Shown: piece by piece, positions 1 through 64,000 of the stretch
How the letters are laid out: the number at the start of each line of letters is the position of its first letter
How positions within the stretch are numbered: position 1 is the first letter of the stretch
Virus record (IMG/VR): IMGVR_UViG_3300042914_003231
Coordinates: 1-64,000 of that record
DNA from: a virus
Lineage: Duplodnaviria > Heunggongvirae > Uroviricota > Caudoviricetes
Direction: 5' to 3' (one strand)
DNA: 64,000 bases
The notes under the pieces: generated by a model
Seen by the model: the letters and a program-made list of their open reading frames with translations, nothing else
Databases searched by the model: none
Told to the model about the DNA's origin: nothing
Program-made: the position numbers and the translations under genes

Positions 1-87
1 TTGGCAACTCCAGTATTACTTGAACATTGCTTGCAGTACCTTTTCCCATCCACATTCTTCCAGATATAGGCATCTTCCCCGCATCCA

Positions 88-318
88 TCACACTTTTTTT
101 TCTTCGGTTGTATTCCCATCTCCTTCGTTTTTACCTATATTTTTTTTACTTATTAACAATCCATTACCGAATGACTTGTTTAGGATAACAACTGTTGATC
201 TTACCTGAGTCAGATCGTTTTCTTGTTTTGCTAGAGCCTTCAGTATTTCTTCCTCCATTGGAGTCTCTGGACATATTAATAGGGATACTCCTTCGTTGCA
301 GATTGTTTCTACTCTCAT
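88..318 (-). CDS. hypothetical protein, 76 aa; overlaps the 3' end of 164..718 in another frame
   Basis: ORF track. The sequence looks natural (MRVETICNEGVSLLICPETPMEEEILKALAK). Its ATG lies inside the upstream ORF. Confidence 0.4.
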   Translation of the reverse strand: MRVETICNEGVSLLICPETPMEEEILKALAKQENDLTQVRSTVVILNKSFGNGLLISKKNIGKNEGDGNTTEEKKV

Positions 319-718
319 GTGTAATAGTATTTAACTCATAGAAAACTTTAGGTAATACTTTTGTTTCAATGAGTTTGTCAATAATTTGTTTTTTTGTGAT
401 TTTTAGCATTTTGAAGCTCATGTTATTCACATACTCCGGGTCCCCAGCAATACCATAATGTTTTATAAAACATTTTGTTATTTCCATATCTGGAAACCAG
501 TTCATAAAGAATTTATTGGCCAGTATATTAACTATCTCTTGCTTCCACAGATTAATCACCTTCTGTGCTTTTTTGTAGAGTTTTATAACTCTTTGTTTTT
601 TTTCTAATGACATCTCTTGTAATTCTTTCTCTGAGTACACACTTAGGCCATAAAGGGCTCTGTTGTACAGAAAGTTTTGATGATCATTGTAATTGTTTTT
701 TTCATAATGTTTTTGCAT
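164..718 (-). CDS. hypothetical protein, 184 aa
   Basis: ORF track. The last ~50 aa, which overlap 88..318, are low-complexity and look like out-of-frame translation. Confidence 0.5.
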   Translation of the reverse strand: MQKHYEKNNYNDHQNFLYNRALYGLSVYSEKELQEMSLEKKQRVIKLYKKAQKVINLWKQEIVNILANKFFMNWFPDMEITKCFIKHYGIAGDPEYVNNMSFKMLKITKKQIIDKLIETKVLPKVFYELNTITHESRNNLQRRSIPINMSRDSNGGRNTEGSSKTRKRSDSGKINSCYPKQVIR

Positions 719-760
719 AAGGGTTAAGAAGAGGGAATAGCATTGGTTAGAAAATAAGAA

Positions 761-788
761 AAAGGGTAAAGTATAAACCTTACCCTTT
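761..788 (-). terminator. rho-independent terminator after 800..1288
   Basis: 9-bp stem AAAGGGTAA/TTACCCTTT with a 10-nt loop. On the minus strand it is followed by TTCTTATTTT. Confidence 0.7.
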
Positions 789-799
789 TTCTTTACTTA

Positions 800-1288
800 T
801 TATAGATCAGCAGGATTGTTAGATTTGCTAGAAATACCAATAGAAATCTCATCGACCTTCTCTTTATTCTTAGCATATGCTTCTTTAATCGCGTCACCAT
901 TATTATGAGCTACTGAAATATCTTCAGAAGACATGTTAGTGGTGTAGAAAGTTTTACGATAGATAGGCTGCCCATCTTGACAGCATACTATGTTAGTCTT
1001 TCCTGCGATCTTGTAGTCGCGTTCAGGATCACTAGCATTGAATGGTTCAAGACTTTCCTTGAATATAATCTTACCAGGAAGTTCCTGATCTTTTTTCCAA
1101 CCGAAAGATTTTAGATCTTCTACTGTTCCATGCACTAAAGCACTGATTGTTTTTCTACGAGCAAAGCCATTGTCGTCAACAACAATACGATTTTGCTCTA
1201 CTCTTATGTGAGCCCATTCTGGGTTGTTCTTTGATACGATGACAACATTTCCTGCATCATCAGATGTTACTTTTACTTTTGAGTCCAT
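800..1288 (-). CDS. hypothetical protein, 162 aa
   Basis: ORF track; flanked by terminators on both sides. No family recognised. Confidence 0.7.
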   Translation of the reverse strand: MDSKVKVTSDDAGNVVIVSKNNPEWAHIRVEQNRIVVDDNGFARRKTISALVHGTVEDLKSFGWKKDQELPGKIIFKESLEPFNASDPERDYKIAGKTNIVCCQDGQPIYRKTFYTTNMSSEDISVAHNNGDAIKEAYAKNKEKVDEISIGISSKSNNPADL

Positions 1289-1352
1289 GATTTTTTGATT
1301 TTTGATTGTTAAACATTGATTTGATTGTTGAGTTAAATATAGTACAAATGCA

Positions 1353-1377
1353 AAAACCGAGTAACTCTCTCGGTTTT
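1353..1377 (-). terminator. rho-independent terminator after 1406..1717
   Basis: 9-bp stem AAAACCGAG/CTCGGTTTT with a 7-nt loop. Confidence 0.65.
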
Positions 1378-1405
1378 ACATATATGCTGTCATGGCCACT
1401 AACAG

Positions 1406-1717
1406 CTAATCTTGTTCTTCTGATTCTTGTAATTCTTCACTCTCTTCAGTGATTCCTACATCATCTACTGTTATTATTGCAATAGTAGTAGTGACTTGCA
1501 TAGGAATTTCTTCACTCTCTTCCTGATAGTCAATACTCTTATCATGAGTAACTTCAGTTTTCTTTTTGGGCTTTCTGATGGCTGATTCTTGCCAATGAGA
1601 CTCTGGATATTCACCAACATTACCTGCCATAAGATCTTGAATATCTTGATCTGTCATATCAAGATATTGCTCTGTAGATATATGTACAATTTTTCCGTTA
1701 GGTAGTTGGTAAATCAT
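1406..1717 (-). CDS. acidic hypothetical protein, 103 aa
   Basis: ORF track; Glu/Asp-rich C-terminus (EESEELQESEEQD). Confidence 0.65.
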   Translation of the reverse strand: MIYQLPNGKIVHISTEQYLDMTDQDIQDLMAGNVGEYPESHWQESAIRKPKKKTEVTHDKSIDYQEESEEIPMQVTTTIAIITVDDVGITEESEELQESEEQD

Positions 1718-1721
1718 TTTA

Positions 1722-1910
1722 TTATCTCAATAGGCTAATAAGAACAATCCCTAATGCTACACAGGCAAAAAAGATATCTCTTCTTTTAATGTTCTGCTGC
1801 AGAGTGGCAATCTGTTTCTCTAAAGCTGCTACCTTCTCTTCATATTTGTCAAGGTATACATACTTTTTCTTTTTCGGCCAACCCATTCTTCTTTCTTCTT
1901 GTTCTTGCAT
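1722..1910 (-). CDS. small protein with a C-terminal transmembrane anchor, 62 aa
   Basis: ORF track; hydrophobic tail FFACVALGIVLISLL. Confidence 0.55.
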   Translation of the reverse strand: MQEQEERRMGWPKKKKYVYLDKYEEKVAALEKQIATLQQNIKRRDIFFACVALGIVLISLLR

Positions 1911-1940
1911 AGTTATTCTTTACACAAATATACACCTTTT

Positions 1941-2453
1941 TTAAAAAGGTTGATCATCTGCTGGGATAATAGGAGTTTGTTCACTTAAGGCATCCAAAAG
2001 ATCTAAAAAGGATTCTTCTTTATATGCTATGACATACTCTAATGCCTGATAAGTCACCTGTTTTATTGCTCCACTATCCATAAATGTGAAGCTAAGCACA
2101 TAAGGAGAACTATGATAAAGATTTACGTCCTCAATCTGACAAAGTAATAATCCTTCTTTATCATAAGAGGCTCCTTCTTTCCAGTGTGGCATTTTCTTAG
2201 TTTCCCGTTTATCTACCTTCCAAGATGGTAAATGACCAAACTTAACCCAGACCATATCACCCTTCTTATACTTGACTGTAGGATATATGCCTACCAAGGC
2301 TTTCATAAGCCCCGGTAAAGCATGATCTATAGTGTTTAAATAACCCACAATAACTTCTGCCAGCTTTTCATCACTAGGATCTTTTAGCCTAGTCATCAAA
2401 GCTTCTTTCACTTGATCAGGAGAGCATTCGATCATTATTTTCTTTTCACTCAT
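1941..2453 (-). CDS. hypothetical protein, 170 aa
   Basis: ORF track; 4-nt overlap with the next gene. Confidence 0.7.
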   Translation of the reverse strand: MSEKKIMIECSPDQVKEALMTRLKDPSDEKLAEVIVGYLNTIDHALPGLMKALVGIYPTVKYKKGDMVWVKFGHLPSWKVDKRETKKMPHWKEGASYDKEGLLLCQIEDVNLYHSSPYVLSFTFMDSGAIKQVTYQALEYVIAYKEESFLDLLDALSEQTPIIPADDQPF

Positions 2454-2797
2454 TGTGTTTCCATAAACCAGGTTATGTATTCGCGATAAAGACCGTTAGG
2501 TCTTCTGTTCTTAAACCTGTTGCTACTAATAAAGTGGAACCATACTCCAAATAGGAATATGCTACTAAATAGGACCGCATCTACCTTTAAGTTAAACCCA
2601 TTGTCAAGGGCACTTACATAAGGTACTATAGCCGGTCTTGGATTTAGTATTCCAAATATGATGAAAACCAAGGTCTCCATCACTAGTACAGGTATCAAGG
2701 ATTGCATTAGTATCCTGAATGCTATCCTCACAAAGTTTGTTGTCTTCATACTTATAATATAAATTATTGGTGATAACATCCAGTAACGAGTTATCAA
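2450..2797 (-). CDS. integral membrane protein, 115 aa
   Basis: ORF track; several hydrophobic segments. Confidence 0.6.
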   Translation of the reverse strand: MITRYWMLSPIIYIISMKTTNFVRIAFRILMQSLIPVLVMETLVFIIFGILNPRPAIVPYVSALDNGFNLKVDAVLFSSIFLFGVWFHFISSNRFKNRRPNGLYREYITWFMETQ

Positions 2798-2802
2798 CAG
2801 AC

Positions 2803-3027
2803 CTATGTTGATAATTTCTCATTCACTATAGTGATTTTTACCACATCATGGTGATAATGCAACCAGGCTTTTGCCTTCTTAATGTCTTCATCCGTGTGAT
2901 GACTTTCTTTAAATAGCTGGTAAGCACATCCTCCTGGACCTGCTAGATCTTCTCGGTAGAGCATATCATTGATATCTCCACCAGTTGCCCCATTGGGTCT
3001 TAGTTCTTTTAGAGTTAGAGTACTCAT
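2803..3027 (-). CDS. hypothetical protein, 74 aa
   Basis: ORF track. Confidence 0.6.
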   Translation of the reverse strand: MSTLTLKELRPNGATGGDINDMLYREDLAGPGGCAYQLFKESHHTDEDIKKAKAWLHYHHDVVKITIVNEKLST

Positions 3028-3188
3028 TTTGTAGAATTATTATCCACAAAATAAGTATCGGCTTCTTTTCCTACTACCAATTTAAACCTGAATGTACAGG
3101 TCAATATGGCTATTAGGATCAAGAAAGCACATGCCTTAGGATGGCTTTCTATTGCTGCTAGGAATGTTTCCATGCTGAATTCCTCCAT
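3024..3188 (-). CDS. small membrane protein, 54 aa (below the track cut-off)
   Basis: Manual translation: MEEFSMETFLAAIESHPKACAFLILIAILTCTFRFKLVVGKEADTYFVDNNSTK. Start and stop overlap the neighbouring genes (ATGA-type junctions), filling an otherwise empty gap. Confidence 0.4.
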   Translation of the reverse strand: MEEFSMETFLAAIESHPKACAFLILIAILTCTFRFKLVVGKEADTYFVDNNSTK

Positions 3189-3421
3189 TATGTTCTTTTT
3201 TTAATGCCGAACGCTATACCTATTTGTGAGGTATAGATGAATCGGTCTGATTGTTCTGTATCTATGTGTGCCCATGGTGGTACTATCTCCTTAACCAGAG
3301 TATCAAAGTCTGAGGGTTCCATAATAACCAACAGTCTAAGATTCTCTGGCATCGGGGATAGTCTATACACATGATGGGCAAACAATTCGATATCAGCTTG
3401 TGTTTTTAGGTTGTTTTCCAT
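3188..3421 (-). CDS. hypothetical protein, 77 aa
   Basis: ORF track. Confidence 0.6.
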   Translation of the reverse strand: MENNLKTQADIELFAHHVYRLSPMPENLRLLVIMEPSDFDTLVKEIVPPWAHIDTEQSDRFIYTSQIGIAFGIKKRT

Positions 3422-4755
3422 TAGAATGGTAATTCTGCAAAATCTGTTACTGGAGCCTTGTCTCCTAATGCACTTCTATAATCCAGTAAGTGCTGGGTGA
3501 TCATATCTCTCAATTCCTGTGGTGGATTGTGACCTTCTCTTCCATTACGGAAGCCTTGAAGTTGGTGCATGCGTAAGCTCTTACCTACTTCCAGAGTATA
3601 CCGGATATCCTTGTATACCATAGAGAATATACCACAGTCTCCATTGTTTATTCTGCTTGCATATGTTGCTACACAATGTTCTTGTTCAATACTTTCCTGA
3701 AGCAATCGCTTCTTGCTATCAACCTCTTCTACAGGTATAGCGAAGTCCTTGAACAGACCTTTGTAATTTTTGTGCATTTTCACATGCTTCACACCCTTTA
3801 AAATTCTTTCCCTGCTAAGCTTGCTGTGTTCATCTCGCATTCTCTTGTCTGAGGTGATCTTTAAGGAGAGCTTTTTGTCCAGCTCATAGTGGTCATTCAA
3901 CCAGTCTTCTACTAACCATGACAATTCATCCTTACCAAAGCACATCTCAGAGATGAGACAACCCAGACTATACTTACTTTTAGATCCTCCTGTAAGACCG
4001 TCTAAAAAAGATATGCGAGTCTCACGAGTCTCTTCAGCTTGTTTCTTTTCTTTTTCCAGGATAAACTGACAAACTCTGTTCATCTCTCCTGGATTCTGAA
4101 GTACTTTGCAAAGAACATCTAAACCCTTTATGCTTAACTTTTCAATAAGCAGTTTAGGTATCTTTACATTGTACATCTTCTCAATGACTTCAGCCTCATT
4201 TTTAGTGTTCATAAAGTTTCTGGTAAGAACTTTATCTAATACTGGCTGGTAGTCAATGTTAAGAACTGTTTTCAAGATCTGAGGACCATATGTATGAGGA
4301 ATGCGACCACCCTTCATTATTCTCGGGCCTCTGTATCTTCTGCTGGCTATGAACACATACAATTGTTTACTGTAACAAAAGATAGGATGGTTTTTCTTAA
4401 AAGGATAGAATCGGTTCTTTTTGTAAGCATAAGCATATCCATGCTCAAACTCGGCAATACTGATGCGATCTTTTTCTTTGTTGTAGAGTATAGAAAGAAC
4501 TGTTTTAACAGGCCTAGACCTATATCCATTGACTGCTTTCATGTATATCTCTGAGTCTGGTTCATGTTTCCAACCATGCTCTTTGAAATAGTTCTTACAG
4601 TACTCAATTGCTTTTAAGTTATCAGGAGAGGTCATGTCAAAGTAATAGGAGATGAATTGCTCATTCTCTATTACCTTAACCTCCCTTTCATCAGACTGTG
4701 GACGGTATAGATCCTTTACAGTCTCTATTATCCGGTTGAATATTTCTCTTTTCAT
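3421..4755 (-). CDS. PcfJ-like protein, 444 aa
   Basis: The C-terminal segment EQEHCVATYASRINNGDCGIFSMVYKDIRYTLEV...LQGFRNG resembles the PcfJ-family signature (HCV..Y...I..G). Assigned from memory, not searched. Confidence 0.55.
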   Translation of the reverse strand: MKREIFNRIIETVKDLYRPQSDEREVKVIENEQFISYYFDMTSPDNLKAIEYCKNYFKEHGWKHEPDSEIYMKAVNGYRSRPVKTVLSILYNKEKDRISIAEFEHGYAYAYKKNRFYPFKKNHPIFCYSKQLYVFIASRRYRGPRIMKGGRIPHTYGPQILKTVLNIDYQPVLDKVLTRNFMNTKNEAEVIEKMYNVKIPKLLIEKLSIKGLDVLCKVLQNPGEMNRVCQFILEKEKKQAEETRETRISFLDGLTGGSKSKYSLGCLISEMCFGKDELSWLVEDWLNDHYELDKKLSLKITSDKRMRDEHSKLSRERILKGVKHVKMHKNYKGLFKDFAIPVEEVDSKKRLLQESIEQEHCVATYASRINNGDCGIFSMVYKDIRYTLEVGKSLRMHQLQGFRNGREGHNPPQELRDMITQHLLDYRSALGDKAPVTDFAELPF

Positions 4756-4784
4756 GTGGGTTGGTTTTTGAGTTGGTTAATTTT

Positions 4785-5084
4785 TTATTCATTTACCCAT
4801 AACTCAACAGTCATGGTAGACATACTGATAAGTTTTACTACAAGATTCTTCTTGTGTTTGGTCAACAAGTAGTTGTAAAGGTCAAAGTATGGTTGTTTAA
4901 GATCATGTGCACCAAAGCCACTGCTCTGTGATAGTTTCTCCTCATAATGCTCTCTTTCAAACTTGAAAAGGAATCTTTGCACTTTACTGCCTTTATAATT
5001 TTCTTGAGCCTGCTTTTTCAAGCTGGCCAGAGTAGGAGCAGAAGCCTTTGCTTCTGCCCTTTTCTTGGTTGTTTTTTTTGCCAT
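4785..5084 (-). CDS. small basic protein, 99 aa
   Basis: ORF track; Lys/Ala-rich N-terminus MAKKTTKKRAEAKAS. Confidence 0.6.
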   Translation of the reverse strand: MAKKTTKKRAEAKASAPTLASLKKQAQENYKGSKVQRFLFKFEREHYEEKLSQSSGFGAHDLKQPYFDLYNYLLTKHKKNLVVKLISMSTMTVELWVNE

Positions 5085-5486
5085 TTATTTATTTGCTAAT
5101 GGTTTATTTGTTAGAGGAGTCAGACTATAGCCATTTTTTGTTAGCTTTAGTACAGCATCATATTCCTTATAGAAGTCTACATCTATAGTAAATGAACCGG
5201 ATTGTGTGACATCAAGCATAAGAAACTTAACATTCTGGTTCTTATCTTGGAACCTTATTAAGTACTTTGCACCTAGATCACAAGCTATGGAATAATACTT
5301 CCTAGCCTTTGTACGGTATTCACTTACAAATGTACCTTCATGATTCATCTTGTAAACAGTGAAGTTTACATTTTTCTGATGGAGAAACTCTCCTTCAAGA
5401 ATAAGATGATACGGATCTTTTGTTTTTCCTTGTACTGATATGGTACATAACAGTACCACAATTAGTGAGTTGATTAACTTTTTCAT
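5085..5486 (-). CDS. secreted protein with signal peptide, 133 aa
   Basis: N-terminus MKKLINSLIVVLLCTISVQG is signal-peptide-like. Confidence 0.65.
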   Translation of the reverse strand: MKKLINSLIVVLLCTISVQGKTKDPYHLILEGEFLHQKNVNFTVYKMNHEGTFVSEYRTKARKYYSIACDLGAKYLIRFQDKNQNVKFLMLDVTQSGSFTIDVDFYKEYDAVLKLTKNGYSLTPLTNKPLANK

Positions 5487-5530
5487 TTTGAGTTGATATT
5501 AGATTGTTGCACCAACTGCCCGGTGCCGGC

Positions 5531-6514
5531 TTATTTCATGTTGAACATTGCTGAAGTATTCCCACCCAACATGGTGGTAGGATACTTACCATCCCAGTTA
5601 GAAGCTCTGATGTAATCGATATACTGTTGGCTTAACTGTGCTTGCTTAAGCTTCATAGCCTTAGATTCTGCATCTGCTTCTACTAACATGGCTTGTGCTC
5701 TACCTGAAGCTGTAATAACGGCTTTGGCTGAATCACCTCTAGCTAGGGCAATCTTGGTTTTGGCTTGTGCATCTGCAACAATAGCCTTTTGTATTTCCCC
5801 TTGAGCTAGCTGTACAGCCTTAGTCTTTTCTTCGATCGCGTTTCTTAATGCTTCTGGTGGAACAATATTAGTTCTAAGCTGAGATATGACAAACCATTTA
5901 CTAGTCCTCTTATTACATTCTGTAACAATCTCTGCTTCAAACTGCTCTCTCTTATTAAAGATGTCATCTACAGACCATCTATTTGCCACATCATTTACTG
6001 ATCCCACAATAGCTGTCATTAACCATCCTTGTTCTATATCCTTCACTCCGAGTCTTAGAGCTTCAAACATATCTCCGACTGCATCTGCTTTTAAGGAATA
6101 GTTGAAGGTTGGTTTAATAACTGCTGAGAATCCTCCCTTTGTTATGACACCCTGATCACCATATTCAATATGTTGCTGGTAAGTAGGAAATTCATACAGT
6201 TTTTCTACCCATGTATTATAAGCTACCCAACCGGTTTTATACTGGTAGTCACTGACCCCGCGTTCATCACCTGATAGTTTAACTTTAATACCTACATGAC
6301 CAGCATCTACCCTCTCAAGGGTGTAAGGTTGAAATATGGCAACAAGCATACCTATAATGAGGATCAATAAAGGCTTAATTAGCCATGCCGGATTAGTTTT
6401 TTCAACCAAGTCATTGTACCGATCCTTAGTTTTGATTTTTGCATTTTCGCGGGTGCTAAATAGCATACCGATTACAAATAGGAGCACTGCTCCAAAAATT
6501 ATCCATGAAATCAT
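5531..6514 (-). CDS. SPFH/band-7 (prohibitin/HflC-like) membrane protein, 327 aa
   Basis: N-terminal TM segments, then VDAGHVGIKV... and an Ala/Gln/Lys-rich coiled tail (AIEEKTKAVQLAQGEIQKAIVADAQAKTKIALARG) typical of SPFH domains. Confidence 0.75.
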   Translation of the reverse strand: MISWIIFGAVLLFVIGMLFSTRENAKIKTKDRYNDLVEKTNPAWLIKPLLILIIGMLVAIFQPYTLERVDAGHVGIKVKLSGDERGVSDYQYKTGWVAYNTWVEKLYEFPTYQQHIEYGDQGVITKGGFSAVIKPTFNYSLKADAVGDMFEALRLGVKDIEQGWLMTAIVGSVNDVANRWSVDDIFNKREQFEAEIVTECNKRTSKWFVISQLRTNIVPPEALRNAIEEKTKAVQLAQGEIQKAIVADAQAKTKIALARGDSAKAVITASGRAQAMLVEADAESKAMKLKQAQLSQQYIDYIRASNWDGKYPTTMLGGNTSAMFNMK

Positions 6515-6729
6515 TTTTCTTCTTCTTTTTTAGGGTTATTAATGTTTAAAATTTTCTGTAGCAATCTTACTATATACCATACATAGGCTACAACCATGAT
6601 GATATAAATTACAGTAGCCATTGAAAATAGTGGTATTGGGAAAAGAGGCCTTGAGATAAGCTCAAAGTAACTATCACTTGCTCCTATTACTACCATAGTA
6701 ACAAACAGGAATATGATCAGATTCTTCAT
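6511..6729 (-). CDS. small membrane protein, 72 aa, translationally coupled to the SPFH gene
   Basis: Two to three hydrophobic segments; 4-nt overlaps on both sides. Confidence 0.6.
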   Translation of the reverse strand: MKNLIIFLFVTMVVIGASDSYFELISRPLFPIPLFSMATVIYIIMVVAYVWYIVRLLQKILNINNPKKEEEK

Positions 6730-7112
6730 TCTTTAGGTCCTCCCATTCCACCACCTCCTAGTATTCTTACTATTGGGTGGTTCATTTGAGATCTCATGTC
6801 AGAAATCACATACATTACATAAGCTAACTCATTTGCGTGCTTGCAGAATGTAGATGCTTCTACCATTGCTGCGGTCAGTTTATCAGTTGCTATGAATGCT
6901 TTTCTTGCATAAGACTCAAGTTCGATAAGCCTTTCTTCAGTGATACCTAGAGCCTCAAATATTTTCTCTGAGTCAGGATTGATACATTTAACATGAAGAT
7001 GTTCGGCCTTATCTACTGTACTTACATCCATCAATGTGATAGATACTTTTGTTCTTTTTACAGGAGCTTTTTTCTTTGCCGGAGCTTTTTTCTTTGTAGG
7101 TGTTTTTGCCAT
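6726..7112 (-). CDS. protein with a histone-H1-like basic N-terminus, 128 aa
   Basis: MAKTPTKKKAPAKKKAPVKRTK...; ends ILGGGGMGGPKE. Confidence 0.65.
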   Translation of the reverse strand: MAKTPTKKKAPAKKKAPVKRTKVSITLMDVSTVDKAEHLHVKCINPDSEKIFEALGITEERLIELESYARKAFIATDKLTAAMVEASTFCKHANELAYVMYVISDMRSQMNHPIVRILGGGGMGGPKE

Positions 7113-7122
7113 ACTAATGGAT

Positions 7123-7153
7123 TGTTTAAATGTTTAATGTTTAAATGTTTAAA
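7123..7153. repeat. tandem TGTTTAA(A) x4, 11-41 nt upstream of the 7112 start codon
   Basis: Read directly: tgtttaaa tgtttaa tgtttaaa tgtttaaa. Confidence 0.9.
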
Positions 7154-7225
7154 TAATAAAGTCACCCAGTAAAAGAACTGATATAGACTATGGTACTGTT
7201 AAAATTAAGGTCAAAGACCTTCCCT

Positions 7226-7671
7226 TGTTATAAAGGCAAAGGTGAAAACCAAGTCTTGTTTATACTATCACAAGGGCCAAGCCTCTACTCTCATAGGGCA
7301 AACAAAGGTCCTCTTAATGTGATAGAGTGATCCAATTATCTCCTTTCGGAGTAACCTGTTCACTGGTTGATACTTTTTATGAAAGCTCAAAAACAATAGG
7401 GGGTTTCACAAGGGAAGCGGTTGATGGGCACACCAGGTACCCGTTTAATTTAACATGATCCAAATTCATGTCTCCATTAGCAGTGGAGTGCTATTTTTCA
7501 GATAGCGAATAATAGTTTATATGTATAGTTCTTTTACCAAGCATAAAGATCTGCAGATATCAGCTTCTGCTTCTTCTACAGATCACCTTTAGGGGAGCTC
7601 TCCCAGCGTCACCTTCCTCACAGGACCGTATGCTTAACACTTAAGTTGGTAGGACTGGTAACAGGAGAGCA
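7226..7671. ncRNA. candidate structured RNA or long leader (ORF-free, GC-enriched)
   Basis: No ORF of 60 aa or more in six frames. Contains a UUUC-looped hairpin CTCC-TTTC-GGAG, long-range pairs ACTATCAC/GTGATAG and GCTCTCC/GGAGAGC, and the palindrome ATCTGCAGAT. No family recognised. Confidence 0.3.
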
Positions 7672-7718
7672 TAATAAAATGTGGGAGGGGCCGGGTCTTC
7701 GAAGCCCCTTTATCCCAC
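7672..7718 (-). terminator. terminator after 7728..8648
   Basis: Two-tier hairpin GTGGGA-GGGGC...GCCCC-TTTA-TCCCAC, followed on the minus strand by ATTTTATTA. Confidence 0.7.
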
Positions 7719-7727
7719 TAGAGTGTA

Positions 7728-8648
7728 TTAGACCTCAGGTTCTAGTCCTTTTAAGAACTGATCAATAGTTGCCTGAAATCTAGGATCGATCTGAATACGC
7801 ATTGCTGCAGTAGTCTTGATTTGCTCCTGGCGGTCAGCTTCGAATGACTCCTTCTCTACCTTAATGGCATCAGAGTATTCATCCATAGCTTTATTCCACT
7901 CATTACGCAACTTCTCATTGCGATTGTTCACCTCAGCTTGCTTTACAGCATTCTCTTTAGCAATGCGAGCATTCTCCTCAGTCACAAGGTTCTTAACCTT
8001 GGCTTTGTAGTAGTTCACGCGTTGCTCATACTTGCGGTGAAGAGTGGCTAAAGTCTCATGATGAGCTAATAACTCTTCAGATGTGTGATGTACTTCTACC
8101 TTAATAGGTGTGCGCTCTCCATCCTTGATAGTTATCCAATCAAGAGCTTTTACCTTAGGTAATTCTTTTCTCAAGCCATCCAATATGGAGTCCTTGTGAA
8201 TGAACTGACCGATGTGAGCAGCATATGCCTCTGCTTCTATATACTCTGCATATTCTGCAGAAGTAAGTTTGTCCCAGCCCCAGTCCTCACCAATAGCTTT
8301 TGCAGCAACAAACTTTTCATAGCTTGGTTGCTCTGGAGCATCTTTTGGTGCTACATAAGACTTCATTCTCAGTTCAATAAGAAGATGGTCTTTAGCCTTA
8401 ATGTTTACCATTAAGAAAGCCTGGGTTGCATGAAGTTTTGCTTTCTCTTGCAACAAGTCAGCAACATCCTTTGGCATAGGTTTACCTACCTCTTGAGTAT
8501 AGGTATCTCCACCAATTTTGAATGTCTTAGTAGCATTATTGATACCACTTAACTTGTTGTTGATCTCTAATGCGCGCTGGTAGCACAAGTTAGAAATACT
8601 TTGAGCCTGAGAAAGGCTTAATCCGGTTTTAGACAAATGATGTCTCAT
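7728..8648 (-). CDS. hypothetical protein with a coiled-coil C-terminus, 306 aa
   Basis: ORF track; family not recognised. Confidence 0.7.
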   Translation of the reverse strand: MRHHLSKTGLSLSQAQSISNLCYQRALEINNKLSGINNATKTFKIGGDTYTQEVGKPMPKDVADLLQEKAKLHATQAFLMVNIKAKDHLLIELRMKSYVAPKDAPEQPSYEKFVAAKAIGEDWGWDKLTSAEYAEYIEAEAYAAHIGQFIHKDSILDGLRKELPKVKALDWITIKDGERTPIKVEVHHTSEELLAHHETLATLHRKYEQRVNYYKAKVKNLVTEENARIAKENAVKQAEVNNRNEKLRNEWNKAMDEYSDAIKVEKESFEADRQEQIKTTAAMRIQIDPRFQATIDQFLKGLEPEV

Positions 8649-8680
8649 GATCTTTATGGTTTCCTATACACCATTAGGTT

Positions 8681-9718
8681 TTAAGTTGTTTTATTTTCTT
8701 TCCATTGAATTCCTGGACAGTAGTTCTCTTTAACAGTCATAATATACTGCCAAAAGAATTTGAAGAACTGACCTAAGCCAGATCCTATAACTATAAAGAA
8801 TTTAGCAAATGCTACAGCTGCTTTACCAAAGGTTCTTCCAAACCATGAGTTGCATATACATACAGCACATTTAGTAAATATTCTAGCAAACATCCATACT
8901 ATAAGCACTATAATTCCTACAAATACTAAAATAATTCCAGCATTTCTTAAGAATCTCCAAAGCTTATCTGGATAAAAGTGGGCCCAAGCATAGTCAATAA
9001 CTAACCATACACCGTATGCTATAATTATTAAGAGAGCTATTGCAATAATATAACCTATCCATTTAGTATACTTTACTATATTAGTAAACATCTGTTGTGT
9101 TCTTTTCTTAGCAACTTCTCTAGCTTCCCATTCTTGTTTTTCTTTAAGAGCTAACTCTTCTTGTAGTTTTTTTCTATCTTCAGCAGCTTTTAACCAGCTA
9201 TCTTTTATTTTTTGTCTCATCTCTTTAAGCTTAAGTTCCCAATCAGGATTATCTTGCTTCCAAAGATCAAACTTCTTTCTCATAGCTTTTTTCTTATACT
9301 CTTTTGTACCATAGATAGGATCTTTACCATCTTTATCTAAGAAGTATTCATCTCTCATGAAATGATAATATTCCCAGTCAGCTTCTGAATTACTTCCACG
9401 AGTCCATTCATGATTATAGTTAACTACCCATGCTTTCATAATATCATCCTCTCCCATAATTCTAGCAGCTTGTCTAACTAAAGGTTCACAGATCTTCTGA
9501 TCAAACCAGTCTGTAGACTTCTCTATAAACCAGACAAATCCCTTAACTATTAATAGAATAAGCTTTACTAATGGTACAATAGGTATGATAAAAGTTACTA
9601 GTATACAAAAATTTGTAAGCCAGAAGTAAGGACAGAAGTTGTTGAATCTAGGCGGGTTATTAAAGACAAACCTCTGTAGTCTTCTATGCCATCCATTAGA
9701 ATTTAATGTTATTTCCAT
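8681..9718 (-). CDS. multi-pass membrane protein with a central coiled coil, 345 aa
   Basis: Hydrophobic N- and C-terminal blocks flank the Lys/Glu-rich KLKEMRQKIKDSWLKAAEDRKKLQEELALKEKQEWEAREVAKK. Confidence 0.7.
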   Translation of the reverse strand: MEITLNSNGWHRRLQRFVFNNPPRFNNFCPYFWLTNFCILVTFIIPIVPLVKLILLIVKGFVWFIEKSTDWFDQKICEPLVRQAARIMGEDDIMKAWVVNYNHEWTRGSNSEADWEYYHFMRDEYFLDKDGKDPIYGTKEYKKKAMRKKFDLWKQDNPDWELKLKEMRQKIKDSWLKAAEDRKKLQEELALKEKQEWEAREVAKKRTQQMFTNIVKYTKWIGYIIAIALLIIIAYGVWLVIDYAWAHFYPDKLWRFLRNAGIILVFVGIIVLIVWMFARIFTKCAVCICNSWFGRTFGKAAVAFAKFFIVIGSGLGQFFKFFWQYIMTVKENYCPGIQWKENKTT

Positions 9719-9730
9719 ATTTGTTTTTAA

Positions 9731-9759
9731 TTTTAAAGTTTAAATATTTTAAAGTTTAA
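9731..9759. repeat. direct repeat TTTTAAAGTTTAA x2 (16-nt period) upstream of the 9718 start
   Basis: Read directly at 9731-9743 and 9747-9759. Confidence 0.85.
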
Positions 9760-9884
9760 CTATCAGCAGTCCTTGTACTGTATCTGCTGTTTTATAAGGA
9801 AATAGTTAATAGGTATTGACTGTCTAGTAAGGGCTCCATATAAAGCACTCTCGAGAACTCTGTTACGTATGCACCAAGAGACAG

Positions 9885-9916
9885 TCAAAAAGATGGGCTA
9901 GGAGATTGCTCTCCTA
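9885..9916 (-). terminator. terminator-like hairpin after 9949..10404
   Basis: 7-bp stem TAGGAGA/TCTCCTA with a GCAA tetraloop (minus strand); T-run 6 nt downstream. Confidence 0.5.
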
Positions 9917-9948
9917 TTGGCTGGTATGAGACAGCTCAATGCCCAATG

Positions 9949-10404
9949 TTATTTGTGTAAATAGTATCTCCATTCACTGGATCCTCCAGCTTCAGAGAAT
10001 ACAAACTTTGTACTGGTCAGTTGAATAATAGGAAAAGTGGAAGTGCTAAGTTCAAAATACCCGGCATTAGGTGCTTTCCAAGAATACTTTTTTAAGTTAC
10101 ACCATATATGTCCATCATCTACATTGTAAAAACCGGTTGAGTTGTTTATATAATCAGTATCATAAAACTGCATCCTACAAGAGGTTGTATTACTTGATAC
10201 AGATACACTCTGCCTTATGTTATTGTCATACCTTACAACAGAGTCCAATAACCATAAACCTAATAAGCTTTGTTCTTGAGCTGTTAGATTGTTATTACTG
10301 TTGTTCTGATTGGTAGAAGGTGATGGATTAGTAGTCGGTGCTGGTGAGTTCTTATTGCAGGCCATCATTACAATCAGGCTTAGCAAGCAAAATAGTTTTT
10401 TCAT
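9949..10404 (-). CDS. lipoprotein, 151 aa
   Basis: MKKLFCLLSLIVMMAC has a lipobox-like motif (MAC), followed by an Asn/Ser/Thr/Pro linker. Confidence 0.7.
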   Translation of the reverse strand: MKKLFCLLSLIVMMACNKNSPAPTTNPSPSTNQNNSNNNLTAQEQSLLGLWLLDSVVRYDNNIRQSVSVSSNTTSCRMQFYDTDYINNSTGFYNVDDGHIWCNLKKYSWKAPNAGYFELSTSTFPIIQLTSTKFVFSEAGGSSEWRYYLHK

Positions 10405-10424
10405 TTGAGTTGTTGTTTAATTGG

Positions 10425-10643
10425 TTAATAAATTACTCCACATTTCTTACACTTAGTATGTCCGTGATTGGATTCACCCCATTCATGTACACATGTAGAA
10501 GGAGCTGGTGTATCTTGTTTAAGTTCATAGTTCTCATTTATTAGACTGATAATTACATCAGCTGAGGCTTCTGGAGTTCTGTCTCCATTCTCCACGGCTC
10601 TTAATAGCTTGCGAAGATAGTCTCTTTGAATATGTGTTGCCAT
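10425..10643 (-). CDS. small protein with a C-terminal zinc-ribbon-like motif, 72 aa
   Basis: C-terminus CVHEWGESNHGHTKCKKCG. Confidence 0.6.
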   Translation of the reverse strand: MATHIQRDYLRKLLRAVENGDRTPEASADVIISLINENYELKQDTPAPSTCVHEWGESNHGHTKCKKCGVIY

Positions 10644-10667
10644 AGTTTGAGTTGATTTTAGAGTTGA

Positions 10668-10704
10668 TTAATAAAATGAGAGGGCTTTCTTTCGGTACCC
10701 TCTC
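10668..10704 (-). terminator. terminator-like hairpin 25-60 nt upstream of the 10643 start codon
   Basis: 7-bp stem GAGAGGG/CCCTCTC, followed on the minus strand by ATTTTATTAA. Confidence 0.5.
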
Positions 10705-11021
10705 TGACTTTACCTGCTTGCTAAGACTTTACTGTTGGCTCTCACATCCCAAAGCTATAAGGGAAAGGCACATGTTGTGTGTTTTCATACCTGGTCTTAA
10801 CCTGTTGATAGTACAACAGTGGTAGGCCCCAGTACACGCCTACTCTAATTCCGGTTATTGTATCAGCCGGTAGATTGTTAATAGATAGGTTCCCCATAAA
10901 GGGTTGGAAGTCAAAACGCTACACTTCCCGCCAGGGTGCGACCCTGTGTTTTCATCGAATGCCATGCTAAAGACCTAGAGGCGACCACCGTTACTAGATC
11001 TAGAGTTGATGCTAGAGTATA
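10705..11021. ncRNA. candidate structured RNA or long leader (ORF-free, GC-enriched)
   Basis: No ORF in the track. Hairpins CAGGGT-gcg-ACCCTG and CCGG...CCGG. A possible TAGCTTTG -7 box on the minus strand at 10753-10760. Confidence 0.3.
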
Positions 11022-11576
11022 TTAGAGTTCAAGTAATTTGTTGATATACAATACCATCTCCTTGTAAGTGATCAAGTGATTACCCAAGTATCTTTTGATC
11101 TTAGGCCACTCAGCCTTATACTTCTCATACATAGAGGAATTCTCTAGTAATGAGTACTTTATGTTTGCGATGATATCGCAGAGCTTAACAAACACAGCTA
11201 GTTCATTCTCGACTAGTGTCCGGTAGAACTCTTCATTCTTTCTTTCGGCCCTGTTCCTACCCCTCATCTCAGTACATAAGAAAATGATCTCGGCTAATTC
11301 TTCAGCCTCCTGTTGTGCCATTCCCTTCTTCCTACCTATCTCTATGATATCATTGTATGTAACCCGAGCATCTTCGATCATATCATGACCATAGCAAGCT
11401 GCCTTGACTAAGAACAGTTTATCTCCCGGTATTAGATGACTGAACTTTTTAGCTTGTGCATGCACATAGTGCAAGTGTTGGGAATAAGGTAGAACCTTAG
11501 CATACTTCTGGTTACATACCTCATCATGCCGGCTCATACACCAGTCCCTAAAGTATTCAAATGTTATAATATCCAT
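11022..11576 (-). CDS. HD-domain phosphohydrolase, RelA/SpoT-hydrolase-like (HD_4-like), 184 aa
   Basis: His...His-Asp...Asp pattern: PYSQHLHYVH, AACYGHDMIEDARVTYNDI, VKLCDIIANIKY. Confidence 0.65.
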   Translation of the reverse strand: MDIITFEYFRDWCMSRHDEVCNQKYAKVLPYSQHLHYVHAQAKKFSHLIPGDKLFLVKAACYGHDMIEDARVTYNDIIEIGRKKGMAQQEAEELAEIIFLCTEMRGRNRAERKNEEFYRTLVENELAVFVKLCDIIANIKYSLLENSSMYEKYKAEWPKIKRYLGNHLITYKEMVLYINKLLEL

Positions 11577-11642
11577 GACTAATGGTTTTAGTAGTTAAAC
11601 AATGGGATGATATGGTATAGGCTCTATGAGAGCTCGTGTTAG

Positions 11643-11858
11643 TTAGTAATTATCAGCCATAGAAGCTAGTATAAGTATTGCACCAATGACTATTAGTATG
11701 ATGGCCAGTGGGAAACATAAGTTCCACCAGCTTAATACAGCTATGGTGACTAGCATAACTCTTGGTTTGATTTCGGTGGCGGTCTCTATATCATATAGAA
11801 TACCTGCTATTATACCTATAAGAGATAGAATAGCAATTGTTAAAATGATCTTGTCCAT
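11643..11858 (-). CDS. small two-TM membrane protein, 71 aa
   Basis: ORF track; almost entirely hydrophobic. Confidence 0.6.
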   Translation of the reverse strand: MDKIILTIAILSLIGIIAGILYDIETATEIKPRVMLVTIAVLSWWNLCFPLAIILIVIGAILILASMADNY

Positions 11859-12171
11859 GGTTTATAGGTTTAAATGGTTATACAATAAGAGCTGAGTCAG
11901 CCTCGGTTAATATCTTTAAAGCTGTGGTGATCCTTTCCTACCTATATAAGGATATAGTAATAGGTATAGATATAGAGATAGTAGTATATAGGGTAATATC
12001 TTTAAGCAAGTAAACCTATTAGGTTTATTAGCTATATGGTGCACGCTCGCCTAAAGGGTGATTGAGGGCTTATTGATCATGGTATCAAAGTGTTGTAGGG
12101 AGTTCACCCCACCTCATGCACACTCTTTTCTTACACATTATCAACTAGTTAGCTGGTTTTTTGTTTGCTTT

Positions 12172-12420
12172 AGACCTGATGAGATCTATTCAACCGGTGT
12201 TATTCTCCCTATATATAGAGATAAGATAACCACCAAGTACTAAACCTGACACAACTATGCGAAGAAATATTCAAAGTGTTTGTCCTATATATAGGGAAAC
12301 ATCTACCAACTATACCATAGACCTGATAAGACTATGCGAAGACTATTTAAAAACACAGTAGATACCAAGAAAAGAAAAAGAAAAGGAACATAGGGATATT
12401 ACTCCCTATATTCCTCTGTC
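12172..12420. repeat. three degenerate tandem modules of about 70-77 bp (starts 12172, 12242, 12319), each with A(G/A)ACCTGA and a CCTATATATAG(G) core
   Basis: Exact 12-mer ACTATGCGAAGA at 12254 and 12331. CCTATATATAG at 12208 and 12284. TAGGGA/TCCCTA hairpin at 12391-12409. Confidence 0.8.
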
Positions 12421-12433
12421 CCCTCTTTATCTC

Positions 12434-12883
12434 CTACATTTTGTCAACACCGCCTTTAACAGCCGCATTCTTTGCTTGCAACTTGGCAATGTTAGCTGAG
12501 CGATTGCTAGCCAATGTGCCTGCAAAACGCTTTAGTTCAGCAAGCTTATCTTGTGCATAAGCTGCTTTGGTAGCCTCATCAGCACCGCTGATTAAGTCGG
12601 CCAATTGCTTCTCTACTGAGTTATCAGTAAACCAGATGATTTCTCCTGAAGCACTTACTGTACGCTCCAATGTTGCCGAAGTACCATACTTAACAGCGGC
12701 TTTTGCTGTGAAGTGGATTAATGGGTTGCCCTCATCGTCCTGACTGTCAATACCTTTAGCCAATTGGTCTTGGCGGTATTGTTCTGCACCCTCGCCAGTT
12801 ACCTTGTAACTAACCATTGGTGTTCCTGTTTCCTTAGCTTTGTAAGGATTTGGGTTGCTGATTGTGATTGTTTTCTTTTCCAT
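12434..12883 (-). CDS. hypothetical protein, 149 aa, GC-richer codon usage
   Basis: ORF track. Codon usage is visibly richer in G/C-ending codons than in neighbouring genes. Confidence 0.7.
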   Translation of the reverse strand: MEKKTITISNPNPYKAKETGTPMVSYKVTGEGAEQYRQDQLAKGIDSQDDEGNPLIHFTAKAAVKYGTSATLERTVSASGEIIWFTDNSVEKQLADLISGADEATKAAYAQDKLAELKRFAGTLASNRSANIAKLQAKNAAVKGGVDKM

Positions 12884-12931
12884 TTTGAGTTGGTTTTTAA
12901 GTTATGACATTATTGTCAAGGTAGTTAATGG

Positions 12932-12963
12932 GATACAAGAGAAAGAAGATACAAGAGAAAGAA
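12932..12963. repeat. tandem 16-mer GATACAAGAGAAAGAA x2, followed by degenerate copies
   Basis: Read directly. Confidence 0.9.
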
Positions 12964-13213
12964 TACACACAGAAGAATGCACACAGGTAGCCATTGCTAT
13001 CCCATGTGCATGTCCATGACAACAAAGAACGATCACCTCAAGTCGAGGCAAATAGACCCATTGATCTTAACCACTGATTTCTTCAGTGATCTGGCCAGTG
13101 TGGTGGCTGAGTCTAATGATGGATATTGTGCTATATATTGTAGCACATGTTTGCTACTAGCCTTATCCCACACTTGTTTAAATACCTGATACATAAGCCT
13201 TTATTTAAGTTAG

Positions 13214-13348
13214 TTAATGTGATACTACAGCCATAACTATGGCCGAGTCAATAACAGCAAGCCAAAGCATTGCTATTATTTTTTTGATTACTGTCCAGTC
13301 CTTTGCATCAGATAATGCAACACCTAGACCTAATGATAGTGTTATCAT
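13214..13348 (-). CDS. small membrane peptide, 44 aa (below the track cut-off)
   Basis: Manual translation: MITLSLGLGVALSDAKDWTVIKKIIAMLWLAVIDSAIVMAVVSH. Confidence 0.35.
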   Translation of the reverse strand: MITLSLGLGVALSDAKDWTVIKKIIAMLWLAVIDSAIVMAVVSH

Positions 13349-13375
13349 AGCTTTAAGTTTTTGAATAACAGTGGA

Positions 13376-13579
13376 TTATTCTCCACTGTTATTTGAGTTA
13401 TCTTTATCCCAAGCATTGTGTCCTGCAATGCTGTTAGAGATGGTGCCGTCTATATTTCTATAGAATGACTGTTTACCTGTGTATCCTTCTTTAGGAGTGA
13501 ATGCTGGTCTTTGCTTTACAGGAGACTTGGTCTCTACTGATGGCACTTGCATGAAGCCGATTACTGGTACATTTCTCAT
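13376..13579 (-). CDS. hypothetical protein, 67 aa
   Basis: ORF track; first gene of the leftward block. Confidence 0.5.
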   Translation of the reverse strand: MRNVPVIGFMQVPSVETKSPVKQRPAFTPKEGYTGKQSFYRNIDGTISNSIAGHNAWDKDNSNNSGE

Positions 13580-13606
13580 ATGATGTTGGTTTGTGTTAAA
13601 ATAATG

Positions 13607-13742
13607 ATCAAGTGCTACAGGGTGTACATTCCCTGCTCACTATTCTAGGACTCCCTCTCGTAGGTGTATTAAGTAGTAGCCACGACTGGCCTTACTCCCC
13701 CGAATAGTCTCTCAGGATTTCTCCTGTCTTGAGCACTTGATC
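13607..13742. other. structured module A: 11-bp perfect inverted repeat closing about 114 nt
   Basis: GATCAAGTGCT (13607-13617) pairs with AGCACTTGATC (13732-13742). Confidence 0.6.
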
Positions 13743-13937
13743 AATCAAGTTGATGGGATAAAGAAGAAAGAATAGAGTAAGGTGATGAGTGGATCTCTCC
13801 ACTCGCGGCCTTATATAGTTTGTCGTTGCCCTACACATGCAACTATTAAGTATGCAGGGATCGTCCTTGGTTGGCTACATGCTCAAGGATGCATGGATGA
13901 CATGATACCATCTCATCAATCAAGTTCATGGGATAAA
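13741..13937. repeat. 22-mer direct repeat TCAATCAAGTT(G/C)ATGGGATAAA, one copy after each structured module
   Basis: 13741-13762 and 13916-13937 differ by one mismatch and are 175 bp apart. Confidence 0.85.
13783..13918. other. structured module B: inverted repeat TGATGAG(T)GG / CC(AT)CTCATCA
   Basis: 13783-13792 pairs with 13908-13918. An internal hairpin GAGTGGA-tctc-TCCACTC lies at 13787-13804. Confidence 0.5.
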
Positions 13938-14012
13938 AAAAGACAGAACTTTTTCTCCAAGGAAAAAAGTTTCTTACCAGGCTGAATTAGGAAAATGTTT
14001 TTTTCAGACCCT

Positions 14013-14058
14013 GGGGGTAGGGGGTACTATGAAACACGGGGGGAGGTTGTTGGGGAGG
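14013..14058 (+). other. G-run cluster (possible G-quadruplex)
   Basis: GGGGG ta GGGGG ... GGGGGG a GG ... GGGG a GG, within an otherwise AT-rich genome. Confidence 0.4.
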
Positions 14059-14146
14059 ACCCAATCCACAAACACTATTATGTAAAATACCCACCCCGGG
14101 ATATTATATTCTATTGATCAGGTATTGCTTATCTTAGAATTTGAGT

Positions 14147-14154
14147 TATATTTG
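14147..14154 (+). promoter_or_regulatory. Bacteroidota-type -7 box TATATTTG, 4 nt before ATG 14159
   Basis: Matches the TAnnTTTG consensus. Confidence 0.5.
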
Positions 14155-14158
14155 TCCT

Positions 14159-14902
14159 ATGAAAAAAAGTACAATATGGGTTATTGTGGGACTGATAGGA
14201 GTCTTGCTTATTACCCTGGCTTGGATTATGATTTATTCTAAGCCTAAACCTATTCCGGATATAAAAAATGGAGTAACCTATCATAAGATTTATAATCATA
14301 CTAAGGATTCGGTATTGGTATGGGTTACTTTGGGGGCAACCCCGGGGTGTCTGCAGGATGTGACTAAGATACCTTTTGTTACTTCTGGATCAGGGTTAGT
14401 AGGATCCTTCTACCTAGCAGCTGGTGATTCTACTATTTGGTATGCACCGGACTCAGTTGGATTCAATGGAGTATTTAGCTTTAATTATCAGCCAGATAAC
14501 TGCCCAGCTCCTACGTATCCTAACGGTATTAACCAGTATGAGTTTATAGTGAACAATGCATTCCAAGCAGGACAACCTCAAGAGAGTATCAATATCTCAT
14601 GTGTTCATGGGGTGAACTGTGTTATTCGTGTAGATATAATTACTAGTAATCCATTTAATGCCGGCTCTAAAGTTCCTGTTGTGGAAAGCTTTGCTAATAC
14701 ACTTGATCGGAATCAACTTGGTATCCCTGGTGTATACCCGTATGCGTGCACACATTGTACAGACTACATAGGAGCCCCCGGCTGTATCTCTACTCCTCAG
14801 CCTGTTTCTAAAGAACAAATCTGCCAGGTACAAAGACCAGCTAACCAATCAGGAGGAATGATAAAAGTTATATATTTAGGAAATGAAGAACCTGCAAAAT
14901 AA
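14159..14902 (+). CDS. membrane-anchored or secreted Cys-containing protein, possibly thaumatin-like fold, 247 aa
   Basis: N-terminal TM segment. The segment NQYEFIVNN...ESINISCVHGVNCVIRV resembles the thaumatin T.AEF.L...D.YDVSLVDGFN.P pattern. The ATG at 14159 is preferred over the track's TTG at 14141. Confidence 0.6.
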   Translation: MKKSTIWVIVGLIGVLLITLAWIMIYSKPKPIPDIKNGVTYHKIYNHTKDSVLVWVTLGATPGCLQDVTKIPFVTSGSGLVGSFYLAAGDSTIWYAPDSVGFNGVFSFNYQPDNCPAPTYPNGINQYEFIVNNAFQAGQPQESINISCVHGVNCVIRVDIITSNPFNAGSKVPVVESFANTLDRNQLGIPGVYPYACTHCTDYIGAPGCISTPQPVSKEQICQVQRPANQSGGMIKVIYLGNEEPAK

Positions 14903-14903
14903 A

Positions 14904-14935
14904 TTTGCATAATTAAAAAAACTATATTATATTTG
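14904..14935 (+). promoter_or_regulatory. promoter: TTTG (-33) N20 TATATTTG (-7)
   Basis: TTTG at 14904-14907 and TATATTTG at 14928-14935. Same spacing as the promoter at 16511-16542. Confidence 0.6.
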
Positions 14936-14939
14936 TAAC

Positions 14940-15011
14940 ATGAAACTGTTTTTCTTATCGTTTAGTTGTTTATGGTATCTCTCACAAGGAGGCAGCCCGG
15001 GCATTTCATGA
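14940..15011 (+). CDS. leader ORF 1, 23 codons: MKLFFLSFSCLWYLSQGGSPGIS
   Basis: ATG lies 4 nt after the -7 box. Residues 3-15 use only F, L, S, C, W and Y, the amino acids of the next 8 tRNAs. A terminator follows 36 nt after the stop. Confidence 0.5.
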   Translation: MKLFFLSFSCLWYLSQGGSPGIS

Positions 15012-15047
15012 TAGGTTTTTCATAGTTAAACATGATTAATTGACAAA

Positions 15048-15079
15048 ATCCCTGGGCTGATTACCCGGGGATTTTTTTT
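15048..15079 (+). terminator. intrinsic terminator immediately before tRNA-Phe
   Basis: 9-bp stem ATCCCTGGG/CCCGGGGAT with a 7-nt loop and T8. Confidence 0.8.
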
Positions 15080-15151
15080 GGACTCATAGCTCAGTAGGTA
15101 GAGCGCAGGACTGAAAATCCTGCCGCACTGGTTCGATTCCAGTTGAGTCCA
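15080..15151 (+). tRNA. tRNA-Phe (GAA)
   Basis: Acceptor GGACTCA/TGAGTCC; D GCTC/GAGC; anticodon arm CAGGA-CTGAAAA-TCCTG; T arm ACTGG-TTCGATT-CCAGT. Confidence 0.92.
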
Positions 15152-15156
15152 CACAA

Positions 15157-15239
15157 GCCGACACTGTAGAGTGGGAGATCTACACCAGACTGTAAATCTG
15201 GAGTCTTAGACTTTGGGAGTTCGAATCTCTCTGGCGGCA
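15157..15239 (+). tRNA. tRNA-Tyr (GTA), long variable arm
   Basis: Acceptor GCCGACA/TGGCGGC (one mismatch); arm CCAGA-CTGTAAA-TCTGG; T arm GGGAG-TTCGAAT-CTCTC. Confidence 0.85.
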
Positions 15240-15244
15240 CAAAA

Positions 15245-15330
15245 GGAAGGTTGGCAGAGCCTGGCCGATTGCACCAGTCTTGAAAACTGGAGGTCCCTTG
15301 GATCCGTGAGTTCGAATCTCACACCTTCCT
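15245..15330 (+). tRNA. tRNA-Ser (TGA)
   Basis: Acceptor GGAAGGT/ACCTTCC; arm CCAGT-CTTGAAA-ACTGG; long variable arm; T arm GTGAG-TTCGAAT-CTCAC. Confidence 0.9.
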
Positions 15331-15390
15331 CAACATGCATAGAAAAATGCACTTTTCTATACATGTTTTTTGAAAGTGCATAAAAACTAT

Positions 15391-15431
15391 ACATCTCTAG
15401 CTCAACTGGCGGAGCAGCGGTCTCCAAAACC
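15391..15431 (+). pseudogene. truncated tRNA-Trp-like 5' portion (acceptor 5' strand to anticodon loop only)
   Basis: D arm GCTC-AACTGGCG-GAGC and loop CTCCAAA. Shares the 13-mer GGTCTCCAAAACC with the intact tRNA-Trp (15419-15431 versus 15834-15846). No T arm and no 3' acceptor complement. Confidence 0.6.
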
Positions 15432-15464
15432 ATAAAGCAGTTTGGATACTGAAGTAAAAACATG

Positions 15465-15472
15465 TATATTTG
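15465..15472 (+). promoter_or_regulatory. -7 box TATATTTG, 3 nt before ATG 15476
   Basis: Matches TAnnTTTG. Confidence 0.45.
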
Positions 15473-15475
15473 TAC

Positions 15476-15817
15476 ATGCCTTCAAAAAATAAAGAAATAC
15501 TAAAAAAGCATAGAGATGCTTGGTATAAAAAGAATAAAAAAAAACAGATTACTAACCAGCTTGAAAAAAGACAGGAATTAAAGAAATGGTTTCAGGAATA
15601 TAAGAGATCATTATCTTGTAAAGAGTGTGGATTTAGCTTTGAATTATTTCCAGAATGTTGTGATTTCCATCACAGAGATGGAGATACAAAGAAAGATGTA
15701 GTAAGCAGATTGCTACCAATGGGAATAAAAGCACTAAAGAAAGAGATTGAAAAATGTGATCCTCTTTGTGCTAATTGTCATAGAAAGCTCCATGCAAAAT
15801 TAGAATATACAGGTTAG
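15476..15817 (+). CDS. HNH homing endonuclease (free-standing, inside the tRNA array)
   Basis: CKECG...CCDFHHRDGDTKKD...CDPLCANCHRKLH is an HNH/zinc-finger motif. The stop codon lies inside the tRNA-Trp 5' end. Confidence 0.8.
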   Translation: MPSKNKEILKKHRDAWYKKNKKKQITNQLEKRQELKKWFQEYKRSLSCKECGFSFELFPECCDFHHRDGDTKKDVVSRLLPMGIKALKKEIEKCDPLCANCHRKLHAKLEYTG

Positions 15818-15880
15818 CTTATTGGAAGCACCAGGTCTCCAAAACCTCGGATGGAAGGAGTTCGATTCTCTTAACCTGTG
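15809..15880 (+). tRNA. tRNA-Trp (CCA)
   Basis: Acceptor ACAGGTT/AACCTGT; D GCTT/AAGC; loop CTCCAAA; T arm AGGAG-TTCGATT-CTCTT. Confidence 0.85.
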
Positions 15881-15885
15881 CACAA

Positions 15886-15957
15886 GGTACCGTGGGTGAG
15901 GGGTTTAGCCTCAGGTCTGCAAAACCTGCTACGTCTGTTCGAATCAGACCGGTACCT
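15886..15957 (+). tRNA. tRNA-Cys (GCA)
   Basis: Acceptor GGTACCG/CGGTACC; arm CAGGT-CTGCAAA-ACCTG; T arm GTCTG-TTCGAAT-CAGAC. Confidence 0.92.
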
Positions 15958-15958
15958 C

Positions 15959-16174
15959 ATGAAAGAGATAGATGAAGAGTTCAACTTACTTCAGTTGTAC
16001 ATCTATGATTGCATCAACCGGATGTGTTTGAATGCATACATAGATAAGACTAAGTGTTCTCATCACCCTTTGTATACTTTTGAAGAATACAAAACGGCAA
16101 TATGGGATCCTTGGACTGGAGAGACTGTAGCAAGTAGAACAAGATGGGCTTTAAATATTAAGCCTTTATTTTAG
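15959..16174 (+). CDS. hypothetical protein, 71 aa, flush between tRNA-Cys and tRNA-Ser
   Basis: The ATG lies 2 nt after the tRNA-Cys discriminator. The stop TAG (16172-16174) overlaps the tRNA-Ser start (16173). The track ORF 15878.. was trimmed to the first ATG outside the tRNA. Confidence 0.5.
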   Translation: MKEIDEEFNLLQLYIYDCINRMCLNAYIDKTKCSHHPLYTFEEYKTAIWDPWTGETVASRTRWALNIKPLF

Positions 16175-16257
16175 AGAAGTGGCTGAGTGGCTTAAGGCAC
16201 CGCACTGCTAACGCGGAGGATGTAACAGTTCCACCGGTTCGAATCCGGTCTTCTCTG
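16173..16257 (+). tRNA. tRNA-Ser (GCT)
   Basis: Acceptor AGAGAAG/CTTCTCT; loop CTGCTAA; long variable arm; T arm ACCGG-TTCGAAT-CCGGT. Confidence 0.88.
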
Positions 16258-16262
16258 CAAAT

Positions 16263-16343
16263 GCCCATATGGTGGAATGGTAGACGCGCTGGTCTTAGGA
16301 ACCAGTACCGTAAGGTATGTAGGTTCGAGTCCTACTATGGGTA
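16263..16343 (+). tRNA. tRNA-Leu (TAG)
   Basis: Acceptor GCCCATA/TATGGGT; arm CTGGT-CTTAGGA-ACCAG; long variable arm; T arm GTAGG-TTCGAGT-CCTAC. Confidence 0.9.
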
Positions 16344-16348
16344 CATAT

Positions 16349-16431
16349 ACTCCTGTGGTGTAATTGGTAGCCGCGCTAGGCTTAAGACTCAGTGGACTTA
16401 GTCCGTGCCGGTTCGAGTCCGGCCAGGAGTA
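16349..16431 (+). tRNA. tRNA-Leu (TAA)
   Basis: Acceptor ACTCCTG/CAGGAGT; loop CTTAAGA (weak anticodon stem); variable stem GGACT/AGTCC; T arm GCCGG-TTCGAGT-CCGGC. Confidence 0.8.
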
Positions 16432-16474
16432 CTTTGCTCACCTGATTAATAAAGTGACCAAAAATTATTACACT

Positions 16475-16520
16475 GTCTACCAATCAGTTAGACCTTCTGA
16501 AGAAAATATTTTTGGTAGAC
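16475..16520 (+). other. 9-bp stem-loop at the end of tRNA block 1
   Basis: GTCTACCAA (16475-16483) pairs with TTGGTAGAC (16512-16520). The 3' arm overlaps the -33 TTTG of the next promoter. Confidence 0.5.
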
Positions 16521-16542
16521 TCAAACAAACCTATTATATTTG
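16511..16542 (+). promoter_or_regulatory. promoter: TTTG (-33) N20 TATATTTG (-7)
   Basis: TTTG at 16511-16514 and TATATTTG at 16535-16542. Confidence 0.6.
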
Positions 16543-16550
16543 TCTTGCAA

Positions 16551-16652
16551 ATGAAACGCATACAACATATCCAGATGGCCAATACAGGCAGAAATACGGT
16601 GGAGATTAAAGATCCGACCGTGTCCATGGGTGTTGCATGTAGTTTTAGATAA
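16551..16652 (+). CDS. leader ORF 2, 33 codons: MKRIQHIQMANTGRNTVEIKDPTVSMGVACSFR
   Basis: ATG lies 8 nt after the -7 box. Residues 2-24 use only the 14 amino acids served by the 16 downstream tRNAs, and all 14 occur. A terminator follows 28 nt after the stop. Confidence 0.5.
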   Translation: MKRIQHIQMANTGRNTVEIKDPTVSMGVACSFR

Positions 16653-16680
16653 GACATTTTTAGTTAGCTAAACCGCATTA

Positions 16681-16710
16681 AACCCCTGGACAAGTTCTAG
16701 GGGTTTTTTG
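16681..16710 (+). terminator. intrinsic terminator immediately before tRNA-Pro
   Basis: Stem (AA)CCCCTGG/CTAGGGG(TT) with a 7-nt loop and T6. Confidence 0.8.
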
Positions 16711-16718
16711 TTTTACCC

Positions 16719-16791
16719 CGGGATGTAGATCAGTTGGTAGATTGCGTGCTTTGGGAGCATGAGGTCGCAGGTTCGAGCCCTGTCATCCCGA
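16719..16791 (+). tRNA. tRNA-Pro (TGG)
   Basis: Acceptor CGGGATG/CATCCCG; arm CGTGC-TTTGGGA-GCATG; T arm GCAGG-TTCGAGC-CCTGT. Confidence 0.9.
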
Positions 16792-16847
16792 CTAGCAGAA
16801 GTGGTACTCCAGTGCCCGTACTGAAAACCAAACAAAACTGGAGACAT

Positions 16848-16920
16848 GGGGTTCAAGCACAAGCGGACGTGCATTAGCTTTGCAAGCTAGAGGATCTCGG
16901 TTCGAGGCCGAGGAGCTCCA
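16848..16920 (+). tRNA. tRNA-Ala (TGC)
   Basis: Acceptor GGGGTTC/GAGCTCC with a G3:U70 pair; D GCAC/GTGC; arm TTAGC-TTTGCAA-GCTAG; T arm CTCGG-TTCGAGG-CCGAG. Confidence 0.88.
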
Positions 16921-16921
16921 C

Positions 16922-17083
16922 ATGAATGAAGAACTATATAATTGGCTGGAGAAGATGTTTATGTTCTCCAATATCCCTAAGTACAGGAAGTACTTTAAGG
17001 AATGGGTGGACAACATAACTGAAGATCAGATCACCGGTTTTCAGAGAATGATGGGAGCCAACTATAAGATTAAGCAGGAATAG
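16922..17083 (+). CDS. hypothetical protein, 53 aa, flush between tRNA-Ala and tRNA-Gly
   Basis: The ATG lies 2 nt after the tRNA-Ala discriminator. The stop TAG (17081-17083) lies inside tRNA-Gly, which starts at 17074. Confidence 0.5.
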   Translation: MNEELYNWLEKMFMFSNIPKYRKYFKEWVDNITEDQITGFQRMMGANYKIKQE

Positions 17084-17148
17084 CTCATCCTTGGTAGAGC
17101 TCCAGTCTTCCAAACTGGAGGTGGCGAGTTCGAGCCTCGCTTCCTGCT
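17074..17148 (+). tRNA. tRNA-Gly (TCC)
   Basis: Acceptor GCAGGAA/TTCCTGC; arm CCAGT-CTTCCAA-ACTGG; T arm GCGAG-TTCGAGC-CTCGC. Confidence 0.92.
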
Positions 17149-17331
17149 CACAACTGCAGTGCCCATGTACAGTGGGGGTACAATCACTGCAGGTAGAAGA
17201 GTGCTAAGAAATCCGGTGTTGGGTTAGCTCTGGACACTAAGGTAAGGAGTGGGTAAGGACCACAGTCCCCGTCTAACAGGGACAAAGTTTTGCAAAAGCC
17301 TTCCCTGGGATGGAGCACTCTTCATGATATT
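17149..17331 (+). ncRNA. structured non-tRNA spacer RNA (unknown family)
   Basis: 8-bp hairpin CTGCAGTG/CACTGCAG (17154-17192). 10-bp long-range helix GAAGAGTGCT (17196-17205) with AGCACTCTTC (17314-17323). Inner hairpin GTCCC...GGGAC. GC-enriched; no cloverleaf. Confidence 0.4.
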
Positions 17332-17407
17332 GGTCTGTTAGGGGAGTCCGGCCGTCCCTACCTCACTGTCTATGAGGGGATCACGGGTTCGAATCCCGTA
17401 CAGACCG
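17332..17407 (+). tRNA. tRNA-Asp (GTC)
   Basis: Acceptor GGTCTGT/ACAGACC; arm CCTCA-CTGTCTA-TGAGG; T arm ACGGG-TTCGAAT-CCCGT. Position 37 is an unusual T. Confidence 0.78.
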
Positions 17408-17518
17408 CTGGGCGGTAGTCTAATGAGCAGGGTTAGTAGCGTGCTGACTAACTAGTCTTAGGACGATCATCTTATGGGATGATAGATATCAGTAACCATT
17501 CTGATCTGCCCCACCAAT
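17408..17518 (+). ncRNA. second structured non-tRNA spacer (unknown)
   Basis: Hairpins ATCATC-ttatgg-GATGAT and ATCAG-taaccatt-CTGAT; ends ...CTGCCCCACCA; repeated TAGTCT(A/T)A. Confidence 0.3.
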
Positions 17519-17590
17519 TGCCCCTTAGCTCAGCGGTAGAGCAAAACCCTGTTAAGGTTGAGGTCCTAGGTTCAATCCCTAGAGGGGCAG
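17519..17590 (+). tRNA. tRNA-Asn (GTT)
   Basis: Acceptor TGCCCCT/AGGGGCA; loop CTGTTAA; T arm CTAGG-TTCAATC-CCTAG. Confidence 0.9.
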
Positions 17591-17595
17591 CAAAT

Positions 17596-17670
17596 AGACG
17601 AGTAGCTCAGCCTGGTTAGAGCGCCCGCCTGATACGCGGAGGGTCACAGGTTCAAATCCTGTCTTGTCTA
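17596..17670 (+). tRNA. tRNA-Ile (GAT)
   Basis: Acceptor AGACGAG/CTTGTCT; loop CTGATAC; T arm ACAGG-TTCAAAT-CCTGT. Confidence 0.88.
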
Positions 17671-17727
17671 CTTTGGGACCGTTTGGTAGTGACATAGTCT
17701 TGAACTAGATCATAGAAACTATCACAT

Positions 17728-17800
17728 AGGAGTATAGCTCAGTTGGGAGAGCATCCGGTTTACATCCGGACGGTCCAAGGTTCGAGTCCTTGTATTCCTA
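17728..17800 (+). tRNA. tRNA-Val (TAC)
   Basis: Acceptor AGGAGTA/TATTCCT; arm TCCGG-TTTACAT-CCGGA; T arm CAAGG-TTCGAGT-CCTTG. Confidence 0.9.
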
Positions 17801-17884
17801 CAAACTTTAAAGATTTAAACTTATAATGTTTACACTATTAAAATATAAGGTTATAAAGAGAAGGATAAAACCTTAACTCATTAT

Positions 17885-17956
17885 TCCCTCATAGCTTAGT
17901 GGTAAAGCAGTATACTTTTAATATACGGAGCGGCAGTTCGATTCTGCCTGGGGGAA
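17885..17956 (+). tRNA. tRNA-Lys (TTT)
   Basis: Acceptor TCCCTCA/TGGGGGA; arm GTATA-CTTTTAA-TATAC; T arm GGCAG-TTCGATT-CTGCC. Confidence 0.9.
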
Positions 17957-17962
17957 CTTTAA

Positions 17963-18034
17963 ACCCCCGTAGCTCAATGGAAGAGTAAGAGACTTCTAAG
18001 CTCAAGGTTACCAGTTCGAGTCTGGTCGGGGGTT
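17963..18034 (+). tRNA. tRNA-Arg (TCT)
   Basis: Acceptor ACCCCCG/CGGGGGT; loop CTTCTAA (short GAG/CTC stem); T arm ACCAG-TTCGAGT-CTGGT. Confidence 0.82.
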
Positions 18035-18040
18035 CTGAAT

Positions 18041-18114
18041 AGGCCCTTAGCTCAGTTGGTTAGAGCAGTACTCTTATAAGGTAAAGGTCACCGGTTCAAA
18101 CCCGGTAGGGCCTA
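18041..18114 (+). tRNA. tRNA-Ile (TAT), reads ATA
   Basis: Acceptor AGGCCCT/AGGGCCT; loop CTTATAA; T arm ACCGG-TTCAAAC-CCGGT. Confidence 0.85.
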
Positions 18115-18124
18115 CATAATATTT

Positions 18125-18199
18125 AGCGGGGTGACTGGAGTTGGTTCCAGCACAGCCTCATAAACTGTACAGACGCGGGTTCGAGTCCCGCCCCCGCTA
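18125..18199 (+). tRNA. tRNA-Met (CAT), elongator-like
   Basis: Acceptor AGCGGGG/CCCCGCT; loop CTCATAA; T arm GCGGG-TTCGAGT-CCCGC. No 3xG:C initiator signature in the anticodon stem. Confidence 0.85.
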
Positions 18200-18265
18200 C
18201 AATGAGTGCTAATGACACCTGATAAAGGAGGGGATATATTACCAGGTCCCCCGACACTCAGTAAC

Positions 18266-18337
18266 GCTCCCATCATCTAGGGGTCAGGATATCAGGTTTT
18301 CGACCTGAGCACCAGGGTTCGAATCCCTGTGGGAGTA
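18266..18337 (+). tRNA. tRNA-Glu (TTC)
   Basis: Acceptor GCTCCCA/TGGGAGT; arm TCAGG-TTTTCGA-CCTGA; T arm CAGGG-TTCGAAT-CCCTG. Confidence 0.9.
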
Positions 18338-18342
18338 CTTAA

Positions 18343-18415
18343 GCTTGAGTAGCACAATTGGTAGTGCACCTCCCTTGTAAGGAGAAGGTTGTCAGTTCGA
18401 GTCTGACCTCAAGCT
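18343..18415 (+). tRNA. tRNA-Thr (TGT)
   Basis: Acceptor GCTTGAG/CTCAAGC; D GCAC/GTGC; loop CTTGTAA; T arm GTCAG-TTCGAGT-CTGAC. Confidence 0.9.
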
Positions 18416-18417
18416 CT

Positions 18418-18491
18418 GTGTCTGTAGAGGAATTGGTAGACTCCCCGGAATGTGGATCCGGTGCTTGTGGGTTCAAGTCCCATCAGACACC
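18418..18491 (+). tRNA. tRNA-His (GTG)
   Basis: Acceptor GTGTCTG/CAGACAC; arm CCGGA-ATGTGGA-TCCGG; T arm GTGGG-TTCAAGT-CCCAT. The only tRNA followed by an encoded CCA. Base -1 is T, not G. Confidence 0.88.
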
Positions 18492-18497
18492 CCATTA

Positions 18498-18571
18498 GTT
18501 CTCATAGCTCAATTGGATAGAGTCCTTGACTACGGATCAAGAGGTTGAAGGTTCGACTCCTTCTGAGAACA
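18498..18571 (+). tRNA. tRNA-Arg (ACG)
   Basis: Acceptor GTTCTCA/TGAGAAC; arm CTTGA-CTACGGA-TCAAG; T arm GAAGG-TTCGACT-CCTTC. Confidence 0.92.
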
Positions 18572-18576
18572 CATAA

Positions 18577-18647
18577 TGCCCTTTCGTCTAACGGCAGGAC
18601 CTGTGGTTTTGGGCCACATGATCGAGGTTCGAATCCTTGAGGGGCAA
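18577..18647 (+). tRNA. tRNA-Gln (TTG)
   Basis: Acceptor TGCCCTT/AGGGGCA; arm TGTGG-TTTTGGG-CCACA; T arm CGAGG-TTCGAAT-CCTTG. Followed by a T-run. Confidence 0.9.
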
Positions 18648-18680
18648 CTAGTTTTTTATTGTTTGCACATCCAAAGTTTT

Positions 18681-18692
18681 TTTGTATATTAG
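18681..18692 (+). promoter_or_regulatory. candidate late-promoter box TTTGTATATTAG
   Basis: An identical 13-mer TTTTGTATATTAG recurs at 44670-44682, upstream of another structural gene. Confidence 0.4.
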
Positions 18693-18716
18693 CAATAATT
18701 TTCATATATTATTAAT

Positions 18717-19607
18717 ATGGATGTAGTAAACTTTGATGCTCTCAAAGCACAGGGCAAAATTATAAAAATATCAGATGTGAATCCTGATGAGGATTACTTC
18801 ATCATTGGTCATTATGATCCGCGAAGAAGAGAATTTAAAGCTACTGATTACCCTATCTATGCTATAAAAGCACGTGATGTTTTAAATTCTTCAAATGCTT
18901 TTAATAATCCTTTTGATTTCTATTTAGATGGTAATGCTCCTGCAGGAGGGGATGGCTCAGCAAGTAATCCTTTTAATTTATTTTCTCAAGCCGTTGCCTA
19001 TATTAATACACTTCCTTCAGCAACATATACTCTATATGTATTGCCGTACAGTTATACAGAATCATCCCCGGTTATTAATCTACCAAACAATTCTGCTCTA
19101 AATATAATAGGAGTAGTAGCTAATTCTTGTAGCTTTAATTTTAATGTACAATTTACCGCAATACCAGCTTCCTCATATGCTGTATGGTATGAAAATATTG
19201 CTTTTAGTAATTTTGAACTAGATCTTTCTTTAGCATCTTTTGCTTCTATATCCTTTACAGGTTCTAAGGTAGATCTTATAAGAACAGATTCTAATCCTTC
19301 TACTATAGTGACATTACAAGGTGCAATGTTTGCCTCTACCCTTTCCGGTAGAGTTTTATGGTTAAATGGTGTAATGTTTGGTGATATTAATGTTCAAACA
19401 AATGGTGAGTTGTTTTGTAATACGGTATTACAACTACAAGGACAATTTAAGTTAACAGGATCTGCTAAGTTAAAAACTTTAAGTATGCCAAACCCTACAC
19501 CTAATGGTGTAGATGGTATTCCTGTAGGTTTGAATATACCGGTTTGGAGAACTGATGCTGCAAGTGATGAAACTTTTACAGGAACTCTTACAAAAATAAT
19601 ATATTAA
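18717..19607 (+). CDS. tail fibre or receptor-binding protein, 296 aa
   Basis: The N-terminal ~55 aa are paralogous to 19610..20287 (ALKAQGKIIKISD...DYFIIGHY versus LIAQGKILKASE...DYLIIGKY). First gene after the tRNA array. Confidence 0.55.
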   Translation: MDVVNFDALKAQGKIIKISDVNPDEDYFIIGHYDPRRREFKATDYPIYAIKARDVLNSSNAFNNPFDFYLDGNAPAGGDGSASNPFNLFSQAVAYINTLPSATYTLYVLPYSYTESSPVINLPNNSALNIIGVVANSCSFNFNVQFTAIPASSYAVWYENIAFSNFELDLSLASFASISFTGSKVDLIRTDSNPSTIVTLQGAMFASTLSGRVLWLNGVMFGDINVQTNGELFCNTVLQLQGQFKLTGSAKLKTLSMPNPTPNGVDGIPVGLNIPVWRTDAASDETFTGTLTKIIY

Positions 19608-19609
19608 TT

Positions 19610-20287
19610 ATGGAAATTTTAAACATAGAATCTTTAATAGCTCAAGGGAAAATTTTGAAAGCATCAGAATTAGATTCTCAAAATGACTATTTGATAATAG
19701 GAAAGTATCAAACTGGTAACAGAAAAAAGGCTGGTGATTTTAATGCTTATCCTGCTTATGTTATTAAAGCAGGGGATTTTAGCACACCTAAGATTTTTGC
19801 AGAATTTTCTGATAAATTAACACAATCCACTCCTAATGCTAATGAAGCATCGGCTATTGAACTTAACAGTTCTGCATCTTTTAATAGTCCTGAGATTACT
19901 ACTATTTTAGATACAAATAATAAATTAACTATTATAAATTTTAGCAAGCCCGGTATTTATAATGTTGAGTTCAACATTCAGATCGCTAGAGTTTCTACAG
20001 GATTAAGTAATGATAATGTTAGATTATGGATTAGGCAAAATGGTATAAATATATCAAGAACTCTTAGAGTAATTAACATACAAAGAAATGTAGATGAATC
20101 TGAAATTATACTTTCTGGTAATTATTTTATAGAAATACAAAATATTAACGATACTGTTCAGTTAATGTGGAATACTACAGATAGAAATGTTGTATTACAA
20201 CCTATACCTGGAGCATTTGCTCAACCTGATGTTAGAGCTTATCCAGACGGATATTCAGTATTAGTAACTATTAATAAAGTTAATTAA
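19610..20287 (+). CDS. tail fibre protein with a C1q/TNF-like (BclA-C-like) C-terminal domain, 225 aa
   Basis: Shared N-terminus with the previous gene. C-terminus KPGIYNVEFNIQIA...VRLWIRQNGINI...GNYFIEIQNINDTVQLMW fits a jelly-roll C1q-like pattern (from memory). Confidence 0.5.
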   Translation: MEILNIESLIAQGKILKASELDSQNDYLIIGKYQTGNRKKAGDFNAYPAYVIKAGDFSTPKIFAEFSDKLTQSTPNANEASAIELNSSASFNSPEITTILDTNNKLTIINFSKPGIYNVEFNIQIARVSTGLSNDNVRLWIRQNGINISRTLRVINIQRNVDESEIILSGNYFIEIQNINDTVQLMWNTTDRNVVLQPIPGAFAQPDVRAYPDGYSVLVTINKVN

Positions 20288-20622
20288 TGTCAATAGGTAA
20301 TTTAAAAACTAACGGAAATAAGGGGAACAATTTTCCTTATCAACTAGCAGTATTAGAGTTGCTAAGACAAATAGCTTCTGGTACAGGAGGATCTGGTGTT
20401 GCAAGAGCTTCATCTATGATCAGAAGTTCTTCTGCAGGTTCTATTTCTGCAGGTGCAAAATCTGTTTCTTTTTACAATTCAGGAACTGTAAATGCTACAG
20501 TTTTAGGAAGTGCTCTTAAACCAGGTGAACAAGTAACTTTTAGTGTAGAAAATCCAGACACACTTCAAACTATTCCTTATTCAGGTGTAGGAACTGATTT
20601 ATTAATAACTACAATAGTATAA
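20287..20622 (+). CDS. fibre-associated protein, 111 aa; paralogue of 23007..23510
   Basis: N-terminus MSIGNLKTNGNKGNNFPYQLAVLELL is nearly identical to that of 23007..23510. Confidence 0.6.
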   Translation: MSIGNLKTNGNKGNNFPYQLAVLELLRQIASGTGGSGVARASSMIRSSSAGSISAGAKSVSFYNSGTVNATVLGSALKPGEQVTFSVENPDTLQTIPYSGVGTDLLITTIV

Positions 20623-20623
20623 G

Positions 20624-21361
20624 ATGCCAAAAACAGACATAAGACAATTTTGTATACCACCTTATGCAGCTCCGGCATTTACTGGTTTTTCCATACAGGG
20701 ACAGCCTAGTATTATTGAAGTAGGTGTTCCTTTATCAGGTGTAAAAACTTTTTTATGGTCTACAAGTAATAGTAGTAATGTACAACCAAATACTAATGTT
20801 ATTAGGGATGTAACAAACAATATTATACTAGCTTCTGGTTTACCTAATACCGGATCTTCTATTCAGAATATAGGTACTATAGTTAATACTGCTCCTATGA
20901 GTCACTCTTGGAGAGGTGAGGCTGTAGATACACAATCTACTTTATTTATATCATCAAACTTTACAATATCTAGTATCTATCCTTATTTTTGGGGAAAGGT
21001 TTCTAGTGGTGGAGCAGCTCCAGGAGTTAATAGACCTGTTTCTAATCAAGCACTAATTAATAGTGGAAACAAGGTTGTTGCCAGTTCGGCAGGAACAATA
21101 ACTATAAACTTTAATACCACTTCTGATGATTATTTTTGGTTTGCTGTACCGGCTAGCATGCCTATAAAAACAAATTGGTATGTTAATGTGATTAACAACG
21201 GTAGTATTGGTGGTCCTGTTTCTTTGGGGGGTAATTTGTTTCCGGCACCTGATTCTGTAATTATAAATAGTCCTTCCGCTTTATGGAACAATATATTATA
21301 CAACATATATGTAACAAACTATCAAAGTGCAATAACTGTTCCTATGAATCTTAACAATTAG
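20624..21361 (+). CDS. virion or fibre protein, 245 aa
   Basis: ORF track; Ser/Asn/Thr-rich; tight gene packing. Confidence 0.55.
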   Translation: MPKTDIRQFCIPPYAAPAFTGFSIQGQPSIIEVGVPLSGVKTFLWSTSNSSNVQPNTNVIRDVTNNIILASGLPNTGSSIQNIGTIVNTAPMSHSWRGEAVDTQSTLFISSNFTISSIYPYFWGKVSSGGAAPGVNRPVSNQALINSGNKVVASSAGTITINFNTTSDDYFWFAVPASMPIKTNWYVNVINNGSIGGPVSLGGNLFPAPDSVIINSPSALWNNILYNIYVTNYQSAITVPMNLNN

Positions 21362-21364
21362 ACA

Positions 21365-22756
21365 ATGGCAATATTATTAAGTGATAATTTACAAAACAAT
21401 AGTCCAAAACCTTTAGATGCAAAATATCTAAATGGAGTTACTCCTTGGGCATCTGTTGCTGCAGCTAATGCCGGTATAGCTCTTACTGAAAGATCTATAG
21501 GTTTAACAGTTAATATAAACAATGTAGAATATTGGTATGCTGCAGGAATCACTAATAGTGATCTTGTTATTAAATCAGGAGGTTCTGGATCACTACCAAT
21601 TGTAAGATATGTATATCTAGTACAAGATGCTTCTGATGCAACTAAAATGGGTGGTACTTTAAACAACGTGTATACTACATTTCAATCAGCTTATAATGCT
21701 GCAAATGTTTTACAAGTGTCGTTGGGAGGCTCTAATATTGTTGTTGTTCAAGTAGGAAATATTACAGCAGCTGCTGCTGGAGATTTAACATTAACCAGTA
21801 ATTATAATAGATTTGTGCAGTTTTCTGGAATAAGTATTGTTTCTTCTGTATTAGGAAATATAATTGCAACAAATTCTTCTGGAAATGGGTATACTGTAGG
21901 TAACGGTACCTTACAACCAGTTTTTTTTACTAATATAAGAATAGGAAACATAAATACAAACGCTACCGGCATTAGTGGTAATTCTGGAAATGTTTCTTTA
22001 AGAGTTAATAGTGTTCAGGTTGGAAACATAGATACTTCAATAACAAACGTAACTAACACAACAGGAAATGGAGGTTCTTTCACTTATAATGTAAATACAA
22101 ATAATTTTGCTGTTTTCGGAAATATAACTACATCAAGTCAAGGTTCTCTTAGTAGTGCTGGAAGTGTAAGCATATCATCTTCTAATTTTGTTTTTTCTAA
22201 CATAACTACTAGCAACGGAAATCAAGGTGGAGTAATCTCAATAGATGCTTCTTCTGGAAGATTTTTAGGAACTTCAATAACTATAAATACTACAAGTACA
22301 GTAAGTGCTAATATATTGACTTTGAGAAATGGAAATGTTAATAATATAAATGTAACAAGTGATAAAAATATAAACATTACAAATTGCACTTTAATATCAG
22401 CAACTTTCTCTAATTCAATAATTCAAAATACTTTAAATATAGTCAGTTCAATTATTAGTGGAGTTTTAACAACTAATCCTTTAACAAAATCAATAATTAA
22501 ATTATCTTCTTTGTCTAATATTATTAATTTAGGAGATGATTCTTTTATTGTAAATACTGTAGTTGATTTTCAAAATACAGTTACACCTGCTATAAACGGA
22601 ATAGGTTCAAACTGTACAATAGTAAATTCATCTATATTAGGTGGTAGTTTAAGTATAGATAATAGCACTCCTCAAATAGTTCAAATAAGCGGAGTATCTT
22701 CAACTCCATTAATTTATATTCAAAACACAATAGGAGTAAATATAACCTTAGCTTAA
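21365..22756 (+). CDS. beta-helix-like tail fibre or spike, 463 aa
   Basis: Long run of degenerate Asn/Ile/Thr/Ser/Gly repeats (GNINTNATGISGNSGNVSL, VGNIDTSITNVTNTTGNGG, FGNITTSSQGS...). Confidence 0.55.
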   Translation: MAILLSDNLQNNSPKPLDAKYLNGVTPWASVAAANAGIALTERSIGLTVNINNVEYWYAAGITNSDLVIKSGGSGSLPIVRYVYLVQDASDATKMGGTLNNVYTTFQSAYNAANVLQVSLGGSNIVVVQVGNITAAAAGDLTLTSNYNRFVQFSGISIVSSVLGNIIATNSSGNGYTVGNGTLQPVFFTNIRIGNINTNATGISGNSGNVSLRVNSVQVGNIDTSITNVTNTTGNGGSFTYNVNTNNFAVFGNITTSSQGSLSSAGSVSISSSNFVFSNITTSNGNQGGVISIDASSGRFLGTSITINTTSTVSANILTLRNGNVNNINVTSDKNINITNCTLISATFSNSIIQNTLNIVSSIISGVLTTNPLTKSIIKLSSLSNIINLGDDSFIVNTVVDFQNTVTPAINGIGSNCTIVNSSILGGSLSIDNSTPQIVQISGVSSTPLIYIQNTIGVNITLA

Positions 22757-22767
22757 AAACAAAGTTT

Positions 22768-23010
22768 ATGAAAATAACATTTAACATAAAAACAATAAAA
22801 ATAAAACCAGCTACTGAAGCAGAAATTGCTGAAGTTTCTGAAGCTGAATTAATTTCAATATCTGACATGCCAACTGAAAAAAAAATAGTAGCTTTAGTAA
22901 ATGTGCTAGGAATAGATAGAGTTATTACGTTATGGGAAGATGAAGCTTATGATAAAGTAGGAGATTGGAGTCAAGAACAAGCAAACCAAAAAATAATAGA
23001 ATTATTATGA
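22768..23010 (+). CDS. hypothetical protein, 80 aa
   Basis: ORF track; ATGA overlap with the next gene. Confidence 0.5.
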   Translation: MKITFNIKTIKIKPATEAEIAEVSEAELISISDMPTEKKIVALVNVLGIDRVITLWEDEAYDKVGDWSQEQANQKIIELL

Positions 23011-23510
23011 GTATAGGAAACTTAAAAAATAATGGTAATAAAGGTAACAATTTTCCTTATCAATTAGCGGTCTTAGAATTGCTTAATAGTATAGCAAATT
23101 CTGGATCAAATCCTTGTTGCCCTACTGCTGCCACAGAAGCTACACTTTTAACTAGATTAAGTAAAGCAGACTTTGAAGCAAGGATTAATACTCTTGGTCA
23201 AAAGACTATGAATGAATCTACTCCAGTAACTTTAGCTATTGATCAATCTTCTATTCCGGTTACCCTACCTGCAGGTGTATCTCTTACTCCAAGTCTTGTA
23301 CTTGTTCCTGCTAATACAGCACTTACAAATACAGTAGCTGGTAAGAAGCAGGTGAGTATGCGCGCTAGTGGAGGAAATGTAACAATAGGGGGTGTAGCTG
23401 TACCTAACGGAACTACTCTTACTTATACAGCTGAAGGAAATAATACTATAGGATCTATATCTTATCAAACTGGTGCAGGCTCAACAATATTAATCTCTTA
23501 TTTGACATAA
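23007..23510 (+). CDS. fibre-associated protein, 167 aa; paralogue of 20287..20622
   Basis: MSIGNLKNNGNKGNNFPYQLAVLELL. Start moved to ATG 23007, in frame with the track ORF 22965... Confidence 0.6.
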   Translation: MSIGNLKNNGNKGNNFPYQLAVLELLNSIANSGSNPCCPTAATEATLLTRLSKADFEARINTLGQKTMNESTPVTLAIDQSSIPVTLPAGVSLTPSLVLVPANTALTNTVAGKKQVSMRASGGNVTIGGVAVPNGTTLTYTAEGNNTIGSISYQTGAGSTILISYLT

Positions 23511-23511
23511 C

Positions 23512-24375
23512 ATGGTAGGAATAGAACAACAACTTGACGGTAATATTGTAGATGGATTATATGCAGCTAATACGCCATCTACAAGTAATCCTGTAGCAAC
23601 AATGGCTGATGTTGGACAAGGTATACCTCCTTTTGCAGATCAAAGACAATATGTTCAAGTTACAAATTTTGATACTGGTAGTTTACCAGTTGGATGGACA
23701 GGTAGTGTTACTGGAACAGGTGCTTCAATAGTATATACTCAAGTAAGCGACTCAGGAGTATCACCAGGTTTAGCTTTAGCCACTCTAGGTACAGCAGTAA
23801 ATGCAAGAGTATCTATTCTAACTGGTTCTGGTTTTCAGTACATGAGAACCTTTACAGATGGTCCTGAGTCAACTTGTTTTATTCAAATGAGGTGGAGTGG
23901 TGTGCCAAGCCCTACTAATTGCGCCCAAATTCTTGGGTGGATAAATTCAAATAGTTTTTCGCCATTACCTACAATGGGAAATGCACTTGCCATTATGTAC
24001 GACCCATCAAACGCAAGTACATTTAATCCAGGGCTTATAACTAATTTATTCCTTATTGCAAGATCAAATTATAATGGTCCAACAGCAAATACTATTGTTG
24101 ATTTAGGTTTTACTTTCGATGCTTCTAATTGGCATTCTTACAAAATCACATATAACACTGTTTTAAATCAAGTAGAAGTTTATAGAGATAATATTCTAAT
24201 AACAACATTAACAAATTTGAATAATGTTCCAGGTGGATCTATAAGAGGTGTAATTCCTACAGGAGCTACTAACGGTTTACAAGCTGGTTTTTATATAGGA
24301 AATGGAGCCGTTGCCCCTGCAACAGGAACAGCAATAAGAGTGTCAAAGATTAGCGTATTTAAAAGATATTCATAA
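23512..24375 (+). CDS. fibre-tip protein, possibly a concanavalin/LamG-like jelly roll, 287 aa
   Basis: C-terminal half FTFDASNWHSYKITYNTVLNQVEVYRDNILITTL resembles a LamG-type pattern. Weak assignment. Confidence 0.45.
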   Translation: MVGIEQQLDGNIVDGLYAANTPSTSNPVATMADVGQGIPPFADQRQYVQVTNFDTGSLPVGWTGSVTGTGASIVYTQVSDSGVSPGLALATLGTAVNARVSILTGSGFQYMRTFTDGPESTCFIQMRWSGVPSPTNCAQILGWINSNSFSPLPTMGNALAIMYDPSNASTFNPGLITNLFLIARSNYNGPTANTIVDLGFTFDASNWHSYKITYNTVLNQVEVYRDNILITTLTNLNNVPGGSIRGVIPTGATNGLQAGFYIGNGAVAPATGTAIRVSKISVFKRYS

Positions 24376-24920
24376 TGGACTTAAAGATATTTCAGATAAA
24401 CTCAGTAATGAATAGTGGTATAGCCACTGTCCAACTTATTAACTATAGACACATTGGCTTGTTTAAAAAGACAATCCAGGATAAAGGACTTGATGTAAAA
24501 ACTGAGTTCTATCAGTACTATGACAACAATGTCTACAGCAATCTTATTGTTGAAGAAGTCTATACCTACATAGAGCAAAATCCTTTGTATTTAGGAATCA
24601 CTACGCAGGTTAACTGGTATGATCTTATTGACACTATAGGAGAAACACAGTCTTTTACTTACATGTTCTTACCAAATGAGATCATTGAGTTTGGTATCAA
24701 GAAGAGAGGAAATATGCTTTCTAATGCTAAGTTGTACGCGTTCCAGCAACTTGGAGTTAATGCTTATACCTTGTTGGATAACTGTGCTGTGGAGATGTCG
24801 ATCTATGTACAAGGTAATACCGCACCTCTTGTAGCTAAGGTAAATACTCAAGTAGGTGTTATACCCGGATTTACTCAACAATTAGCAAATAACATTAATA
24901 ACATATTAACAAATTTATGA
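24375..24920 (+). CDS. hypothetical protein (fibre assembly?), 181 aa
   Basis: ORF track; call is by position only. Confidence 0.5.
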   Translation: MDLKIFQINSVMNSGIATVQLINYRHIGLFKKTIQDKGLDVKTEFYQYYDNNVYSNLIVEEVYTYIEQNPLYLGITTQVNWYDLIDTIGETQSFTYMFLPNEIIEFGIKKRGNMLSNAKLYAFQQLGVNAYTLLDNCAVEMSIYVQGNTAPLVAKVNTQVGVIPGFTQQLANNINNILTNL

Positions 24921-25384
24921 AAGAATTAGCAATAGGTATATGGAGCCTTTTATGGGCAATAATAGTAAGTATTCTGATGTTTAGTATTGGTACATTATAT
25001 TCTTTAATGTATTCTATTTACATGTCTATAACATTTAAAAACAAATGGATGTTTTTTAAATTTTGGTGGAGATTAATTGATGGTTTTGCAGCGGCTATCG
25101 GACATGCTCTTTATGAAATAGCTTATGCTTTGGACCTAGGGTGGAATGTAAATGGAGAAATTTTAGAAGATATGATTACTGCCAAGGAGAATACAAATTT
25201 CTCACATAAAAATATTTCTGTATCAGCAACTACTGGAAAGTTGGAAATTGATGAAGATCTTAATACCTTTGGTAAAGGATTTAGCAAAGCATTGAACTTT
25301 TTCTTTGGTCAAAAACAACATGCTAAAGATGCTTGGTTGTATACTAAAGCCAAAAAAGAATTAAAAGAAGAGTATTTTAAATAA
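24917..25384 (+). CDS. membrane protein, 155 aa
   Basis: Two N-terminal TM segments; immediately upstream of the holin. Confidence 0.55.
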   Translation: MKELAIGIWSLLWAIIVSILMFSIGTLYSLMYSIYMSITFKNKWMFFKFWWRLIDGFAAAIGHALYEIAYALDLGWNVNGEILEDMITAKENTNFSHKNISVSATTGKLEIDEDLNTFGKGFSKALNFFFGQKQHAKDAWLYTKAKKELKEEYFK

Positions 25385-25388
25385 AATT

Positions 25389-25796
25389 ATGAATACATCA
25401 ATATTAGGACAAAAATCAAATATGGAAATACTTAAATTTTATTTATTTACTTTTTTTTACTGGTTATTAATATACTTTCAACCTACTCTCGAGTTTGTAT
25501 TATTAGTAGGATTTTTTGTAGTTATGGATACTATTACTGGAATAGCTGGTGCAATAAAAACTGAACAAGCTATTACATCAAAAAAATTTAGAGCCATATT
25601 CCCTAAATTTATAGTATATGGAGCAGCCGTACTTACAGCTCATGTTTTACAAAAGCAATTTTTTCCTGATTTTCCGGCTATGAAAATAGTAGCCGGATTT
25701 GTTGCTTATAGTGAACTCATGTCTATAGATGAGAACATTCAAAAGATTACCGGTTTCAGTGTATTTAAATTCTTTATCAAAAAACTTAAAAAATAA
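25389..25796 (+). CDS. holin (phage_holin_4-like), 135 aa
   Basis: Three to four TM segments; motif VMDTITGIAGAIK...ITSKKF; directly precedes the endolysin. Confidence 0.65.
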   Translation: MNTSILGQKSNMEILKFYLFTFFYWLLIYFQPTLEFVLLVGFFVVMDTITGIAGAIKTEQAITSKKFRAIFPKFIVYGAAVLTAHVLQKQFFPDFPAMKIVAGFVAYSELMSIDENIQKITGFSVFKFFIKKLKK

Positions 25797-26287
25797 TGGA
25801 TAAAATAACTTTAGATAGAATAGCTTTATTACATCCTCAACTGAGAGATGAAGCTTTAGAAATGTACAAAGAGATATGTGACAGATTAGGTAAAAATGTA
25901 ATCTGCAGATTTTCTCATACTTTAAGAACTTTTAAAGAGCAAAATGATCTTTATGCTCAAGGAAGAAGTAAACCTGGAAAAATTGTAACCTTTGCTAAAG
26001 GAGGTCAAAGTTACCATAACTATGGTCTTGCTATTGATATTGTATTTCTTATAGATAAAGATGGCAATGGATCTTATGAAACAGCTTCTTGGGATATATC
26101 AACAGATTGGGATAAAGATGGTACTACTGATTGGAAAGAAGTAGATTTTGTTTTCAACATGTATGGATGGAAAGGTTTGTATAAAGATGGTAAAAGATGG
26201 GACTTCCCGCATTTTCAAAAAGACTTTGGTCTAAATATTGTTAAATTACAAAAACTACCTTTAGTAGGTGGTTATCCTAAACTATAA
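25796..26287 (+). CDS. endolysin, peptidase M15 (L-alanyl-D-glutamate peptidase/VanY-like), 163 aa
   Basis: RTFKEQNDLYAQGR...GQSYHNYGLAIDIV...WDFPHFQ, i.e. the SxHxxGxAxD plus distal His zinc-ligand pattern. Confidence 0.85.
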   Translation: MDKITLDRIALLHPQLRDEALEMYKEICDRLGKNVICRFSHTLRTFKEQNDLYAQGRSKPGKIVTFAKGGQSYHNYGLAIDIVFLIDKDGNGSYETASWDISTDWDKDGTTDWKEVDFVFNMYGWKGLYKDGKRWDFPHFQKDFGLNIVKLQKLPLVGGYPKL

Positions 26288-26298
26288 AAACACAGATT

Positions 26299-26547
26299 AT
26301 GAAATTACTGAAACAGTATTATTTACCTACTCCTGCTAAATGGAGAAGAATCGGAGATGCATTATTAGCTTCTGCTGGTGTAGTAGGTGGTGGTGGATTA
26401 TTAGCTTTTGATGAGTTAAAAGAAATCTTTGATGCTCATGAACTCAAATTAATTATTGGTGGAGTACTTATCTTAGGTATTAGCGGTAAATTTATTACAA
26501 ACTTCTTTGGCCCAGAGAAAAAAGAAGATCAGACACCAAATGCCTAA
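26299..26547 (+). CDS. small two-TM protein (second holin or antiholin?), 82 aa
   Basis: Hydrophobic and Gly-rich segments; located in the lysis cassette. Confidence 0.5.
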   Translation: MKLLKQYYLPTPAKWRRIGDALLASAGVVGGGGLLAFDELKEIFDAHELKLIIGGVLILGISGKFITNFFGPEKKEDQTPNA

Positions 26548-26884
26548 GAAAGTTAGTAATATGACCTGGGCATTTCTAGGTGCAATGGGTGTTATTCTGA
26601 TCCTTGTCCTTATTCTGATATTTAGGAATCCGGAGGTAATTATGCAAGGGCCTGACCGAACTAAAGCACTTCGAGACAGTATCAATTTATTGACCGAACA
26701 GATTAAGGATGAGAAAAGCTACACAGAAAGATATAAGTACATGGCCGATAGTGTTATGAACTTGCCTCCAAAAGTAAAAGTATTCTACTATGAAAAAAAA
26801 CAGTTTGTTACTCGTGCTACTATTAGCCAATTGGACAGTATTATTCGGACAGGTTCCAAACTTCCAATACGGACCACCTATTAA
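26540..26884 (+). CDS. type-II membrane protein, i-spanin-like, 114 aa
   Basis: N-terminal TM segment WAFLGAMGVILILVLILIF followed by a soluble coiled region. Start set at ATG 26540. Confidence 0.45.
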   Translation: MPKKVSNMTWAFLGAMGVILILVLILIFRNPEVIMQGPDRTKALRDSINLLTEQIKDEKSYTERYKYMADSVMNLPPKVKVFYYEKKQFVTRATISQLDSIIRTGSKLPIRTTY

Positions 26885-27209
26885 AGATAGTCTAACTTGT
26901 TATACTCCTACAGAACTTCGAGCTGTAGCTTTAACTATTGTTAATGGCCAAGAGTGTGATACCTTATTAAAAATTGCTCACCAGGCTATCTCATATAAAG
27001 ACACTATTATAAGTTCCCAAGGAAGAACTATTGAAAAACAAGAAGTTAAACAGTTTACTACCCAATTGTTAGCTGACCAGTACAAATTCCAAAAGGAAGC
27101 AGCTGAAAGTGCACTAAAAGATGAAAAGACAAAAAAGAAGTGGCTCTTAGCCGGTTGGGGAGGAACTACAGTTTTTCTTACTGTCATAACTATTTTAGCA
27201 CTTTTATAA
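26790..27209 (+). CDS. spanin-like protein with N-terminal signal and C-terminal TM, 139 aa
   Basis: MKKNSLLLVLLLANWTVLFG...; C-terminal LLAGWGGTTVFLTVITILALL. Overlaps the previous ORF by 95 nt in another frame. Confidence 0.45.
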   Translation: MKKNSLLLVLLLANWTVLFGQVPNFQYGPPIKDSLTCYTPTELRAVALTIVNGQECDTLLKIAHQAISYKDTIISSQGRTIEKQEVKQFTTQLLADQYKFQKEAAESALKDEKTKKKWLLAGWGGTTVFLTVITILALL

Positions 27210-27226
27210 ATAAATTTGGTAAGTTT

Positions 27227-27294
27227 AAACTATACACCTTTTAAATACTACTAGTCTGCAAAATAAATATTTAACATTTAAACTTGTATAGTTT
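27227..27294. repeat. 10-bp inverted repeat AAACTATACA / TGTATAGTTT with four (G/A)TTTAAAC copies nearby
   Basis: 27227-27236 pairs with 27285-27294. TTTAAAC occurs at about 27224, 27277, 27315 and 27322. Confidence 0.75.
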
Positions 27295-27306
27295 ATAGAA
27301 AAACAT

Positions 27307-27314
27307 TATATTTG
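27307..27314 (+). promoter_or_regulatory. -7 box TATATTTG upstream of 27330
   Basis: Matches TAnnTTTG. Confidence 0.5.
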
Positions 27315-27329
27315 TTTAAACTTTAAACT

Positions 27330-27614
27330 ATGTCAGAAGAAACCAACACTGAAGAACAAGGTAAAAAACTTACCTCAGAGGAATTAGCTGAGAGACGCAA
27401 AAACCTCATCACTTTCTACAAGAGCCAAGTAGAACTTCTTAAGCACCAAGAATCTTACGAAAAACTAGTAGCTGATATTGAAGAGCACAAGCTTCGCGGT
27501 CTAGTTGCTATGGTCCGTCAGGGTCAGATCATGAGCCCTCCAGATAAAACCGATAACCCGGATACACATGCTGAAAATGAAGAGAAAAAAGAAAGAACCT
27601 TAAAAAAATCATAA
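27330..27614 (+). CDS. hypothetical coiled-coil protein, 94 aa
   Basis: ORF track. Confidence 0.6.
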   Translation: MSEETNTEEQGKKLTSEELAERRKNLITFYKSQVELLKHQESYEKLVADIEEHKLRGLVAMVRQGQIMSPPDKTDNPDTHAENEEKKERTLKKS

Positions 27615-27631
27615 GCCAAAAATAAACCAAC

Positions 27632-28054
27632 ATGGCTCAGTTTAAAATAGTAGATAAAAAAGTGCAAATGTCACAGGAACAGATTATCAAGTTCCAACTA
27701 ATTACATATTGCTATCTTAACAAGATCAGCATCAGTGAATCTGATCTTGCTTGCCTTACTCTTCTTGCTCTTAATGAGAAAGCAGAATTATCTGACTTTT
27801 GCAATGCTTGTTGCTTATCTGAGTTTCGCGATAAAGACACAAGTCTTACTTATACAAAAGTTATTTTTAAAACTCCACAGACTGTAAGAAACTGTCTTAC
27901 TAAGATGGTCAATTACAACATTATTACTAAAGAAGGTCTTGGTCATGGAAAGCTTATTGAACTTAATCCGGAGATAAAGCTTCAGGCTAAAGGTAATGTA
28001 TTGTTAAACTATAAAATGTTCAGCATTGGTACCGAAGAAAGCCAAGGAGTTTAA
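27632..28054 (+). CDS. hypothetical protein, possible winged-helix DNA binder, 140 aa
   Basis: TVRNCLTKMVNYNIITKEGLGHG is wHTH-like. Weak assignment. Confidence 0.5.
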   Translation: MAQFKIVDKKVQMSQEQIIKFQLITYCYLNKISISESDLACLTLLALNEKAELSDFCNACCLSEFRDKDTSLTYTKVIFKTPQTVRNCLTKMVNYNIITKEGLGHGKLIELNPEIKLQAKGNVLLNYKMFSIGTEESQGV

Positions 28055-28448
28055 GAAAGAAGTCGCTGAAGAACTAGGCCTTTCCGAAGAAATGGTCAGT
28101 CATGTAATAGACTTCTACTGGGAAACATTAAGAAAAAAAATGTCCAGTTTATCAGAACCTGCAATAGAGATCCCAAATTTTGGTATCTTTAGGATCAAGC
28201 ACTGGGGAATTGATGGGGAGATAGAAAAGCTTAAGAGAATTATTGCAAGCTATGAAGGAAACTTTAAACACTACGCTCGCAGAAAAGATCTTGAAGATAA
28301 GATATCAGCTTTAGAAAAGATTAAGGCTTTAGTAACAGAAGAGAAAACAAAATTTAAAGAAATAAGAGAAAAAAGATATGTTAAATATAAAAACGATTTG
28401 GAACAACAGAAAGCTAATCTGGGAGGGTCTGAAGAACAAGATCTTTAG
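28026..28448 (+). CDS. HU/IHF-like DNA-binding protein (TTG start), 140 aa
   Basis: KEFKKEVAEELGLSEEMVSHVIDFYWETLRKKM...EIPNFGIFRIK resembles the HU-fold N-terminus and arm. Confidence 0.45.
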   Translation: MVPKKAKEFKKEVAEELGLSEEMVSHVIDFYWETLRKKMSSLSEPAIEIPNFGIFRIKHWGIDGEIEKLKRIIASYEGNFKHYARRKDLEDKISALEKIKALVTEEKTKFKEIREKRYVKYKNDLEQQKANLGGSEEQDL

Positions 28449-28662
28449 AACCGACATGGTAGAGGATGTATATCAAATGCGGATGAAGATCTGCAAGAAA
28501 TGCCCGAGCATTGATCCTGAAGGAAGCAAATGTATGGTAGCTGGAACTAAACCATGCTGTGGAGTTTGTGGTTGTAGCCTTTCTTTAAAACTCCGCTCTA
28601 TGGATTCATCATGTCCACATCCAGATGGTCCTAAGTGGAAGGAGGTACAAATTGAGCAATGA
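28378..28662 (+). CDS. Cys-rich metal-binding protein, 94 aa
   Basis: CKKCPSIDPEGSKCMVAGTKPCCGVCGCSLSLKLRSMDSSCP. Confidence 0.6.
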   Translation: MLNIKTIWNNRKLIWEGLKNKIFRTDMVEDVYQMRMKICKKCPSIDPEGSKCMVAGTKPCCGVCGCSLSLKLRSMDSSCPHPDGPKWKEVQIEQ

Positions 28663-28870
28663 TGTAACACTAGTATCAGGGATTATCCTACCTAGTTATC
28701 CAAACAAGGAACAAATGGTCCTAGCTCAAGTAGTAAATTATTATGTTGATCAAAAGACTATAGAATCAGAAGAAGGAGATAAGCTCATAAATATGATTAA
28801 GTCTCCAGATGAAGAAAATGTAGAACTGGCAAAAGTCATATTACAAACTAAATACCAGGTATTGAAATGA
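28625..28870 (+). CDS. small protein, member 1 of a triplicated family
   Basis: Motif LINMIKSPDEENVELAKVIL. Exact start uncertain. Confidence 0.5.
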   Translation: MVLSGRRYKLSNDVTLVSGIILPSYPNKEQMVLAQVVNYYVDQKTIESEEGDKLINMIKSPDEENVELAKVILQTKYQVLK

Positions 28871-29175
28871 GTGAATTGATGGATGAAATAGAAAGCAAAG
28901 GTCTTTCAGTAGGTTATGTGAAATTAACTACTTATAGTATTAGAGAACTTATGGTAAATGTTGCTAAAAATACACACATGCAAGGAAGAGAGTTTGTGTT
29001 ACTGTCCGGAGGAGAGCTTACTGACTCTATAGAAAAAGAAGCTTTCTCGATGATGCTTGAAACATCTAGGACTAAATATTCTATTGAAGAATATGTAAGA
29101 CTTAAAGGTATGATTGAATCCCCAGACCGGGAAAACTTTGAGATTGCCAAACTTATAATAAAGAATAAGAAATGA
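28867..29175 (+). CDS. small protein, member 2 of a triplicated family
   Basis: Motif LKGMIESPDRENFEIAKLII. Confidence 0.55.
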   Translation: MSELMDEIESKGLSVGYVKLTTYSIRELMVNVAKNTHMQGREFVLLSGGELTDSIEKEAFSMMLETSRTKYSIEEYVRLKGMIESPDRENFEIAKLIIKNKK

Positions 29176-29366
29176 ATTCAGAGTTTGAGTTATATAAGAG
29201 AAACTGCATAGATCTTCTTGAGTTCTTAGAAGCTAAAGGAGAAGTATCAGAAAATGAGAAAGCTACTGCACTAACAATGCTTAACTCATCAGATGATGAA
29301 AATGTGTACTTAGGTATTACAATTGTAAATGAGATACAGAAAAAGTTTAAGATCCGGAGAGTGTAG
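29172..29366 (+). CDS. small protein, member 3 of a triplicated family
   Basis: Motif LTMLNSSDDENVYLGITIV. Confidence 0.55.
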   Translation: MNSEFELYKRNCIDLLEFLEAKGEVSENEKATALTMLNSSDDENVYLGITIVNEIQKKFKIRRV

Positions 29367-29419
29367 TATTAGCTCAAGAGATCATAAAAGTAAAACTACA
29401 GGAAGTAAAATTATAAAAC

Positions 29420-30238
29420 ATGTCAGTAATATTTAAAGCAGAGAACCACAAGTATGAAAGCCTAGATCCTAATGATAGGATAGACTGGGTGAGTGTAACA
29501 AAATTTGTAAGCCAATTCAAACAACCATTTGATCCAGTAAAGCAGTCTATTAAGTCTTCAAAAAATCCTAGATCAAAATGGTATGGTATGAAGCCTGAGG
29601 ATATACAAGCTCAATGGGTTAAAGAAGCAGACCGTGCTGTAACAGCTGGTTCCTTCTACCATGATCAAAGAGAGTCTGATCTTACAAGCATTGAGACTAT
29701 TCAAAGATCCGGAGTAAATATCCCTATTATTAAACCTATATGGGAAGGTGGAGTAAAACATGCTCCTGATCAAAAGCTTACTGAAGGAATCTATCCTGAG
29801 CACTTTGTCTTCCTTAAGTCTGCAGGTATCTGTGGACAATCCGATCGGGTGGAAGTAATAAAAGACACTGTGGATATTATTGACTACAAAACCAATAAGG
29901 AGATTAAGATAGCCGGCTTTACAAACTGGGAAGGTAAGGTTACAAAAATGCTGGGACCATGTGAGCACCTAGATGATTGTAACTTTAATCACTATGCTCT
30001 ACAGCTTAGTACATATATGTACATTATTTTAAAACACAACCCAAGATACCGTGCAGGAAAAATGTGGTTACATCACATCATCTTCGAAAAAGAAGGAGAA
30101 GATAAGTTTGGTAATCCAATTAACAAGAAAGATGCTAGAGGAGAACCTATAGTTAAAACTGTGGTACCATATGAAGTACCTTATCTGAAGTCTGAAGTTA
30201 TTGCAATGATTGATTATACTAAAACTAATAAAAAATGA
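29420..30238 (+). CDS. PD-(D/E)XK nuclease (RecB/Cas4/exonuclease-like), 272 aa
   Basis: GQSDRVEV...VDIIDYKTNK (D...D-x-K) and HYALQLSTYMYI (QxxxY). Confidence 0.7.
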   Translation: MSVIFKAENHKYESLDPNDRIDWVSVTKFVSQFKQPFDPVKQSIKSSKNPRSKWYGMKPEDIQAQWVKEADRAVTAGSFYHDQRESDLTSIETIQRSGVNIPIIKPIWEGGVKHAPDQKLTEGIYPEHFVFLKSAGICGQSDRVEVIKDTVDIIDYKTNKEIKIAGFTNWEGKVTKMLGPCEHLDDCNFNHYALQLSTYMYIILKHNPRYRAGKMWLHHIIFEKEGEDKFGNPINKKDARGEPIVKTVVPYEVPYLKSEVIAMIDYTKTNKK

Positions 30239-30552
30239 GTCATCCAAAATTAAAAGGTATAAGATGGTTAGATGATGAGTTACCTGACTTAATAGCCATT
30301 AAAATAACCTTAGTAAACAAAAGCATTCAAGATTTAGATATTCCAGGAATGGAAATTCCAGAAACCTATGCTGAAATGAAAGTAGATCTTTCTAAGCTAG
30401 CTGCTGTAAGTCCTTGGTATCCTAAAGGTTCGGATGACCCCGCTGAAAATGCGTGTTTAGTAGACATTGAAGGTGTAGCAAATTTTGTAGCTGATACAAG
30501 TGAAAAAGATATTATTCAAGCTTGGATTTATTATAAAAGATGTAAGAAATGA
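30235..30552 (+). CDS. hypothetical protein, 105 aa
   Basis: ORF track. Confidence 0.6.
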   Translation: MSHPKLKGIRWLDDELPDLIAIKITLVNKSIQDLDIPGMEIPETYAEMKVDLSKLAAVSPWYPKGSDDPAENACLVDIEGVANFVADTSEKDIIQAWIYYKRCKK

Positions 30553-30743
30553 GTAGTACTGATGTATACCAACAGAAACACTTCTTTGAAGAAGATCCTT
30601 TTCCCGCTCGGTGTGTGCAAAGAGATGAACAAGGAAACTGTTTAATGAGCATGAAATGGGTGATTATTGATTTTAGTGAGCCTTTTTGTAAACAAGTAAA
30701 AGATAAGAAAAATGATAAAGCTATTAGACCTGCAGAACGGTAA
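30549..30743 (+). CDS. hypothetical protein, 64 aa
   Basis: ORF track. Confidence 0.5.
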   Translation: MSSTDVYQQKHFFEEDPFPARCVQRDEQGNCLMSMKWVIIDFSEPFCKQVKDKKNDKAIRPAER

Positions 30744-31227
30744 GGTTGTTCCTACAGAACACTGTCACACCTTAGCATTCCTTAAAGATATCATGGATGC
30801 TTACCCGGAGAATCATATTCCTATCTATGGATACTTGTTCTATATGACATGTCCTAATGATGAGCTTAACCCATTCTTCAACATGCCGGCCGATGATAAG
30901 GAAGAGATGATCTTGAAAGAACTGAATGCTGACTTCAGCACAGAAGATGATCTCATACATAGAGCTCTTGAAATGTGTGAGAAGCTTTATGAAACTCCTA
31001 CAGTAAGAGCTTATCGAGGTATTAGTAACATGTTAGATAGATTAGGTATTTACATGGAGAAAACTCCAATTTCTCATGGTAGAGATGGTAACATCAACTC
31101 TCTGGTGTCTGCTGCTAAAAACTTTGAAGGTATTAGAAACTCCTTCAAGGGTGTATACAAAGATCTTAAAGAAGAACAAAATGCTAGAACCCGCGGTGGT
31201 GGAGAGCTAGCTTATGACCAAAAATAA
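30712..31227 (+). CDS. hypothetical protein, 171 aa; small terminase subunit candidate by position only
   Basis: Lies two genes upstream of the large terminase. No motif recognised. Confidence 0.35.
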   Translation: MIKLLDLQNGKVVPTEHCHTLAFLKDIMDAYPENHIPIYGYLFYMTCPNDELNPFFNMPADDKEEMILKELNADFSTEDDLIHRALEMCEKLYETPTVRAYRGISNMLDRLGIYMEKTPISHGRDGNINSLVSAAKNFEGIRNSFKGVYKDLKEEQNARTRGGGELAYDQK

Positions 31228-31232
31228 AAACT

Positions 31233-31442
31233 ATGGATGCATTATATGACTGGTTGTTTCATTACAACCCACACACAAAATCATGGGCAGCTTTTAGAAG
31301 AGAGCACATGCAAAATTACTTTAATGGTGATCATGAGAATGTAGTAAAAAGCAAGTCTCAAAAAACTTTAGAAGAGCTTATCATTTCTAATGAGGGAGAT
31401 CTTGAAAGAATTCATAAATTTGTAAGTAAGCTAAAAAGCTAA
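31233..31442 (+). CDS. hypothetical protein, 69 aa
   Basis: ORF track. Confidence 0.55.
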   Translation: MDALYDWLFHYNPHTKSWAAFRREHMQNYFNGDHENVVKSKSQKTLEELIISNEGDLERIHKFVSKLKS

Positions 31443-33649
31443 TGAATTCTTTTTTCTATACTGACATACCTACCTGGGATAATGGTGAATGGAAAACCAC
31501 CAGCTTTGGCAGCCATGAAGATTTTCGGGTCTTCATAAAAAGTGTGTTCAAAGAACCCGGTAAGTATGAGTTTGATGAGACTTCAAAACTATTTAATGCT
31601 GAGGCCACTAAGTGGAATCAACAAAAGTTTTATTGTGCTGCCCCTAGGAATACTAAGGACTACATTCTTTATTGGGATGATCAAAAAGCTAAGTGTAGAA
31701 AAGGAGTTATTTTCACCCAGAAAGGAAAGACTTGGTTTCTCCCGCGCGAGTACTACATGTGGTTGAATTTCCTACCTATCAACAACAAAGAGAAAAGATT
31801 ATTTTCTTTCCCGGATATAAGAGATGCTCAGTATCACATGGCCTTGTATAATCTATTGGCTGAGTTATTCTACAAGCATTCTGCTATCCTTAAAAAACGT
31901 CAGATAGCCTCTTCTTACTATCATGCCGCCAAACTAATCAACTACTTATGGTTTGAAGAAACTCCTATCTTAAAAATGGGAGCTTCTCTAAAAGCTTATG
32001 TATTGGATACCTGGAGATTTGTAGTAGAGTACAAGAACTTTTTGGATGAACACACAGCATGGTACCGTGATATGAATCCTAAAAAACCTTTGGATTGGCA
32101 GCAACAAGTTGAGACTGAGATTCCAGGTACCACCAGAAAGATCTTAAAAGGTTTAAAGGGAGTTCTTAAAGGAACTTCTTTTGAACAAGAACCTACGGCA
32201 GGTGTAGGTGGACCTTGTACCTACTTCTTCCATGAAGAAGCTGGTGTAGCTCCTGATATGATGGAGACTTTTGGTTACATGAAACCCGCCTTAAAATCAG
32301 GTATGATCACAACTGGTACATTTATTGCTGCAGGATCTGTAGGTGACTTAGATCAGTGTGAGCCATTACGCGAGATGATCATGAGACCCGATGCCAATGA
32401 TATTTATCCTGTAACCACTAATCTTCTTGATGATAGAGGTACAGTTGGTGAATCAGGTCTTTTTATTCCTGAGCAATGGTCGATGCCTCCTTGTATAGAT
32501 GAGTTTGGAAACTCACTTGTAGAGGATGCATTAAAAATGCTGGATGATTACTTTGCCGATCTTAAGAAAAAGCTTTCTCCAGAATCATACCAGTTAGAAG
32601 TATCTCAGCATCCGCGTAACATTGAAGAAGCTTTTGCAGCCAGAACTGTTTCAATATTCCCTACTCACTTGGTTGCTTCTCAAAAGAGAAGAATCTTGGA
32701 TAAAGAATATAGCATAGAGTATGTAGATCTTGCAAGAGGAGTTGATGGTAAATGGTTGGTGGATAAATCTAAGAAAATACCTATTTCAGAGTTCCCTGTT
32801 AGCAAAGCCACAGAAGATAAAACAGGAGTAATTTGTGTATATGAAAGACCTGATCCTAAAGCTGAGTGGGGTACATACTATGCTTCTATTGACCCGGTCG
32901 CTCAAGGTAAGACAAATACTTCAGAATCTCTATGCTCTATTTATGTTTACAAAATTCCTATTGAAGTAACAAGAATCGATGGTGAAGAAGTGAAAACTTA
33001 CATAGAAGAGGATAAGATTGTTTGTTCTTGGACTGGCCGATTTGATGATATAAACAAAACCTACAAGAGACTAGAAGATATCATTGAGTGGTACAATGCA
33101 TGGACTTTAATAGAAAACAACGTACCTGGTTTCATCACCTACATGATCAGTAAGAGAAAACAAAAGTATCTGGTACCAAAAAGTCAGGTAACCTTCCGTA
33201 AAGATGTGGAGTATGTGCAACATGGTCCAGAAGAATATGGTTGGAGAAACACCGGTACTCTTTTCAAGACTTACATCCTACCTTACCTGGTAGACTATTG
33301 TAAAGAAGAAATAGATGTTATCAAAAAACAGGACAGCGAAGATATTGTAAAGATCAAGTATGGTATTGAGAGGATTCCGGATATCATGGCCATGAAAGAA
33401 ATGGAGATGTATAGAGAAGGGTTGAACGTTGACCGCTTGACAGCTCTGGGAGCTTTAATTGCTTTTGCTAAAGTGCAGGAAGCTAACAGAGGTATACGAA
33501 AAAGGATAGACCGGACAACAGATAAGAAACAGTTGCAAAAGTCAGAAAAAATCAGTACATTTACTAATAGTCCCTTTAGACATATTGGAATGAATAACGG
33601 GTCATCAGGAAAAAGACCTCCTAGAAACCCTTTTAAAAATATACGATGA
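31442..33649 (+). CDS. terL: terminase large subunit, 735 aa
   Basis: Walker-B-like TYFFHEEAG; NIEEAFAAR; nuclease motifs YYASIDPVAQGK and TLIENNVPG; precedes the portal gene. The classical GxxxxGK[ST] P-loop is not obvious (candidates KKRQIASS and QKGKT). Confidence 0.82.
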   Translation: MNSFFYTDIPTWDNGEWKTTSFGSHEDFRVFIKSVFKEPGKYEFDETSKLFNAEATKWNQQKFYCAAPRNTKDYILYWDDQKAKCRKGVIFTQKGKTWFLPREYYMWLNFLPINNKEKRLFSFPDIRDAQYHMALYNLLAELFYKHSAILKKRQIASSYYHAAKLINYLWFEETPILKMGASLKAYVLDTWRFVVEYKNFLDEHTAWYRDMNPKKPLDWQQQVETEIPGTTRKILKGLKGVLKGTSFEQEPTAGVGGPCTYFFHEEAGVAPDMMETFGYMKPALKSGMITTGTFIAAGSVGDLDQCEPLREMIMRPDANDIYPVTTNLLDDRGTVGESGLFIPEQWSMPPCIDEFGNSLVEDALKMLDDYFADLKKKLSPESYQLEVSQHPRNIEEAFAARTVSIFPTHLVASQKRRILDKEYSIEYVDLARGVDGKWLVDKSKKIPISEFPVSKATEDKTGVICVYERPDPKAEWGTYYASIDPVAQGKTNTSESLCSIYVYKIPIEVTRIDGEEVKTYIEEDKIVCSWTGRFDDINKTYKRLEDIIEWYNAWTLIENNVPGFITYMISKRKQKYLVPKSQVTFRKDVEYVQHGPEEYGWRNTGTLFKTYILPYLVDYCKEEIDVIKKQDSEDIVKIKYGIERIPDIMAMKEMEMYREGLNVDRLTALGALIAFAKVQEANRGIRKRIDRTTDKKQLQKSEKISTFTNSPFRHIGMNNGSSGKRPPRNPFKNIR

Positions 33650-34278
33650 GTAATAACTATGTATACAGACATATTCGGCTAGATAAGAATGAGCCTTTTT
33701 ACATAGGTATAGGTTCTGGAGATTCCTATAAGAGAGCACATTCTAAAAGAGGTAGAAGTAGGTTTTGGACAGCTATTTCTAAAAAAGGATATGTTGTGCA
33801 GATCTTAGCTGAAAATCTAATTAGAGAAGAAGCTTCTATAAAGGAAAAAGAGTTTATAGAGCTATATGGAAGATTGGATTTAAAAACCGGAAGCTTGTGC
33901 AACTTTACAACAGGTGGTGATAATAATTATTCTCTATCTTGTTTGACAAAGGAAAAAATGAGAAAAGCTCACACCGGTCTTAAGCAATCTACAGGCTGTG
34001 TAGAAAAAAGAGTGGAAAAATTAAAAGGTAAGAAAAGAACACCAGAGTTTTGTGAAAGAATAAGGCTTATAAAGTTAGGATCTAAACTTCCTTCTTTAAG
34101 GAGAAAAAGACCTGAGATAAGTATAGCAAAGCAACAAAAAGTTATGAATACAGATACTCATGAAATATATGAATCTGTTAATGATATGGCTAAAGCTCTT
34201 CATATTCATCCTTTAACTGCTACTAGATGGTTGAAAAATCCAGACAAGCCTTTCATAAAAGTTAAAAATATAAGATAA
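33646..34278 (+). CDS. GIY-YIG homing endonuclease (free-standing), 210 aa
   Basis: YVYRHIRLDKNEPFYIGIG...R...EKEFIELYG...N, plus NUMOD-like C-terminal repeats. ATGA overlap with the terL stop. Confidence 0.85.
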   Translation: MSNNYVYRHIRLDKNEPFYIGIGSGDSYKRAHSKRGRSRFWTAISKKGYVVQILAENLIREEASIKEKEFIELYGRLDLKTGSLCNFTTGGDNNYSLSCLTKEKMRKAHTGLKQSTGCVEKRVEKLKGKKRTPEFCERIRLIKLGSKLPSLRRKRPEISIAKQQKVMNTDTHEIYESVNDMAKALHIHPLTATRWLKNPDKPFIKVKNIR

Positions 34279-34279
34279 T

Positions 34280-37048
34280 ATGCAAGTATTAAATGCCTTA
34301 CAACTAAAAGGTGGAAAAAAAGCAGAATATAATAGGATGGGATCGATCACCCAACCTCTGCAATTTCTTCCCAGAAAAGATAAAGATCCTGAGTGGAGAG
34401 CTTGGAATATTGACTGGTTAGAATGGAATGGTCTTAAGCAAATCCGTAGAAATGCAAGAAGACTTAGTAAAAACTACAAGCTTGCTAAAGGCGTAATTGA
34501 TAAAACCGACTATATTGTTGAGGATGACAATGAGATGAGAGATCTTGTTGACACTCTTATGAAAGAAGATGTAAGTGCATTGGAACTAAAATTTTACCCT
34601 ATTATACCGAATGTAATCAATGTATTGGTTTCTGAATTTGCAAAAAGAAATAGCAAGATCACTTTCCAGGCAAAAGATGAATACTCCTACAATGAAATGC
34701 TGGAGCAAAAGCGTTCTCAAATAGAGCAAGTGCTTTATTCGCGTGCTGAACAAAAACTCTTAGCAAAGATGTTAGAACAGGGTTTGGACCCTAATGATCC
34801 AGAAGTACAGGAACAGATGCAACAGCAGACTTCTCCGGAAGCTATGAAAACTCTTCCTGAAATCCAGGAATTCTTTGATAAGAGTTATAGAAGTTTAGCT
34901 GAGCAATGGGCTACTCACCAGTTTAAGATCGATGAAGAAAGATTTAGAATGGATGAGCTTGAAGAAAGAGCCTTCCGAGACATGCTTATCACCGATCGCG
35001 AGTTCTGGCACTTTAAGATGAATGATGATGACTATGATATTGAGCTTTGGAATCCAATGCTTACTTTCTACCACAAGTCTCCTGATGCGCGTTATATCTC
35101 TCAGGGTAACTGGGTAGGTAAGATCGATATGATGACTGTGGCCGATGTTGTGGATAAGTACGGCTACATGATGACTGAAGAACAATTGGCATCTCTTGAA
35201 GCTATTTATCCGGTAAGATCTGCAGGTTATCCGTTAGCTGGTTATCAGAATGATGGTTCTTACTATGATGCTACTAAGTCTCATGAGTGGAATACCAATA
35301 TGCCAGGCTTAGCCTACAGACAGTTTGTTTCCATGTATGATAACTTCATCTACAATGGTGGAGATATTATTAACTGGATCATGGCTGAAGGTGAAGACTA
35401 TGCTCCTATGGGGTCTGCTTTTTTACTTCGTGTAACAACAGCTTACTGGAAGTCTCAAAGAAAAGTTGGGCACCTAACAAAAGTAAATGAAAGTGGAGAT
35501 GTAGAAACTGATATTGTAAGTGAAGAATACAAAGTAACTGACAAGCCTATCTATGACACTACTCTTATCAAGAATAAAACTAAGGACACTCTAGTATTTG
35601 GAGAGCACATTGACTGGATCTGGATCAACCAGGTTTGGGGTGGTGTAAAGATTGGCCCTAACCATCCTTCCTTCTGGGGTATGAACAATCCGGGTGGTAT
35701 TAATCCTATGTATTTAGGTATTGATCAGAATCAGATCGGTCCTCTTAAGTTCCAGTTCAAAGGTGACAATACTCTCTATGGATGCAAACTTCCTGTAGAA
35801 GGTGCTGTATTCAATGACAGAAATACAAGATCTACTGCGATGGTAGACTTAATGAAACCTTTTCAAATTGGCTATAATATTGTAAATAACCAAATAGCAG
35901 ATATCTTGGTAGATGAACTCGGTACCGTGATTATGCTTGATCAAAATGCTCTTCCTAAACATTCATTGGGAGAAGACTGGGGTAAGAACAACTTCCAAAA
36001 GGCTTATGTAGCCATGAAGAATTTCCAGATGCTTCCTTTAGATACTACTATTACCAACACTGAGAATGCATTAAACTTCCAGCACTTCCAGGTAATGAAC
36101 CTTGAGCAAACACAAAGAATGCTATCAAGGGTTCAATTGGCCAACTTCTTTAAGCAGCAATGTTTTGAAGTGATCGGTATCACTCCTCAAAGACTTGGTC
36201 AACAGATTGGACAAACTGATACTGCAAAAGGTATTGAGCAGGCTATAATTGGATCATATGCTCAGACTGAGACATACTTTATCCAGCACTCTGATTACTT
36301 AATGCCTCGCGTACATCAGATGAGAACTGACTTAGCTCAGTACTACTGTTCTAAAAAGCCGTCACTAAGACTTCAGTACATGCTTTCCACAGATGAAAAA
36401 GTTAACTTTGAGATGAATGGTACAGAACTTCTTTTAAGAGACATTAATGTATATGCTACAACAAAAGCTAACCAGCGCGCTATTCTAGAGCAAATGAAAC
36501 AACTTGCTGTAGGTAACAATACAACCGGTGCCACTATCTATGATCTTGGTGAGGTTATGCAATCCGAATCTCTTGGTGAACTTACCAACAAGCTTAAAGG
36601 TCTTGATAAGAAAGCACAAGCTCTTCGTCAAGAACAAATGCAGCATGAGCAACAACTTCAAAAGCAAGCTGATGACAGCCGTCTTAAGGAGAAACAACTT
36701 GAGCTTGACTACAAAGCACAAGAAGCTGAGAAAGATCGTAGAAAAGATATCCTTATTGCTGAGATCAAGTCTGCCGGCTATGGAGCTATGCAAGATATTA
36801 ACCAGAACCAACAGTCTGATTACTTGGATGCTTTAGCACAAATAAAGTCTTCTGAAGAGTTTCAGGAGTCTATGAATCTGCAGAACACTAAAGAGAACAA
36901 CCGTATGGCTGCAGACCGTGATAAAGCTCAGATAGAGCGCGAGAAAATGCAAGCTGCCATGAGAATGAAAGAAATGGATGTGGCAATAGCCAGAGAAAAT
37001 AAGAATAAATATGATGCAAAGAAAAAAGATGAGAAAAAGAAAAAGTAG
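34280..37048 (+). CDS. portal protein, 922 aa
   Basis: Position between terminase and scaffold/capsid, and size. Gln/Glu/Lys-rich coiled C-terminal tail. Confidence 0.7.
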   Translation: MQVLNALQLKGGKKAEYNRMGSITQPLQFLPRKDKDPEWRAWNIDWLEWNGLKQIRRNARRLSKNYKLAKGVIDKTDYIVEDDNEMRDLVDTLMKEDVSALELKFYPIIPNVINVLVSEFAKRNSKITFQAKDEYSYNEMLEQKRSQIEQVLYSRAEQKLLAKMLEQGLDPNDPEVQEQMQQQTSPEAMKTLPEIQEFFDKSYRSLAEQWATHQFKIDEERFRMDELEERAFRDMLITDREFWHFKMNDDDYDIELWNPMLTFYHKSPDARYISQGNWVGKIDMMTVADVVDKYGYMMTEEQLASLEAIYPVRSAGYPLAGYQNDGSYYDATKSHEWNTNMPGLAYRQFVSMYDNFIYNGGDIINWIMAEGEDYAPMGSAFLLRVTTAYWKSQRKVGHLTKVNESGDVETDIVSEEYKVTDKPIYDTTLIKNKTKDTLVFGEHIDWIWINQVWGGVKIGPNHPSFWGMNNPGGINPMYLGIDQNQIGPLKFQFKGDNTLYGCKLPVEGAVFNDRNTRSTAMVDLMKPFQIGYNIVNNQIADILVDELGTVIMLDQNALPKHSLGEDWGKNNFQKAYVAMKNFQMLPLDTTITNTENALNFQHFQVMNLEQTQRMLSRVQLANFFKQQCFEVIGITPQRLGQQIGQTDTAKGIEQAIIGSYAQTETYFIQHSDYLMPRVHQMRTDLAQYYCSKKPSLRLQYMLSTDEKVNFEMNGTELLLRDINVYATTKANQRAILEQMKQLAVGNNTTGATIYDLGEVMQSESLGELTNKLKGLDKKAQALRQEQMQHEQQLQKQADDSRLKEKQLELDYKAQEAEKDRRKDILIAEIKSAGYGAMQDINQNQQSDYLDALAQIKSSEEFQESMNLQNTKENNRMAADRDKAQIEREKMQAAMRMKEMDVAIARENKNKYDAKKKDEKKKK

Positions 37049-37166
37049 CCTGTAGCCATATATTGCCAAATATTTTTATAGGCCCCTTACAAAGTTTCAA
37101 ATCTATTAAGTTTATTTCATTATTTTTGTTATATTATAATAAGTCAGTCAATAAACCAACCAACAT

Positions 37167-38468
37167 ATGAGTGATACAAAAGATACCACAGTAATTCAAA
37201 CAGCAGACATAGATCTGAATGAACTACTTGGAACACCAGGAGGAGACAATGTAATGCTTCCTGAAGGCCAACAGGCAAAACCTAGTTTATTTACTAGAAA
37301 ACCTGAAGACCTATCGTTCCTTGACAAACCTGAAAAAAATGATACAGCAGCTGCTCAAGCTAAGCCAGCTGAAGAAACTGATCCTGCTAAAAAAGAGAAA
37401 AGTAATAATCCGAACCCAGAAGGTACCCCCAATCCAGAAGGAAAGAAAGATGACATCCTTGATGAAATCATTCAAAACACTCCTGAAGGTGGTGCTAAAC
37501 AAGATGCAGATGATGGTAAAAAAAGTGGTCGTCCTACAGGTCTTGTAGAGCTTGGAACTAAACTTATTGAAAAAGGCATCATTACTCCTTTCGAAGGAGA
37601 AGAAGATGTTAGTAAATACACCCTTAAAGACTGGGAAGAACTTTTTGAAGCTAATGAAAAAGAGAAAGCTAAGAAACTTGAAGAACAAGTATCTGCCGGT
37701 TTTTTTGAATCATTGCCTGAAGAACTTCAGGTTGCTGCCCAATATGTAGCAAATGGCGGACAAGATCTTAAGTCTTTATTTCAGTCATTAGCTGCGGTAG
37801 AAGAAATTCGCCAGTTGGACACTAAGACTGAAGAAGGTCAGGAACAAATTGTAAGAAGCTATCTTCATGCAACTCGTTTTGGTACTCCAGAAGAAATCGA
37901 AGCAGAGTTAGAAGATTGGAAAGATCGTGATCAACTAGAAGCTAAAGCTAACCAGTTTAAGCCAAAACTTGATGCTATGCAAGAACAGATTGTTCAAAGA
38001 AAACTTCAAGAACAAGAAAAGATGCGTGCTGCTCAGCAAAAGCAAGCTAAAGTATACACTGATAATATCTACAAAACCCTTGAGCCAGGTGAATTAAATG
38101 GTCTTAAGTTAGACAAAAAAACCCAGAACATGTTGTTTGCTGGTTTAACTCAAGGTAACTATCCATCAATATCAGGGCGTTCTACCAATTTACTAGGTCA
38201 CTTATTAGAAAAGTACCAGTATCAAGAACCGAATCATGCATTAATAACTGAAGCTCTTTGGTTATTAGCTGATCCAGAAGGATACCGTGCTAAAGTAAAA
38301 GAAGGCGGAAAGAAAGAAGTTGTAGCAAATACAGTGCGTACATTAAAACAGGAACAAAGTAACAGAATTGCATCAGGATCTCAAGAGGACGATGATGATT
38401 CATCAAGAGGTGGTAAGAAGACCAGTGGTATTCCTAGACCTAGTGGTGGAAATTTCTTTAAAAGATAA
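37167..38468 (+). CDS. scaffolding protein, 433 aa
   Basis: Acidic, Lys/Glu-rich and coiled-coil-like; lies between the portal and capsid genes. Confidence 0.6.
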   Translation: MSDTKDTTVIQTADIDLNELLGTPGGDNVMLPEGQQAKPSLFTRKPEDLSFLDKPEKNDTAAAQAKPAEETDPAKKEKSNNPNPEGTPNPEGKKDDILDEIIQNTPEGGAKQDADDGKKSGRPTGLVELGTKLIEKGIITPFEGEEDVSKYTLKDWEELFEANEKEKAKKLEEQVSAGFFESLPEELQVAAQYVANGGQDLKSLFQSLAAVEEIRQLDTKTEEGQEQIVRSYLHATRFGTPEEIEAELEDWKDRDQLEAKANQFKPKLDAMQEQIVQRKLQEQEKMRAAQQKQAKVYTDNIYKTLEPGELNGLKLDKKTQNMLFAGLTQGNYPSISGRSTNLLGHLLEKYQYQEPNHALITEALWLLADPEGYRAKVKEGGKKEVVANTVRTLKQEQSNRIASGSQEDDDDSSRGGKKTSGIPRPSGGNFFKR

Positions 38469-38507
38469 TAACATTAACAATTATAAACTAAAAACAAAAA
38501 ACAAAAA

Positions 38508-40133
38508 ATGGCAACTCCAGTATTAAACAATGGTATATTCTTGCGCGACACGAATTACCATGCTACATCACATGTAGACAGTTATCACCTTCAGAACATG
38601 TTAAAAGATGCTGAACCAATGGATATGGGACCGGTAGATATTTGGGCAATGACTCAAAAGGTAGAAATGCCTCTTTACCAGTTATCATCTTTTGGTGGTA
38701 AAAATATCATCATGGTTGATAATGTCCGTGGTGAATATAAATGGCAAACTCCTGTATCACAGGATTTACCTTACATTATTGAGGACATCGAGCCTACAAA
38801 CTTAGCTAAAGGTCAGGATGGCACAACCTTCCGTATCAAGATTAACAAGCGTGAGTTTGGTCATGGTGATATCATCACTTATGACAAATACAATGGTGTC
38901 GAGTTATACATTACTGCTGATGATATCTTACCTATGGGTGACGGTTTCATCTACACTGTGCAGTTGGTAAACAATGACAACTACAAATTCTTAGACAACA
39001 AGTATTTAGTTCCTCAAACCAAATTATTCCGTAAAGGTTCTGCCCGCGGTGAGTATGGAGAAAGATTCTCTGACATCCAAACTCGCTCTGGCTTCCGTGA
39101 GTTCTACAACTTCGTAGGAGGAGCAGAAGCACATGTTCACTACTCTATCAGCTCTCGTGCTGACTTACAAATCAAGGGTGGTATGAATGCAGATGGTACA
39201 GTTCCTGTAACTGAGATCTGGAGAAACTTTGATAAACAATTAGACCCTTCAATCAGTAAGATCGAAGACATCGCTTCAAAGATGGGTAAAGACTACTTGA
39301 AGCGTGCAGTGGGTAATGGTACCTTAACCCGTACCTTCTTAACCTCTATGGAGGCTGCTCACTTAACTAAGATTTCTACTGACATTGAGACCTATTTAAT
39401 GTGGGGTCATGGTGGACGCGTTAAGCAAGATGGACCAGATGACATCCGTATGTCAGTGGGTCTATGGAAACAGCTTGACAACTCTTACAAGCGCGTATAC
39501 AACAAGTCAAGCTTTAGCTTAGAATTGTTCCGTGCTGAGTTATACAACTTCTATGCAGGTCGTGTTGAGTTCCAAGGTCCGGATCCAAAACGCTCATTGA
39601 TTGTACAAACAGGTATGGGTGGTATGCGCTTAGTAAATGAGGCTATCAAGCGTGAAGCTGTAAACTCAGGTTTAGTTATCCAAGCTGCTAGCAACAATGG
39701 TATTGGTGCTATCACAGGTCAAGGTATGGACTTAAACTATGGCTTTGCATTCACAAGCTATGTAATTCCATTCTTAGCAAATGTTAAGTTTGTGTTAAAC
39801 CCTGCGTTTGACAACTTACATACTAATGACATTGAGAACCCAATCATTGATGGTAACCCATTATCATCATACAGCTTTGTGATCTTCGACATCACAGACA
39901 CTGGTAACGACAACATCTACATGTTGAAGTTATCTTGGGATAACCAATTAAAATGGTGGTACCAGAATGGTACAATGGACTACATGGGACGTACCCAAGG
40001 CTTCCAGTCTTCTGGACAGTTTAACGGTTACCGTGTATACATGAGCCAAACTATGCCAGCTATCTGGGTGAAAGACCCTACCAAAGTGTTGAAGATTGTT
40101 ATGCGCAATCCGATCACTGGTGGTTCTTTCTAA
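38508..40133 (+). CDS. major capsid protein, 541 aa
   Basis: Position after the scaffold gene; codon usage shifts to CGT, G/C-ending codons; a GC-rich stem-loop follows. Confidence 0.65.
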   Translation: MATPVLNNGIFLRDTNYHATSHVDSYHLQNMLKDAEPMDMGPVDIWAMTQKVEMPLYQLSSFGGKNIIMVDNVRGEYKWQTPVSQDLPYIIEDIEPTNLAKGQDGTTFRIKINKREFGHGDIITYDKYNGVELYITADDILPMGDGFIYTVQLVNNDNYKFLDNKYLVPQTKLFRKGSARGEYGERFSDIQTRSGFREFYNFVGGAEAHVHYSISSRADLQIKGGMNADGTVPVTEIWRNFDKQLDPSISKIEDIASKMGKDYLKRAVGNGTLTRTFLTSMEAAHLTKISTDIETYLMWGHGGRVKQDGPDDIRMSVGLWKQLDNSYKRVYNKSSFSLELFRAELYNFYAGRVEFQGPDPKRSLIVQTGMGGMRLVNEAIKREAVNSGLVIQAASNNGIGAITGQGMDLNYGFAFTSYVIPFLANVKFVLNPAFDNLHTNDIENPIIDGNPLSSYSFVIFDITDTGNDNIYMLKLSWDNQLKWWYQNGTMDYMGRTQGFQSSGQFNGYRVYMSQTMPAIWVKDPTKVLKIVMRNPITGGSF

Positions 40134-40141
40134 GAACTCGT

Positions 40142-40230
40142 GCTCTAGAGGGAGTCTTCCATGCTCCCTCTTACATGAGCACCTTGCCCGGGGATGCGTT
40201 CACCACAGAGCTCGCAACTCTGCCCGGGAA
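40142..40230 (+). other. GC-rich structured spacer after the capsid gene
   Basis: 8-bp stem AGAGGGAG/CTCCCTCT (40147-40171) extended by GCTC/GAGC, then direct repeat TGCCCGGG at 40185 and 40221. No T-run. Confidence 0.5.
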
Positions 40231-40261
40231 CAAAACTTTACAACTTTTAAAAACTAAAACA

Positions 40262-41053
40262 ATGAAACTATTCACTAATCAGATTGCCAATACATTTTCT
40301 ACTGTAAAACAATTTGTAACATTTGTCGGTGGAAACCGTGCATATGCAACTGTAGCACAGCTTAATGAAATTATCACTAAGCTTTCTCCTATGTATAAAG
40401 TCACAACTTATCCTAATAACATTGTTGCTAAAGATTTTTCTTTAAACAATCCAGTTCTTTCAAGTAGAGAAAAATTTGTTTATAATACAGTTTTTAAACC
40501 TTCTGTTTTTACAGCTTTAAATCCTGGTTTTAAATTGAATATTATTGACATAGAAAATCAATCAGAGTTAACATCTGTTGAAAGACTTGAAGTTGTAATA
40601 GGATATGAAGGCTTAAATAATTGGGATGGTGGAGATTTTCAACTTTGGTTAGGAAATTCTCTTGTTGCAACTATTCCTTCAGCTACTATGACTAATACTA
40701 GTGGAACACCTAATTATTCAAAATCATTACTTGTACCTATTACAAATGTTATAGAACTAGCTACTGGTACTTATACAGCAGGAGTTTCTGGAAGAGGTAT
40801 TCAATTTAACAATCCTAAAACAATGTTTAACATCAGATTAACTTCTAAAACTACTAGTTTTATAGGAGCTGTAGGATTAAATATGATTGTTGCAAAACAA
40901 AATAATGCGGGATGTGGTACATGGTGTGAAACAACTTGTAATTTTAATGATCCTGCTAGTACTGTTTATTGTAGTATTATAGCAGGTAATAAATGTAGCT
41001 ATTGCAAAATTCCAAATGGAGCTTGGGATTCAGGTGATGTAAATCCTGTATAA
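40262..41053 (+). CDS. virion protein with a Cys-rich C-terminus, 263 aa
   Basis: Start moved to ATG 40262, after the structured spacer. C-terminus GCGTWCETTCNF...YCSIIAGNKCSYCKIP. Confidence 0.6.
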   Translation: MKLFTNQIANTFSTVKQFVTFVGGNRAYATVAQLNEIITKLSPMYKVTTYPNNIVAKDFSLNNPVLSSREKFVYNTVFKPSVFTALNPGFKLNIIDIENQSELTSVERLEVVIGYEGLNNWDGGDFQLWLGNSLVATIPSATMTNTSGTPNYSKSLLVPITNVIELATGTYTAGVSGRGIQFNNPKTMFNIRLTSKTTSFIGAVGLNMIVAKQNNAGCGTWCETTCNFNDPASTVYCSIIAGNKCSYCKIPNGAWDSGDVNPV

Positions 41054-41081
41054 CCTTATAAACCAACAATAAACCAACAAT

Positions 41082-42101
41082 ATGAGTACAGTAACAATCG
41101 TCTCTACTGCAGAGACAGCAAAATCAGGTGGTATATCCATCAAACCGTTCTTTGATCCAAACAAACAAAATATGGGCCTTGAAAAATACGGCCTTGCTTT
41201 GTTTGATGGCATTTTTCATGAAGAGCAATTAGCTTGCCTTGAAAGAAATGGTCAAAAAAGATACTTAACCGGACTTAATGAGTTTTCTCCAGATGTAAAA
41301 AACATCCCTAATCCTGAAGACAGGGAAGCAAAGATCAAAGAGATTCGTACTGTAGTAGCTCAACTTGAGAGAGAATTGGCTTCTAATGTTATTGATCCTA
41401 AAGATCCCGAGTTCTGGAACAAGGTTCAGTTACTTAGACCAGATAATGATGATTTGTGGTCTAAGATCACAATTCGTTGTGGTAATGAACCAGTAATTCT
41501 TGATCCTTCTAGAGAACCGTATGATCTTATCAAAATCTATGCTATTGAAGCCGGTGGATTTTCTCTTGTAGCTAAAAGCTATGAGGATGCGCGTAGCAGA
41601 GCTGTATCACCAAAATTCTTTTTGGATAAATACACAGAAACTGTATCTACCAAAACAGAAGTTACCAAGATCCGTAACAAAGCCTTGGCTGAGCTTATCA
41701 AGTTATTTGATAAGAACCAGAACAAGTTATTCTTAGTTGCAAAAGTTGTGGATGGTAATAGTGTTCAGTACAAGAAGTCTACTCCTAATGATATTGTTTA
41801 TGATAACATGGACCGCTTCATTACAGGACAAGGTGTTGAGAAAAACATGAAGCGTGCTGCTCAGAGCTTTATCGATGCTTGTGCTATGAGCATGGAAGAA
41901 TTAAAGATCAAAGCCTTGATCAAAGATTCTACCTACTACAAGTTTATTCAGTTAAAAGCTGATGGCTTTATCTACCACACAGACACTTCTACTCTAATGG
42001 GTAAGAATGTATCAGACTGTTTTGAGTTCTTGAAGAATCCTTTACACGATGCAGTGTTACTGGATCTTACTCAAAAGGTAGAAAAGTACTGGAATGTGTA
42101 A
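41082..42101 (+). CDS. hypothetical structural-module protein, 339 aa
   Basis: ORF track. Confidence 0.65.
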   Translation: MSTVTIVSTAETAKSGGISIKPFFDPNKQNMGLEKYGLALFDGIFHEEQLACLERNGQKRYLTGLNEFSPDVKNIPNPEDREAKIKEIRTVVAQLERELASNVIDPKDPEFWNKVQLLRPDNDDLWSKITIRCGNEPVILDPSREPYDLIKIYAIEAGGFSLVAKSYEDARSRAVSPKFFLDKYTETVSTKTEVTKIRNKALAELIKLFDKNQNKLFLVAKVVDGNSVQYKKSTPNDIVYDNMDRFITGQGVEKNMKRAAQSFIDACAMSMEELKIKALIKDSTYYKFIQLKADGFIYHTDTSTLMGKNVSDCFEFLKNPLHDAVLLDLTQKVEKYWNV

Positions 42102-42119
42102 TAAGAAAAACAACATACA

Positions 42120-42338
42120 ATGGCAACAAAAAAAATGAAAACTGGTGGGATGACAAATCCTAATAAAGCAGTAACAGTGAGCAAGACTCCTACTAAGTAT
42201 ACTGGCGGAAAGAATGCTTCGGCTTCGGTACAAAAAGTTACTCCTAAAGCAAGTGTAACTAAAGGCTCTAATGCTTCGGCAAAAGTGTCTCCATCTAAGA
42301 AGATGGGTGGTTCTACAAAAAGTAAGAAAAGTTGTTAA
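42120..42338 (+). CDS. tiny Lys-rich protein, 72 aa, ends KKMGGSTKSKKSC
   Basis: ORF track; C-terminus paralogous to that of 42753..42980. Confidence 0.6.
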   Translation: MATKKMKTGGMTNPNKAVTVSKTPTKYTGGKNASASVQKVTPKASVTKGSNASAKVSPSKKMGGSTKSKKSC

Positions 42339-42387
42339 ACCAGAAATGGCCCCAGAGAAATCTGGGGTCTTTCTATAAACCAAACAC

Positions 42388-42591
42388 ATGGCAAAAATAA
42401 CAAATAAAGTAGATAAAGAGTACCAAGCTAAATGGGATCTTGATACGCTAAGACAAGCTAAAGAAATTCAAAGCAATACTGCTAGAATGAAAGCTGCTCA
42501 AAACTATGCTAAAGAACAAGTAAAAATGTTAGGTGGTATTGTATCTGACAAAGGTAAAGCACCCGCAAGAAAATCTTCTAGGAAGAAATAA
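42388..42591 (+). CDS. tiny basic protein, 67 aa
   Basis: ORF track. Confidence 0.6.
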   Translation: MAKITNKVDKEYQAKWDLDTLRQAKEIQSNTARMKAAQNYAKEQVKMLGGIVSDKGKAPARKSSRKK

Positions 42592-42592
42592 T

Positions 42593-42751
42593 ATGTCTGA
42601 TAAAAAATGGATCCAAAAAGCCACAGCTTCCATCAAACGTAGAGGAACTGAAGGCAAATGTACTCCTATTACAAAACCAGGATGTACAGGTAAAGCAAAA
42701 GCTTTAGCAAAAACTTTTAAAAAAATGGCAGCAGCCAGAAAAGGAAAATAA
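42593..42751 (+). CDS. tiny basic protein, 52 aa
   Basis: MSDKKWIQKATASIKRRGTEGKCTPITKPGCTGKAKALAKTFKKMAAARKGK. Start set at ATG 42593, in frame with the track ORF. Confidence 0.55.
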   Translation: MSDKKWIQKATASIKRRGTEGKCTPITKPGCTGKAKALAKTFKKMAAARKGK

Positions 42752-42752
42752 C

Positions 42753-42980
42753 ATGGCAAAGAAATTAATAAAAAAACAAACTGGTGGAGTAAGTTCCGGA
42801 CAAAGAGCTCAACAAAAAATGGATTCCTTGTACAATGCTAATAAAGCAAGAACAAAGGCTATGTATGATTCTATGATGAAAAGCGTACCTAAAGCACAAG
42901 CTCCGAAAGCTAAAGATAGTACAAAAGTCACAATAACCAAGAAAAAAATGGGTGGTTCAAGTAAATCTAAAAAATGTTAG
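42753..42980 (+). CDS. tiny Lys-rich protein, 75 aa, ends KKMGGSSKSKKC
   Basis: ORF track. Confidence 0.6.
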   Translation: MAKKLIKKQTGGVSSGQRAQQKMDSLYNANKARTKAMYDSMMKSVPKAQAPKAKDSTKVTITKKKMGGSSKSKKC

Positions 42981-42981
42981 C

Positions 42982-43266
42982 ATGGCAAAAAAAACACCAG
43001 CATGGACAAGAAAAGAAGGTAAGAATCCTTCTGGAGGCTTGAATAAAAAAGGAGTAGCTTCATACAGAAAAGAAAATCCAGGTAGTAAATTGCAAACTGC
43101 AGTAACTACTAAACCTTCAAAATTAGATCCTGATAGTAAGGATGCTAAAAGAAGAAGCTCTTTTTGTTCTAGAATGGAAGGTATGAAGAAAAAACTTACT
43201 TCATCTAAAACAGCAAAAGATCCTAACTCAAGAATTAACAAGTCATTAAGAAAATGGAATTGTTAA
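42982..43266 (+). CDS. small basic protein, 94 aa
   Basis: MAKKTPAWTRKEGKNPSGGLNKKG...SFCSRMEGMKKK...RINKSLRKWNC. Start set at ATG 42982. Confidence 0.6.
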   Translation: MAKKTPAWTRKEGKNPSGGLNKKGVASYRKENPGSKLQTAVTTKPSKLDPDSKDAKRRSSFCSRMEGMKKKLTSSKTAKDPNSRINKSLRKWNC

Positions 43267-43340
43267 ATTTAAGATTTATGAATACACTTTATTAAAGGTG
43301 GTAAAAACAAGTAGTAAAATAAAATTTAAAAAGAAATAAC

Positions 43341-43520
43341 ATGTCCGGATTAAAAAAAGGCTCTAAGAGCACAGGTGGTATAGATGCTACAAACCTTAAA
43401 GTGATCAAGCACTATAATGATACATTTGAGGACAATAACAAAAAAAGAAATCAACCTCGAGTAGAGGTGATGCAAGAATTCTTTCCTAATGGGAAAGCTC
43501 CTAAAGCTAAAAGAAAATAA
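43341..43520 (+). CDS. tiny basic protein, 59 aa (below the track cut-off)
   Basis: Manual translation: MSGLKKGSKSTGGIDATNLKVIKHYNDTFEDNNKKRNQPRVEVMQEFFPNGKAPKAKRK. Its stop overlaps the next ATG. Confidence 0.5.
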   Translation: MSGLKKGSKSTGGIDATNLKVIKHYNDTFEDNNKKRNQPRVEVMQEFFPNGKAPKAKRK

Positions 43521-44224
43521 TGCAAAATTCCGCTATACTCATAAAGGTTCAGGAAAGGTTGAACAAGATCTCTAGCAGTGACTATGATAACATAGAACCG
43601 TGGCAGATTATTGAAGCCTTCTGTAAGGCCCAAGTCGATTGGTGCCGTAGAAATCTTCATGGTTTGAACATTAAAAAAGAAGGTGATGAACAGTCAACTA
43701 GAAGAATAGATGACCTTCAGAAATTGTTGATTGCATCTCCTATAATAATGAATAACAAGCAAACCTATTATGAGAGTGTAACCTTTCCTGCTGATTACTT
43801 ACAATGGAAAAGAGTATCTTGTCAAGCAACAAGTGAATGCTGCTCTAGTCCTAAACCTATGGTTGTTTATTTAGCTGAAGTAGCTAATGAAGATGAACTT
43901 TTAAGAGATCTTAATAAACAACCTAGTTTTGAGTGGGGAGAAACATTTGCTACTCTATTAAATAATACTTTAAGAATCTACACTAATGGTTTATTTACTC
44001 CGGTTCAGGTAGAGTTTTACTATTACCGTCAACCAAGAAGAATTCAAATAGCCGGTGTTGTAGATCCTTACACAGGAAATACATCTGCTACAGATGTTAT
44101 ATCAGAATTCAAAGATGACCTAGTAGAGGTTATGATCGATGAAGCTGTTAAGATCTTAGCTGGTGATATAGAGTCAATGACTCAATACCAAAGAGCAAGT
44201 CAATCTGTAGAAAACAATAATTAA
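43520..44224 (+). CDS. head-completion or head-tail adaptor candidate, 234 aa
   Basis: Call is by position; C-terminus DEAVKILAGDIES is adaptor-like. Weak assignment. Confidence 0.4.
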   Translation: MQNSAILIKVQERLNKISSSDYDNIEPWQIIEAFCKAQVDWCRRNLHGLNIKKEGDEQSTRRIDDLQKLLIASPIIMNNKQTYYESVTFPADYLQWKRVSCQATSECCSSPKPMVVYLAEVANEDELLRDLNKQPSFEWGETFATLLNNTLRIYTNGLFTPVQVEFYYYRQPRRIQIAGVVDPYTGNTSATDVISEFKDDLVEVMIDEAVKILAGDIESMTQYQRASQSVENNN

Positions 44225-44226
44225 CA

Positions 44227-44649
44227 ATGACAATAACTAGACCATTAAAAGGAACAAACAATAAGGAATCTCTTGAAGGTTCTGTTGCAAATTGTGTAAC
44301 TGAGCTAATGAATGCAGCTACAACATTTCATAAATTGCATCTTAAAGTAAGAGGTACTGGAGCATATGCTGCTCACAAAGCTCTTAATGAACTTTATACC
44401 GCATTACCCGAGCATGCAGATGCATTAGCTGAAGGATTCCAAGGAGCTTGTGAAAAGCTATTAGAGTGTTCAGATATGATCCCAAGAAAGGTTGAATCAG
44501 TAGATGAGGCAATAACTTACATAAGAGATCTTACTACTATGGTGAATAATCTTCAGAGTAAAATGCCATATTCAGAAATAGTGAATGAACTTGACACAGT
44601 TAAGGATACTTTTAACTCTGCCAAGTACAAATTATTATTTTTAAAATAA
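44227..44649 (+). CDS. Dps/ferritin-like four-helix-bundle protein, 140 aa
   Basis: FHKLHLKVRGTGAYAAHKALNELYTALPEHADALAEGF resembles the Dps H..vkG..F..lH..l.e.y......D.iAE pattern. Confidence 0.5.
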   Translation: MTITRPLKGTNNKESLEGSVANCVTELMNAATTFHKLHLKVRGTGAYAAHKALNELYTALPEHADALAEGFQGACEKLLECSDMIPRKVESVDEAITYIRDLTTMVNNLQSKMPYSEIVNELDTVKDTFNSAKYKLLFLK

Positions 44650-44670
44650 ATTTGCACAAAAGATAAAGAT

Positions 44671-44682
44671 TTTGTATATTAG
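44671..44682 (+). promoter_or_regulatory. candidate late-promoter box TTTGTATATTAG
   Basis: Same 13-mer as at 18680-18692. Confidence 0.4.
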
Positions 44683-44719
44683 TATTATTATTTATTTATA
44701 AACCTAAAAAAGAAAAAAA

Positions 44720-46114
44720 ATGAGTTATTTTAACCATGCCTTCTCCAAGCAATTTCTTGGAACCGGCCCAACCCGCAACCTGGTTAGTACTGGCGCAGCT
44801 GCTTCAGTAACCAACCCTTTTTCAAACGGTGGTTTCATCTTGACCCCTGGTACAAGCACAACCACTTTATCAAATCTTCCAGCAGGTACTACTAACTTGC
44901 CTAAATCAGGTTACTTTGGATTTTTTGATCCAAACACTTACCTGTCTATTGATCCAACATTGACGACTTACAACTGTTGTCCTTTAGTGTTAGCTTCGGC
45001 TTCATTATTGACTAATGACAAGATTGGTCCTTTTCACGGTGGTTACCGCGAGACTAACAAATCTAAGGTAATTAATCCTAAGTATGTACAAAAAGCATAC
45101 AAGGTTACTACTTGCGTTCCTCAACAAACTGTAGTTTCTGTAGGTAGCACTCCTCAAACTCTTTTACCAACTGTTCCTGAAAAATTCCAAGGTGGTACAA
45201 CTTCTGCAACATGTTGTTTTACTTTCCTTTGTGGTGAAACATACTACTTACGCGTAGATATTAAAGGTTCTCCTGCACTTCGTGCTTTGAATCACAATGC
45301 TTACCAAACAGTAGATGCTTATACAGGTTGCTGTGCAGGACCTACTCCAACACCGGTTGACTCTACTTTAGTGTTCATTCAGTGGGCTGAGCAAATCATT
45401 CAAAATAACTACTTAAAGCCTTTTGTGCTTCCAGTAGTATTTGATCAAACTGGTGCTGCATGGTATGCTCCTGGTACTACAGTAGATCCTATTACTTTAG
45501 CTCCAGTATTACCAGCTCAGTGGTGGACTGCTTATGTGTCTCCAGGATATACTACAGGTGCTTGTGGTGGTATGCGTTTATTCGGTGCCTTTGTTGAGAC
45601 AAAGTTTGGTAACTGTACTTTCCAAGTAACTGATTTCTTCGAGAAAGAGCCAATTAAGATTTATGCCTCTATGGTTGACTACACTGGTGATCCTTGTGTA
45701 TTCGAAGGAATTTGTGTGTATAACGACTGCCTTGGCTTACAAGGTATGGGCTTTGGTGAACAAGTTGTTCGTGACTTGATCCTTTCTGAATCATACTTAC
45801 AAAACTTCTTTGCAAGTAATGACTTCCGTGTGAGAGAGATCACTCAAGGTTATGACATCTTGAACTCTGTAAACCGTAATGCATTGTACACTCGTTACTT
45901 CTTGTTACATAGTGTGCCTCGTTTCAACAACCCTACTGGTGTGTTTGATAATGATCGTTACATGCTTGAGATTATTGTTCCTGAGGTTAACCCTCTTGTG
46001 CCGGTAGGAAATCCAGCATTGGATACCTTCTTGACCAACTGGTTAGCAAGTTGTGCAAACTGTGTACCTTTTGAAACACAATCTTGTACATACTGTACTC
46101 CAGAAAACAACTAA
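44720..46114 (+). CDS. abundant structural protein (major tail protein or second shell protein?), 464 aa
   Basis: Own promoter-like box and a strong terminator; capsid-like codon usage; several Cys pairs (NCC, CCF, GCCAG). Confidence 0.7.
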   Translation: MSYFNHAFSKQFLGTGPTRNLVSTGAAASVTNPFSNGGFILTPGTSTTTLSNLPAGTTNLPKSGYFGFFDPNTYLSIDPTLTTYNCCPLVLASASLLTNDKIGPFHGGYRETNKSKVINPKYVQKAYKVTTCVPQQTVVSVGSTPQTLLPTVPEKFQGGTTSATCCFTFLCGETYYLRVDIKGSPALRALNHNAYQTVDAYTGCCAGPTPTPVDSTLVFIQWAEQIIQNNYLKPFVLPVVFDQTGAAWYAPGTTVDPITLAPVLPAQWWTAYVSPGYTTGACGGMRLFGAFVETKFGNCTFQVTDFFEKEPIKIYASMVDYTGDPCVFEGICVYNDCLGLQGMGFGEQVVRDLILSESYLQNFFASNDFRVREITQGYDILNSVNRNALYTRYFLLHSVPRFNNPTGVFDNDRYMLEIIVPEVNPLVPVGNPALDTFLTNWLASCANCVPFETQSCTYCTPENN

Positions 46115-46134
46115 AATTATAAGCCTAGAAAGAA

Positions 46135-46161
46135 GGGGAGGGGGGAACTCCTCCCTTTTTT
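46135..46161 (+). terminator. strong intrinsic terminator
   Basis: 8-bp stem GGGAGGGG/CTCCTCCC with a GGAA loop and T6. Confidence 0.8.
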
Positions 46162-46167
46162 GTTAAT

Positions 46168-46488
46168 ATGCAGTCTATTCTTAGATGTAAAAAGCCGAGT
46201 TGCTCAAATAGTTTCGAGCAAACTAGAAAAGACAGAGTCTATTGTTCTAGACACTGTAAGACTACGCATAAGACTAACAAAAGCAAGAAGAAAAAGCAAA
46301 AGCCCTATACAATTTTTAAAAAAGATATTTGTGAAAATTGTAAATTTGTACCTATCCATTCTTGCCAGTTAGATGTAGATCATATTGATGGTGATAATAA
46401 TAACAATCAGCCATACAATCTGAGAACCTTATGTGCAAACTGTCATAGGCTAAAAACATTTATGAGTGAGGATTGGAAAAAAGTTTAA
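46168..46488 (+). CDS. HNH homing endonuclease, 106 aa
   Basis: CQLDVDHIDGDNNNNQPYNLRTLCANCHRLKT. Begins 7 nt after the terminator. Confidence 0.8.
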   Translation: MQSILRCKKPSCSNSFEQTRKDRVYCSRHCKTTHKTNKSKKKKQKPYTIFKKDICENCKFVPIHSCQLDVDHIDGDNNNNQPYNLRTLCANCHRLKTFMSEDWKKV

Positions 46489-46499
46489 TAAATTTCATC

Positions 46500-47063
46500 A
46501 TGTCAAGACACGTTTTAAGTCTGGAAATACCAGACACACTCAATAAGTGTATTCTAAGGGTAGTTGACACTAGTGTCTATGACCCAAACATAGCTGTTAC
46601 TTGTCCTCTGTTACAAGTAACTACACCTGGTTTTATACATCCTGTTAATTTTTCTGAGCCTCAAATTTTTCCCGGATTCATGGCGAACTTAACAGCTTGT
46701 GATCTAGGCCTTCAAACAGCAGATTGTAATACTGTGTTCTTTGATATTCCTGATGGGATTTATATCATAAAGTATAGTGTTGAACCAAAAAAGTTTGTGT
46801 ATGTTGAATACAATCACTTAAGAACAACTTGTGCTTTAAATCGAATCAATAAGATTCGATGCTCTCTAAACCTTGGAGCTTGTGAACCTCCTACAGATGT
46901 TTTACAAAAGCTTCAACAAATTGGTCTAATTGAACAATACATTAAAGCTGCTAAAGCCTATGTAGAAGATTGTCATGATCCTAAAAAAGGTATGGAAATC
47001 TTTAAGTATGCTGTAAAGCTAATTGATAAGTTATCTTGTTCAACTGGATGTGAAACTTGCTAA
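46500..47063 (+). CDS. Cys-containing virion protein, 187 aa
   Basis: Start set at ATG 46500. Ends CSTGCETC. Confidence 0.6.
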   Translation: MSRHVLSLEIPDTLNKCILRVVDTSVYDPNIAVTCPLLQVTTPGFIHPVNFSEPQIFPGFMANLTACDLGLQTADCNTVFFDIPDGIYIIKYSVEPKKFVYVEYNHLRTTCALNRINKIRCSLNLGACEPPTDVLQKLQQIGLIEQYIKAAKAYVEDCHDPKKGMEIFKYAVKLIDKLSCSTGCETC

Positions 47064-47085
47064 ATAATTTTTAAAACCAACAAAT

Positions 47086-47277
47086 ATGAATTGTACAAAC
47101 TGTGGAGCTAAATTAGGATGTGGTTGTCAAAAAAGAATTGCTAGTGATGGCAGATCTTGTTGTGCTAACTGCATTTCAGCATACGAAGCCGGTCTTAAAA
47201 AAACCAATTTAAGTATGCCAGGAACTAAACCTTCTAATGTAAGTGTGTTTTACACAGCTCCAAAAAAGACAAACTAA
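47086..47277 (+). CDS. small Cys-rich protein, 63 aa
   Basis: MNCTNCGAKLGCGCQKRIASDGRSCCANC. Confidence 0.6.
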   Translation: MNCTNCGAKLGCGCQKRIASDGRSCCANCISAYEAGLKKTNLSMPGTKPSNVSVFYTAPKKTN

Positions 47278-47280
47278 CAA

Positions 47281-50200
47281 ATGGCATGTTACGAAATACA
47301 AAATTGTCAGACTAATACTACTAGTATAATTAGTTATGCAGGACCTAGTTTAACACTTGGGGATATTATTAAACCTACACCTTCTATCGATCCGCCAAAT
47401 GTTAGTGCTGATTGCTGGACGGTTATTGGGGGTCCTATCCCTTGTGACAGTTTGCCTTTTGTAACAGTTACCAGTGTTGTTATTTATAATAGTTGCTCAC
47501 CTTGTATTGCAACACAACTTCCTACTTGTTATGAACTTACTGATTGTTCAGGAACTGTTGTATACTATACTAATGATAATCTATCATCTTTTGTAGGTAA
47601 CTATGTTTCTAGCCCTCTTTATCCGGGATATTGCTTTTATGTAGCAGTATCTCAAACTTGTACTAATCCTGTAGCTTTTAGTAATCCTGTTGCTTGTACT
47701 TGTACTTGTTATACTTTAACTGATTGTGAAGGAATTATTCCCCCATTTAATACATTCTCTAACTTAGCAGCTTATTTTGGTCAGGTAATTCAAATTAATG
47801 AAAATGGTGGATGTGCTGGACCATGTTTCTTTGTTAGTGTTAACACTGGAACATGTGGTGAACCTCGTGCTGCTACTGTTACACTTAATTGTCAACCGTG
47901 TCCTCCTTGTAATGATTGTTATGTACTACTTGACTGTACTACAAGACAACCGTTTCTCACTCTTTCAAACCCTACAGCAAATGGTATTGACTTATCTACT
48001 CTTATTGGTCAAGTTATTGGTCAAGTTTGTCTTGGCCCTAATAATACGCAATGTACAAATGGTTGTTGGGAAATTCAACAAGCTTCATCATGTGCTGGAT
48101 CAGTAAATGCTTATGTATATAACATATTCCAAGATTGTGTATCATGTAATGCAGTATGTTATAAGTTTACAAATTGTCAAACCTTACAAGAGATACTTGT
48201 TACTTACACTGTTCCGAATATTACTCTACCGAATCCATCAACTCTTTTAGGTAATACATTAGGTTCTTTATGTTTTAAACCTCCTACAAATTGTTTATCT
48301 GGGTGCTGGAATGTATCACTTAATGATACTGCAGATTGTTCAGGAGCTATTGATTGGACCGCTGCTCTTAGTTACACAGAGTTTGCAAATTGTACTCAGT
48401 GTCAGCCTGCGTGTTACCTTCTTACTGAATGTGCTCCGGCAATTACTCCTCCTTTTATTGTGAGTAATGACTTGAGTCTTTATGTAGGAAATGTTGTTAA
48501 AATATGTGACTCTCAAGGTAATTGTAATTGCTATAATGTAGAACTTGCACAAACTTGTGATGGATCTATTGTTATAGATAATGCTAATGCAAGCTTTACT
48601 ACTTGTGAAGAATGTAATTCTTGTGATTGTCCTCCAGGTTATACTAAGATTGATGACTATTGTCAAAAAATTACTAGTGTTCCTGCTATCTTAAATCCTT
48701 CTATTTATAACTCAGCTCCAGGAAGTATTAATGATAACTACGGTAGTCTTGGTACAAGATTCTATCCGAATGTTACAAGTCTTCCTTATCCTTTAACAGC
48801 TGTTACTGGACCAGATAGATTTGTTGATTTTGCTAATGTTAATGTTTCTTATACATCAAGTGTAGTAGGTATATGGGGTGGTCCTGTCGGATCAAGATTA
48901 AGTACGGTTGGTATATGGACATCTGTTGCTCCTAATCCTATAAACGAATGGATCGGTTTTGCACAGTGTATTAATATTCCTACAACCGGAACTTATTGTG
49001 TAGGTATTGGTGGTGATGATTGTGTAAGAGTAAAACTTGACGGAGTTATTATTGCAGAGGCTTGTATAGGATTTTTTGATTTTAGATACTGGCATGTATT
49101 TGAGTTAAATCTTACAGCAGGAACTCATGTGATTGTTGTTGAAGGAAATAGTGGAGGTGGACCTGCAGCCTTTGGTGCTGAAATTTATCAAACTAACATT
49201 GTTGCTTTACAAGCAATAACTACTGTCCCAGCTTTACAAGCTATTACTGTGTTTAGTACTTTCCCAATGAGAAGTACTCCAACACCATTCCAAACCGGTC
49301 AAACATCTGGTTACTCTTGTCCTCCAGGTTCAACACTTAATTTGTGTGGAACACCTAGTTGTACAATTATTGAAACTATTCCTTTTGTTTCTTGTGCTCC
49401 AACATTCAGAGTAACTGATTGTGCAGGTATTATGGAACCTTTTATTACTAATACAGATCTTTCTTCTTACCTAACAGGTATTCATAAAACTTGTATTACA
49501 ACTGCTAATTATAGTACTACTTGTTACTTATTAAGAGACTGTAACCGATTAGTAGATGAAGTTATTACAACAAGTAATATGGAGTCTTATCTATGGACTT
49601 CTGTTTCTCTTAATGAATATCCGGGATCATGCTTTTTAGTATTACCTTTACCTTCAAATACCACATGTGTAACTAATCCTGTAACATTAAGTTCTAATCC
49701 TTGTGTTTGCCCTAATGCTCAACAGCCTTGGCCAAATGGTTGCTATTGTGTTACAGTAGAAGAAATACTTATACCAGAAGTAGCTCCAGATTTTCTTGGA
49801 GTATTCCAAAATCAACTTTATAACTGCTGTGAGGACTGTCTTCGCGTGTGCTATTTACTTACAGATTGTCAAGGAGCCCTTGACCCAGTAGTAGTATGTA
49901 ATGATCTAGAACTATATATAGGAAAAATAATTCAGATTGAAGGTTGTGGTGATACTTGTTGGCAAGTTGCAACATCAAACAATTGTAATAGCAATACAAT
50001 CTTTGCTGGAGCTATTACCAGTTTCGAAACATGTGAAGATTGTCTTCCGCCAATTCCTCCAGCTCCACTTTTAGAGTTGCACCCAAGAAGAATTAAACCA
50101 GGGTACTTCAGCCCTAACTGTAAGATTCCTTTAGAATATATTGAAAAAGTAAACTGTACTTTTGCTAGACAAGTTTATGACAGTATGCTTATATTAAGAT

Positions 50201-51525
50201 ATGGTATAACAGTTTGTTGTGATCATGACTTACCTCTTTGGGCCAATCGAAAAGCAATTCTTGATTATGAGATGTTAATCGATCCTAGCTTATGTAAGTC
50301 TACATTATGTTATTGTCCAAAACCTTGTCTCATCAGTGTGGAAATTGTATTACTTCCTACATGTGTTGCTCCTGTAATAGTAAATACTTTGATAGATTTT
50401 GTATGTCCTGCTCCAGTAGTTATTGATGCAGTAATTGAATACAATCCAGTTACGGCTGATTGTAATTGCTATACAATAACTCCTCTGGAACAACCTATAG
50501 AAATGTTGTATTTGGATTGCTGTTGTGCTTTACAAAGAATAATAATTGATAATTTAGAACCAATAAATATTTGTGCTAGTACAACTCCTGCTATTTATCC
50601 ACAATCAGGTAGTGCTACTGTAGTACTTAATGGTGATTGTAACGATCTTGGTCCATGTAATCCTCCAATATGTTATTGTTGGAAGGTAACTAATACTAAT
50701 TCTCCAGGTTCACCTGATGGTGAAGCTTCATTTGATGCATGCTCTACAGGGCCATCCCAAACAAGTGTGTCTGCTTTTGTATCTGCTGGAAGCTTTATTT
50801 CTAATTGTGCATTTAACCCACCTACAGTTAGTTCAGGATTAGTTGTTGAAAACATGGGGCCGTGTGTTAATGGTCGTTGTGTACCTCCTCCATGTCAGTG
50901 TTATGAAGTAACATCTATGGTATCATGCCTATACAATTATACAAACTGTGATGGACAACCTGCTACTATACTAACAACTCCTGGTATTTCATACATCTGT
51001 TCTCAGACTTTACCATTTCCAGATGCTATTTGTTCAAACGAAAGTTCAGTAATTCTTACATCTTACCCTTGTGATCCACTACTTGGTACTTGTGGTCCAC
51101 CTCCTCCATGTGTTTGTTATATTGTAACAATTCAAACTCCGGGTGGTCAAGGTTGTAGTATAGATTATACTCCGTGTGGAGAATCACCTAGATCACAAAT
51201 ATTCCCTGATGGCCTAAACTATATCTGTTCACAAACTCCTCCTGTGCAAAGCGTTGGATCAACTTGCACAGTAACTATTCAGTCTACATCACTGAATTGT
51301 GGTTTAGGAGAATGTAATGATTTTGTATTACCTTGTAATTGTTATACATTTACAGTTCAAGGTAGTAATTTTGCATTCCAAAGTATAATAGACTGTTCAG
51401 GAAATCCTGGTGAAATAGGAGGTGCACCTGGAACAGTAGGTGTTGCTTGTGTACAAAATTTTGGGCCACCTAACCCTAATATTATTATATCCGCTACACC
51501 AGGAGCTTGTGGATCAACCTGCTAA
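47281..51525 (+). CDS. giant Cys-rich repeat protein with a central PA14-like domain (adhesin/receptor-binding candidate), 1414 aa
   Basis: At least 9 copies of a ~60-85-aa CY.LTDC module, about 5 C-terminal C.CY..T modules, and a PA14-like segment TGTYCVGIGGDDCVRVKLDGVII...LTAGTHVIVVEGNSGGGPAAFGAEIY (about nt 48706-49191). Confidence 0.75.
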   Translation: MACYEIQNCQTNTTSIISYAGPSLTLGDIIKPTPSIDPPNVSADCWTVIGGPIPCDSLPFVTVTSVVIYNSCSPCIATQLPTCYELTDCSGTVVYYTNDNLSSFVGNYVSSPLYPGYCFYVAVSQTCTNPVAFSNPVACTCTCYTLTDCEGIIPPFNTFSNLAAYFGQVIQINENGGCAGPCFFVSVNTGTCGEPRAATVTLNCQPCPPCNDCYVLLDCTTRQPFLTLSNPTANGIDLSTLIGQVIGQVCLGPNNTQCTNGCWEIQQASSCAGSVNAYVYNIFQDCVSCNAVCYKFTNCQTLQEILVTYTVPNITLPNPSTLLGNTLGSLCFKPPTNCLSGCWNVSLNDTADCSGAIDWTAALSYTEFANCTQCQPACYLLTECAPAITPPFIVSNDLSLYVGNVVKICDSQGNCNCYNVELAQTCDGSIVIDNANASFTTCEECNSCDCPPGYTKIDDYCQKITSVPAILNPSIYNSAPGSINDNYGSLGTRFYPNVTSLPYPLTAVTGPDRFVDFANVNVSYTSSVVGIWGGPVGSRLSTVGIWTSVAPNPINEWIGFAQCINIPTTGTYCVGIGGDDCVRVKLDGVIIAEACIGFFDFRYWHVFELNLTAGTHVIVVEGNSGGGPAAFGAEIYQTNIVALQAITTVPALQAITVFSTFPMRSTPTPFQTGQTSGYSCPPGSTLNLCGTPSCTIIETIPFVSCAPTFRVTDCAGIMEPFITNTDLSSYLTGIHKTCITTANYSTTCYLLRDCNRLVDEVITTSNMESYLWTSVSLNEYPGSCFLVLPLPSNTTCVTNPVTLSSNPCVCPNAQQPWPNGCYCVTVEEILIPEVAPDFLGVFQNQLYNCCEDCLRVCYLLTDCQGALDPVVVCNDLELYIGKIIQIEGCGDTCWQVATSNNCNSNTIFAGAITSFETCEDCLPPIPPAPLLELHPRRIKPGYFSPNCKIPLEYIEKVNCTFARQVYDSMLILRYGITVCCDHDLPLWANRKAILDYEMLIDPSLCKSTLCYCPKPCLISVEIVLLPTCVAPVIVNTLIDFVCPAPVVIDAVIEYNPVTADCNCYTITPLEQPIEMLYLDCCCALQRIIIDNLEPINICASTTPAIYPQSGSATVVLNGDCNDLGPCNPPICYCWKVTNTNSPGSPDGEASFDACSTGPSQTSVSAFVSAGSFISNCAFNPPTVSSGLVVENMGPCVNGRCVPPPCQCYEVTSMVSCLYNYTNCDGQPATILTTPGISYICSQTLPFPDAICSNESSVILTSYPCDPLLGTCGPPPPCVCYIVTIQTPGGQGCSIDYTPCGESPRSQIFPDGLNYICSQTPPVQSVGSTCTVTIQSTSLNCGLGECNDFVLPCNCYTFTVQGSNFAFQSIIDCSGNPGEIGGAPGTVGVACVQNFGPPNPNIIISATPGACGSTC

Positions 51526-51575
51526 TAAGATTTGCTAAATTGATAAAAAATAAGTATATTTAATAAACAAGAATA

Positions 51576-53045
51576 ATGAAGCCACTTAACATAGACAAAA
51601 CCGGTTGCAGTAATATATCATCTAATTGTGTTACATGGCAAGGTCCTGATATTGAGTGTATTAATTTATGTAAGGGTGACTCCGTTACTGAAGTAGTATA
51701 TAAATTAGCCCTTGAATTATGTAATCTTATGGACACTTTTGATCTTAAGAATTATGATCTTAAGTGCTTTTCTACCGGAGTGTGCCAACCTAAAGATTTT
51801 AAAGACTTCTTAAACATTTTAATCACCAAAGTATGTGCACTACAAGATTGCACTGGTTGCGGTGATAATTGTAATCCTTGCCCTACACCAACTATTCCTT
51901 CAACTAATGGGACAAATGGTGATCCTAATCCAGTAATGAAAGTGGCTCCTGCTTTTTACTATACTAATCAGTATGGTGATCAGGTTACTACCATGTCAAT
52001 GCAGGATTATGTAACTACTATTGGCAATCGTGTTTCTACACAAGTAAGCCAGATTCAGAATATTCAGGCTACTTTACTGCAGCAAAATGAGCGTATTACA
52101 AATCTTGAAAATAAACCAGATCCTAGTTTTAGTATGCCTCAAATTGTACAAGATGGGAATTTAGTTAATCTGGATGTTGTTTTACAAACATTAAGCAGTG
52201 AGTTTTCTCAGCTTGAAAATGCAACGGGTGATCCTAATTCCATCTACACAAACATGCAAAAAGTAGATGCTAATTTGTCCAACACGCCTAGTTTAGCTAC
52301 CCCTGGTGCTACTATGGGATCTTTACCAGGATGGACAGTAAATCCTTCTAACCAAGCTGAAAGCTTTGGTAACATGTGGAAAACTATCTTAGATATAAGA
52401 AATGCTGTTCAAAACTTAATCAATAATTATGTTCCAAATATCTGCTCTAGTATCTCTATTAGCTTAGTTGCTACTTATGACTCTAATGTTAACCAAGTAA
52501 CTCTTTACTTTACTGGTGCTATTCCTACAGATTTTGTTAACACAATCCCTGGAGGAACAACTTTTACAATAGCTGACGTATATAATAATACTACAACAGT
52601 ATTGATTGATATTCAAAGTGTAATTAATAATGTAGCTGGTTATGTTGTTCCTCTTGGAGGAACTCGTTTAAATACAGCAGGTAACTTGATTATATCAGCT
52701 AGTCCTTCTTATAATAGCAGATCAACAGGTTCTCAGTGTGTATCTACTCTAAACTTTACTATTGTAAATACAGGAGCCTGCCCTTCTGCAACTTACACTC
52801 CTACTAACAACTCTATTGAGTATTCATTTACTACAGAGTCAGGAACAAGAACATATACTGTTGAATTATCAAATAGTGGCGGTGGCCTACCTCCTACTAT
52901 ACAAACATTCACAACTACTAGTGTACAAAACATTACAAGTGTGTTTGCAGGATTAACTTCATTGACTAATTACACAGTAAGAATAACAGTAACTGTAAAT
53001 GGTGTATCAACAGCTTGTCCAATTACAGCAGTAACAACATTATAA
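51576..53045 (+). CDS. virion protein, 489 aa, with an N-terminal Cys module shared with 53057..54271
   Basis: SSNCVTWQGPDIECINLCKGDSVTEVVYKL aligns with DSKCVIYTGEDLPCIGVEQGNSIEQVILAL in the next gene. Confidence 0.65.
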   Translation: MKPLNIDKTGCSNISSNCVTWQGPDIECINLCKGDSVTEVVYKLALELCNLMDTFDLKNYDLKCFSTGVCQPKDFKDFLNILITKVCALQDCTGCGDNCNPCPTPTIPSTNGTNGDPNPVMKVAPAFYYTNQYGDQVTTMSMQDYVTTIGNRVSTQVSQIQNIQATLLQQNERITNLENKPDPSFSMPQIVQDGNLVNLDVVLQTLSSEFSQLENATGDPNSIYTNMQKVDANLSNTPSLATPGATMGSLPGWTVNPSNQAESFGNMWKTILDIRNAVQNLINNYVPNICSSISISLVATYDSNVNQVTLYFTGAIPTDFVNTIPGGTTFTIADVYNNTTTVLIDIQSVINNVAGYVVPLGGTRLNTAGNLIISASPSYNSRSTGSQCVSTLNFTIVNTGACPSATYTPTNNSIEYSFTTESGTRTYTVELSNSGGGLPPTIQTFTTTSVQNITSVFAGLTSLTNYTVRITVTVNGVSTACPITAVTTL

Positions 53046-53056
53046 AATAAACTAAA

Positions 53057-54271
53057 ATGAGCGATTGTACAAAATGTGGAAAATGTCAAGAAGACTGCGG
53101 GTGCATTCCTAGAGGTATGACAACTCCTAACTATTGCCCTGGAGATCTTCCGCCTTGTCCTGAGCCTTCACCATGTAATGAAACATTTGATAGCAAGTGT
53201 GTTATCTATACAGGAGAAGATCTTCCTTGTATTGGAGTAGAACAGGGTAATTCGATAGAGCAAGTTATTCTTGCTTTAAATGAAAAACTGTCTCCTCTGT
53301 TTTGTTTAGAGTGTCCTAGTTTAAATATCCCGGCTAATAATGCTGTGAATATCCCTTATGATCAAACTCTAAACTGGAATGCTGTTCCAGGAGCTACATC
53401 TTATGATGTGTACTTTGGAACAACTGCTGTTAATCCTCCTCTTGTATCAGCTGGTCAAATTTCAACAGCATATACTTATCCGTATCCGTTGCTTCCAGGA
53501 ACTGATTATTACTGGAAAGTAGTACCTAAGAATGCTACAAGTGCTGCACAAAATTGTGCTACTTACCAATTCAAGACTAAAGAAGTTACTTGTGTAAATC
53601 CTTTATCTTACATGCTTGAGTATGTAATGAGTGAGCAACCTTTAAACAGTGTGTTTAATCCTGGAACTTTAGTTGACTCTATAGTTGATTTTTTGAATAA
53701 TGGTGAGTTAATCACTAACTGTAATTTTTGTTGTCCTGATTGTAAAGATACTAACAGATATGTATTAGCTTCTGCTCCTTTGTACGCGTTACACTATAGC
53801 CAATTCTATAGTCTTCCTAATTGTCCTCCAATATGCTGTACAGAAGTAGATGCTTCTTTAACAGCTATGATTGCTACATTCAATAATGCTTCTCCATCTT
53901 TATCTGAAGCCTTTAAAGATATTCCTCCTGTGACAAACTGTTGTGGAACAAACTTCAGCGAATGTGCTGATTCTTTAAAAGTTTCTTTAGGTACATCACG
54001 GGATGCTATTTTCAAATTATTAGGTGTAGTAGAAGAATCTACAATTAGTAATACAACGCAGCTTTGTGTACTATCTACATTCTTAAACTCATTACCGCCA
54101 GCAGTTACTGATGCTCAAAAAGCTTCAATTATTGCTGCAATTCTTAACAATGGATTTGTTGTAGATTGCCGTCCAGAGGGTACTATTATTTCAGGAATTC
54201 AGAAATACAAACAATACATAACAGCTGTTCAAGATGGCTGCTTATGTTATAAACCATGTATAACACCATAA
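53057..54271 (+). CDS. Cys-rich virion protein with an FN3/Ig-like segment, 404 aa
   Basis: LNWNAVPGATSYDVYFGTT...GTDYYWKVVPKN is FN3-like. Many CxxC/CC pairs. Confidence 0.65.
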   Translation: MSDCTKCGKCQEDCGCIPRGMTTPNYCPGDLPPCPEPSPCNETFDSKCVIYTGEDLPCIGVEQGNSIEQVILALNEKLSPLFCLECPSLNIPANNAVNIPYDQTLNWNAVPGATSYDVYFGTTAVNPPLVSAGQISTAYTYPYPLLPGTDYYWKVVPKNATSAAQNCATYQFKTKEVTCVNPLSYMLEYVMSEQPLNSVFNPGTLVDSIVDFLNNGELITNCNFCCPDCKDTNRYVLASAPLYALHYSQFYSLPNCPPICCTEVDASLTAMIATFNNASPSLSEAFKDIPPVTNCCGTNFSECADSLKVSLGTSRDAIFKLLGVVEESTISNTTQLCVLSTFLNSLPPAVTDAQKASIIAAILNNGFVVDCRPEGTIISGIQKYKQYITAVQDGCLCYKPCITP

Positions 54272-54282
54272 ACCAATAAAAC

Positions 54283-55014
54283 ATGCTAACACCAGCAACA
54301 TTAACAGTAACATTCACAGCTAACTATGCAGGACCACACAGAATCTGTTGGAGAATCCAAGGATCTACAGGACCATATGTGTGCACTAATATAGTAAACT
54401 GCGCGGGAGGGGGAAACGTCTGCCAAGCAGTGGTATCCATAATGGTGGATCCTGAAAGTTGTGATCCAGTTACCTACGAAGGATATATTCAAGCAACTTG
54501 TAATCCGGAAGGATCTCCTGTAGATCAAGTACCTTGGGTGGCTACTTTTACACCTAATCCAGTATGTAAAATGTATAGTATTAGATCTACACCTAATGTG
54601 CTTTGTACAACTCCTCCACAATTGCTTCCGTTAATTCCTGCTACCACAATGGGTCTGAACTGTAATGGTACAGCTAGACCAGCTGTTCAGCTTTTTTGTG
54701 CTAAACCTGTTTATTTGTGTGCAGTAGGTATCATCCCTAATTTACCTCCAGAGTATGTTATGACATTATTTGATGGTTGCTGTTATGATTGTACTGAATA
54801 TGATGTTACTATTTCACCAGCTTGTCCTGGTTGTGTACTTAATGGATCAAGCATATATTACATAGATTGCAATACAAAAGAATTAATAAGACAAGACTTT
54901 ACTGGTAATACTGCTGTAACAATTTCCGGTATTTGTGCTGTTACTGGTTCTGTATCTTTACAAACGACTGAGGAAGCTAATGGTGTAATTACACCAATCG
55001 GACCTTGTTCATAA
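54283..55014 (+). CDS. Cys-rich virion protein, 243 aa
   Basis: ORF track; Cys residues throughout. Confidence 0.65.
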   Translation: MLTPATLTVTFTANYAGPHRICWRIQGSTGPYVCTNIVNCAGGGNVCQAVVSIMVDPESCDPVTYEGYIQATCNPEGSPVDQVPWVATFTPNPVCKMYSIRSTPNVLCTTPPQLLPLIPATTMGLNCNGTARPAVQLFCAKPVYLCAVGIIPNLPPEYVMTLFDGCCYDCTEYDVTISPACPGCVLNGSSIYYIDCNTKELIRQDFTGNTAVTISGICAVTGSVSLQTTEEANGVITPIGPCS

Positions 55015-55059
55015 TATTATGATGTCACGGTTTGTTGGTTTCAACGTGGCTGACAAGCA

Positions 55060-55097
55060 AAGTCCCTGGTTAAATTATACTGGGGACTTTTGCATTT
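55060..55097 (+). terminator. terminator after the Cys-rich block
   Basis: 7-8-bp stem AAGTCCC(T)/(G)GGGACTT followed by TTGCATTT. Confidence 0.5.
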
Positions 55098-55161
55098 AAA
55101 GAATTGTACTTTACACTATAAAAGTTTATTTTTAAACTTTCAAAAAAATGTGTATATTTAT

Positions 55162-55764
55162 ATGGGAGATATGATGTTAAAAAAATTTAGAAAACCTGAC
55201 GTTAAGGCTCCTAGATGTAGACCTGGAGCAAGTAGACTAGTTAACAAAACTTTTCTAGATGAGCTTGCTAGTTGCCATCCTGAAACAAAAGACTTAGGAA
55301 TAGCCGATGTAAATAAAATATTACAAACAATGCATGGTAAAATGTGGGACCATGCTGCTAACTATCGAGATGGAATAGAGCTTTTTGAACAGCTTGGTTT
55401 TGTATTTGTTGGTACCTGCAATTCTCCAAAGAAGTACAATGTGGATTATGGTAACTCTATTAAGAATGGATCTACTCTAAGACACAGAAATTTTGAGTCT
55501 GATAATTATTTAGCTAAGATCTTCTATACAAACTTTGCTTCTAAGTATAAGTTTAAAAATAGAGATATGTGGATGTTTGAACCAACGCGTGCATTTCAAA
55601 GAACTGTATCTAAGATATATCCTGAGAAGTGGAAGATTTTTGTTCAAGTAGAGAACAACAGAAATATCTCAAGATACATAGAAAAAGCTATGAAATCTTC
55701 TTTTATAAAAAAGAGATCTATGCTGCCAGTAGATGATAACTATGATGAATTCAATTTGGACTAA
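55162..55764 (+). CDS. hypothetical protein, 200 aa
   Basis: Start set at ATG 55162, just after the TATATTTA box at 55153-55160. Confidence 0.6.
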   Translation: MGDMMLKKFRKPDVKAPRCRPGASRLVNKTFLDELASCHPETKDLGIADVNKILQTMHGKMWDHAANYRDGIELFEQLGFVFVGTCNSPKKYNVDYGNSIKNGSTLRHRNFESDNYLAKIFYTNFASKYKFKNRDMWMFEPTRAFQRTVSKIYPEKWKIFVQVENNRNISRYIEKAMKSSFIKKRSMLPVDDNYDEFNLD

Positions 55765-56435
55765 TGACAACAATAGGTGATTCAATATCAAGGGTTAGAA
55801 ACCTAGTTAAAGGTGTTAAGGAAGATGCTTTCCTTACTGACCGACTTATCTTTTCTCTAATCGAGAAGTATGGTAAGCTTCTTATTAAAAGACAAGATGA
55901 TCAGAACAAGATCATGAAGTTTCAGTCTTTGTTTGAGAAACTACCTTGTGTAGAACTTATTGAAGTAGATAAAATAGAAGCTTGTTGTGCTGGCATAAAA
56001 TCCGGTTGTACAATTCGAAGAACTAAAGAAAAATTACCTACAGTCCTTGAAGGAGCATATGGTCCATTGTTTAGAACAATATCATCTATTGATGGCTCTA
56101 TTGAGTTTTTTAAAACTTATCCTACTACTTATGTAGCAATGACACATAGTACTAATTTTAAGTACAATAAAAATAAGTATTATTGGTATTTAGGTGGGCA
56201 TCTTTATTTTCCAAATATCGATTGGGATTCTGTTTCTGTAGAAGGCTTATGGGATGGAAGTATTCAAAGATATATTTGTGGTGGAGATGTTTGCTTGCCA
56301 AGACAACAACAAAAAATTCCTCTTCCGGAATACATGTTTGCTGACATAGAAAATATGGTTATTAAAGATCTTCTTACTACTATACAGTTACCGGTTGAAA
56401 ATAATGATGATAATCAAAACATCTTAAGAACATAA
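55764..56435 (+). CDS. hypothetical structural protein, 223 aa
   Basis: ORF track; ATGA-type junction. Confidence 0.6.
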   Translation: MTTIGDSISRVRNLVKGVKEDAFLTDRLIFSLIEKYGKLLIKRQDDQNKIMKFQSLFEKLPCVELIEVDKIEACCAGIKSGCTIRRTKEKLPTVLEGAYGPLFRTISSIDGSIEFFKTYPTTYVAMTHSTNFKYNKNKYYWYLGGHLYFPNIDWDSVSVEGLWDGSIQRYICGGDVCLPRQQQKIPLPEYMFADIENMVIKDLLTTIQLPVENNDDNQNILRT

Positions 56436-56439
56436 TATC

Positions 56440-57462
56440 ATGAGTTACAACTATACCCTGAAATATAAGACATTCAACCAGTTGCTAGAAGAAATACATG
56501 TGGATTTTCAGAATTACAACTTAGAATCTTTTATCGAACCTCAACAATTAATTAAGGTTGCTAAGCGTGTTAGTTATGAACTCGGCTTAAGAGTTCTTAT
56601 GACAAAAGAAGCTCTAGTAGAAATTCATAATGGAAAAGTAAGACTACCTGATGATTTTTATGTTCTTAACTACGCTTTGGTGTGTGATCATCTTACTATT
56701 AATGAGCCGGTGATTCAAGGAACTAATATGCAAGAAATTCCTTTAGCTCCTCCTCGTTATGAAACTTCTGCTATTATTGATCCTTGTACAGATGCTATTC
56801 CAAATTGCCAAACTTGTGGGGTACCTACATATCCATGCGCATGTCCTAGTCCGTCTAATTGCCTACCTCCGCCTCCTAATGAAGTAAATTGCACTAAGCC
56901 TAGAATAGTACTTACTTGTAAAGGTAATAATTATGAGCTAGTTCAAGTTGTGAAGACTCAAACTAGAACTTTTAGAAGATTATGGGCTTTACAATTTCTT
57001 GCTAATGATCAGACTATTGCTTGCAACTGTCCAAATCTTTATGTGAAGAGTCCTAACCATGCTTGGATACGAGATGGTTTTTTGTTTACTAATTTAGAAA
57101 ATGCTAATATATACATTAGTTATCAAGGAATGTTAGAAGATGATGAAGGAAACCTTTTAGTTCCGGACCATGATCTTATCAATGAATACTATGAGTATGC
57201 TCTTAAAAAAAGAATTCTTGAAAATCTTATCATGAATGATGAGAATGTTTCTCAGGCAAAGATTCAACTTATTGAAAATGGTTATAGAACATCTAGAAAT
57301 TTAGCTATGAGTGTTGTAAATACTCCTAACTTTGCTGAAATGAAAGAAATGTGGTGGCAAAATAGAAAAGCTCAGTATGGTAAATATTATGATATGTTTT
57401 CTAGCTATCCATGGAATCAAGCTTTCAATATTAATGTTCAAGGACAAATGAACCAATACTAA
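56440..57462 (+). CDS. structural protein with a Cys/Pro-rich insert, 340 aa
   Basis: CQTCGVPTYPCACPSPSNCLPPPPNEVNC. Confidence 0.6.
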   Translation: MSYNYTLKYKTFNQLLEEIHVDFQNYNLESFIEPQQLIKVAKRVSYELGLRVLMTKEALVEIHNGKVRLPDDFYVLNYALVCDHLTINEPVIQGTNMQEIPLAPPRYETSAIIDPCTDAIPNCQTCGVPTYPCACPSPSNCLPPPPNEVNCTKPRIVLTCKGNNYELVQVVKTQTRTFRRLWALQFLANDQTIACNCPNLYVKSPNHAWIRDGFLFTNLENANIYISYQGMLEDDEGNLLVPDHDLINEYYEYALKKRILENLIMNDENVSQAKIQLIENGYRTSRNLAMSVVNTPNFAEMKEMWWQNRKAQYGKYYDMFSSYPWNQAFNINVQGQMNQY

Positions 57463-60400
57463 TGGCACAAGAACAGAATACAAGCAATAATCAAGTAAGA
57501 ACTTTTGATAAGTCTCTTAATGAAGATGTTAATGACTTTCATTTGCCATCCAATGAATGGACTCATGGTAGAAATGTGATCAATAACTCTGTAACTGGTG
57601 ACTTAGGTAAACTTGGAAACGAGCCTGCAAACATTCTTTGTGTTCAAGCACCTTATCCTATTATCGGGTTTATTCATATTATTGAAGATCGATGGGCAGT
57701 TTTCTCTACTGATGGAACTAACTCCGAGATTGGTCTGTTTATAGAAGGTAATTGTGGTACTTTGGAGCCAGCATATTATACTATTGTAAATGCTCCGTGC
57801 TTAAAGTTCAATATAGAAAAGCTAATCATTGGTGTTTCCCGTCCTACAAGTACTTGTACTTACAAGTTATATTGGGATGATGGTATCAATCCTTCACGCG
57901 TTCTTGAGATAGACATAGATAATCCTAGCAGAAACTGGTATACTGATCCTAATAGTACTCTTCCTTGGGTACAGAATTGTGTAGATAGTAATGGTCCTTC
58001 TCCTGGTGGATGTATCATTTGTACTAATACTCCGGTGTTAGACTGTGATAAGATCAGACTAGCATTATTTATCAATCCTATTTGTCCTCGCGTAGAGAAT
58101 GGGACACAAGGTGGAAACCTTCTTAATGGTTCTTACATGGTTGCTATGGCCTATGCAATAAAGGGTCAGAAGATATCTGATTGGTATGTTTCCAATGTAC
58201 AGTCATTATGGACTCATCAGAATTCATCAGGCTCTATTGATGTGTTCATCGATAGTATTGATCCTGATTTTGATGAAGTAATTGTTACTGTGATCTCTGT
58301 TACTAACCAGCAAACTGTTGCAAGACAAGCTGGAGTATACAGCACGCGTCAAACTCGCTTAGGCTTTGATATTATATCAGACACATGGCCGGCTGTCCCT
58401 ATTGAACAGCTTCCTCTAATGACTCCTATTATTGATAAGTCAGATGCTATGTACAATGTTGGTGACTATCTTATTCGTGTAGGACCAACATCAAAAGAAG
58501 ATTTCAATTATCAGCCTCTGGCAAATCAGATTGTTTCTAAGTGGCAATCTGTAGAATACCCAGCTGACTACTATTATAAAGGAAACAATAAGACCGGTTA
58601 CATGAGAGATGAGGTTTATCCTTTTTTCATTGTGTGGGAATATGATACAGGTGATGAATCTGCAGCATATCACATTCCTGGCCGTCCTGCTTTTTCTTCA
58701 GATCTTACACCTCCTGCAGGTAATGTGATTGCTGGAGAAACACAAACTTGGCAAGTATACAATACAGCAACTCAAACTGCTACTCCTGGTACTGTATTAC
58801 CGGATGGTGGTGTAGTTATTGCTGAAGGCTTAATGGGCTACTGGCAATCAACAGAATACTATCCTGATAAAAAGCCTCAAGTATGGAATGCAAGCGCACA
58901 TTGTTGGTCATCTCTGAACCCGGGCTCGATCCCAGGATGCTTAGAACCAACTCCACCTATACCGTATACAGGTACTGCTTCAGGCCTAGCATCATTCGAT
59001 TTATGTGGTACTCCAATACGACATCATAAGTTTCCTGAAGATAGTCTTACAACTCAAACAAACCGTTTTAATGCTGGTGTAGGAAACAAGATTAGAATTA
59101 TGGGTGTGAAGTTTGAAAACATCAGAGCTCCTAGAAGAAGTGATGGAAGTCTTATTCCTGGTATTATAGGATACAAGATCATGCGTGGTACTCGTAATGG
59201 TAACAAAACTGTTATTGCTAAGGGTATGATCAATAACACACATGAGTATGATATTCCTGGAGCACCGGGCACTAAAGGCTATTATCCTAACTACCCATTT
59301 AATGATCTTAGAGATGATCCATTTTTAAGTACTACTCAGACAAGTACAGCATCTATTTTAAATCCTGCTTTACCAGGAGGAGATATAAAAAATTACAATG
59401 CTATGCCTGGAGGATTTGGTACAGGTAGATTCAGTCCTAATCTAGTAACATTTCATTCACCAGAAACTAACTTCAACAATCCTTATTTAGCTACAAAAGA
59501 GCTAAGGATCTATCAAGGTATTAATGGTAATGTGAAAGGCAAGTTTGAAATATCAGAACAGCATCCTAAAGAAAAACTTATTACTGATATGGCTTTTATC
59601 ATAGCTTCTATTGGAGGTTTAGGTGTTGCTGCTTTGGCTACAAATGGTAATAGAAGAGTTCATAGAGAATATCCTAACTATCAAGGTTTCTCACAAGAGC
59701 CTAATTACTTTACTAAGAATACTTATAACTTAAATGAGAATGGTTCAATAAATGGTACTGACACTTCTACTCAAGCTCCTTATCCAGAAGCAGGTACTGA
59801 AACCGGTGGTCCTTTACCTACACCTGTTGCAACAGCCAATCTGATAACACCTACTCCGATCATTACTACTTTAAATGAAACAACTACTAATAATGTAAAT
59901 GGGACTACTGATTTGAGTGTTCCTCAGAAAACTAATATAATATCTCAGCCAGCACCAACTCATTTACCTATTATGAGTCCTGCTTTAGTTGCAGTGTTTT
60001 CAGCTTTTACAGGATATGATGCAGTTAAAAATTCAGGAGCCTCTTTAGCTTTAACTATTGTTCCAGGAACTACAGATGATGTAGCTCAAGAAGCCGGAAT
60101 GAATACAGCAAATACAGCAGCTACAAGTTCACTTACAGGTGTATCAAGTGCTCAGATAACTATTGAAAATGAAGATGGTGATTACCAAGGTATCCCGCAA
60201 CCATTTAGAACAATAAGTTCTTTTCCATTATTCTTAAACTACTATAGTGATGGTACAGACAGTTTGATAAGACTTATCCGTGCTATCATCCGTTACAAGG
60301 ATTATGTAGTAAGATATCATTCACATGGTTTCTACAACAGAACAGAAAACAGACCTGTTACTTTTAGAACAGCTTTATCTGATCAGCAATATATTGATCC

Positions 60401-62831
60401 TGAGATTGTGGATTATAGTTCTTCTATACGAATCAATAACTTATATAGACAAAGAACTGTTGCCTTAGCTACTATTACTCCGTTTGGATCAGGTATAGGT
60501 TTACCGACAGTAGCTGATAAAACTCGTTATGATTATGCAGGATTGGCTCCTAGCTTCTGGCCTACAGGTATTTTAGGTTCTAATTGGACTCACACAGCAG
60601 AAGCTCTTTGTTCAAAATGGATCGATGGATCTAGCACTGTAGATGGGGCTAACAATGGCCAAGTTGCTTCTTCATGGTATGGTGCTCTTAAAGTAAGAAT
60701 TGACAATCAGTATGGACAATTAAACAATATTGTTCAGGTACCAATCAGTCATTGCTTTACACCAGTGACTATTAATAGAGTAACTAAACAGATTACTAGT
60801 GGATCTTCTACTGGACCATTATTTGGTGGAGACATTTATGTAAACAGATATACTGAGAAGAATACTTTCTTGTTTTTCTATGACTGGCTTTATGGTCAGC
60901 TAGATGGAGCTCAGTTAGATTATCTACAACATCAGATGATTCCTTATCCTAAGTACTGGTGTAACTTCAATCAATTCCAGACTAATGATTTTACTTCTAC
61001 TATCTTCCAAAACTTAATAACTTGGAACTGGCCTTCAGGTACTGTTTTTACTCCAAGTAGTTATTATGCTGTAGACGGTCCAGGTAATGTACCATTAGCA
61101 GGATGGAATATTTTAGCAAACATTGCTAATGCTTTCTTCTTAGATAAAAAAGGCTGGATGTATCTATCTAACTGTGGAGTGAGAGACTTCTTTGTAGAGA
61201 GTGAGATAAACTTAGCTCAACGCGATTATGGTGATATACCTGAGCAAAAATTTTACAATCCATATAATGGAGGAAGTACTAAAGACTTATTCAGCACTGG
61301 TATTATCAAGTCTGGTAATTACTACAAGTATGATCAGTCTTTAAGTATCTCTAAGTTGTTCATCAATTATGCATCTTGGTCTTCTACTCAGTCTCCAAGT
61401 TATGATCCTTATATTGCAGAGACATGTTTTGTGTATCGACCTACAAGAGTAATATATTCTTTACCAGCGCAGTTTGAAGGGCTTAGAGATGGTTGGATGG
61501 TATTTTTACCTAATAACTATTATGACTTTATTAATTTGGTCACATGCATTAAACCCGTGAATAAAAACGGTGCTATGATATTCTTTAATGCTGCTAGTCC
61601 AGTTCAATTCCAAGGATTAGATCAGCTTCAGACAGATCTTGGTACCAAGCTTACTATTGGAGATGGTGGCTTATTCTCACAGCCTTTACAACAAATTATA
61701 AATGTAGATGCTTCTCATGAGTATGCTTCTTGTCAAAATAGAATGAGTGTGATCAATACTCCAGCCGGCTTATATTGGATAAGTCAGAACCAGGGTAAGA
61801 TTTTTAATTATGCAGGAGGTCTTAAAGAGATTTCTAACATTGATCTTAAGTGGTGGTTTGCTCAATACTTACCTTATACTCTTACAAAAGATTTCCCATC
61901 TTTTGAACTAGTAGATAATCCGGTTATGGGTATAGGATGTCAGTCAGTATATGATAATGAAAACAGTTTAGTATATTTCTCTAAGAGAGATTTCAGACTT
62001 AAGCTAGAATATACTCCTGATCAATTTGAGTATTTAGGCGGCTATCAATTCAGATATCTTGTAACAGGTCTTTTAATTGACCTTGGTGACCCTGATTTTT
62101 TTGATGATACATCTTGGACAGCTAGTTTTGATCCTAAAACTAATGCTTGGTTAGGATGGCATGATTGGCATCAAACATTAAATATGCCAGGTAAAAATAC
62201 TTTCATGACTGTAAATCCGATAGACAAAAGAGGTATCTGGATTCATAATGAAAGATGTGATCTTTATTGCAACTACTATGGAGTAGATTATCCTTTTGAA
62301 GTAGAATTCAAAGTTAATACAGGAGGTACTGTAAATACTTTAAGAAGTATTGAGTATATCATGGAAGTGTACAAGTATGCATTAAATTGCTATGATCGAT
62401 TCCATGTATTAGACTTCAACTTCGATGAGGCTATTGTTTATAATACAGAGCAAGTATCTGGATTATTGAGATTGAACCTTAAGCCTAAACAAGATCCAAG
62501 TCAGATCTTGCAATACCCTATTGTCAATCTTACAAACATTGATATTATCTTTTCTAAGGAAGAGAACAAGTATAGATTCAACCAGTTCTGGGATATTACT
62601 GCAGATCGCGGTGAGTACAATCCGGCTGCACAAAGAGTGATTTGGGATACTGCTCCTAATGGTTATGCTGCAGTACTCAATCCATTCAACTTAGATTATG
62701 CTAAACCTCCTATGCAAAGAAAGAAATTCAGACATTATACGGTCACAATCCGTCTGAGAAGAAATGTATCTGGAGATAGAAAGATGTTAGTAATGCTAGC
62801 TGATATTAAAAATCTTTATTCACCAAGATAA
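57462..62831 (+). CDS. giant virion protein, 1789 aa, function unknown
   Basis: Uninterrupted ORF. No coiled-coil tape-measure character; no motif recognised. Confidence 0.7.
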   Translation: MAQEQNTSNNQVRTFDKSLNEDVNDFHLPSNEWTHGRNVINNSVTGDLGKLGNEPANILCVQAPYPIIGFIHIIEDRWAVFSTDGTNSEIGLFIEGNCGTLEPAYYTIVNAPCLKFNIEKLIIGVSRPTSTCTYKLYWDDGINPSRVLEIDIDNPSRNWYTDPNSTLPWVQNCVDSNGPSPGGCIICTNTPVLDCDKIRLALFINPICPRVENGTQGGNLLNGSYMVAMAYAIKGQKISDWYVSNVQSLWTHQNSSGSIDVFIDSIDPDFDEVIVTVISVTNQQTVARQAGVYSTRQTRLGFDIISDTWPAVPIEQLPLMTPIIDKSDAMYNVGDYLIRVGPTSKEDFNYQPLANQIVSKWQSVEYPADYYYKGNNKTGYMRDEVYPFFIVWEYDTGDESAAYHIPGRPAFSSDLTPPAGNVIAGETQTWQVYNTATQTATPGTVLPDGGVVIAEGLMGYWQSTEYYPDKKPQVWNASAHCWSSLNPGSIPGCLEPTPPIPYTGTASGLASFDLCGTPIRHHKFPEDSLTTQTNRFNAGVGNKIRIMGVKFENIRAPRRSDGSLIPGIIGYKIMRGTRNGNKTVIAKGMINNTHEYDIPGAPGTKGYYPNYPFNDLRDDPFLSTTQTSTASILNPALPGGDIKNYNAMPGGFGTGRFSPNLVTFHSPETNFNNPYLATKELRIYQGINGNVKGKFEISEQHPKEKLITDMAFIIASIGGLGVAALATNGNRRVHREYPNYQGFSQEPNYFTKNTYNLNENGSINGTDTSTQAPYPEAGTETGGPLPTPVATANLITPTPIITTLNETTTNNVNGTTDLSVPQKTNIISQPAPTHLPIMSPALVAVFSAFTGYDAVKNSGASLALTIVPGTTDDVAQEAGMNTANTAATSSLTGVSSAQITIENEDGDYQGIPQPFRTISSFPLFLNYYSDGTDSLIRLIRAIIRYKDYVVRYHSHGFYNRTENRPVTFRTALSDQQYIDPEIVDYSSSIRINNLYRQRTVALATITPFGSGIGLPTVADKTRYDYAGLAPSFWPTGILGSNWTHTAEALCSKWIDGSSTVDGANNGQVASSWYGALKVRIDNQYGQLNNIVQVPISHCFTPVTINRVTKQITSGSSTGPLFGGDIYVNRYTEKNTFLFFYDWLYGQLDGAQLDYLQHQMIPYPKYWCNFNQFQTNDFTSTIFQNLITWNWPSGTVFTPSSYYAVDGPGNVPLAGWNILANIANAFFLDKKGWMYLSNCGVRDFFVESEINLAQRDYGDIPEQKFYNPYNGGSTKDLFSTGIIKSGNYYKYDQSLSISKLFINYASWSSTQSPSYDPYIAETCFVYRPTRVIYSLPAQFEGLRDGWMVFLPNNYYDFINLVTCIKPVNKNGAMIFFNAASPVQFQGLDQLQTDLGTKLTIGDGGLFSQPLQQIINVDASHEYASCQNRMSVINTPAGLYWISQNQGKIFNYAGGLKEISNIDLKWWFAQYLPYTLTKDFPSFELVDNPVMGIGCQSVYDNENSLVYFSKRDFRLKLEYTPDQFEYLGGYQFRYLVTGLLIDLGDPDFFDDTSWTASFDPKTNAWLGWHDWHQTLNMPGKNTFMTVNPIDKRGIWIHNERCDLYCNYYGVDYPFEVEFKVNTGGTVNTLRSIEYIMEVYKYALNCYDRFHVLDFNFDEAIVYNTEQVSGLLRLNLKPKQDPSQILQYPIVNLTNIDIIFSKEENKYRFNQFWDITADRGEYNPAAQRVIWDTAPNGYAAVLNPFNLDYAKPPMQRKKFRHYTVTIRLRRNVSGDRKMLVMLADIKNLYSPR

Positions 62832-63370
62832 TGAGTAAGAATGGTCAAGATATAAGACGAGCAATGCAGGATGCAAAGCTTGAGCCTGAAAAGAAAAATC
62901 CTTTCAGAAAGGATGTTATTGTTGATCCTATGGGTCAGTGGAAGTACCCTGGTCAAGTGACTAAGATACCTTCTAACCAGATCACAATGCAAGGAGTTCC
63001 TTATCCGGTCCTTGGAGTGGATGACTTAGGTAACCAACAGATGATGTTTCCTGGTATGGAATATCAGTTTGCCGGTCAGCATGTGACTGAGTATCCTATG
63101 CCTTTTGGCGGCCAGAATTCTAAGACGGGTACCCATTTTGAAGGAGGTGGTTGGCTAGATGAGTTTGAAGAAGAGTTTAAAAGAGGTGGTATGACAAATC
63201 CTTTAATGAGATCTCGAAGTAAAAGAGCTACAACTAAGAAAAATATACAGTCCTCTATAAACAAGATATTCTTAAGAAATAAAGATATATTTGGTCCAGG
63301 AGGAAAAAATGTATATGACCCTAAATCAAAGTACCAAATGGGTGGTGGTTGGCTTGATAATCTCGAGTAA
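62831..63370 (+). CDS. hypothetical protein, 179 aa, with two GGGWLD motifs
   Basis: HFEGGGWLDEFEEEF and YQMGGGWLDNLE. KRGGMTNP resembles KTGGMTNP in 42120..42338. Confidence 0.6.
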   Translation: MSKNGQDIRRAMQDAKLEPEKKNPFRKDVIVDPMGQWKYPGQVTKIPSNQITMQGVPYPVLGVDDLGNQQMMFPGMEYQFAGQHVTEYPMPFGGQNSKTGTHFEGGGWLDEFEEEFKRGGMTNPLMRSRSKRATTKKNIQSSINKIFLRNKDIFGPGGKNVYDPKSKYQMGGGWLDNLE

Positions 63371-63376
63371 TTTTAG

Positions 63377-63384
63377 TATATTTG
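63377..63384 (+). promoter_or_regulatory. -7 box TATATTTG, 4 nt before ATG 63389
   Basis: Matches TAnnTTTG. Confidence 0.45.
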
Positions 63385-63388
63385 TAAT

Positions 63389-64000
63389 ATGACCAAAGAA
63401 GATATCTTAAACGGCATGTCAGAAGATGAGTTCTACCAACTCTATCCGACAAAGGAAGCCTGGGAGCAAGCTACTCAAATGAAGCTTGGAGGCCTGAGTG
63501 GTGCGCCTCATAATGGTCAGCCTACTGCTGATCAATTCTTTAACTATGGCTCACATGCCTTAGATAAGTTCAATATTCCTTTTGGTCATTTTGCTTATGG
63601 CGGTGGTCCTATTTATCCGGCTAAGCTTGGAGGTCTTCCCTGTCATGAATGTGGAGGAATGCACAAAGCTCAGTATGGATTCAACAGTGGAGTGAACTAT
63701 GGTTCATTTACGGTACCTATGCAGGTAGGAGGAGATCCTACATCTGTATGGTTAGCTGGAGAACAAATGGCTCTTCAGAAAAAAACTAAGGCTGCTATTC
63801 CTTCTGATGTAAAACCTACAGGTACAAATCCTTTATACTATAATCCTTTTTTAAAAGGAAGTGATATTGCTAAACCAGATTCAATGCATACAAGTCCTTA
63901 TGATCCTAACATTGCTGCTTATTTTAAAGGTGATAAGGTAATTGCGGGACCGGCTACAGATACTGGTAAAGCTAAGCAAGCTGCGATGAAGCTTAATAAA
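63389..64000 (+). CDS. hypothetical Gly-rich protein, partial (runs off the window)
   Basis: Manual translation: MTKEDILNGMSEDEFYQLYPTKEAWEQATQMKLGGLSGAPHNGQ... Open to the last base; absent from the track because it is incomplete. Confidence 0.6.
   Translation, partial: MTKEDILNGMSEDEFYQLYPTKEAWEQATQMKLGGLSGAPHNGQPTADQFFNYGSHALDKFNIPFGHFAYGGGPIYPAKLGGLPCHECGGMHKAQYGFNSGVNYGSFTVPMQVGGDPTSVWLAGEQMALQKKTKAAIPSDVKPTGTNPLYYNPFLKGSDIAKPDSMHTSPYDPNIAAYFKGDKVIAGPATDTGKAKQAAMKLNK

Follow-up and report, generated by a model that had tools for sequence, protein, structure and literature searches.

A previously uncatalogued family of large folded RNAs encoded downstream of the p306 gene in crAss-related giant phages

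The p306-p128 spacer and its surroundings

The window, which is the whole 64,000-nt stretch of DNA analysed here, derives from a phage, with genes for terminase (31442-33649), portal (34280-37048) and capsid (38508-40133) proteins and an array of 24 tRNA genes at 15080-18648. The terminase is distantly related to its counterparts in crAss-like phages that infect Bacteroides and Flavobacterium (24% identity), and it alone gave matches, distant and crAss-like, among cultured phages. When the p306 locus was compared with 50,697 phage records, by near and distant DNA searches and by a search with the p306 protein, no cultured relative was found. None of 34 gene starts in the window is preceded by a Shine-Dalgarno sequence, and the leaders are A/C-rich. 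Bacteroidota promoters take the form of a -33 TTTG plus a -7 TAnnTTTG, and three canonical examples (TTTG-N19-21-TATATTTG) are present within the tRNA array.

The region of interest is the spacer between the minus-strand genes p306 and p128 (Table 1). As stated in the first-pass annotation, which was made from the sequence of the window, this spacer lacks ORFs of 60 aa or longer in every frame; its longest ORFs measure 46 aa (plus strand) and 42 aa (minus strand, TTG start), somewhat longer than the estimate of about 30 codons. Its folding is more stable than that of dinucleotide shuffles, with z = -3.8 for the minus strand and -4.3 for the plus strand. The enrichment in GC that had been described is present but small (0.395, against 0.367 for the window), and almost the whole of the excess comes from a 135-nt insert with a GC content of 0.52, that of the conserved RNA being 0.375. 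The gene packing elsewhere in the window, described as tight, is not uniform, and a second ORF-poor stretch is found at about 11859-12433.

Table 1. Features of the p306-p128 region of the window, listed in the direction of the minus strand.
Feature	Coordinates	Strand	Description	Pairs and support in alignment A3
p306	7728-8648	-	306-aa ORF directly upstream of the RNA	
Spacer	7113-7727		615 nt, between p306 and p128	
GC-rich insert	7593-7727	-	135 nt, separating the stop codon of p306 from the RNA; window-specific	
Terminator-like hairpin	7681-7718	-	Followed by U-run AUUUUAUUAU (7671-7680)	
Second hairpin of insert	7597-7670	-	74 nt; from fold	
Conserved structured RNA	7152-7592	-	Long "type B" form, about 440 nt	
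P0, 5' strand	7587-7591	-	UAAAG; partner 7157-7161; outermost helix, closes the RNA	4 pairs; 91% paired, 3/4 pairs covary
P1 hairpin	7548-7584	-	10-bp variable stem, internal loop, P1b	10 pairs; 94% paired, all covary
P1b	7569-7571 with 7562-7564	-	Caps P1; itself capped by conserved C-ANAA-G loop	2 pairs; 100% paired, all covary
P2, 5' strand	7527-7542	-	Long-range closing helix; partner 7164-7179	15 pairs; 95.9% paired, all covary
Variable region	7426-7506	-	Four local hairpins (window fold)	Columns 69-222
Conserved CCGC, then P3, 5' strand	7408-7420	-	CUUCCCUUGU; long-range; partner 7219-7228	10 pairs; 97.8% paired
P4, 5' side, and type-B local hairpin (7367-7390)	7367-7407	-	From per-sequence folds; P4 weakly supported	
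P5 and terminal hairpin P6	7326-7364	-	GUGAACAG with UUGGAUCAC; conserved internal loop GUUAC + AUAA; window fold; coordinates of the P5 3' strand from local fold, model R1 placing it in the extra type-B arm	
Extra arm	7265-7325	-	Window and closest relatives only (type B); from A3 and fold	
First hexamer block	7230-7253	-	CUUGGU UUUCAC CUUUGC CUUUAU; first half is the P4 3' strand	
P3, 3' strand	7219-7228	-	ACAAGGGAAG; from covariation, covariance-model alignment and fold	
Second hexamer block	7181-7218	-	Apparently single-stranded; contains AAGGTC-ttt-GACCTT	
P2, 3' strand (7164-7179), and P0, 3' strand (7157-7161)	7157-7179	-	3' end of the RNA	
Leader of p128	7113-7154	-	A/T-rich, without Shine-Dalgarno sequence; TGTTTAAA x 4; outside the conserved RNA	
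p128	6726-7112	-	Gene downstream of the RNA	

The insert includes the terminator that had been assigned to 7672-7718. Both hairpin and U-run are present, and the arrangement at 7671-7718, a GC-rich hairpin followed directly by a U-run, has the form of an intrinsic terminator; the hairpin has a loop of 10 nt and was not listed by a consensus terminator scan. However, it belongs to the window-specific insert and lies outside the conserved RNA. No second copy of the insert was found in the window or in the loci collected to that point; a few relatives also carry inserts at this position, and the window's relatives have different hairpins there. At the other end of the spacer, the TGTTTAA(A) repeat is present as 4.1 copies of TGTTTAAA at 7123-7154, but it is part of an ordinary leader, similar to other leaders in the window and unconserved in relatives. 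The boundaries of the structured unit therefore had to be redrawn at 7152 and 7592, with neither of the two proposed terminators nor the repeat forming part of it.

The two flanking genes differ in their distribution. Homologs of p306 number 2354 in the protein collection, and fall into 698 clusters at 50% identity. Searches of p306 against Pfam, PHROGs, NCBIfam, PADLOC and the sequences of the PDB returned nothing informative. An AlphaFold model (pLDDT 86) is composed of helix, beta-hairpin and long-helix units and resembles generic helical bundles only, with no recognisable RNA-binding fold; the calculated pI, 6.85, is near neutral. The p128 gene is not conserved beside the RNA in relatives: a tblastn search of about 80 loci gave three weak matches (29-35% identity), located 0.7-2.5 kb past the p306 gene, and no p128 relatives were found in viral contigs.

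Covariation, strand and architecture of the RNA

The minus strand of 7152-7592 encodes one representative of a family of large folded RNAs, about 290-440 nt in length, that had not been catalogued before, and there is very little doubt that this is a structured RNA of the minus strand that is tied to p306. The fold was assessed in A3, a MAFFT alignment of 47 non-redundant copies, in which compensatory changes occur at 39 of the 42 pairs that RNAalifold predicts. Across helices P0-P3, 95.7% of the cells are paired, compared with 45-55% in controls with the 3' partners displaced by 1-3 columns, and the 586 double-change cells observed compare with 81-123 in these controls. In a shuffle test, none of 500 shuffles reached any of the observed measures.

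The same alignment identifies the strand. A-C combinations are what G-U pairs of the opposite strand look like, and the alignment contains 194 G-U pairs against 24 A-C or C-A combinations; the molecule that folds must then be the sense strand of p306, the minus strand of the window. Minimum-energy folding of six diverse copies, each folded separately, recovered P1, P2 and P3 in all six and P0 in most, along with a P5-like helix in the shorter forms. A possible extension of P2 (AUAUA-A-ACUAU with AUAGU-C-UAUAU), which had been suggested by the minimum-energy fold, was rejected after it performed no better than shuffles in 47 relatives (mean z = -0.58).

A set of 42 relatives, from which the window and its close type-B kin were excluded, was used to construct the covariance model R1, with 137 positions and 33 pairs. 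This model finds the window at 7212-7420 on the minus strand, with 52.1 bits and E = 8.6e-11, as the single significant match in 64 kb, and it matches 73 of the 74 sources. Among the 72 distinct sequences aligned with it, pairing in P3 reaches 98.8%, with covariation at 10 of 10 pairs, and P5 is 91-98% paired and covarying; P5 also covaries in a MAFFT alignment of the central domain, where it is formed by GUUAGACAG and UUGGCUAAC with a recurrent A-G mismatch. Helix P4b is 81% paired, and one of its pairs is split between C-G (28) and U-A (27). Helix P4 (72-77% paired) shows little covariation and is a plausible candidate rather than an established helix.

In the resulting architecture, the ends of the RNA are paired through P0 and the 15-16-bp P2, the P1 hairpin is situated between P0 and P2, and an inner rod consisting of P3, P4, P5 and P6 has on its flanks two conserved blocks of UUUGAY-like hexamer repeats that appear to be unpaired. 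The variable region differs in both length and sequence among relatives. Type A copies, such as the one at 1473-1797 of locus L062, measure about 320 nt. The window's copy has the features used to define the family, namely P0, P1, P2, P3 and P5 with compensatory changes, CCGC together with GGUCUUUG, and a position downstream of p306 on the same strand. The earlier idea of a structured RNA in this spacer is thus strongly supported by covariation across more than 70 distinct relatives, with comparative alignment showing five strongly covarying helices.

The strongest sequence conservation in the RNA is found in the two hexamer blocks, which precede and follow the 3' strand of P3. The family form of the preceding block is CUUAGU UUUUGn CUUUGC CUUUGn, and the consensus of the second is GUCUUUGAYnUUGAUUUUGAUUUUGnCUUAGUCUAUAU; the latter is also the top-conserved noncoding block by blastn. 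The hexamers recur as nine direct repeats; across 84 copies, U occupies position 2 of each in 88-94%, and position 4 is G or A. The CUAU at 7183-7186 is nearly invariant, being preserved in 95-96% of the 84 relatives. Conservation follows a period of six rather than three (+0.13 at lag 6, -0.27 at lag 3). No pairing partner was found for the second block. The hairpin AAGGTC-ttt-GACCTT (7208-7220), previously taken for a second terminator, does occur in the window, but its 3' arm is unconserved, appearing in relatives as GATATT, GACATG and other sequences, and RNAalifold retains one of its pairs. Its 5' arm belongs to P3, and the remainder is the conserved single-stranded block.

Distribution of the RNA and its linkage to p306

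Loci around p306 homologs were fetched from metagenomes (80), IMG/VR (80) and MAG contigs (5), and were searched with an nhmmer profile that had been seeded with the window spacer and iterated, giving an element of about 325 columns. The element was detected in each of the 76 metagenome loci with sequence downstream of the gene, and every IMG/VR and MAG locus with enough sequence contains one copy, on the p306 strand. In the window, the profile matches 7152-7589 on the minus strand (E = 5.6e-49), which is the sole copy in 64 kb. In total, more than 230 loci could be assessed, and each has exactly one copy of the RNA downstream of a p306 homolog, on the same strand.

A check that does not depend on the protein gave the same picture. 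When IMG/VR was scanned with a DNA pattern of the RNA's own 3' block, 80 of the loci recovered also bear p306, seven have the RNA alone and are cut upstream by contig ends, and six are chance matches with neither RNA nor p306. The loci obtained by scanning viral contigs for a 17-mer were mostly chance matches (L002-L019), which likewise have neither.

In 63 of 74 loci the start of the RNA falls between -2 and +11 nt relative to the stop codon of p306. Gene and RNA are 200-790 nt apart in about 15% of loci, and some of these inserts hold an ORF or a hairpin; the RNA is retained. Within 3 kb on either side, a single ORF family, p306, is shared by all 58 non-redundant loci, with no other family occurring in more than seven. 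The p306 gene and the RNA are a conserved two-part island inside a hypervariable early region, and the top-conserved feature of that region in these phages is a noncoding RNA.

The association extends to a divergent p306 subfamily (E = 1e-27 to 1e-37 against the profile), from which three IMG/VR loci were retrieved. The two that have downstream sequence, L278 and L280, contain an ORF-free gap behind the p306 homolog, and R1 matches these gaps with 28.5 and 37.2 bits, respectively. Their folds keep the arrangement of P0, P1 and P2 with entirely different helix sequences, and in L278 a canonical terminator is found three bases past P0. The RNA thus persists even in a branch that is about 25-30% identical in p306. 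Most of the relatives were recovered from metagenomes of lakes and sediments, and IMG/VR contigs of 200-373 kb are among them; the carriers are hundreds of uncultured crAss-related giant phages with freshwater Bacteroidota-type hosts.

Transcription, possible roles and comparison with known RNAs

In 53 of 147 relatives, p306 is preceded within 150 nt by a TAnnTTTG box, located at 25-75 nt, and some of these boxes carry the full TTTG-N19-TATATTTG. Across the same number of relatives, five such boxes lie within 200 nt upstream of the RNA, and none was found on either strand of 7113-7727 in the window. Since no promoter box precedes the RNA and about one third of p306 genes have a -7 box, the RNA appears to be made as the tail of the p306 transcript. 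Behind the RNA, at 15-35 nt, a terminator-like hairpin with a U-run is found in 36 of 153 relatives (24%), compared with 4 of 148 in a coding control. Same-strand tRNA genes occur near the RNA in 78 of 155 related loci; they lie within 60 nt downstream in 12 of the 155 and within 1 kb in 22 more (34 in total), and in some relatives the tRNA begins 1-6 nt past the RNA (one base in L062). The window is atypical, with a terminator-like hairpin ahead of the RNA and none after it, and synthesis of the RNA here would need read-through or an unrecognised promoter.

The best explanation of these observations, and probably the right one, although it is held with restraint, is a new structured RNA family whose members are produced as the tail of the p306 transcript and act as discrete RNAs in trans, possibly as part of a ribonucleoprotein module with p306. 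The transcription unit would consist of a promoter, p306, the RNA, and then either a terminator or tRNAs. The RNA would subsequently be discrete and stable, with a 3' end set by the nearby terminator or by processing of the adjacent tRNA, and its paired ends could be freed by termination or by a combination of tRNA and duplex processing. It would act in trans and not as a leader; that it is a discrete, non-leader RNA is moderately supported.

A different reading, unlikely on balance but deserving consideration, is that the RNA operates in cis within the p306 transcript, as a 3'-UTR or intergenic element with no function in trans, which might stabilise or time the p306 mRNA, couple translation termination to folding, or govern read-through by the polymerase. 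The close junction with the gene, at which P0 abuts or overlaps the stop codon, would fit such an element, as would the lack of a promoter belonging to the RNA and its constant placement on the p306 strand. However, long inserts separate p306 from a retained RNA in a minority of loci, terminators follow the RNA in about a quarter of relatives, and both the size of the RNA and its number of covarying helices are far above those of known stabilisers and antiterminator RNAs. The proposal of the first-pass annotation that the spacer is a long regulated leader, or a riboswitch, for the downstream gene is largely refuted and now very improbable: the RNA does lie upstream of p128 on the same strand, and its conserved unpaired blocks resemble an aptamer core, but p128 is not conserved behind it, the downstream genes vary by locus, terminators or tRNA genes stand directly behind the RNA in many relatives, and no Rfam riboswitch model matches.

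The hexamer blocks invite two further readings. They could have a role at the DNA level, and an origin, a protein-binding array or a promoter (TTGAC...TAGTCT) would be in keeping with nine direct, iteron-like repeats beside an A/T-rich flank and with a sigma-70-like TTGACC-16-CATAGT; double-stranded DNA, however, would yield neither covarying helices nor the asymmetry of G-U over A-C, which makes a DNA-level element a very improbable account of the locus. The candidate sigma-70 promoter itself was rejected, as promoters of the host type have the form TTTG...TAnnTTTG, the -10 positions are unconserved, and the motif is unique in the window. A decayed gene or small protein gene is scarcely credible. 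In one frame the block reads VFDxDFDFxLVY, and in most relatives no stop codon interrupts this frame within the block, giving a conserved-looking peptide, but there is no in-frame ATG in 72 of 84 relatives, a stop codon lies two codons upstream in 36 of 84, a 1-bp change in the length of P3 shifts the frame between the two blocks, and the conservation does not have the period of codons. No conserved ORF family is present there, and the small spacer ORFs match no Pfam or PHROG family, which also counts against the pseudogene considered earlier.

If the RNA is a discrete, trans-acting molecule, as preferred here, the hexamer repeats may be a binding platform for an oligomeric protein, with p306 as the obvious candidate, and p306 and the RNA may together be an RNA-protein module used early in infection; both suggestions are guesses. 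That the RNA works with p306 through the hexamer repeats is possible but doubtful, the link between the two being a genomic one. It can also be suggested, tentatively, that p306 and the RNA form a new kind of phage ribonucleoprotein in which the two hexamer blocks, kept in register by P3, are a periodic landing pad for oligomeric p306, or else that the RNA forms an RNA-only cage of the ROOL or GOLLD kind, and that the particle acts on the host translation or tRNA machinery while these giant phages take over the cell. Should the ribonucleoprotein reading be true, the family would constitute a third, protein-linked class of large phage RNAs near tRNA islands. Few large RNAs have many covarying helices, and the ones already understood are ribozymes, riboswitch-like sensors or the cores of RNA-protein machines.

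Among known RNAs, no counterpart was identified. A cmscan of the window with Rfam 15 at the gathering score returned tRNAs only; at E <= 10 the spacer gave two chance matches only, and at E <= 1 eight relatives gave nothing over the element. Models in Rfam 15 for RNase P, 6S RNA, riboswitches, group I and II introns, T-box and OLE did not match, and tmRNA was detected by neither Rfam nor ARAGORN. In the literature searched there is no description of a p306-linked RNA, although fragments of it could be present in a catalogue published in 2023 (PMC10690425), which lists more than 10,000 short candidate RNAs from IMG/VR.

Several systems nevertheless share individual features with this family. 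Like 6S RNA, including 6S-Flavo, the p306-linked RNA is rod-like, with a long closing helix, conserved unpaired central strands and a terminal arm, but it is about twice the size, does not match the model, and has in its unpaired block a hexamer repeat rather than an open-promoter mimic. RNAs C and D of phage T4 are small, stable RNAs that are made with tRNAs and released by tRNA-processing enzymes. The tRNAs that start 1-6 nt after the p306-linked RNA in some relatives recall this arrangement; however, the T4 RNAs are much smaller and unrelated, and the tRNA array of the window is 7.5 kb away and on the other strand. OLE is a large structured bacterial RNA whose function depends on membrane-associated proteins encoded beside it (Oap). 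The fixed synteny of gene and RNA is common to OLE and the p306-RNA pair, but there is no similarity in sequence or model, and p306 has no predicted relation to the Oap proteins.

To our knowledge, no function is known for GOLLD or ROOL, even though their structures have been solved. The first-pass annotation had suggested these RNAs for comparison, and their Rfam covariance models (ROOL, RF03087; GOLLD, RF01998) do not match. Both are large, ornate RNAs of phages and prophages that are often found near tRNA islands (PMC12286853). The p306-linked RNA is similarly phage-encoded, multi-helical and strongly covarying, and in relatives it often adjoins same-strand tRNAs. However, its helix layout is different, GOLLD members are often longer than 800 nt, compared with about 290-440 nt here, and the hosts are of Bacteroidota type rather than Firmicutes or Actinobacteria. 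The family brings a new fold from another phage group, one that is very abundant. Unlike ROOL, for which no protein partner is known, it shows strict linkage to a single gene, p306, a fixed partner that provides a direct experimental handle.

Insertions between p306 and the RNA

In the window, the 306-aa gene p306 and the conserved structured RNA downstream of it are separated by a 135-nt, GC-rich (0.52) insert that is found in this genome only, and that contains two hairpins: one strong and terminator-like, the other 74 nt in length. The closest relatives (L020-L026) have other hairpins at this position. The pair tolerates insertions, as a 187-aa ORF interrupts the p306-RNA interval in one close relative, L023.

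Neighboring genes

The start region of p128, the gene downstream of the RNA in the window, features an 18-nt tandem repeat that codes for lysine-rich KKKAPAKKKAPV. In several relatives (L062, L049, L071, L076 and others), a tRNA gene begins 1-39 nt past the RNA; in the L076 group, the RNA is followed by a terminator and then tRNA-Arg. The early genes near p306 include one for an SPFH/Band 7 protein and one that encodes a PcfJ-like protein. These two genes are not kept beside p306 in relatives, except in L055, where an SPFH homologue is immediately upstream.

ORF-poor stretch and tRNA array

Another ORF-poor stretch (fold z = -2.7), within the minus-strand block, is rich in repeats, including CCCTATATATAG(G) palindromes, with copies beyond one perfect inverted pair, and three copies of TAGACCTGATnAGA. 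This stretch may function as an operator array or as an origin.

Coordinates of features in the window and, where named, in relatives
Feature	Coordinates	Strand
Insert	7593-7727	
ORF in L023	L023:4069-4632	
p128 tandem repeat	7052-7100	
Early genes for SPFH/Band 7 and PcfJ-like proteins	5531-6514, 3421-4755	
tRNA gene after RNA	L062:1798-1868	
ORF-poor stretch	11859-12433	
Inverted palindrome pair	12206-12218, 12285-12297	
TAGACCTGATnAGA copies	12171, 12241, 12318	
tRNA array	15080-18648	
Promoters	14904-14935, 15441-15472, 16511-16542	+

The array of 24 tRNAs contains three canonical Bacteroidota promoters (TTTG-N19-21-TATATTTG). These promoters, and the lack of Shine-Dalgarno sequences at 34 gene starts in the window, point to a Bacteroidota-type host.

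Follow-up and report, generated by a model that had tools for sequence, protein, structure and literature searches.

The gene-free gap and its neighbors

The 575-bp gap at positions 11859-12433 of the analysed DNA (the "window", that is, the whole stretch of 64,000 nucleotides) lies among genes that are encoded throughout on the minus strand, and the gene callers accept no ORF inside it, which bears out its designation as non-coding in the sequence-only reading that preceded this analysis. The source phage is a distant, uncultured crAss-like phage; searching by DNA or by single protein brought up no near relatives among GenBank phages and IMG/VR. The gap is a single-copy conserved control region, acting at the level of DNA, at the end of the immediate-early (first-expressed) gene cluster. 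Following the minus strand, one passes from the terminator of a 149-aa gene through two full and one truncated copies of an oriented box, alternating with (TA)4-centred palindromes, and after the boxes through an inverted repeat, a GC cluster with ATATAGCTA, a G-poor TA-rich tract and a conserved block that stands just before the next gene (Table 1). The region's motifs are unique in the 64-kb window, with one occurrence per locus.

Table 1. Elements of the gap and its borders, listed in the direction of the minus strand
Element	Positions	Strand	Description
Promoter-like 20-mer	12916-12935	-	TATCCCATTAACTACCTTGA; upstream of the 149-aa gene; more copies at 13741-13760 and 13916-13935
149-aa gene	12434-12883	-	Last gene of the immediate-early cluster; always directly upstream of the region
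Intrinsic terminator of the 149-aa gene	12361-12417	-	15-bp stem at 12382-12417, then U-rich tail ending in the TTGGTATC box
Box C	12318-12342	-	TCTTCGCATAGTCTTATCAGGTCTA; full copy; relatives-only profile E = 0.0029
Palindrome 1	12276-12303		GATGTTTCCCTATATATAGGACAAACAC; (TA)4-centred; one side pyrimidine-rich, the other purine-rich
Box B	12241-12265	-	TCTTCGCATAGTTGTGTCAGGTTTA; full copy; relatives-only profile E = 0.0016
Palindrome 2	12196-12231		GGTTATCTTATCTCTATATATAGGGAGAATAACACC; 36-bp imperfect palindrome, (TA)4-centred
Box A	12171-12193	-	TTGAATAGATCTCATCAGGTCTA; truncated, without the TTC half; relatives-only profile E = 0.47
Accessory motif	12136-12156		CCAGCTAACTAGTTGATAATG; inverted-orientation copy of the relatives' GATAATCAAGTAGTTA
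P1 imperfect inverted repeat	12081-12129		Encloses the conserved (C)TAAC/CAACC motif
GC-rich cluster, then ATATAGCTA	12028-12050	-	One occurrence in the window
RGCTA hairpin	12005-12033	-	AGCTAATAAACC/GGTTTACTTGCT; starts at the R of ATAT|RGCTA; -7.9 kcal/mol, z = -2.1
G-poor TA-rich simple tract	11937-11993	-	(TAY)n / TATTAC-like hexamers; Tandem Repeats Finder period 6
Conserved block	11905-11938	-	GGAAAGGATCACCACAGCTTTAAAGATATTAACC; relatives read TAGAGAGAATCCGCAACTTTGAAATTA
Small hairpin	11889-11904	-	GAGGCTGACTCAGCTC; between the conserved block and the next start codon; -5.4 kcal/mol, z = -1.6
71-aa hydrophobic ORF	11643-11858	-	First possible gene after the region; not conserved in relatives

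For the 149-aa protein 54 homologues were found, with synteny kept in all fetched loci; its AF2 model has a pLDDT of 91, and it has no Pfam or PHROG hit, no fold neighbor and no similarity to any initiator or DNA-binding fold. The 71-aa ORF on the other side is not called as a gene in an identical Logan contig and shows no similarity to the 71-aa gene of one relative, L003. (Another note on neighbors: L005 and L017, which are closely related relatives, have a RepL-family gene beside the locus. RepL was considered as the initiator and set aside: it is confined to these two and is absent from the window.)

That all local genes run on the minus strand governs how the elements are to be read: what had been described as modules are oriented boxes, and the TAGGGA/TCCCTA hairpin, assigned earlier to the end of the third module, is there (12390-12408) but lies within the stem of the minus-strand intrinsic terminator of the neighboring gene. 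This terminator was found by a terminator scan and consists of a G+C-containing stem-loop and a U-run directly after the stop codon, on the coding strand; its RNA fold has an energy of -26.4 kcal/mol (z = -3.9). An equivalent hairpin and T-run are present 3' of the homologous gene in nearly all relatives, the most distant pair, L028/L029, being without an evident one.

The promoter-like 20-mer of the immediate-early cluster, TATCCCATyAAyTrrCTTrA, places the region at a boundary. Of its 49 distinct copies, 47 are found at the 149-aa gene or upstream of it, and no gene beyond the region is preceded by one, so that the regime changes exactly here: on one side is the immediate-early cluster with a repeated promoter-like motif of its own, on the other the genes that come next, and the region marks the boundary.

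Boxes and palindromes

The boxes have the 23-bp consensus TTC-N9-TATCAGGTYTA, and 11 of the 23 positions of their matrix are well conserved. They begin where the sequence-only reading had its modules begin (AGACCTGAT at 12172, AAACCTGAC at 12242 and AGACCTGAT again at 12319), with the third box (12171-12193) truncated; the exact repeat ACTATGCGAAGA was also found at 12254 and 12331, boxes B and C having this 12-mer in common and the units being most alike within the window. The picture of even, ~76-bp tandem modules with evenly phased sites does not survive: successive boxes start 77 and 70 bp apart here and 40-127 bp apart in relatives, Tandem Repeats Finder calls no ~76-bp tandem repeat, and the units are ~60% alike outside the boxes.

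The repeats exceed chance. When a box profile is built from relatives alone, with the window excluded, the three boxes are its top three matches on both strands of the 64 kb, all of them on the minus strand. The 25-mer TCTTCGCATAGT-N4-TCAGGTYTA has two matches where 0.00 are expected, and CCCTATATATAG, allowing one mismatch at most, has five where 0.39 are expected, four of the five falling inside the region. Scanning a genome collection for the box gave single matches at chance level. (A CRISPR-like mini-array, which would have identical repeats of 24-37 nt and spacers of one length, or solitary repeat units of anti-CRISPR type, was also considered and rejected on the intervals of 40-127 bp, the conservation of 11/23 positions and the occurrence of a hairpin in one clade only.)

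Between the boxes, CCTATATATAG occurs at 12208 and 12284, as had been claimed, with the qualification that the perfect 12-bp palindrome CCTATATATAGG belongs to the second copy only, the first reading CCTATATATAGA. An element of the palindrome-1 type follows the boxes in at least 12 relatives.

From the accessory motif to the next gene

The accessory motif GATAATCAAGTAGTTA occurs in either orientation among relatives, and once as an inverted pair (L019). The sequence ATAT(A/G)GC, at the junction of the GC cluster and the RGCTA hairpin, is the most invariant of the entire region and is present in every aligned relative that reaches this point; in the hairpin itself the pairing in relatives is AGCTA..TAGCT or GGCTA..TAGCC, which amounts to one compensatory change.

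Repeats do lie at 11941-11992, where "TATAG-type" repeats had been noted; they are TA-rich, and their identity is that of a G-poor (TAY)n tract. This part of the region is conserved more widely; what relatives keep is its property and not its sequence: 73% A+T (only ~10 points above the window average of ~63%) and 11.6% G, with autocorrelation peaks at lags of 2, 3, 6 and 12. The 3-nt periodicity, together with TGA/TAA in the conserved block, raised the suspicion of a small ORF over the tract; frames ending in the conserved block run to 6-44 codons, most of them with no start codon, and the idea was dropped. The 12-mer TAATATCTTTAA is repeated at 11908 and 11994, in agreement with the earlier claim. 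The conserved block is a single copy per locus, at constant place and on constant strand; it is a candidate for the promoter or leader of the gene that follows. The small hairpin has counterparts at the equivalent place in L007, L008 and L034.

Conservation among relatives

In ~25 distinct relatives the homologous gene always precedes a gene-free stretch, 350-1300 bp long, and the order of elements is kept even at 50-60% protein identity. The homologous regions (14.65 kb) hold 47 boxes in gene orientation and none in reverse, an enrichment of ~45-fold; in the other 180 kb of fetched sequence the counts are 13 forward and seven reverse. Box-bearing relatives carry one to three, and most relatives two or three, all in gene orientation. 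With two full copies and one truncated, the window has the direct repeats (~17-23 bp, three at least, all facing one way) expected of an iteron origin; their conservation, which the sequence-only reading had made a test of itself, is borne out. Several clades (L004, L021, L024/L031, L026/L027, L029) nevertheless lack the CAGGTYTA box and keep the core.

The upstream half of the box varies in concert within each genome, being TCTTCNCATAGT, GTTCCCTA or a GC hairpin, as is expected of sites that co-evolve with a genome-encoded binding protein. In the last case, that of one clade, the box consists of a hairpin followed by ATAACAGGTYTA; its 4-5 bp stem shows compensatory changes (GCCCC/GGGGC, GCCCT/AGGGC, GACCC/GGGTC), and a single G-U pair occurs when the gene strand is read.

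A probable site for proteins

What kind of site is this? Rfam, at gathering and E-value thresholds, returned only tRNAs and noise from the window and 12 relatives; RNAalifold gives 0 pairs on 24 aligned cores; folding z values, taken over the whole region and over the P1 zone, stay close to zero and show no strand preference (P1 mean -1.10 sense and -1.04 antisense, the window's own value being -1.4). Neither a σ70 (TTGACA/TATAAT) nor a Bacteroidetes (TTTG/TAnnTTTG) promoter was found inside the modules by consensus scan, inspection or box matrix. DnaA boxes (TTATCCACA, ≤1 mismatch) are absent from the window's region and occur as scattered single sites in relatives; L026 has one isolated perfect DnaA box. 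The lack of an RNA family, consensus structure, strand-specific fold, small ORF, DnaA box or standard promoter points to DNA-level sites, and boxes that are conserved, oriented, confined to a single locus and variable in copy number, with no RNA signal, fit an array of protein-binding sites. Judged on these patterns, the region is most likely a protein-binding control site: a replication origin and/or a transcription switch.

The sequence-only reading had proposed an iteron-type origin or an array of operator or activator sites. A repeated array of putative protein-binding sites in functional non-coding DNA is what stands of it; the phasing does not, and neither an initiator gene nor a DnaA box goes with the region. 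The two proposals remain the leading explanations, and computation cannot separate them.

An origin of replication?

It is tentatively proposed that the region is the phage's origin of replication, with the boxes as protein-bound iterons and the TA elements opening the duplex. The boxes would then be binding sites for a phage-encoded sequence-specific protein, and strand opening would take place at the TA palindromes and the G-poor, TA-rich tract. With a strong terminator ahead of it, the region probably contains the downstream operon's promoter as well, and it may itself be transcribed. Such a combination has precedents: transcription activates some phage origins, including the T7 primary origin and the origin of lactococcal phage c2.

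Counted in favor of the origin, besides the conservation of the region and its oriented, unique boxes, are the putatively meltable (TA)4 palindromes and G-poor, 73% A+T tract, the RepL-family gene beside the locus in L005/L017, and the setting: GC skew is flat and near zero from 9.5 to 14 kb of the 64-kb window, a zone that includes the region and adjoins a strand switch at 13.6-14.1 kb, with the proviso that skew is confounded here by gene orientation, the coding strand being G-rich on both sides. Counted against it are the irregular box spacing, unlike that of tightly phased iterons, and the clades that lack the CAGGTYTA box while retaining the core. The window has no initiator (Rep) gene linked to the region and no replication gene within 13 kb on the same strand. 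Since a promoter must exist in the gap regardless, transcription alone could explain much of the conservation.

Comparison with known origins cuts both ways. The iteron origins (λ ori, P1 oriR, SPP1 oriL, the lactococcal phage ori/"per") resemble the region in occupying a unique non-coding or early locus, with several ~20-bp direct repeats facing one way and varying copy number, and their easily melted A+T-rich DNA has a putative counterpart adjacent to the boxes; they differ in that the region's spacing is long and irregular (40-127 bp) instead of one to two helical turns, no initiator gene is recognisable next to it, some relatives have no boxes, and the region is only a candidate origin. 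The T7 primary origin, φ1.1A/φ1.1B with its A+T-rich region, likewise consists of two co-oriented, promoter-sized units, ~75 bp from each other and standing where the second temporal class of genes begins, with an A+T-rich tract after them, but its units are bona fide T7 RNA polymerase promoters while the boxes are only candidate promoters. (A technical note: palindrome 2 contains TATAGGGAGA, which looks like a T7 promoter. It was rejected as such, there being no further copy in the 64 kb; crAss-like phages have, to our knowledge, no T7-type polymerase.)

The prototypic crAssphage, Carjivirus communis, has two predicted origins near a strand switch, with near-zero skew between them; the predictions came from OriFinder and read coverage, and the sites lie beside repL and a toxin-antitoxin pair (PMC10983915). 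The region shares with them its place near a strand switch in a zone of near-zero skew, and in L005/L017 also a neighboring RepL; the window has neither repL nor toxin-antitoxin genes, and the likeness is one of position, with no sequence relationship claimed.

A transcription switch?

Somewhat more doubtful, although possible, is that the boxes set transcription going again past the terminator, acting as a tandem row of promoters specific to the phage, as operators or as activator sites; they would drive a long untranslated leader and a ~12-kb downstream operon, and so mark the transition from immediate-early genes to the next temporal class. With a strong terminator upstream, the next genes need a promoter; the 20-mer regime changes exactly at the region; every box points along gene direction; boxes of the window's clade have TCCCAT and TATC in common with the 20-mer; and L026/L027 carry a copy of CCATTAACTGT at the place that boxes take in other clades. 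Tandem strong early promoters are, moreover, a known design (T7 A1-A3, N4 P1-P3), with two or three co-oriented units 60-130 bp apart near the start of the early region, much as here, and the N4 virion-polymerase promoters have a short hairpin per unit, as do the boxes of one clade.

There are objections. The boxes match no known promoter consensus, fitting neither σ70 nor Bacteroidetes (-33 TTTG / -7 TAnnTTTG), with only a weak TAnnnT tendency after the 8-mer (T in 24 of 45 copies). They lie 270-420 bp upstream of the next gene, and neither they nor the conserved block are repeated before any other gene in the 64 kb. Their likeness to the 20-mer extends to just 4-6 bases, and clades with GTTCCCTA or the GC hairpin do not show it; the early-type motif that the family does have (TATCCCAT...) differs from the box in sequence, and the box hairpin is clade-specific. 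Finally, a switch leaves the TA palindromes and the G-poor tract unexplained.

A parallel comes from the crAss-like phage φ14:2, in which two long stretches between early-block genes give more transcript than most genes do, and this from the earliest time point on; the same study saw no motif shared upstream of the early transcripts (Drobysheva et al., bioRxiv 10.1101/2020.03.07.982082). These, too, are long gaps without genes, oriented as the genes are, with a small hydrophobic ORF next in line. They differ in having no detectable sequence similarity to the region and in that one of the two is tmRNA-like, with nothing of the sort found here; moreover, their transcription has been seen, that of the region being a possibility.

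A non-coding RNA, or another kind of site?

The φ14:2 precedent invites another thought, that the region is a non-coding RNA gene whose abundant early product carries the repeated CAGGUYUA as RNA, for instance to titrate a host or defence protein as a decoy or sponge does; the early lncRNA of φ14:2, itself unexplained, would be its counterpart. We consider such an RNA gene distinctly unlikely. Its position resembles φ14:2 g004-g005 in the early-block gap and the small hydrophobic ORF that follows, the repeats keep strictly to a single orientation, the box hairpin of one clade has compensatory changes and a G-U pair, and the RGCTA hairpin adds one compensatory change of its own. Set against these are the absence of Rfam matches and RNAalifold pairs already described, a whole-region folding z of -0.56 sense versus -1.03 antisense (the sense strand being more stable in only 10 of 17), the symmetry of the P1 zone between strands, and the accessory motif, whose presence in both orientations argues for DNA. 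Homology to the φ14:2 lncRNA region was looked for and discarded: nhmmer detects none, and the sharing of the 10-11-mers CAAGTAGTTA and GAAAGAGGGTG, striking at first sight, is at chance level, 518 10-mers being shared in 9 kb.

Other unique cis-acting sites fare worse. Single-copy elements made of repeated, oriented boxes in variable number are also typical of pac and par sites, and the region has just these properties, but packaging (pac) or recognition by terminase, partition (in the manner of a centromere) or recombination is very unlikely to be its function: 19 kb separate it from the terminase genes, ParA/ParB, integrase and recombinase genes were not seen in its neighborhood, and relatives' contigs show no clustering of their ends in it. 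That the repeats have no function and are a recent local duplication in junk DNA, with which the exact 12-mer of boxes B and C and the high likeness within the window are compatible, is hardly credible and effectively refuted, since the same elements persist in the same order and orientation at 50-70% flanking-protein identity, at which neutral intergenic DNA would be unrecognisable.

What the region may mean for crAss-like phages

Few phages known are as abundant as the crAss-like ones. We know of no origin in this group that is more than predicted, and of no definition of the promoters of its injected RNA polymerase. Environmental relatives of the phage analysed here offer short, sharply conserved elements whose arrangement is fixed: every immediate-early gene is preceded by a copy of the 20-mer, and a unique array of oriented boxes, TA palindromes and a GC-AT transition closes the cluster. 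The boxes and TA palindromes could be recognition sites for a transcription or replication machinery of the crAss type, such as a second class of virion-RNA-polymerase promoters that fires a transcription-primed origin at the immediate-early boundary; this is unlikely. If it is true, they and the TATCCCATyAAyT motif would be the first sequence-defined early promoters and origin of a crAss-like lineage. If the region is instead an ordinary promoter or leader, it would still be a useful annotation of a conserved regulatory boundary.

Oriented boxes and a terminator

Both ORFs that flank the gene-free region 11859-12433 are encoded by the minus strand, and the region must therefore be read on that strand. 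The repeats previously listed in a sequence-only reading are all found at their assigned positions and far exceed chance expectation, but the ~76-bp modules into which they had been grouped are not upheld. The proposed module start, A(G/A)ACCTGA(T/C), is the 3' end of a minus-strand box (TCTTCGCATAGT-N4-TCAGGTYTA); the spacing of the boxes, thought to be even, measures 77 and 70 bp; and the TAGGGA/TCCCTA hairpin that had been assigned to the third module is the stem of an intrinsic terminator just past the stop codon of the 149-aa gene (15-bp stem with a U-rich tail; -26.4 kcal/mol, z = -3.9 by RNA folding).

Positions of features in the window
Feature	Position	Strand	Remarks
Minus-strand gaps	2798-3420; 7113-7727		~620 bp each; no ORFs of at least 100 aa
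71-aa hydrophobic ORF	11643-11858	minus	flanks the region
Conserved block	11905-11938	minus	one copy
P1	12081-12129		imperfect inverted repeat
Box A	12171-12193	minus	truncated copy
(TA)4-centred palindromes	12196-12231; 12276-12303		interleaved with boxes
Box B	12241-12265	minus	full copy
Box C	12318-12342	minus	full copy
149-aa gene	12434-12883	minus	flanks the region
Early-type 20-mer	12916-12935; 13741-13760; 13916-13935	minus	
Early-type 20-mer, weaker copy	13205-13224	minus	
Divergent junction	13600-14140		~540 bp
tRNA genes	15080-18648	plus	24 genes
Large terminase gene	31442-33649		
Portal gene	34280-37048		

Anatomy of the region in relatives

Metagenomic protein space yielded 54 homologues of the 149-aa protein (45-100% identity), none with an informative name or Pfam domain. 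This one protein family is the source of all the relatives considered here: 45 fetched loci (L001-L032, L034-L046), one of them (L001) identical to the window and the others, sampled from freshwater, sediment and further environments, constituting ~25 distinct versions. A stretch devoid of called genes follows the homologue in every locus (353 bp in L004, 672 bp in L002, 696 bp in L003, ~710 bp in L037, 766 bp in L005 and 1030-1310 bp in the L041-L045 group); the gene that lies beyond it varies.

Read along the gene strand, this stretch opens with the terminator hairpin and T-run, which almost every relative has (L028/L029, the most distant pair, show no evident one); in most clades one to three boxes follow. 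In a matrix of 45 distinct instances the box has TTC at -15 to -13, TAT at -3 to -1, then an invariant CAGG and a nearly invariant TYTA; its upstream half differs by clade and is uniform inside one genome, taking the form of TCTTCNCATAGT, GTTCCCTA, GTTCCCACAG or a GC hairpin of 4-5 bp that shows compensatory changes. Many boxes are followed by a (TA)3-5 core between a pyrimidine-rich and a purine-rich side, with arm complementarity that is weak outside the inner 2-4 bp. Next come an accessory motif, GATAATCAAGTAGTTA, in either orientation (once as an inverted pair); P1, which surrounds a (C)TAAC/CAACC motif; a GC cluster of 6-9 bp and then ATAT(A/G)GC, invariant in 24/24 aligned sequences; a short hairpin starting at the A/G of that motif and pairing AGCTA/TAGCT or GGCTA/TAGCC in relatives; a TA-rich, G-poor simple tract (73% A+T, 11.6% G) with hexamer periodicity; and the conserved block (TAGAGAGAATCCGCAACTTTGAAATTA), a single copy per locus in constant place and strand. 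Beyond it lies the next gene or, in the L041-L045 group, 500-800 further gene-free bases. (A small ORF across the TA-rich tract was tested and ruled out.)

Conservation, which the sequence-only reading had named as a check, extends to the boxes in most clades, but five (L004, L021, L024/L031, L026/L027 and L029) lack the CAGGTYTA box while retaining everything from P1 through the conserved block; L024/L031 have two copies of GGCCAGTAG in its place. In L020 (1918-2448; also in L022) a 176-aa HNH_3/NUMOD4 homing-endonuclease ORF, absent from the close relatives L021 and L016, is inserted between terminator and conserved core; the stretch upstream of the core therefore tolerates insertions. Four other loci (L041, L042, L044 and L045) are nearly identical to one another up to the conserved block and then differ by whole cassettes: their variable stretch (500-800 nt, ~600-1300 nt past the 146-aa gene) is G+C-richer, gene-free and full of hairpins, yields no Rfam match, and may be a modular non-coding RNA region.

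Specificity of the elements

The post-terminator regions (14.65 kb) contain 47 forward and no reverse copies of CAGGTYTA, a count that overstates independent observations because many loci are near-identical (~8-10 clades are independent); the other fetched sequence (180 kb) holds 13 forward and 7 reverse copies. A profile of 40 box instances from relatives, the window excluded, ranks the window's three boxes as the top three on both strands of its 64 kb (the E-values depend on a shortened calibration), and the region's motifs do not recur elsewhere in the window. Given this orientation bias, ranking and lack of recurrence, the elements belong to a single locus rather than to a general class of promoter. 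(A genome-wide box scan gave single matches at chance level except in five contigs, L050, L054, L075, L114 and L119, of one Bacteroidales MAG, Tannerellaceae JAITRG01; these have in common a ~190-nt repeat containing GTTCCCGGGCCGGTATCAGGTTTA, probably a multi-copy element whose resemblance to the box is coincidental.)

The phage and its immediate-early boundary

The terminase and portal genes mark the window as phage DNA. The phage is a distant, uncultured member of the crAss-like group, because its terminase shares only ~24% identity with Crassvirales terminases (among them those of Bacteroides crAss-like phages, Flavobacterium FPSV and Cellulophaga phi14:2) and the locus has no counterpart among GenBank phages at the DNA or protein level. 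Genes run on the minus strand left of ~13.6 kb and on the plus strand right of ~14.1 kb, where the tRNA genes diverge from the early block; L002, L003 and L034 likewise carry tRNAs ahead of their early genes on the other strand. The divergent junction has no convincing ORF, a higher G+C content, several hairpin-like inverted repeats and two early-type motif copies.

A sharply conserved, promoter-like 20-mer, TATCCCATyAAyTrrCTTrA, follows a pyrimidine tract (TTTCTCTTGTATC twice, before the 149-aa gene). Almost all relatives have it in front of the 149-aa gene, and each of the small genes that separate this gene from the strand switch is preceded by it too. Behind the copy that precedes the 149-aa gene comes a hairpin with a compensatory change (TTGACA..TGTCAA vs TTGGCA..TGCCAA). 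Forty-seven of 49 distinct instances (L002-L046) fall at the 149-aa gene or upstream of it; 0 of the 49 lie ahead of genes downstream of the non-coding region, and the 11.8 kb of minus-strand window genes that follow have none. Because the distribution of the 20-mer stops there, the 149-aa gene closes the immediate-early cluster, and region 11859-12433 is the boundary to the next unit. This crAss-like lineage may use the 20-mer as its early promoter; in phi14:2 the early promoters yielded no shared motif (bioRxiv 10.1101/2020.03.07.982082).

The same preprint reports that, already at the earliest time point, two long intergenic regions in the early block of phi14:2 are more highly transcribed than most genes. 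Of the two "long non-coding RNAs" reported for this phage, the one at the g005-g006 junction (L033, NC_021806, 4031-4502, plus strand) aligns end to end with the tmRNA model RF00023 (46 bits, gathering score 47; E = 1.4e-16) and is probably a phage tmRNA.

Origin, switch or RNA?

The sequence-only reading had offered an iteron-type origin or a repressor/activator array, and it is partly supported: that class of explanation is right, its phasing, hairpin and module boundaries are not. Tentatively, a replication origin, possibly transcribed, fits best, because the locus is unique, its boxes are iteron-like and vary together within one genome, and TA palindromes, a GC/AT transition and an AT-rich, G-poor tract lie close to the strand switch. 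GC skew is about zero across about 9.5-14 kb, with negative values left of this zone and positive values right of it, and is confounded with gene orientation; in prototypic crAssphage two origins are predicted near the strand switch beside repL, with near-zero skew between (PMC10983915). Only one clade, L005/L017, has a RepL-family gene adjoining the locus (PF05732, 28.4 bits vs a cutoff of 20.3; L005 3241-3690, locus minus strand), immediately upstream of the 145-aa homologue and on the opposite strand. The other matched minus-strand genes of the window (HD hydrolase, OmpA-like, SPFH and PcfJ-like proteins) include no replication gene.

Almost as good, and partly compatible with an origin, is a possible transcription switch. 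The boxes would then serve as phage-specific promoters or operators in tandem, and the downstream operon would have its promoter or leader in the conserved block; a promoter must necessarily be somewhere in this gap.

A function at the RNA level is unlikely, the structure tests having come out negative. The window region and 12 relatives match no Rfam family. RNAalifold predicts zero pairs for 24 aligned cores, which, MAFFT alignments of such divergent non-coding DNA being imperfect, speaks against a strong common structure and is no proof of absence. Mean MFE z-scores of 17 whole regions are -0.56 (sense) and -1.03 (antisense), the sense strand being the more stable in only 10/17; those of the P1 zone are -1.10 and -1.04. 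Some local hairpins do show one or two compensatory changes (one clade's box hairpin; the RGCTA hairpin); they are short and could equally form in single-stranded DNA. The accessory motif's occurrence in both orientations points to the DNA level, as do the conservation of sequence while spacing varies and the likeness of the box halves inside each genome. A packaging or partition site is more doubtful still, gene context giving no support, and chance, excluded by conservation, hardly deserves consideration as the origin of the repeats.

The function of the region is what we infer; the array itself, in which oriented boxes and meltable TA elements stand at a regulatory boundary, occur at this locus only and are under selection at the DNA level, is established.

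Follow-up and report, generated by a model that had tools for sequence, protein, structure and literature searches.

The interval in which two gene arms of a crAss-like phage diverge may hold the head of the leftward arm, made up of promoter cassettes and two short units (A and B), together with a conserved element at the arm junction. Judged from the sequence and its comparison with relatives, this joint model has about an even chance of being right. Apart from the one conserved element, the find is ordinary in kind. The features lie in a window of 64,000 nucleotides (64 kb), which is the whole stretch of DNA that was analysed, and their coordinates are given in Table 1.

Table 1. Features of the divergent junction and the adjoining ends of the two gene arms.
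Feature	Position	Strand	Remarks
ORF149	12434-12883	-	Left-arm gene
Motif copy containing AATGGGATA (12927)	12916-12937	-	Upstream of ORF149
Hairpin, then U/C-rich tract	12980-13016	-	Precede motif copy 12916-12937; z = -4.2
ORF53	13033-13194	-	Conserved in L023
Degenerate motif copy GTATCACATTAAC	13205-13226	-	10 nt upstream of ORF53
Stable hairpins	13227-13279	-	Precede motif copy 13205-13226; z = -3.9
12-bp perfect hairpin	13364-13393	-	Directly past ORF67 stop; candidate terminator
ORF67	13376-13579	-	Conserved small protein gene; five homologue clusters, 70-81% identity
Unit A	13605-13743	-	139 nt; 12-bp perfect closing stem; predicted four-way junction; ORF67 5' leader
Unit A inverted-repeat arms	13605-13616 TGATCAAGTGCT / 13732-13743 AGCACTTGATCA		115 nt between arms
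22-mer copy, minus-strand TTTATCCCATCAACTTGATTGA	13741-13762	-	Candidate promoter of unit A and ORF67
Unit B	13783-13918	-	136 nt, non-coding; candidate stand-alone small RNA
Unit B weak terminal inverted repeat	13783-13792 TGATGAGTGG / 13908-13918 CCATCTCATCA		7 bp, indel, 3 bp
7-bp hairpin, GAGA loop, then U/C-rich tract	13787-13804	-	Candidate unit B terminator
22-mer copy, minus-strand TTTATCCCATGAACTTGATTGA	13916-13937	-	Candidate first leftward promoter, upstream of unit B
A/T-rich hairpin	13945-13974		Conserved (alignments)
GAATTAGGAAAA block	13984-13995		Conserved; about 28 nt before G runs
G-run element	14013-14062	+	GGGGG TA GGGGG, 13 nt, GGGGGG, 8 nt, GGGG overlapping GAGGA, CCC
-7 box TATATTTG	14147-14154	+	Bacteroidota type; precedes 247-aa gene
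First rightward gene	14159-14902	+	247 aa; ATG at 14159

Phage and locus

The window phage is a distant crAss-like phage, and its likely host phylum is Bacteroidota. It encodes a terminase, a portal protein and a major capsid protein of the crAss type. The interval is the junction of two oppositely transcribed gene arms, as an earlier note on this DNA had described: all ORFs to the left of 13580 lie on the minus strand and all those to the right of 14159 on the plus strand. The right arm consists of rightward genes, including an array of 24 tRNA genes, and has promoters of the Bacteroidota type. A pattern scan found full TTTG-N-TAnnTTTG promoters on the plus strand at 14935, 15472 and 16542, and found no host-type promoter of this form on the minus strand of the left arm. 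The -7 box that precedes the first rightward gene is also present before the first rightward gene in related loci L003, L009, L012 and L023. The 247-aa protein encoded by this gene had no match in the phage collection. In the left arm, ORF67 and ORF53 are real genes, and ORF149 has no relatives in IMG/VR.

The region is not an assembly artefact, because an independent Logan assembly and a JGI contig agree with it. The Logan assembly is 99.98% identical to the window across 12.7 kb, and in the JGI contig ORF67 and the gene for the 247-aa protein are likewise separated by a gap of 579 nt. In L013 no gene is called in this gap.

Leftward promoter cassettes

The repeated motif of the interval can be read as part of a candidate leftward terminator-promoter cassette. 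The earlier note had reported the same 22-mer at two places and a related sequence at 12927. The two 22-mers are identical at 21 of 22 positions, and an extended match (13740-13765 and 13915-13940) is identical at 24 of 26. The related sequence is part of a third copy, and there is a fourth before ORF53. The sequence TATCCCAT occurs at 13935, 13760, 13224 and 12935, which are the four motif copies. All four have the same orientation, with spacings of 289, 536 and 175 nt, and they are confined to 12916-13937, with no copy elsewhere in the window. Each has a leftward ORF 10-45 nt downstream of it or a unit directly downstream. The 22-mer had been described as following the two units, but on the minus strand, the sensible one functionally, it precedes them. 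The minus-strand consensus is TTTATCCCATsAACTTGATTGA, preceded by a T/C-rich block. On the same strand three of the copies are preceded by a U/C-rich tract and by hairpins that are far more stable than shuffled sequences (z = -2.9, -3.9 and -4.2), and the orthologous hairpin of L014 has a z of -4.0.

The motif core is kept in relatives, in agreement with the earlier suggestion of a promoter region. A related core, TAWCYCAT, follows a CTTTCTT block at matching positions. For example, in L014, L015, L020 and L023 ORF48, ORF65 and the next gene are each preceded by TAACyCAT and, further upstream, by a CTTTCTT block, and the relatives in which ORF67 is 70-81% identical have three copies of GCTTTCwT...TAACyCAT at corresponding places. 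The core lies 19-20 nt upstream of the ORF65 start in relatives, and the segment with hairpin and promoter that precedes ORF65 in L021 and L023 shares about 80% identity with 12956-13016 of the window. The copy nearest the junction aligns with the first leftward motif of L014, L020 and L023. A profile built from the 12 motif copies matches the sites of these copies only. More distant relatives each have a repeated motif of their own upstream of leftward genes. Two features looked for in a phage-specific repeated promoter, co-oriented copies before successive units and their retention at orthologous positions, are both present here. The 22-mer has neither of the Bacteroidota housekeeping elements (-33 TTTG and -7 TAnnTTTG, spaced about 19-21 nt apart), and an exact scan of IMG/VR gave no match to it.

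The 22-mer would be a leftward promoter core of a kind other than the host housekeeping type. A cassette would consist of a terminator hairpin, a U/C-rich spacer and the motif, and four such cassettes would divide the leftward arm, over its first kilobase, into small transcription units that are independent of one another. These units would be early if other crAss-like phages are a guide, and they may be read by a phage polymerase; the virion polymerase motif DFDxD does not occur in the 64 kb. A non-coding first leftward cassette is also seen in L009, where a canonical terminator, GATCCTTCGGGATC and then TTTTCTTT, closes it.

Units A and B

Units A and B share only their ends, their length and one 9-mer. 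They had been described as two similar structured modules, but significant structure is confined to unit A. The two interiors have the same length, exactly 115 nt, and both contain TATTAAGTA at the same offset (62 and 61), at 13667-13675 in unit A and at 13844-13852 in unit B. This 9-mer occurs only three times in the window. The interiors are otherwise unrelated, with 181 of 1000 shuffles reaching the observed alignment score. The units have no ORF conserved with anything, and blastn gave no match to the region among 50,697 phage records. Rfam 15 gave no match on 12884-14140 at E <= 1 (in a scan of 7.5 kb) and only chance-level matches of at most 16 bits on 606 nt at E <= 10, and ARAGORN found nothing in the interval. 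The YrlA and Y_RNA models did not match, a closing stem being present in unit A, and no TROVE domain was found among the 20 window proteins scanned against Pfam. Reverse transcriptase and recombinase partner proteins were sought among the scanned proteins as well and not found.

Unit A has a strong predicted structure, especially on the minus strand. Its perfect inverted repeat, first given as 11 bp, is in fact 12 bp long. Perfect inverted repeats of at least 12 bp with long spacers occur three times in the 64 kb, all of them within 12.2-15.5 kb. Compared with shuffled sequences the whole unit has a z of -4.3 on the plus strand and -5.9 on the minus strand, and the interior alone has a z of -1.4 and -2.7, respectively, with 2 of 200 shuffles as good on the minus strand. 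The folding energy is -55.3 kcal/mol on the minus strand and -47.9 kcal/mol on the plus strand, and one hairpin of the predicted fold has a GAAA loop. The unit is absent from all relatives, including the closest, which is collinear on both sides. It would be a 139-nt insertion that separates the second promoter copy from the conserved ORF67. In its 12-bp closing stem the very first nucleotides of the transcript would be paired with a sequence that lies 26 nt ahead of the start codon, and the most likely role of the unit would be to stabilise or regulate the ORF67 mRNA as a structure at its 5' terminus. Known 5' mRNA stabilisers are similar in that the first nucleotides of the transcript are paired, and structured leaders are similar in that they occupy the 5' UTR of a conserved gene and leave the start codon uncovered. 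However, unit A is much larger than the classic 5' stabiliser hairpins (139 nt, with a four-way junction), and no riboswitch or leader family matched it.

Unit B is less structured and lies at the position of a protein gene in relatives. The arms reported for its inverted repeat are present, although they are imperfect, and the left arm overlaps a stronger local hairpin at 13787-13804 (-15.5 kcal/mol, z = -2.9, 1 of 200 shuffles as good). This hairpin is followed by a U/C-rich tract and not by a clean U tract. The folding of unit B is not significant against shuffles on either strand (z of about -2 for the whole unit and 0 to -0.5 for the interior), and its energy is -44 kcal/mol on the plus strand and -40 kcal/mol on the minus strand. 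In the closest relatives the same slot holds a gene for a 48-aa protein. Unit B may be what the first cassette transcribes, namely an ORF-less RNA of about 130-145 nt that would end at the hairpin 13804-13787. Two other readings of the unit were rejected. A tblastn search at E <= 100 gave no match that would make it a decayed copy of the 48-aa gene, and a hammerhead-like reading of its TGATGAG is contradicted by a missing GAAA core and by the Rfam result.

The conserved junction element

The G-run element is conserved at the junction in ten lineages (the window, L001, L003, L009, L012, L014, L020, L023, L025 and L056). The G5, G5, G6 and G4 runs that drew attention in the earlier note were found at 14013-14055, and they are the only motif of four tracts of three or more Gs on either strand of the 64 kb, with the top G4Hunter score of 1.88. 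In all ten lineages GGGGTA is invariant, and the element is present in a single copy, in a fixed orientation and at the arm junction. Six of the ten (the window, L001, L003, L014, L023 and L056), which are those where the GATTT block is readable, keep 27-29 nt between this block and the G runs. The four-tract motif is kept in the window, L003, L014, L020, L023 and L025, and is missing in L001, L009 and L012; L012 has a C tract in place of the second G tract. An AT-rich stretch follows the element in most lineages. Comparative genomics, which had been proposed as a check on the repeats of the interval, gives a divided answer, with conservation of the motif core and the G-run element and none whatever of the units.

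The G-run element, the GATTTnGAAA block and the A/T hairpin would together make up a single-copy cis element that is conserved in the clade and fixed in orientation. Its site of action is probably the DNA itself or the beginning of a transcript. With four tracts of at least three Gs and short loops, 14013-14055 has the sequence of a predicted G-quadruplex. A consensus RNA fold was tried and rejected, as an alignment of five sequences gave only one weak GGGG/CCCC hairpin on both strands considered, with no convincing covariation, and the folds of single sequences are no better than shuffles. A broad scan of IMG/VR with the G-run pattern found 43 loci, which is about the chance expectation, and many of them are GC-rich. 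Only L056 among the 43 is a demonstrable relative. In L055, L035 and L029 the element sits at a divergent junction and is oriented as in the window, with homology unproven.

Alternative explanations

Units A and B could be recently acquired filler. It is unlikely, but deserving of some weight, that they are non-functional insertions, either MITE-like or left by illegitimate recombination, and that only the promoters and the G-run element are functional. Unit A would then have arrived as a small element, bounded by inverted repeats, in the space between the promoter and ORF67, and unit B would be a second copy in decay, or unrelated filler, in place of the 48-aa gene. Both units are missing from every relative, even from the closest one, as such an origin would predict. 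The terminal inverted repeats of unit A are perfect over 11-12 bp, and the 11-bp repeat is flanked by a possible 3-bp duplication (AAT at 13603-13605 and 13743-13745), although these bases can also be read as the 12th base pair of the repeat. In addition, unit B is unstructured, and the early arm is mosaic, with the hairpin and promoter segment at 12956-13016 placed differently in relatives. MITEs are expected to have terminal inverted repeats, which unit A has, and multiple dispersed copies, which were not found: a short-word blastn search of the window and all fetched loci gave only chance 11-14-mers and no second copy of either unit. The terminal-repeat pattern, for which an exact match to both arms was required, was likewise unmatched in IMG/VR and in 185,579 GTDB species genomes. 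Independent random insertions are also hard to credit with interiors of equal length, the 9-mer at the same offset and the same motif base abutted, and the interior of unit A beats shuffles on the minus strand. It is very improbable that the units are instead stable RNAs transcribed rightward, with the 22-mer as a shared signal for 3' processing or termination. Phage T4 encodes small stable RNAs beside its tRNA genes, and here the plus-strand tRNA array is 1.1 kb downstream of the interval. A plus-strand sigma-70-like site (TTCTCA, 18 nt, TAAAAT) occupies 13573-13602, with its end 3 nt short of unit A. The closing stem of this unit is as perfect on one strand as on the other, and unit B folds slightly better on the plus strand. 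However, the sigma-70-like site is unlike the Bacteroidota type of the right arm and falls within the beginning of ORF67, the 22-mer has no terminator after it on the plus strand, and Rfam gave no match. The motif copies at 12916 and 13205 have no preceding plus-strand unit, while on the minus strand they are directly upstream of real genes, and the core just upstream of ORF65 in relatives also speaks for leftward promoters. A switch, which the earlier note had raised, would make unit A an inverton in which site-specific inversion at the 12-bp repeats turns ORF67 on and off. Invertible promoters of Bacteroides have a similar architecture, with perfect inverted repeats of 10-12 bp flanking 115-185 bp, and the likely host belongs to the Bacteroidota. 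This reading is nevertheless scarcely credible, since the interior of unit A contains neither a TAnnTTTG box nor the phage motif on either strand, no recombinase was found among the scanned left-arm proteins, and the independent assembly L013 has the same orientation.

An origin had also been suggested for this region. In its broadest form this reading has the whole interval act as DNA, whether as a replication origin or as a packaging or terminus region, in which the 22-mers are protein-binding repeats, the inverted repeat is a cruciform, and the G-run element with the A/T-rich block is the part for unwinding, an R-loop or a G-quadruplex. For the whole interval this is quite improbable. The cumulative GC skew has its minimum at 12-14 kb, but this coincides with, and is confounded by, the change of gene strand. 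The spacing of the 22-mers is not iteron-like and the copies track gene starts; there is no tight, regular repeat array and no DnaA box, and no initiator gene was identified nearby. A reading of TTATCCCAT as a DnaA box was rejected, as it matches at only 6 of 9 positions in the window and at 4 of 9 in relatives. The units are not conserved and therefore are no essential origin component. When restricted to the G-run element, a DNA-level role is a tentative possibility with more in its favour. The element is single-copy and fixed in orientation, its conservation reaches much further than that of its flanks, the window has no other G4 motif, and in most lineages an AT-rich stretch comes after it. 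Two independent contigs (L015 and L022) end inside it, although the breaks are about 25 nt apart and could reflect poor sequencing of G or C homopolymers; L014 and L015 differ in run length. The early genes of crAss001 adjoin the physical end of its genome, which has short direct terminal repeats, but crAss001 has no G-run element at its own junction. A more far-reaching reading, which we consider distinctly doubtful, takes the junction block (A/T hairpin, GATTTnGAAA, GGGGGTAGGGGG and further G tracts) and TAWCCCAT as the cis signals for the first steps of infection. The TAWCCCAT cassettes would be the first recognisable promoters of a crAss-type injected polymerase, the G-run element would mark the entry end, terminus or origin, possibly by way of a G-quadruplex or R-loop, and units A and B, having taken the place of a protein gene, would be new small RNAs of the early phase in a previously undescribed crAss-like clade.

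Comparison with known systems

The candidate cassettes resemble the early regions of several phage groups. Cassettes in the early and middle regions of T7-like and N4-like phages also have a motif of about 20 nt in one orientation before successive short units, with hairpins between the units, and the motif varies among related phages. In contrast to these phages, no single-subunit or N4-type polymerase was identified in the window, and the motif is not a hairpin like the N4 promoter (5-7-bp stem and 3-nt loop). Among crAss-like phages, phi14:2 and crAss001 are similar to the window in having small, poorly conserved early genes at the end of an arm, although their terminases are only about 24% identical to that of the window phage. 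A study of phi14:2 found abundant early non-coding transcripts from long intergenic regions and host RNA polymerase promoters for the middle and late genes. It found no common motif upstream of the early transcripts, unlike the clear repeated motif of the window, which leaves the proposed link to a virion polymerase as an analogy and no more. For the question of how the virion-delivered polymerase of crAss-like phages is directed to early genes, the motif of about 20 nt before the first leftward units of the window clade offers a concrete sequence for tests with polymerases of the host and the phage.

The orphan units would be an inexpensive place in which to seek phage small RNAs. In them a small protein gene appears to have been replaced by non-coding sequence under the same promoter. 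The non-coding region of phi14:2 has a near-threshold tmRNA match and nothing like unit A or unit B.

The G-run element resembles conserved sequence blocks that form G-quadruplexes or R-loops, such as conserved sequence block II (CSB II) of mitochondria. CSB II (G6AG8) and the element both have long G tracts, 2 nt apart in the window, on one fixed strand, and the element has further G tracts within 45 nt and is the only such site in the segment. In contrast to CSB II-type blocks, the four-tract motif is not kept in every lineage (L001, L009 and L012 lack it), no upstream promoter reading into the element was identified, and the quadruplex or R-loop is putative. The G-run block is a good candidate for a terminus, an origin or a master control site, and it could serve as a marker to orient metagenomic genomes of the clade.

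Setting and significance of the region

Its crAss-type proteins, divergent arms and Bacteroidota-type promoters place the studied region at the point where the arms of a distant crAss-like phage diverge, and make a Bacteroidota host probable. Divergent regulatory regions of phages that combine repeated promoter cassettes with candidate small RNAs are already known; the window's motif, its two orphan units and its conserved G-run block are examples not described before. Most of their moderate significance comes from the conserved G-run block and from the promoter motif, which can be tested.

The terminase, portal and major capsid protein match crAss-type PHROG families, and the terminase has about 24% identity to those of Crassvirales isolates infecting Bacteroides, Flavobacterium and Cellulophaga. 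The earlier note had proposed that transcription diverges here, and the sizeable ORFs bear this out: to the left of 13580 every one is read leftward (minus strand), and to the right of 14141 every one rightward (plus strand). Promoters of the full Bacteroidota type (TTTG, 17-23 nt, TAnnTTTG) are present on the plus strand and absent from the left arm's minus strand. An assembly artefact is ruled out for the region, since an independent Logan assembly recovers the same phage (99.98% identity across 12.7 kb) and in a JGI contig ORF67 and the 247-aa gene lie the same distance apart, 579 nt. No INPHARED phage record resembles the region, either as DNA or via the adjacent protein.

Features of the region and its flanks
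Feature	Positions	Strand	Remark
Motif copy	12916-12937	-	before ORF149, ~33 nt
Motif copy	13205-13226	-	before ORF53, 10 nt
Motif copy	13741-13762	-	before unit A and ORF67
Motif copy	13916-13937	-	before unit B
15-bp terminator with T run		-	3' of ORF149
12-bp perfect hairpin		-	3' of ORF67
Unit A	13605-13743	-	arms 13605-13616 / 13732-13743
Unit B	13783-13918	-	local hairpin 13787-13804
A/T hairpin and GATTT block	13945-13995
G-run element	14013-14062	+
TATATTTG box	14147-14154	+	before first rightward gene (ATG 14159)
Full Bacteroidota-type promoters	14935, 15472, 16542	+
24-tRNA array	15080-18648	+
Terminase	31442-33649

Several other features were observed in the right arm. A rightward Bacteroidota-type promoter family of about 42 nt (AAATTTG, ~20 nt, TATATTTG) is found at 14896-14937, 16503-16544, 27275-27316 and 44643-44684, and two of its members head parts of the tRNA array. 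Within the array lies a sequence similar to a tRNA 5' half (TAGCTCAACTGGCGGAGCAGCGGTCTCCAAAACC), not called by ARAGORN and enclosed by a perfect inverted repeat of 13 bp (15358-15370 / 15456-15468). The repeat is followed by a host-type promoter and an ORF (15470-15817) adjoining tRNA-Trp, whose CxxC...HxxxH pattern suggests an HNH endonuclease. A 71-nt direct repeat with 85% identity (20293-20363 and 23013-23083, 2.7 kb apart) probably marks paralogous genes.

Proposed leftward promoter cassettes

The 22-mer is most plausibly one lineage's version of a leftward promoter that is not of the housekeeping type and forms part of a terminator-promoter cassette. This reading rests on its placement before leftward units, the associated hairpins, the motif at the cassettes of relatives and the specificity of the profile. 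The pair in the earlier note matches at 21 of 22 positions, and the related sequence seen at 12927 proved to be part of a further copy. There are four co-oriented copies in all, two of them beyond that pair, and no fifth elsewhere in the 64 kb. Each lies directly upstream of a minus-strand unit or gene. Three are preceded on that strand by hairpins far more stable than shuffled sequences (z = -2.9, -3.9 and -4.2), each followed by a U/C-rich tract. Plus-strand support is limited to one generic sigma-70-like match ending at 13602, a promoter type that differs from that of the right arm.

With the 247-aa protein as query, ten metagenomic loci and one 128.5-kb IMG/VR genome were found at 50-76% identity, and ORF67 homologues, whose gene contexts were compared, have 70-81% identity. 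In the closer relatives the order is G-run element, motif, 48-aa gene, hairpin, motif, ORF65, motif and next gene. Their motif, GCTTTCwT...TAACyCAT, has the two-block design of TTCTTTCTT...TATCCCAT in the window; the copy before ORF65 is 19-20 nt from that gene's start codon. The window's 12956-13016, comprising a hairpin and the stretch before the motif, shares about 80% identity with the differently placed segment upstream of ORF65 in the relatives L021 and L023, showing that the cassettes are homologous and shuffled. Three more distant loci (L001, L003 and L009) each have their own repeated motif before leftward genes, and the first cassette of L009 is also non-coding, with a textbook terminator at its end. 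A profile built from 12 cassette copies detects those sites alone. The proposal of a divergent control region with a promoter is supported. Conservation of the repeats holds for the motif design, but not for units A and B.

A 16-mer, GATACAAGAGAAAGAA, is perfectly duplicated in tandem at 12932-12963, immediately adjoining the 12916 motif copy, and a third copy (81%) lies at 13757 beside the 13741 motif. On the minus strand it forms a T/C-rich block upstream of the motif.

Units A and B

Units A and B had been described as similar structured modules, and this holds in part. The perfect inverted repeat of unit A is confirmed at 12 bp, and the arms of unit B are present though weak (7 bp, an indel, then 3 bp) and compete with a stronger local hairpin. 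Both interiors are exactly 115 nt and share TATTAAGTA at offset 61-62. The unit bodies are otherwise unrelated, and a fold significantly better than that of shuffled sequences is seen for unit A only. The closing stem of unit A encloses a four-way junction, one hairpin of which is GAAA-capped; in RNA this stem would join the 5'-most bases of the transcript to a stretch 26 nt ahead of the ATG.

No relative compared has sequence alignable to 13600-13940. The closest, L023, is collinear on both sides (nucleotide identity 88% in the 247-aa gene, 84% in ORF67 and 87% in ORF53), and there the place of unit B, the 22-mer and unit A is taken by a 48-aa gene, a hairpin and a copy of the motif. Since the 48-aa gene is at the corresponding place, unit B occupies a protein gene's slot under an orthologous promoter; it has a hairpin at its end and no credible ORF. 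Unit A is additional sequence that separates ORF67 from the promoter. Both may be neutral insertions, a reading mildly opposed by their equal size, the common 9-mer TATTAAGTA and the identical unit-promoter junction. For the units no Rfam family was found, no partner protein (TROVE, reverse transcriptase or recombinase) among the window proteins scanned and, in scans requiring exact matches to both arms, no further copy in IMG/VR or GTDB genomes. With no recombinase found among the left-arm proteins scanned, a switch function is not supported.

A second non-coding stretch of the left arm, 11860-12430, is rich in TATATAGGG-type repeats and is a possible source of additional small RNAs. Its features are a perfect inverted repeat of 13 bp (12206-12218 / 12285-12297, 66 nt between), a direct repeat (ACCTGAyAmrACTATGCGAAGA at ~12246 and ~12323) and a strong minus-strand terminator (12417-12382) that closes it.

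The G-run element

The G-run cluster noted earlier is the window's only four-tract G-quadruplex motif and has the top G4Hunter score. It was compared in an eight-lineage alignment and an extended gapless comparison, as well as in L025 and in L056, which a pattern scan recovered as a demonstrable relative. The block consists, in order, of an A/T-rich hairpin, GATTTnGAAA, a gap, GGGGGTAGGGGG with an invariant GGGGTA, a second G cluster about 25 nt beyond, GAGGA (followed by CCC in some lineages) and an AT-rich stretch. The distance from the GATTT block start to the G runs is 27-29 nt in the six lineages where the block is readable. The block is single-copy, is invariably placed with the first leftward cassette on one side and the first rightward promoter on the other, and always has its G-rich strand on that of the rightward genes. 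The four-tract motif is retained in six lineages and lost in three, a consensus RNA structure is unsupported, and crAss001 lacks the block at its junction.

Two independently assembled sequences, an NCBI MAG contig labelled Spirochaetes (L015) and an ENA scaffold (L022), have their position 1 inside the element, suggesting either a physical end or sequencing dropout at G/C homopolymers; homopolymer length differs between L014 and L015. Judged from sequence, candidate roles are at the DNA level (terminus or packaging site, origin, binding platform) or as a transcript start. The earlier proposal that the region is an origin is not supported.

GGGGGTAGGGGG(G)... also occurs in the same orientation at divergent gene junctions of three IMG/VR contigs with 32-45% G+C (L055 4387-4428, L035 3674-3725 and L029 2073-2117, G-rich strand as plus). 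Protein similarity to the window is undetectable in these contigs, and L029 has one weak match to L001. The element may be more widespread than this clade, or these may be chance matches, as the scan returned about the number expected at random.

Comparison with phi14:2 and crAss001

The window layout fits the general early-region scheme of phi14:2 and crAss001. In phi14:2 an injected polymerase transcribes the early genes, for which no common upstream motif was found, and the host polymerase is used for middle and late genes. Abundant early non-coding RNAs of unknown function come from two long intergenic regions. In crAss001 the early genes are at one genome end, and the terminal direct repeats are short. 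By analogy, the left arm would be early and the motif would be read by a phage polymerase.

In phi14:2 (NC_021806), 4031-4502 scores just below the gathering threshold of the Rfam tmRNA family (46.0 bits against 47, E = 2.6e-16). It lies in the long non-coding early region 2904-4602, a reported source of abundant RNA, and one of these RNAs may be a phage tmRNA. In crAss001 (MH675552), about 280 nt without an annotated feature (5570-5850) separate a tRNA from the gene of the early transcriptional regulator Gp104, within the leftward early operon that also encodes the TROVE-domain protein Gp96. This is a candidate place to look for a Y-RNA-like partner.
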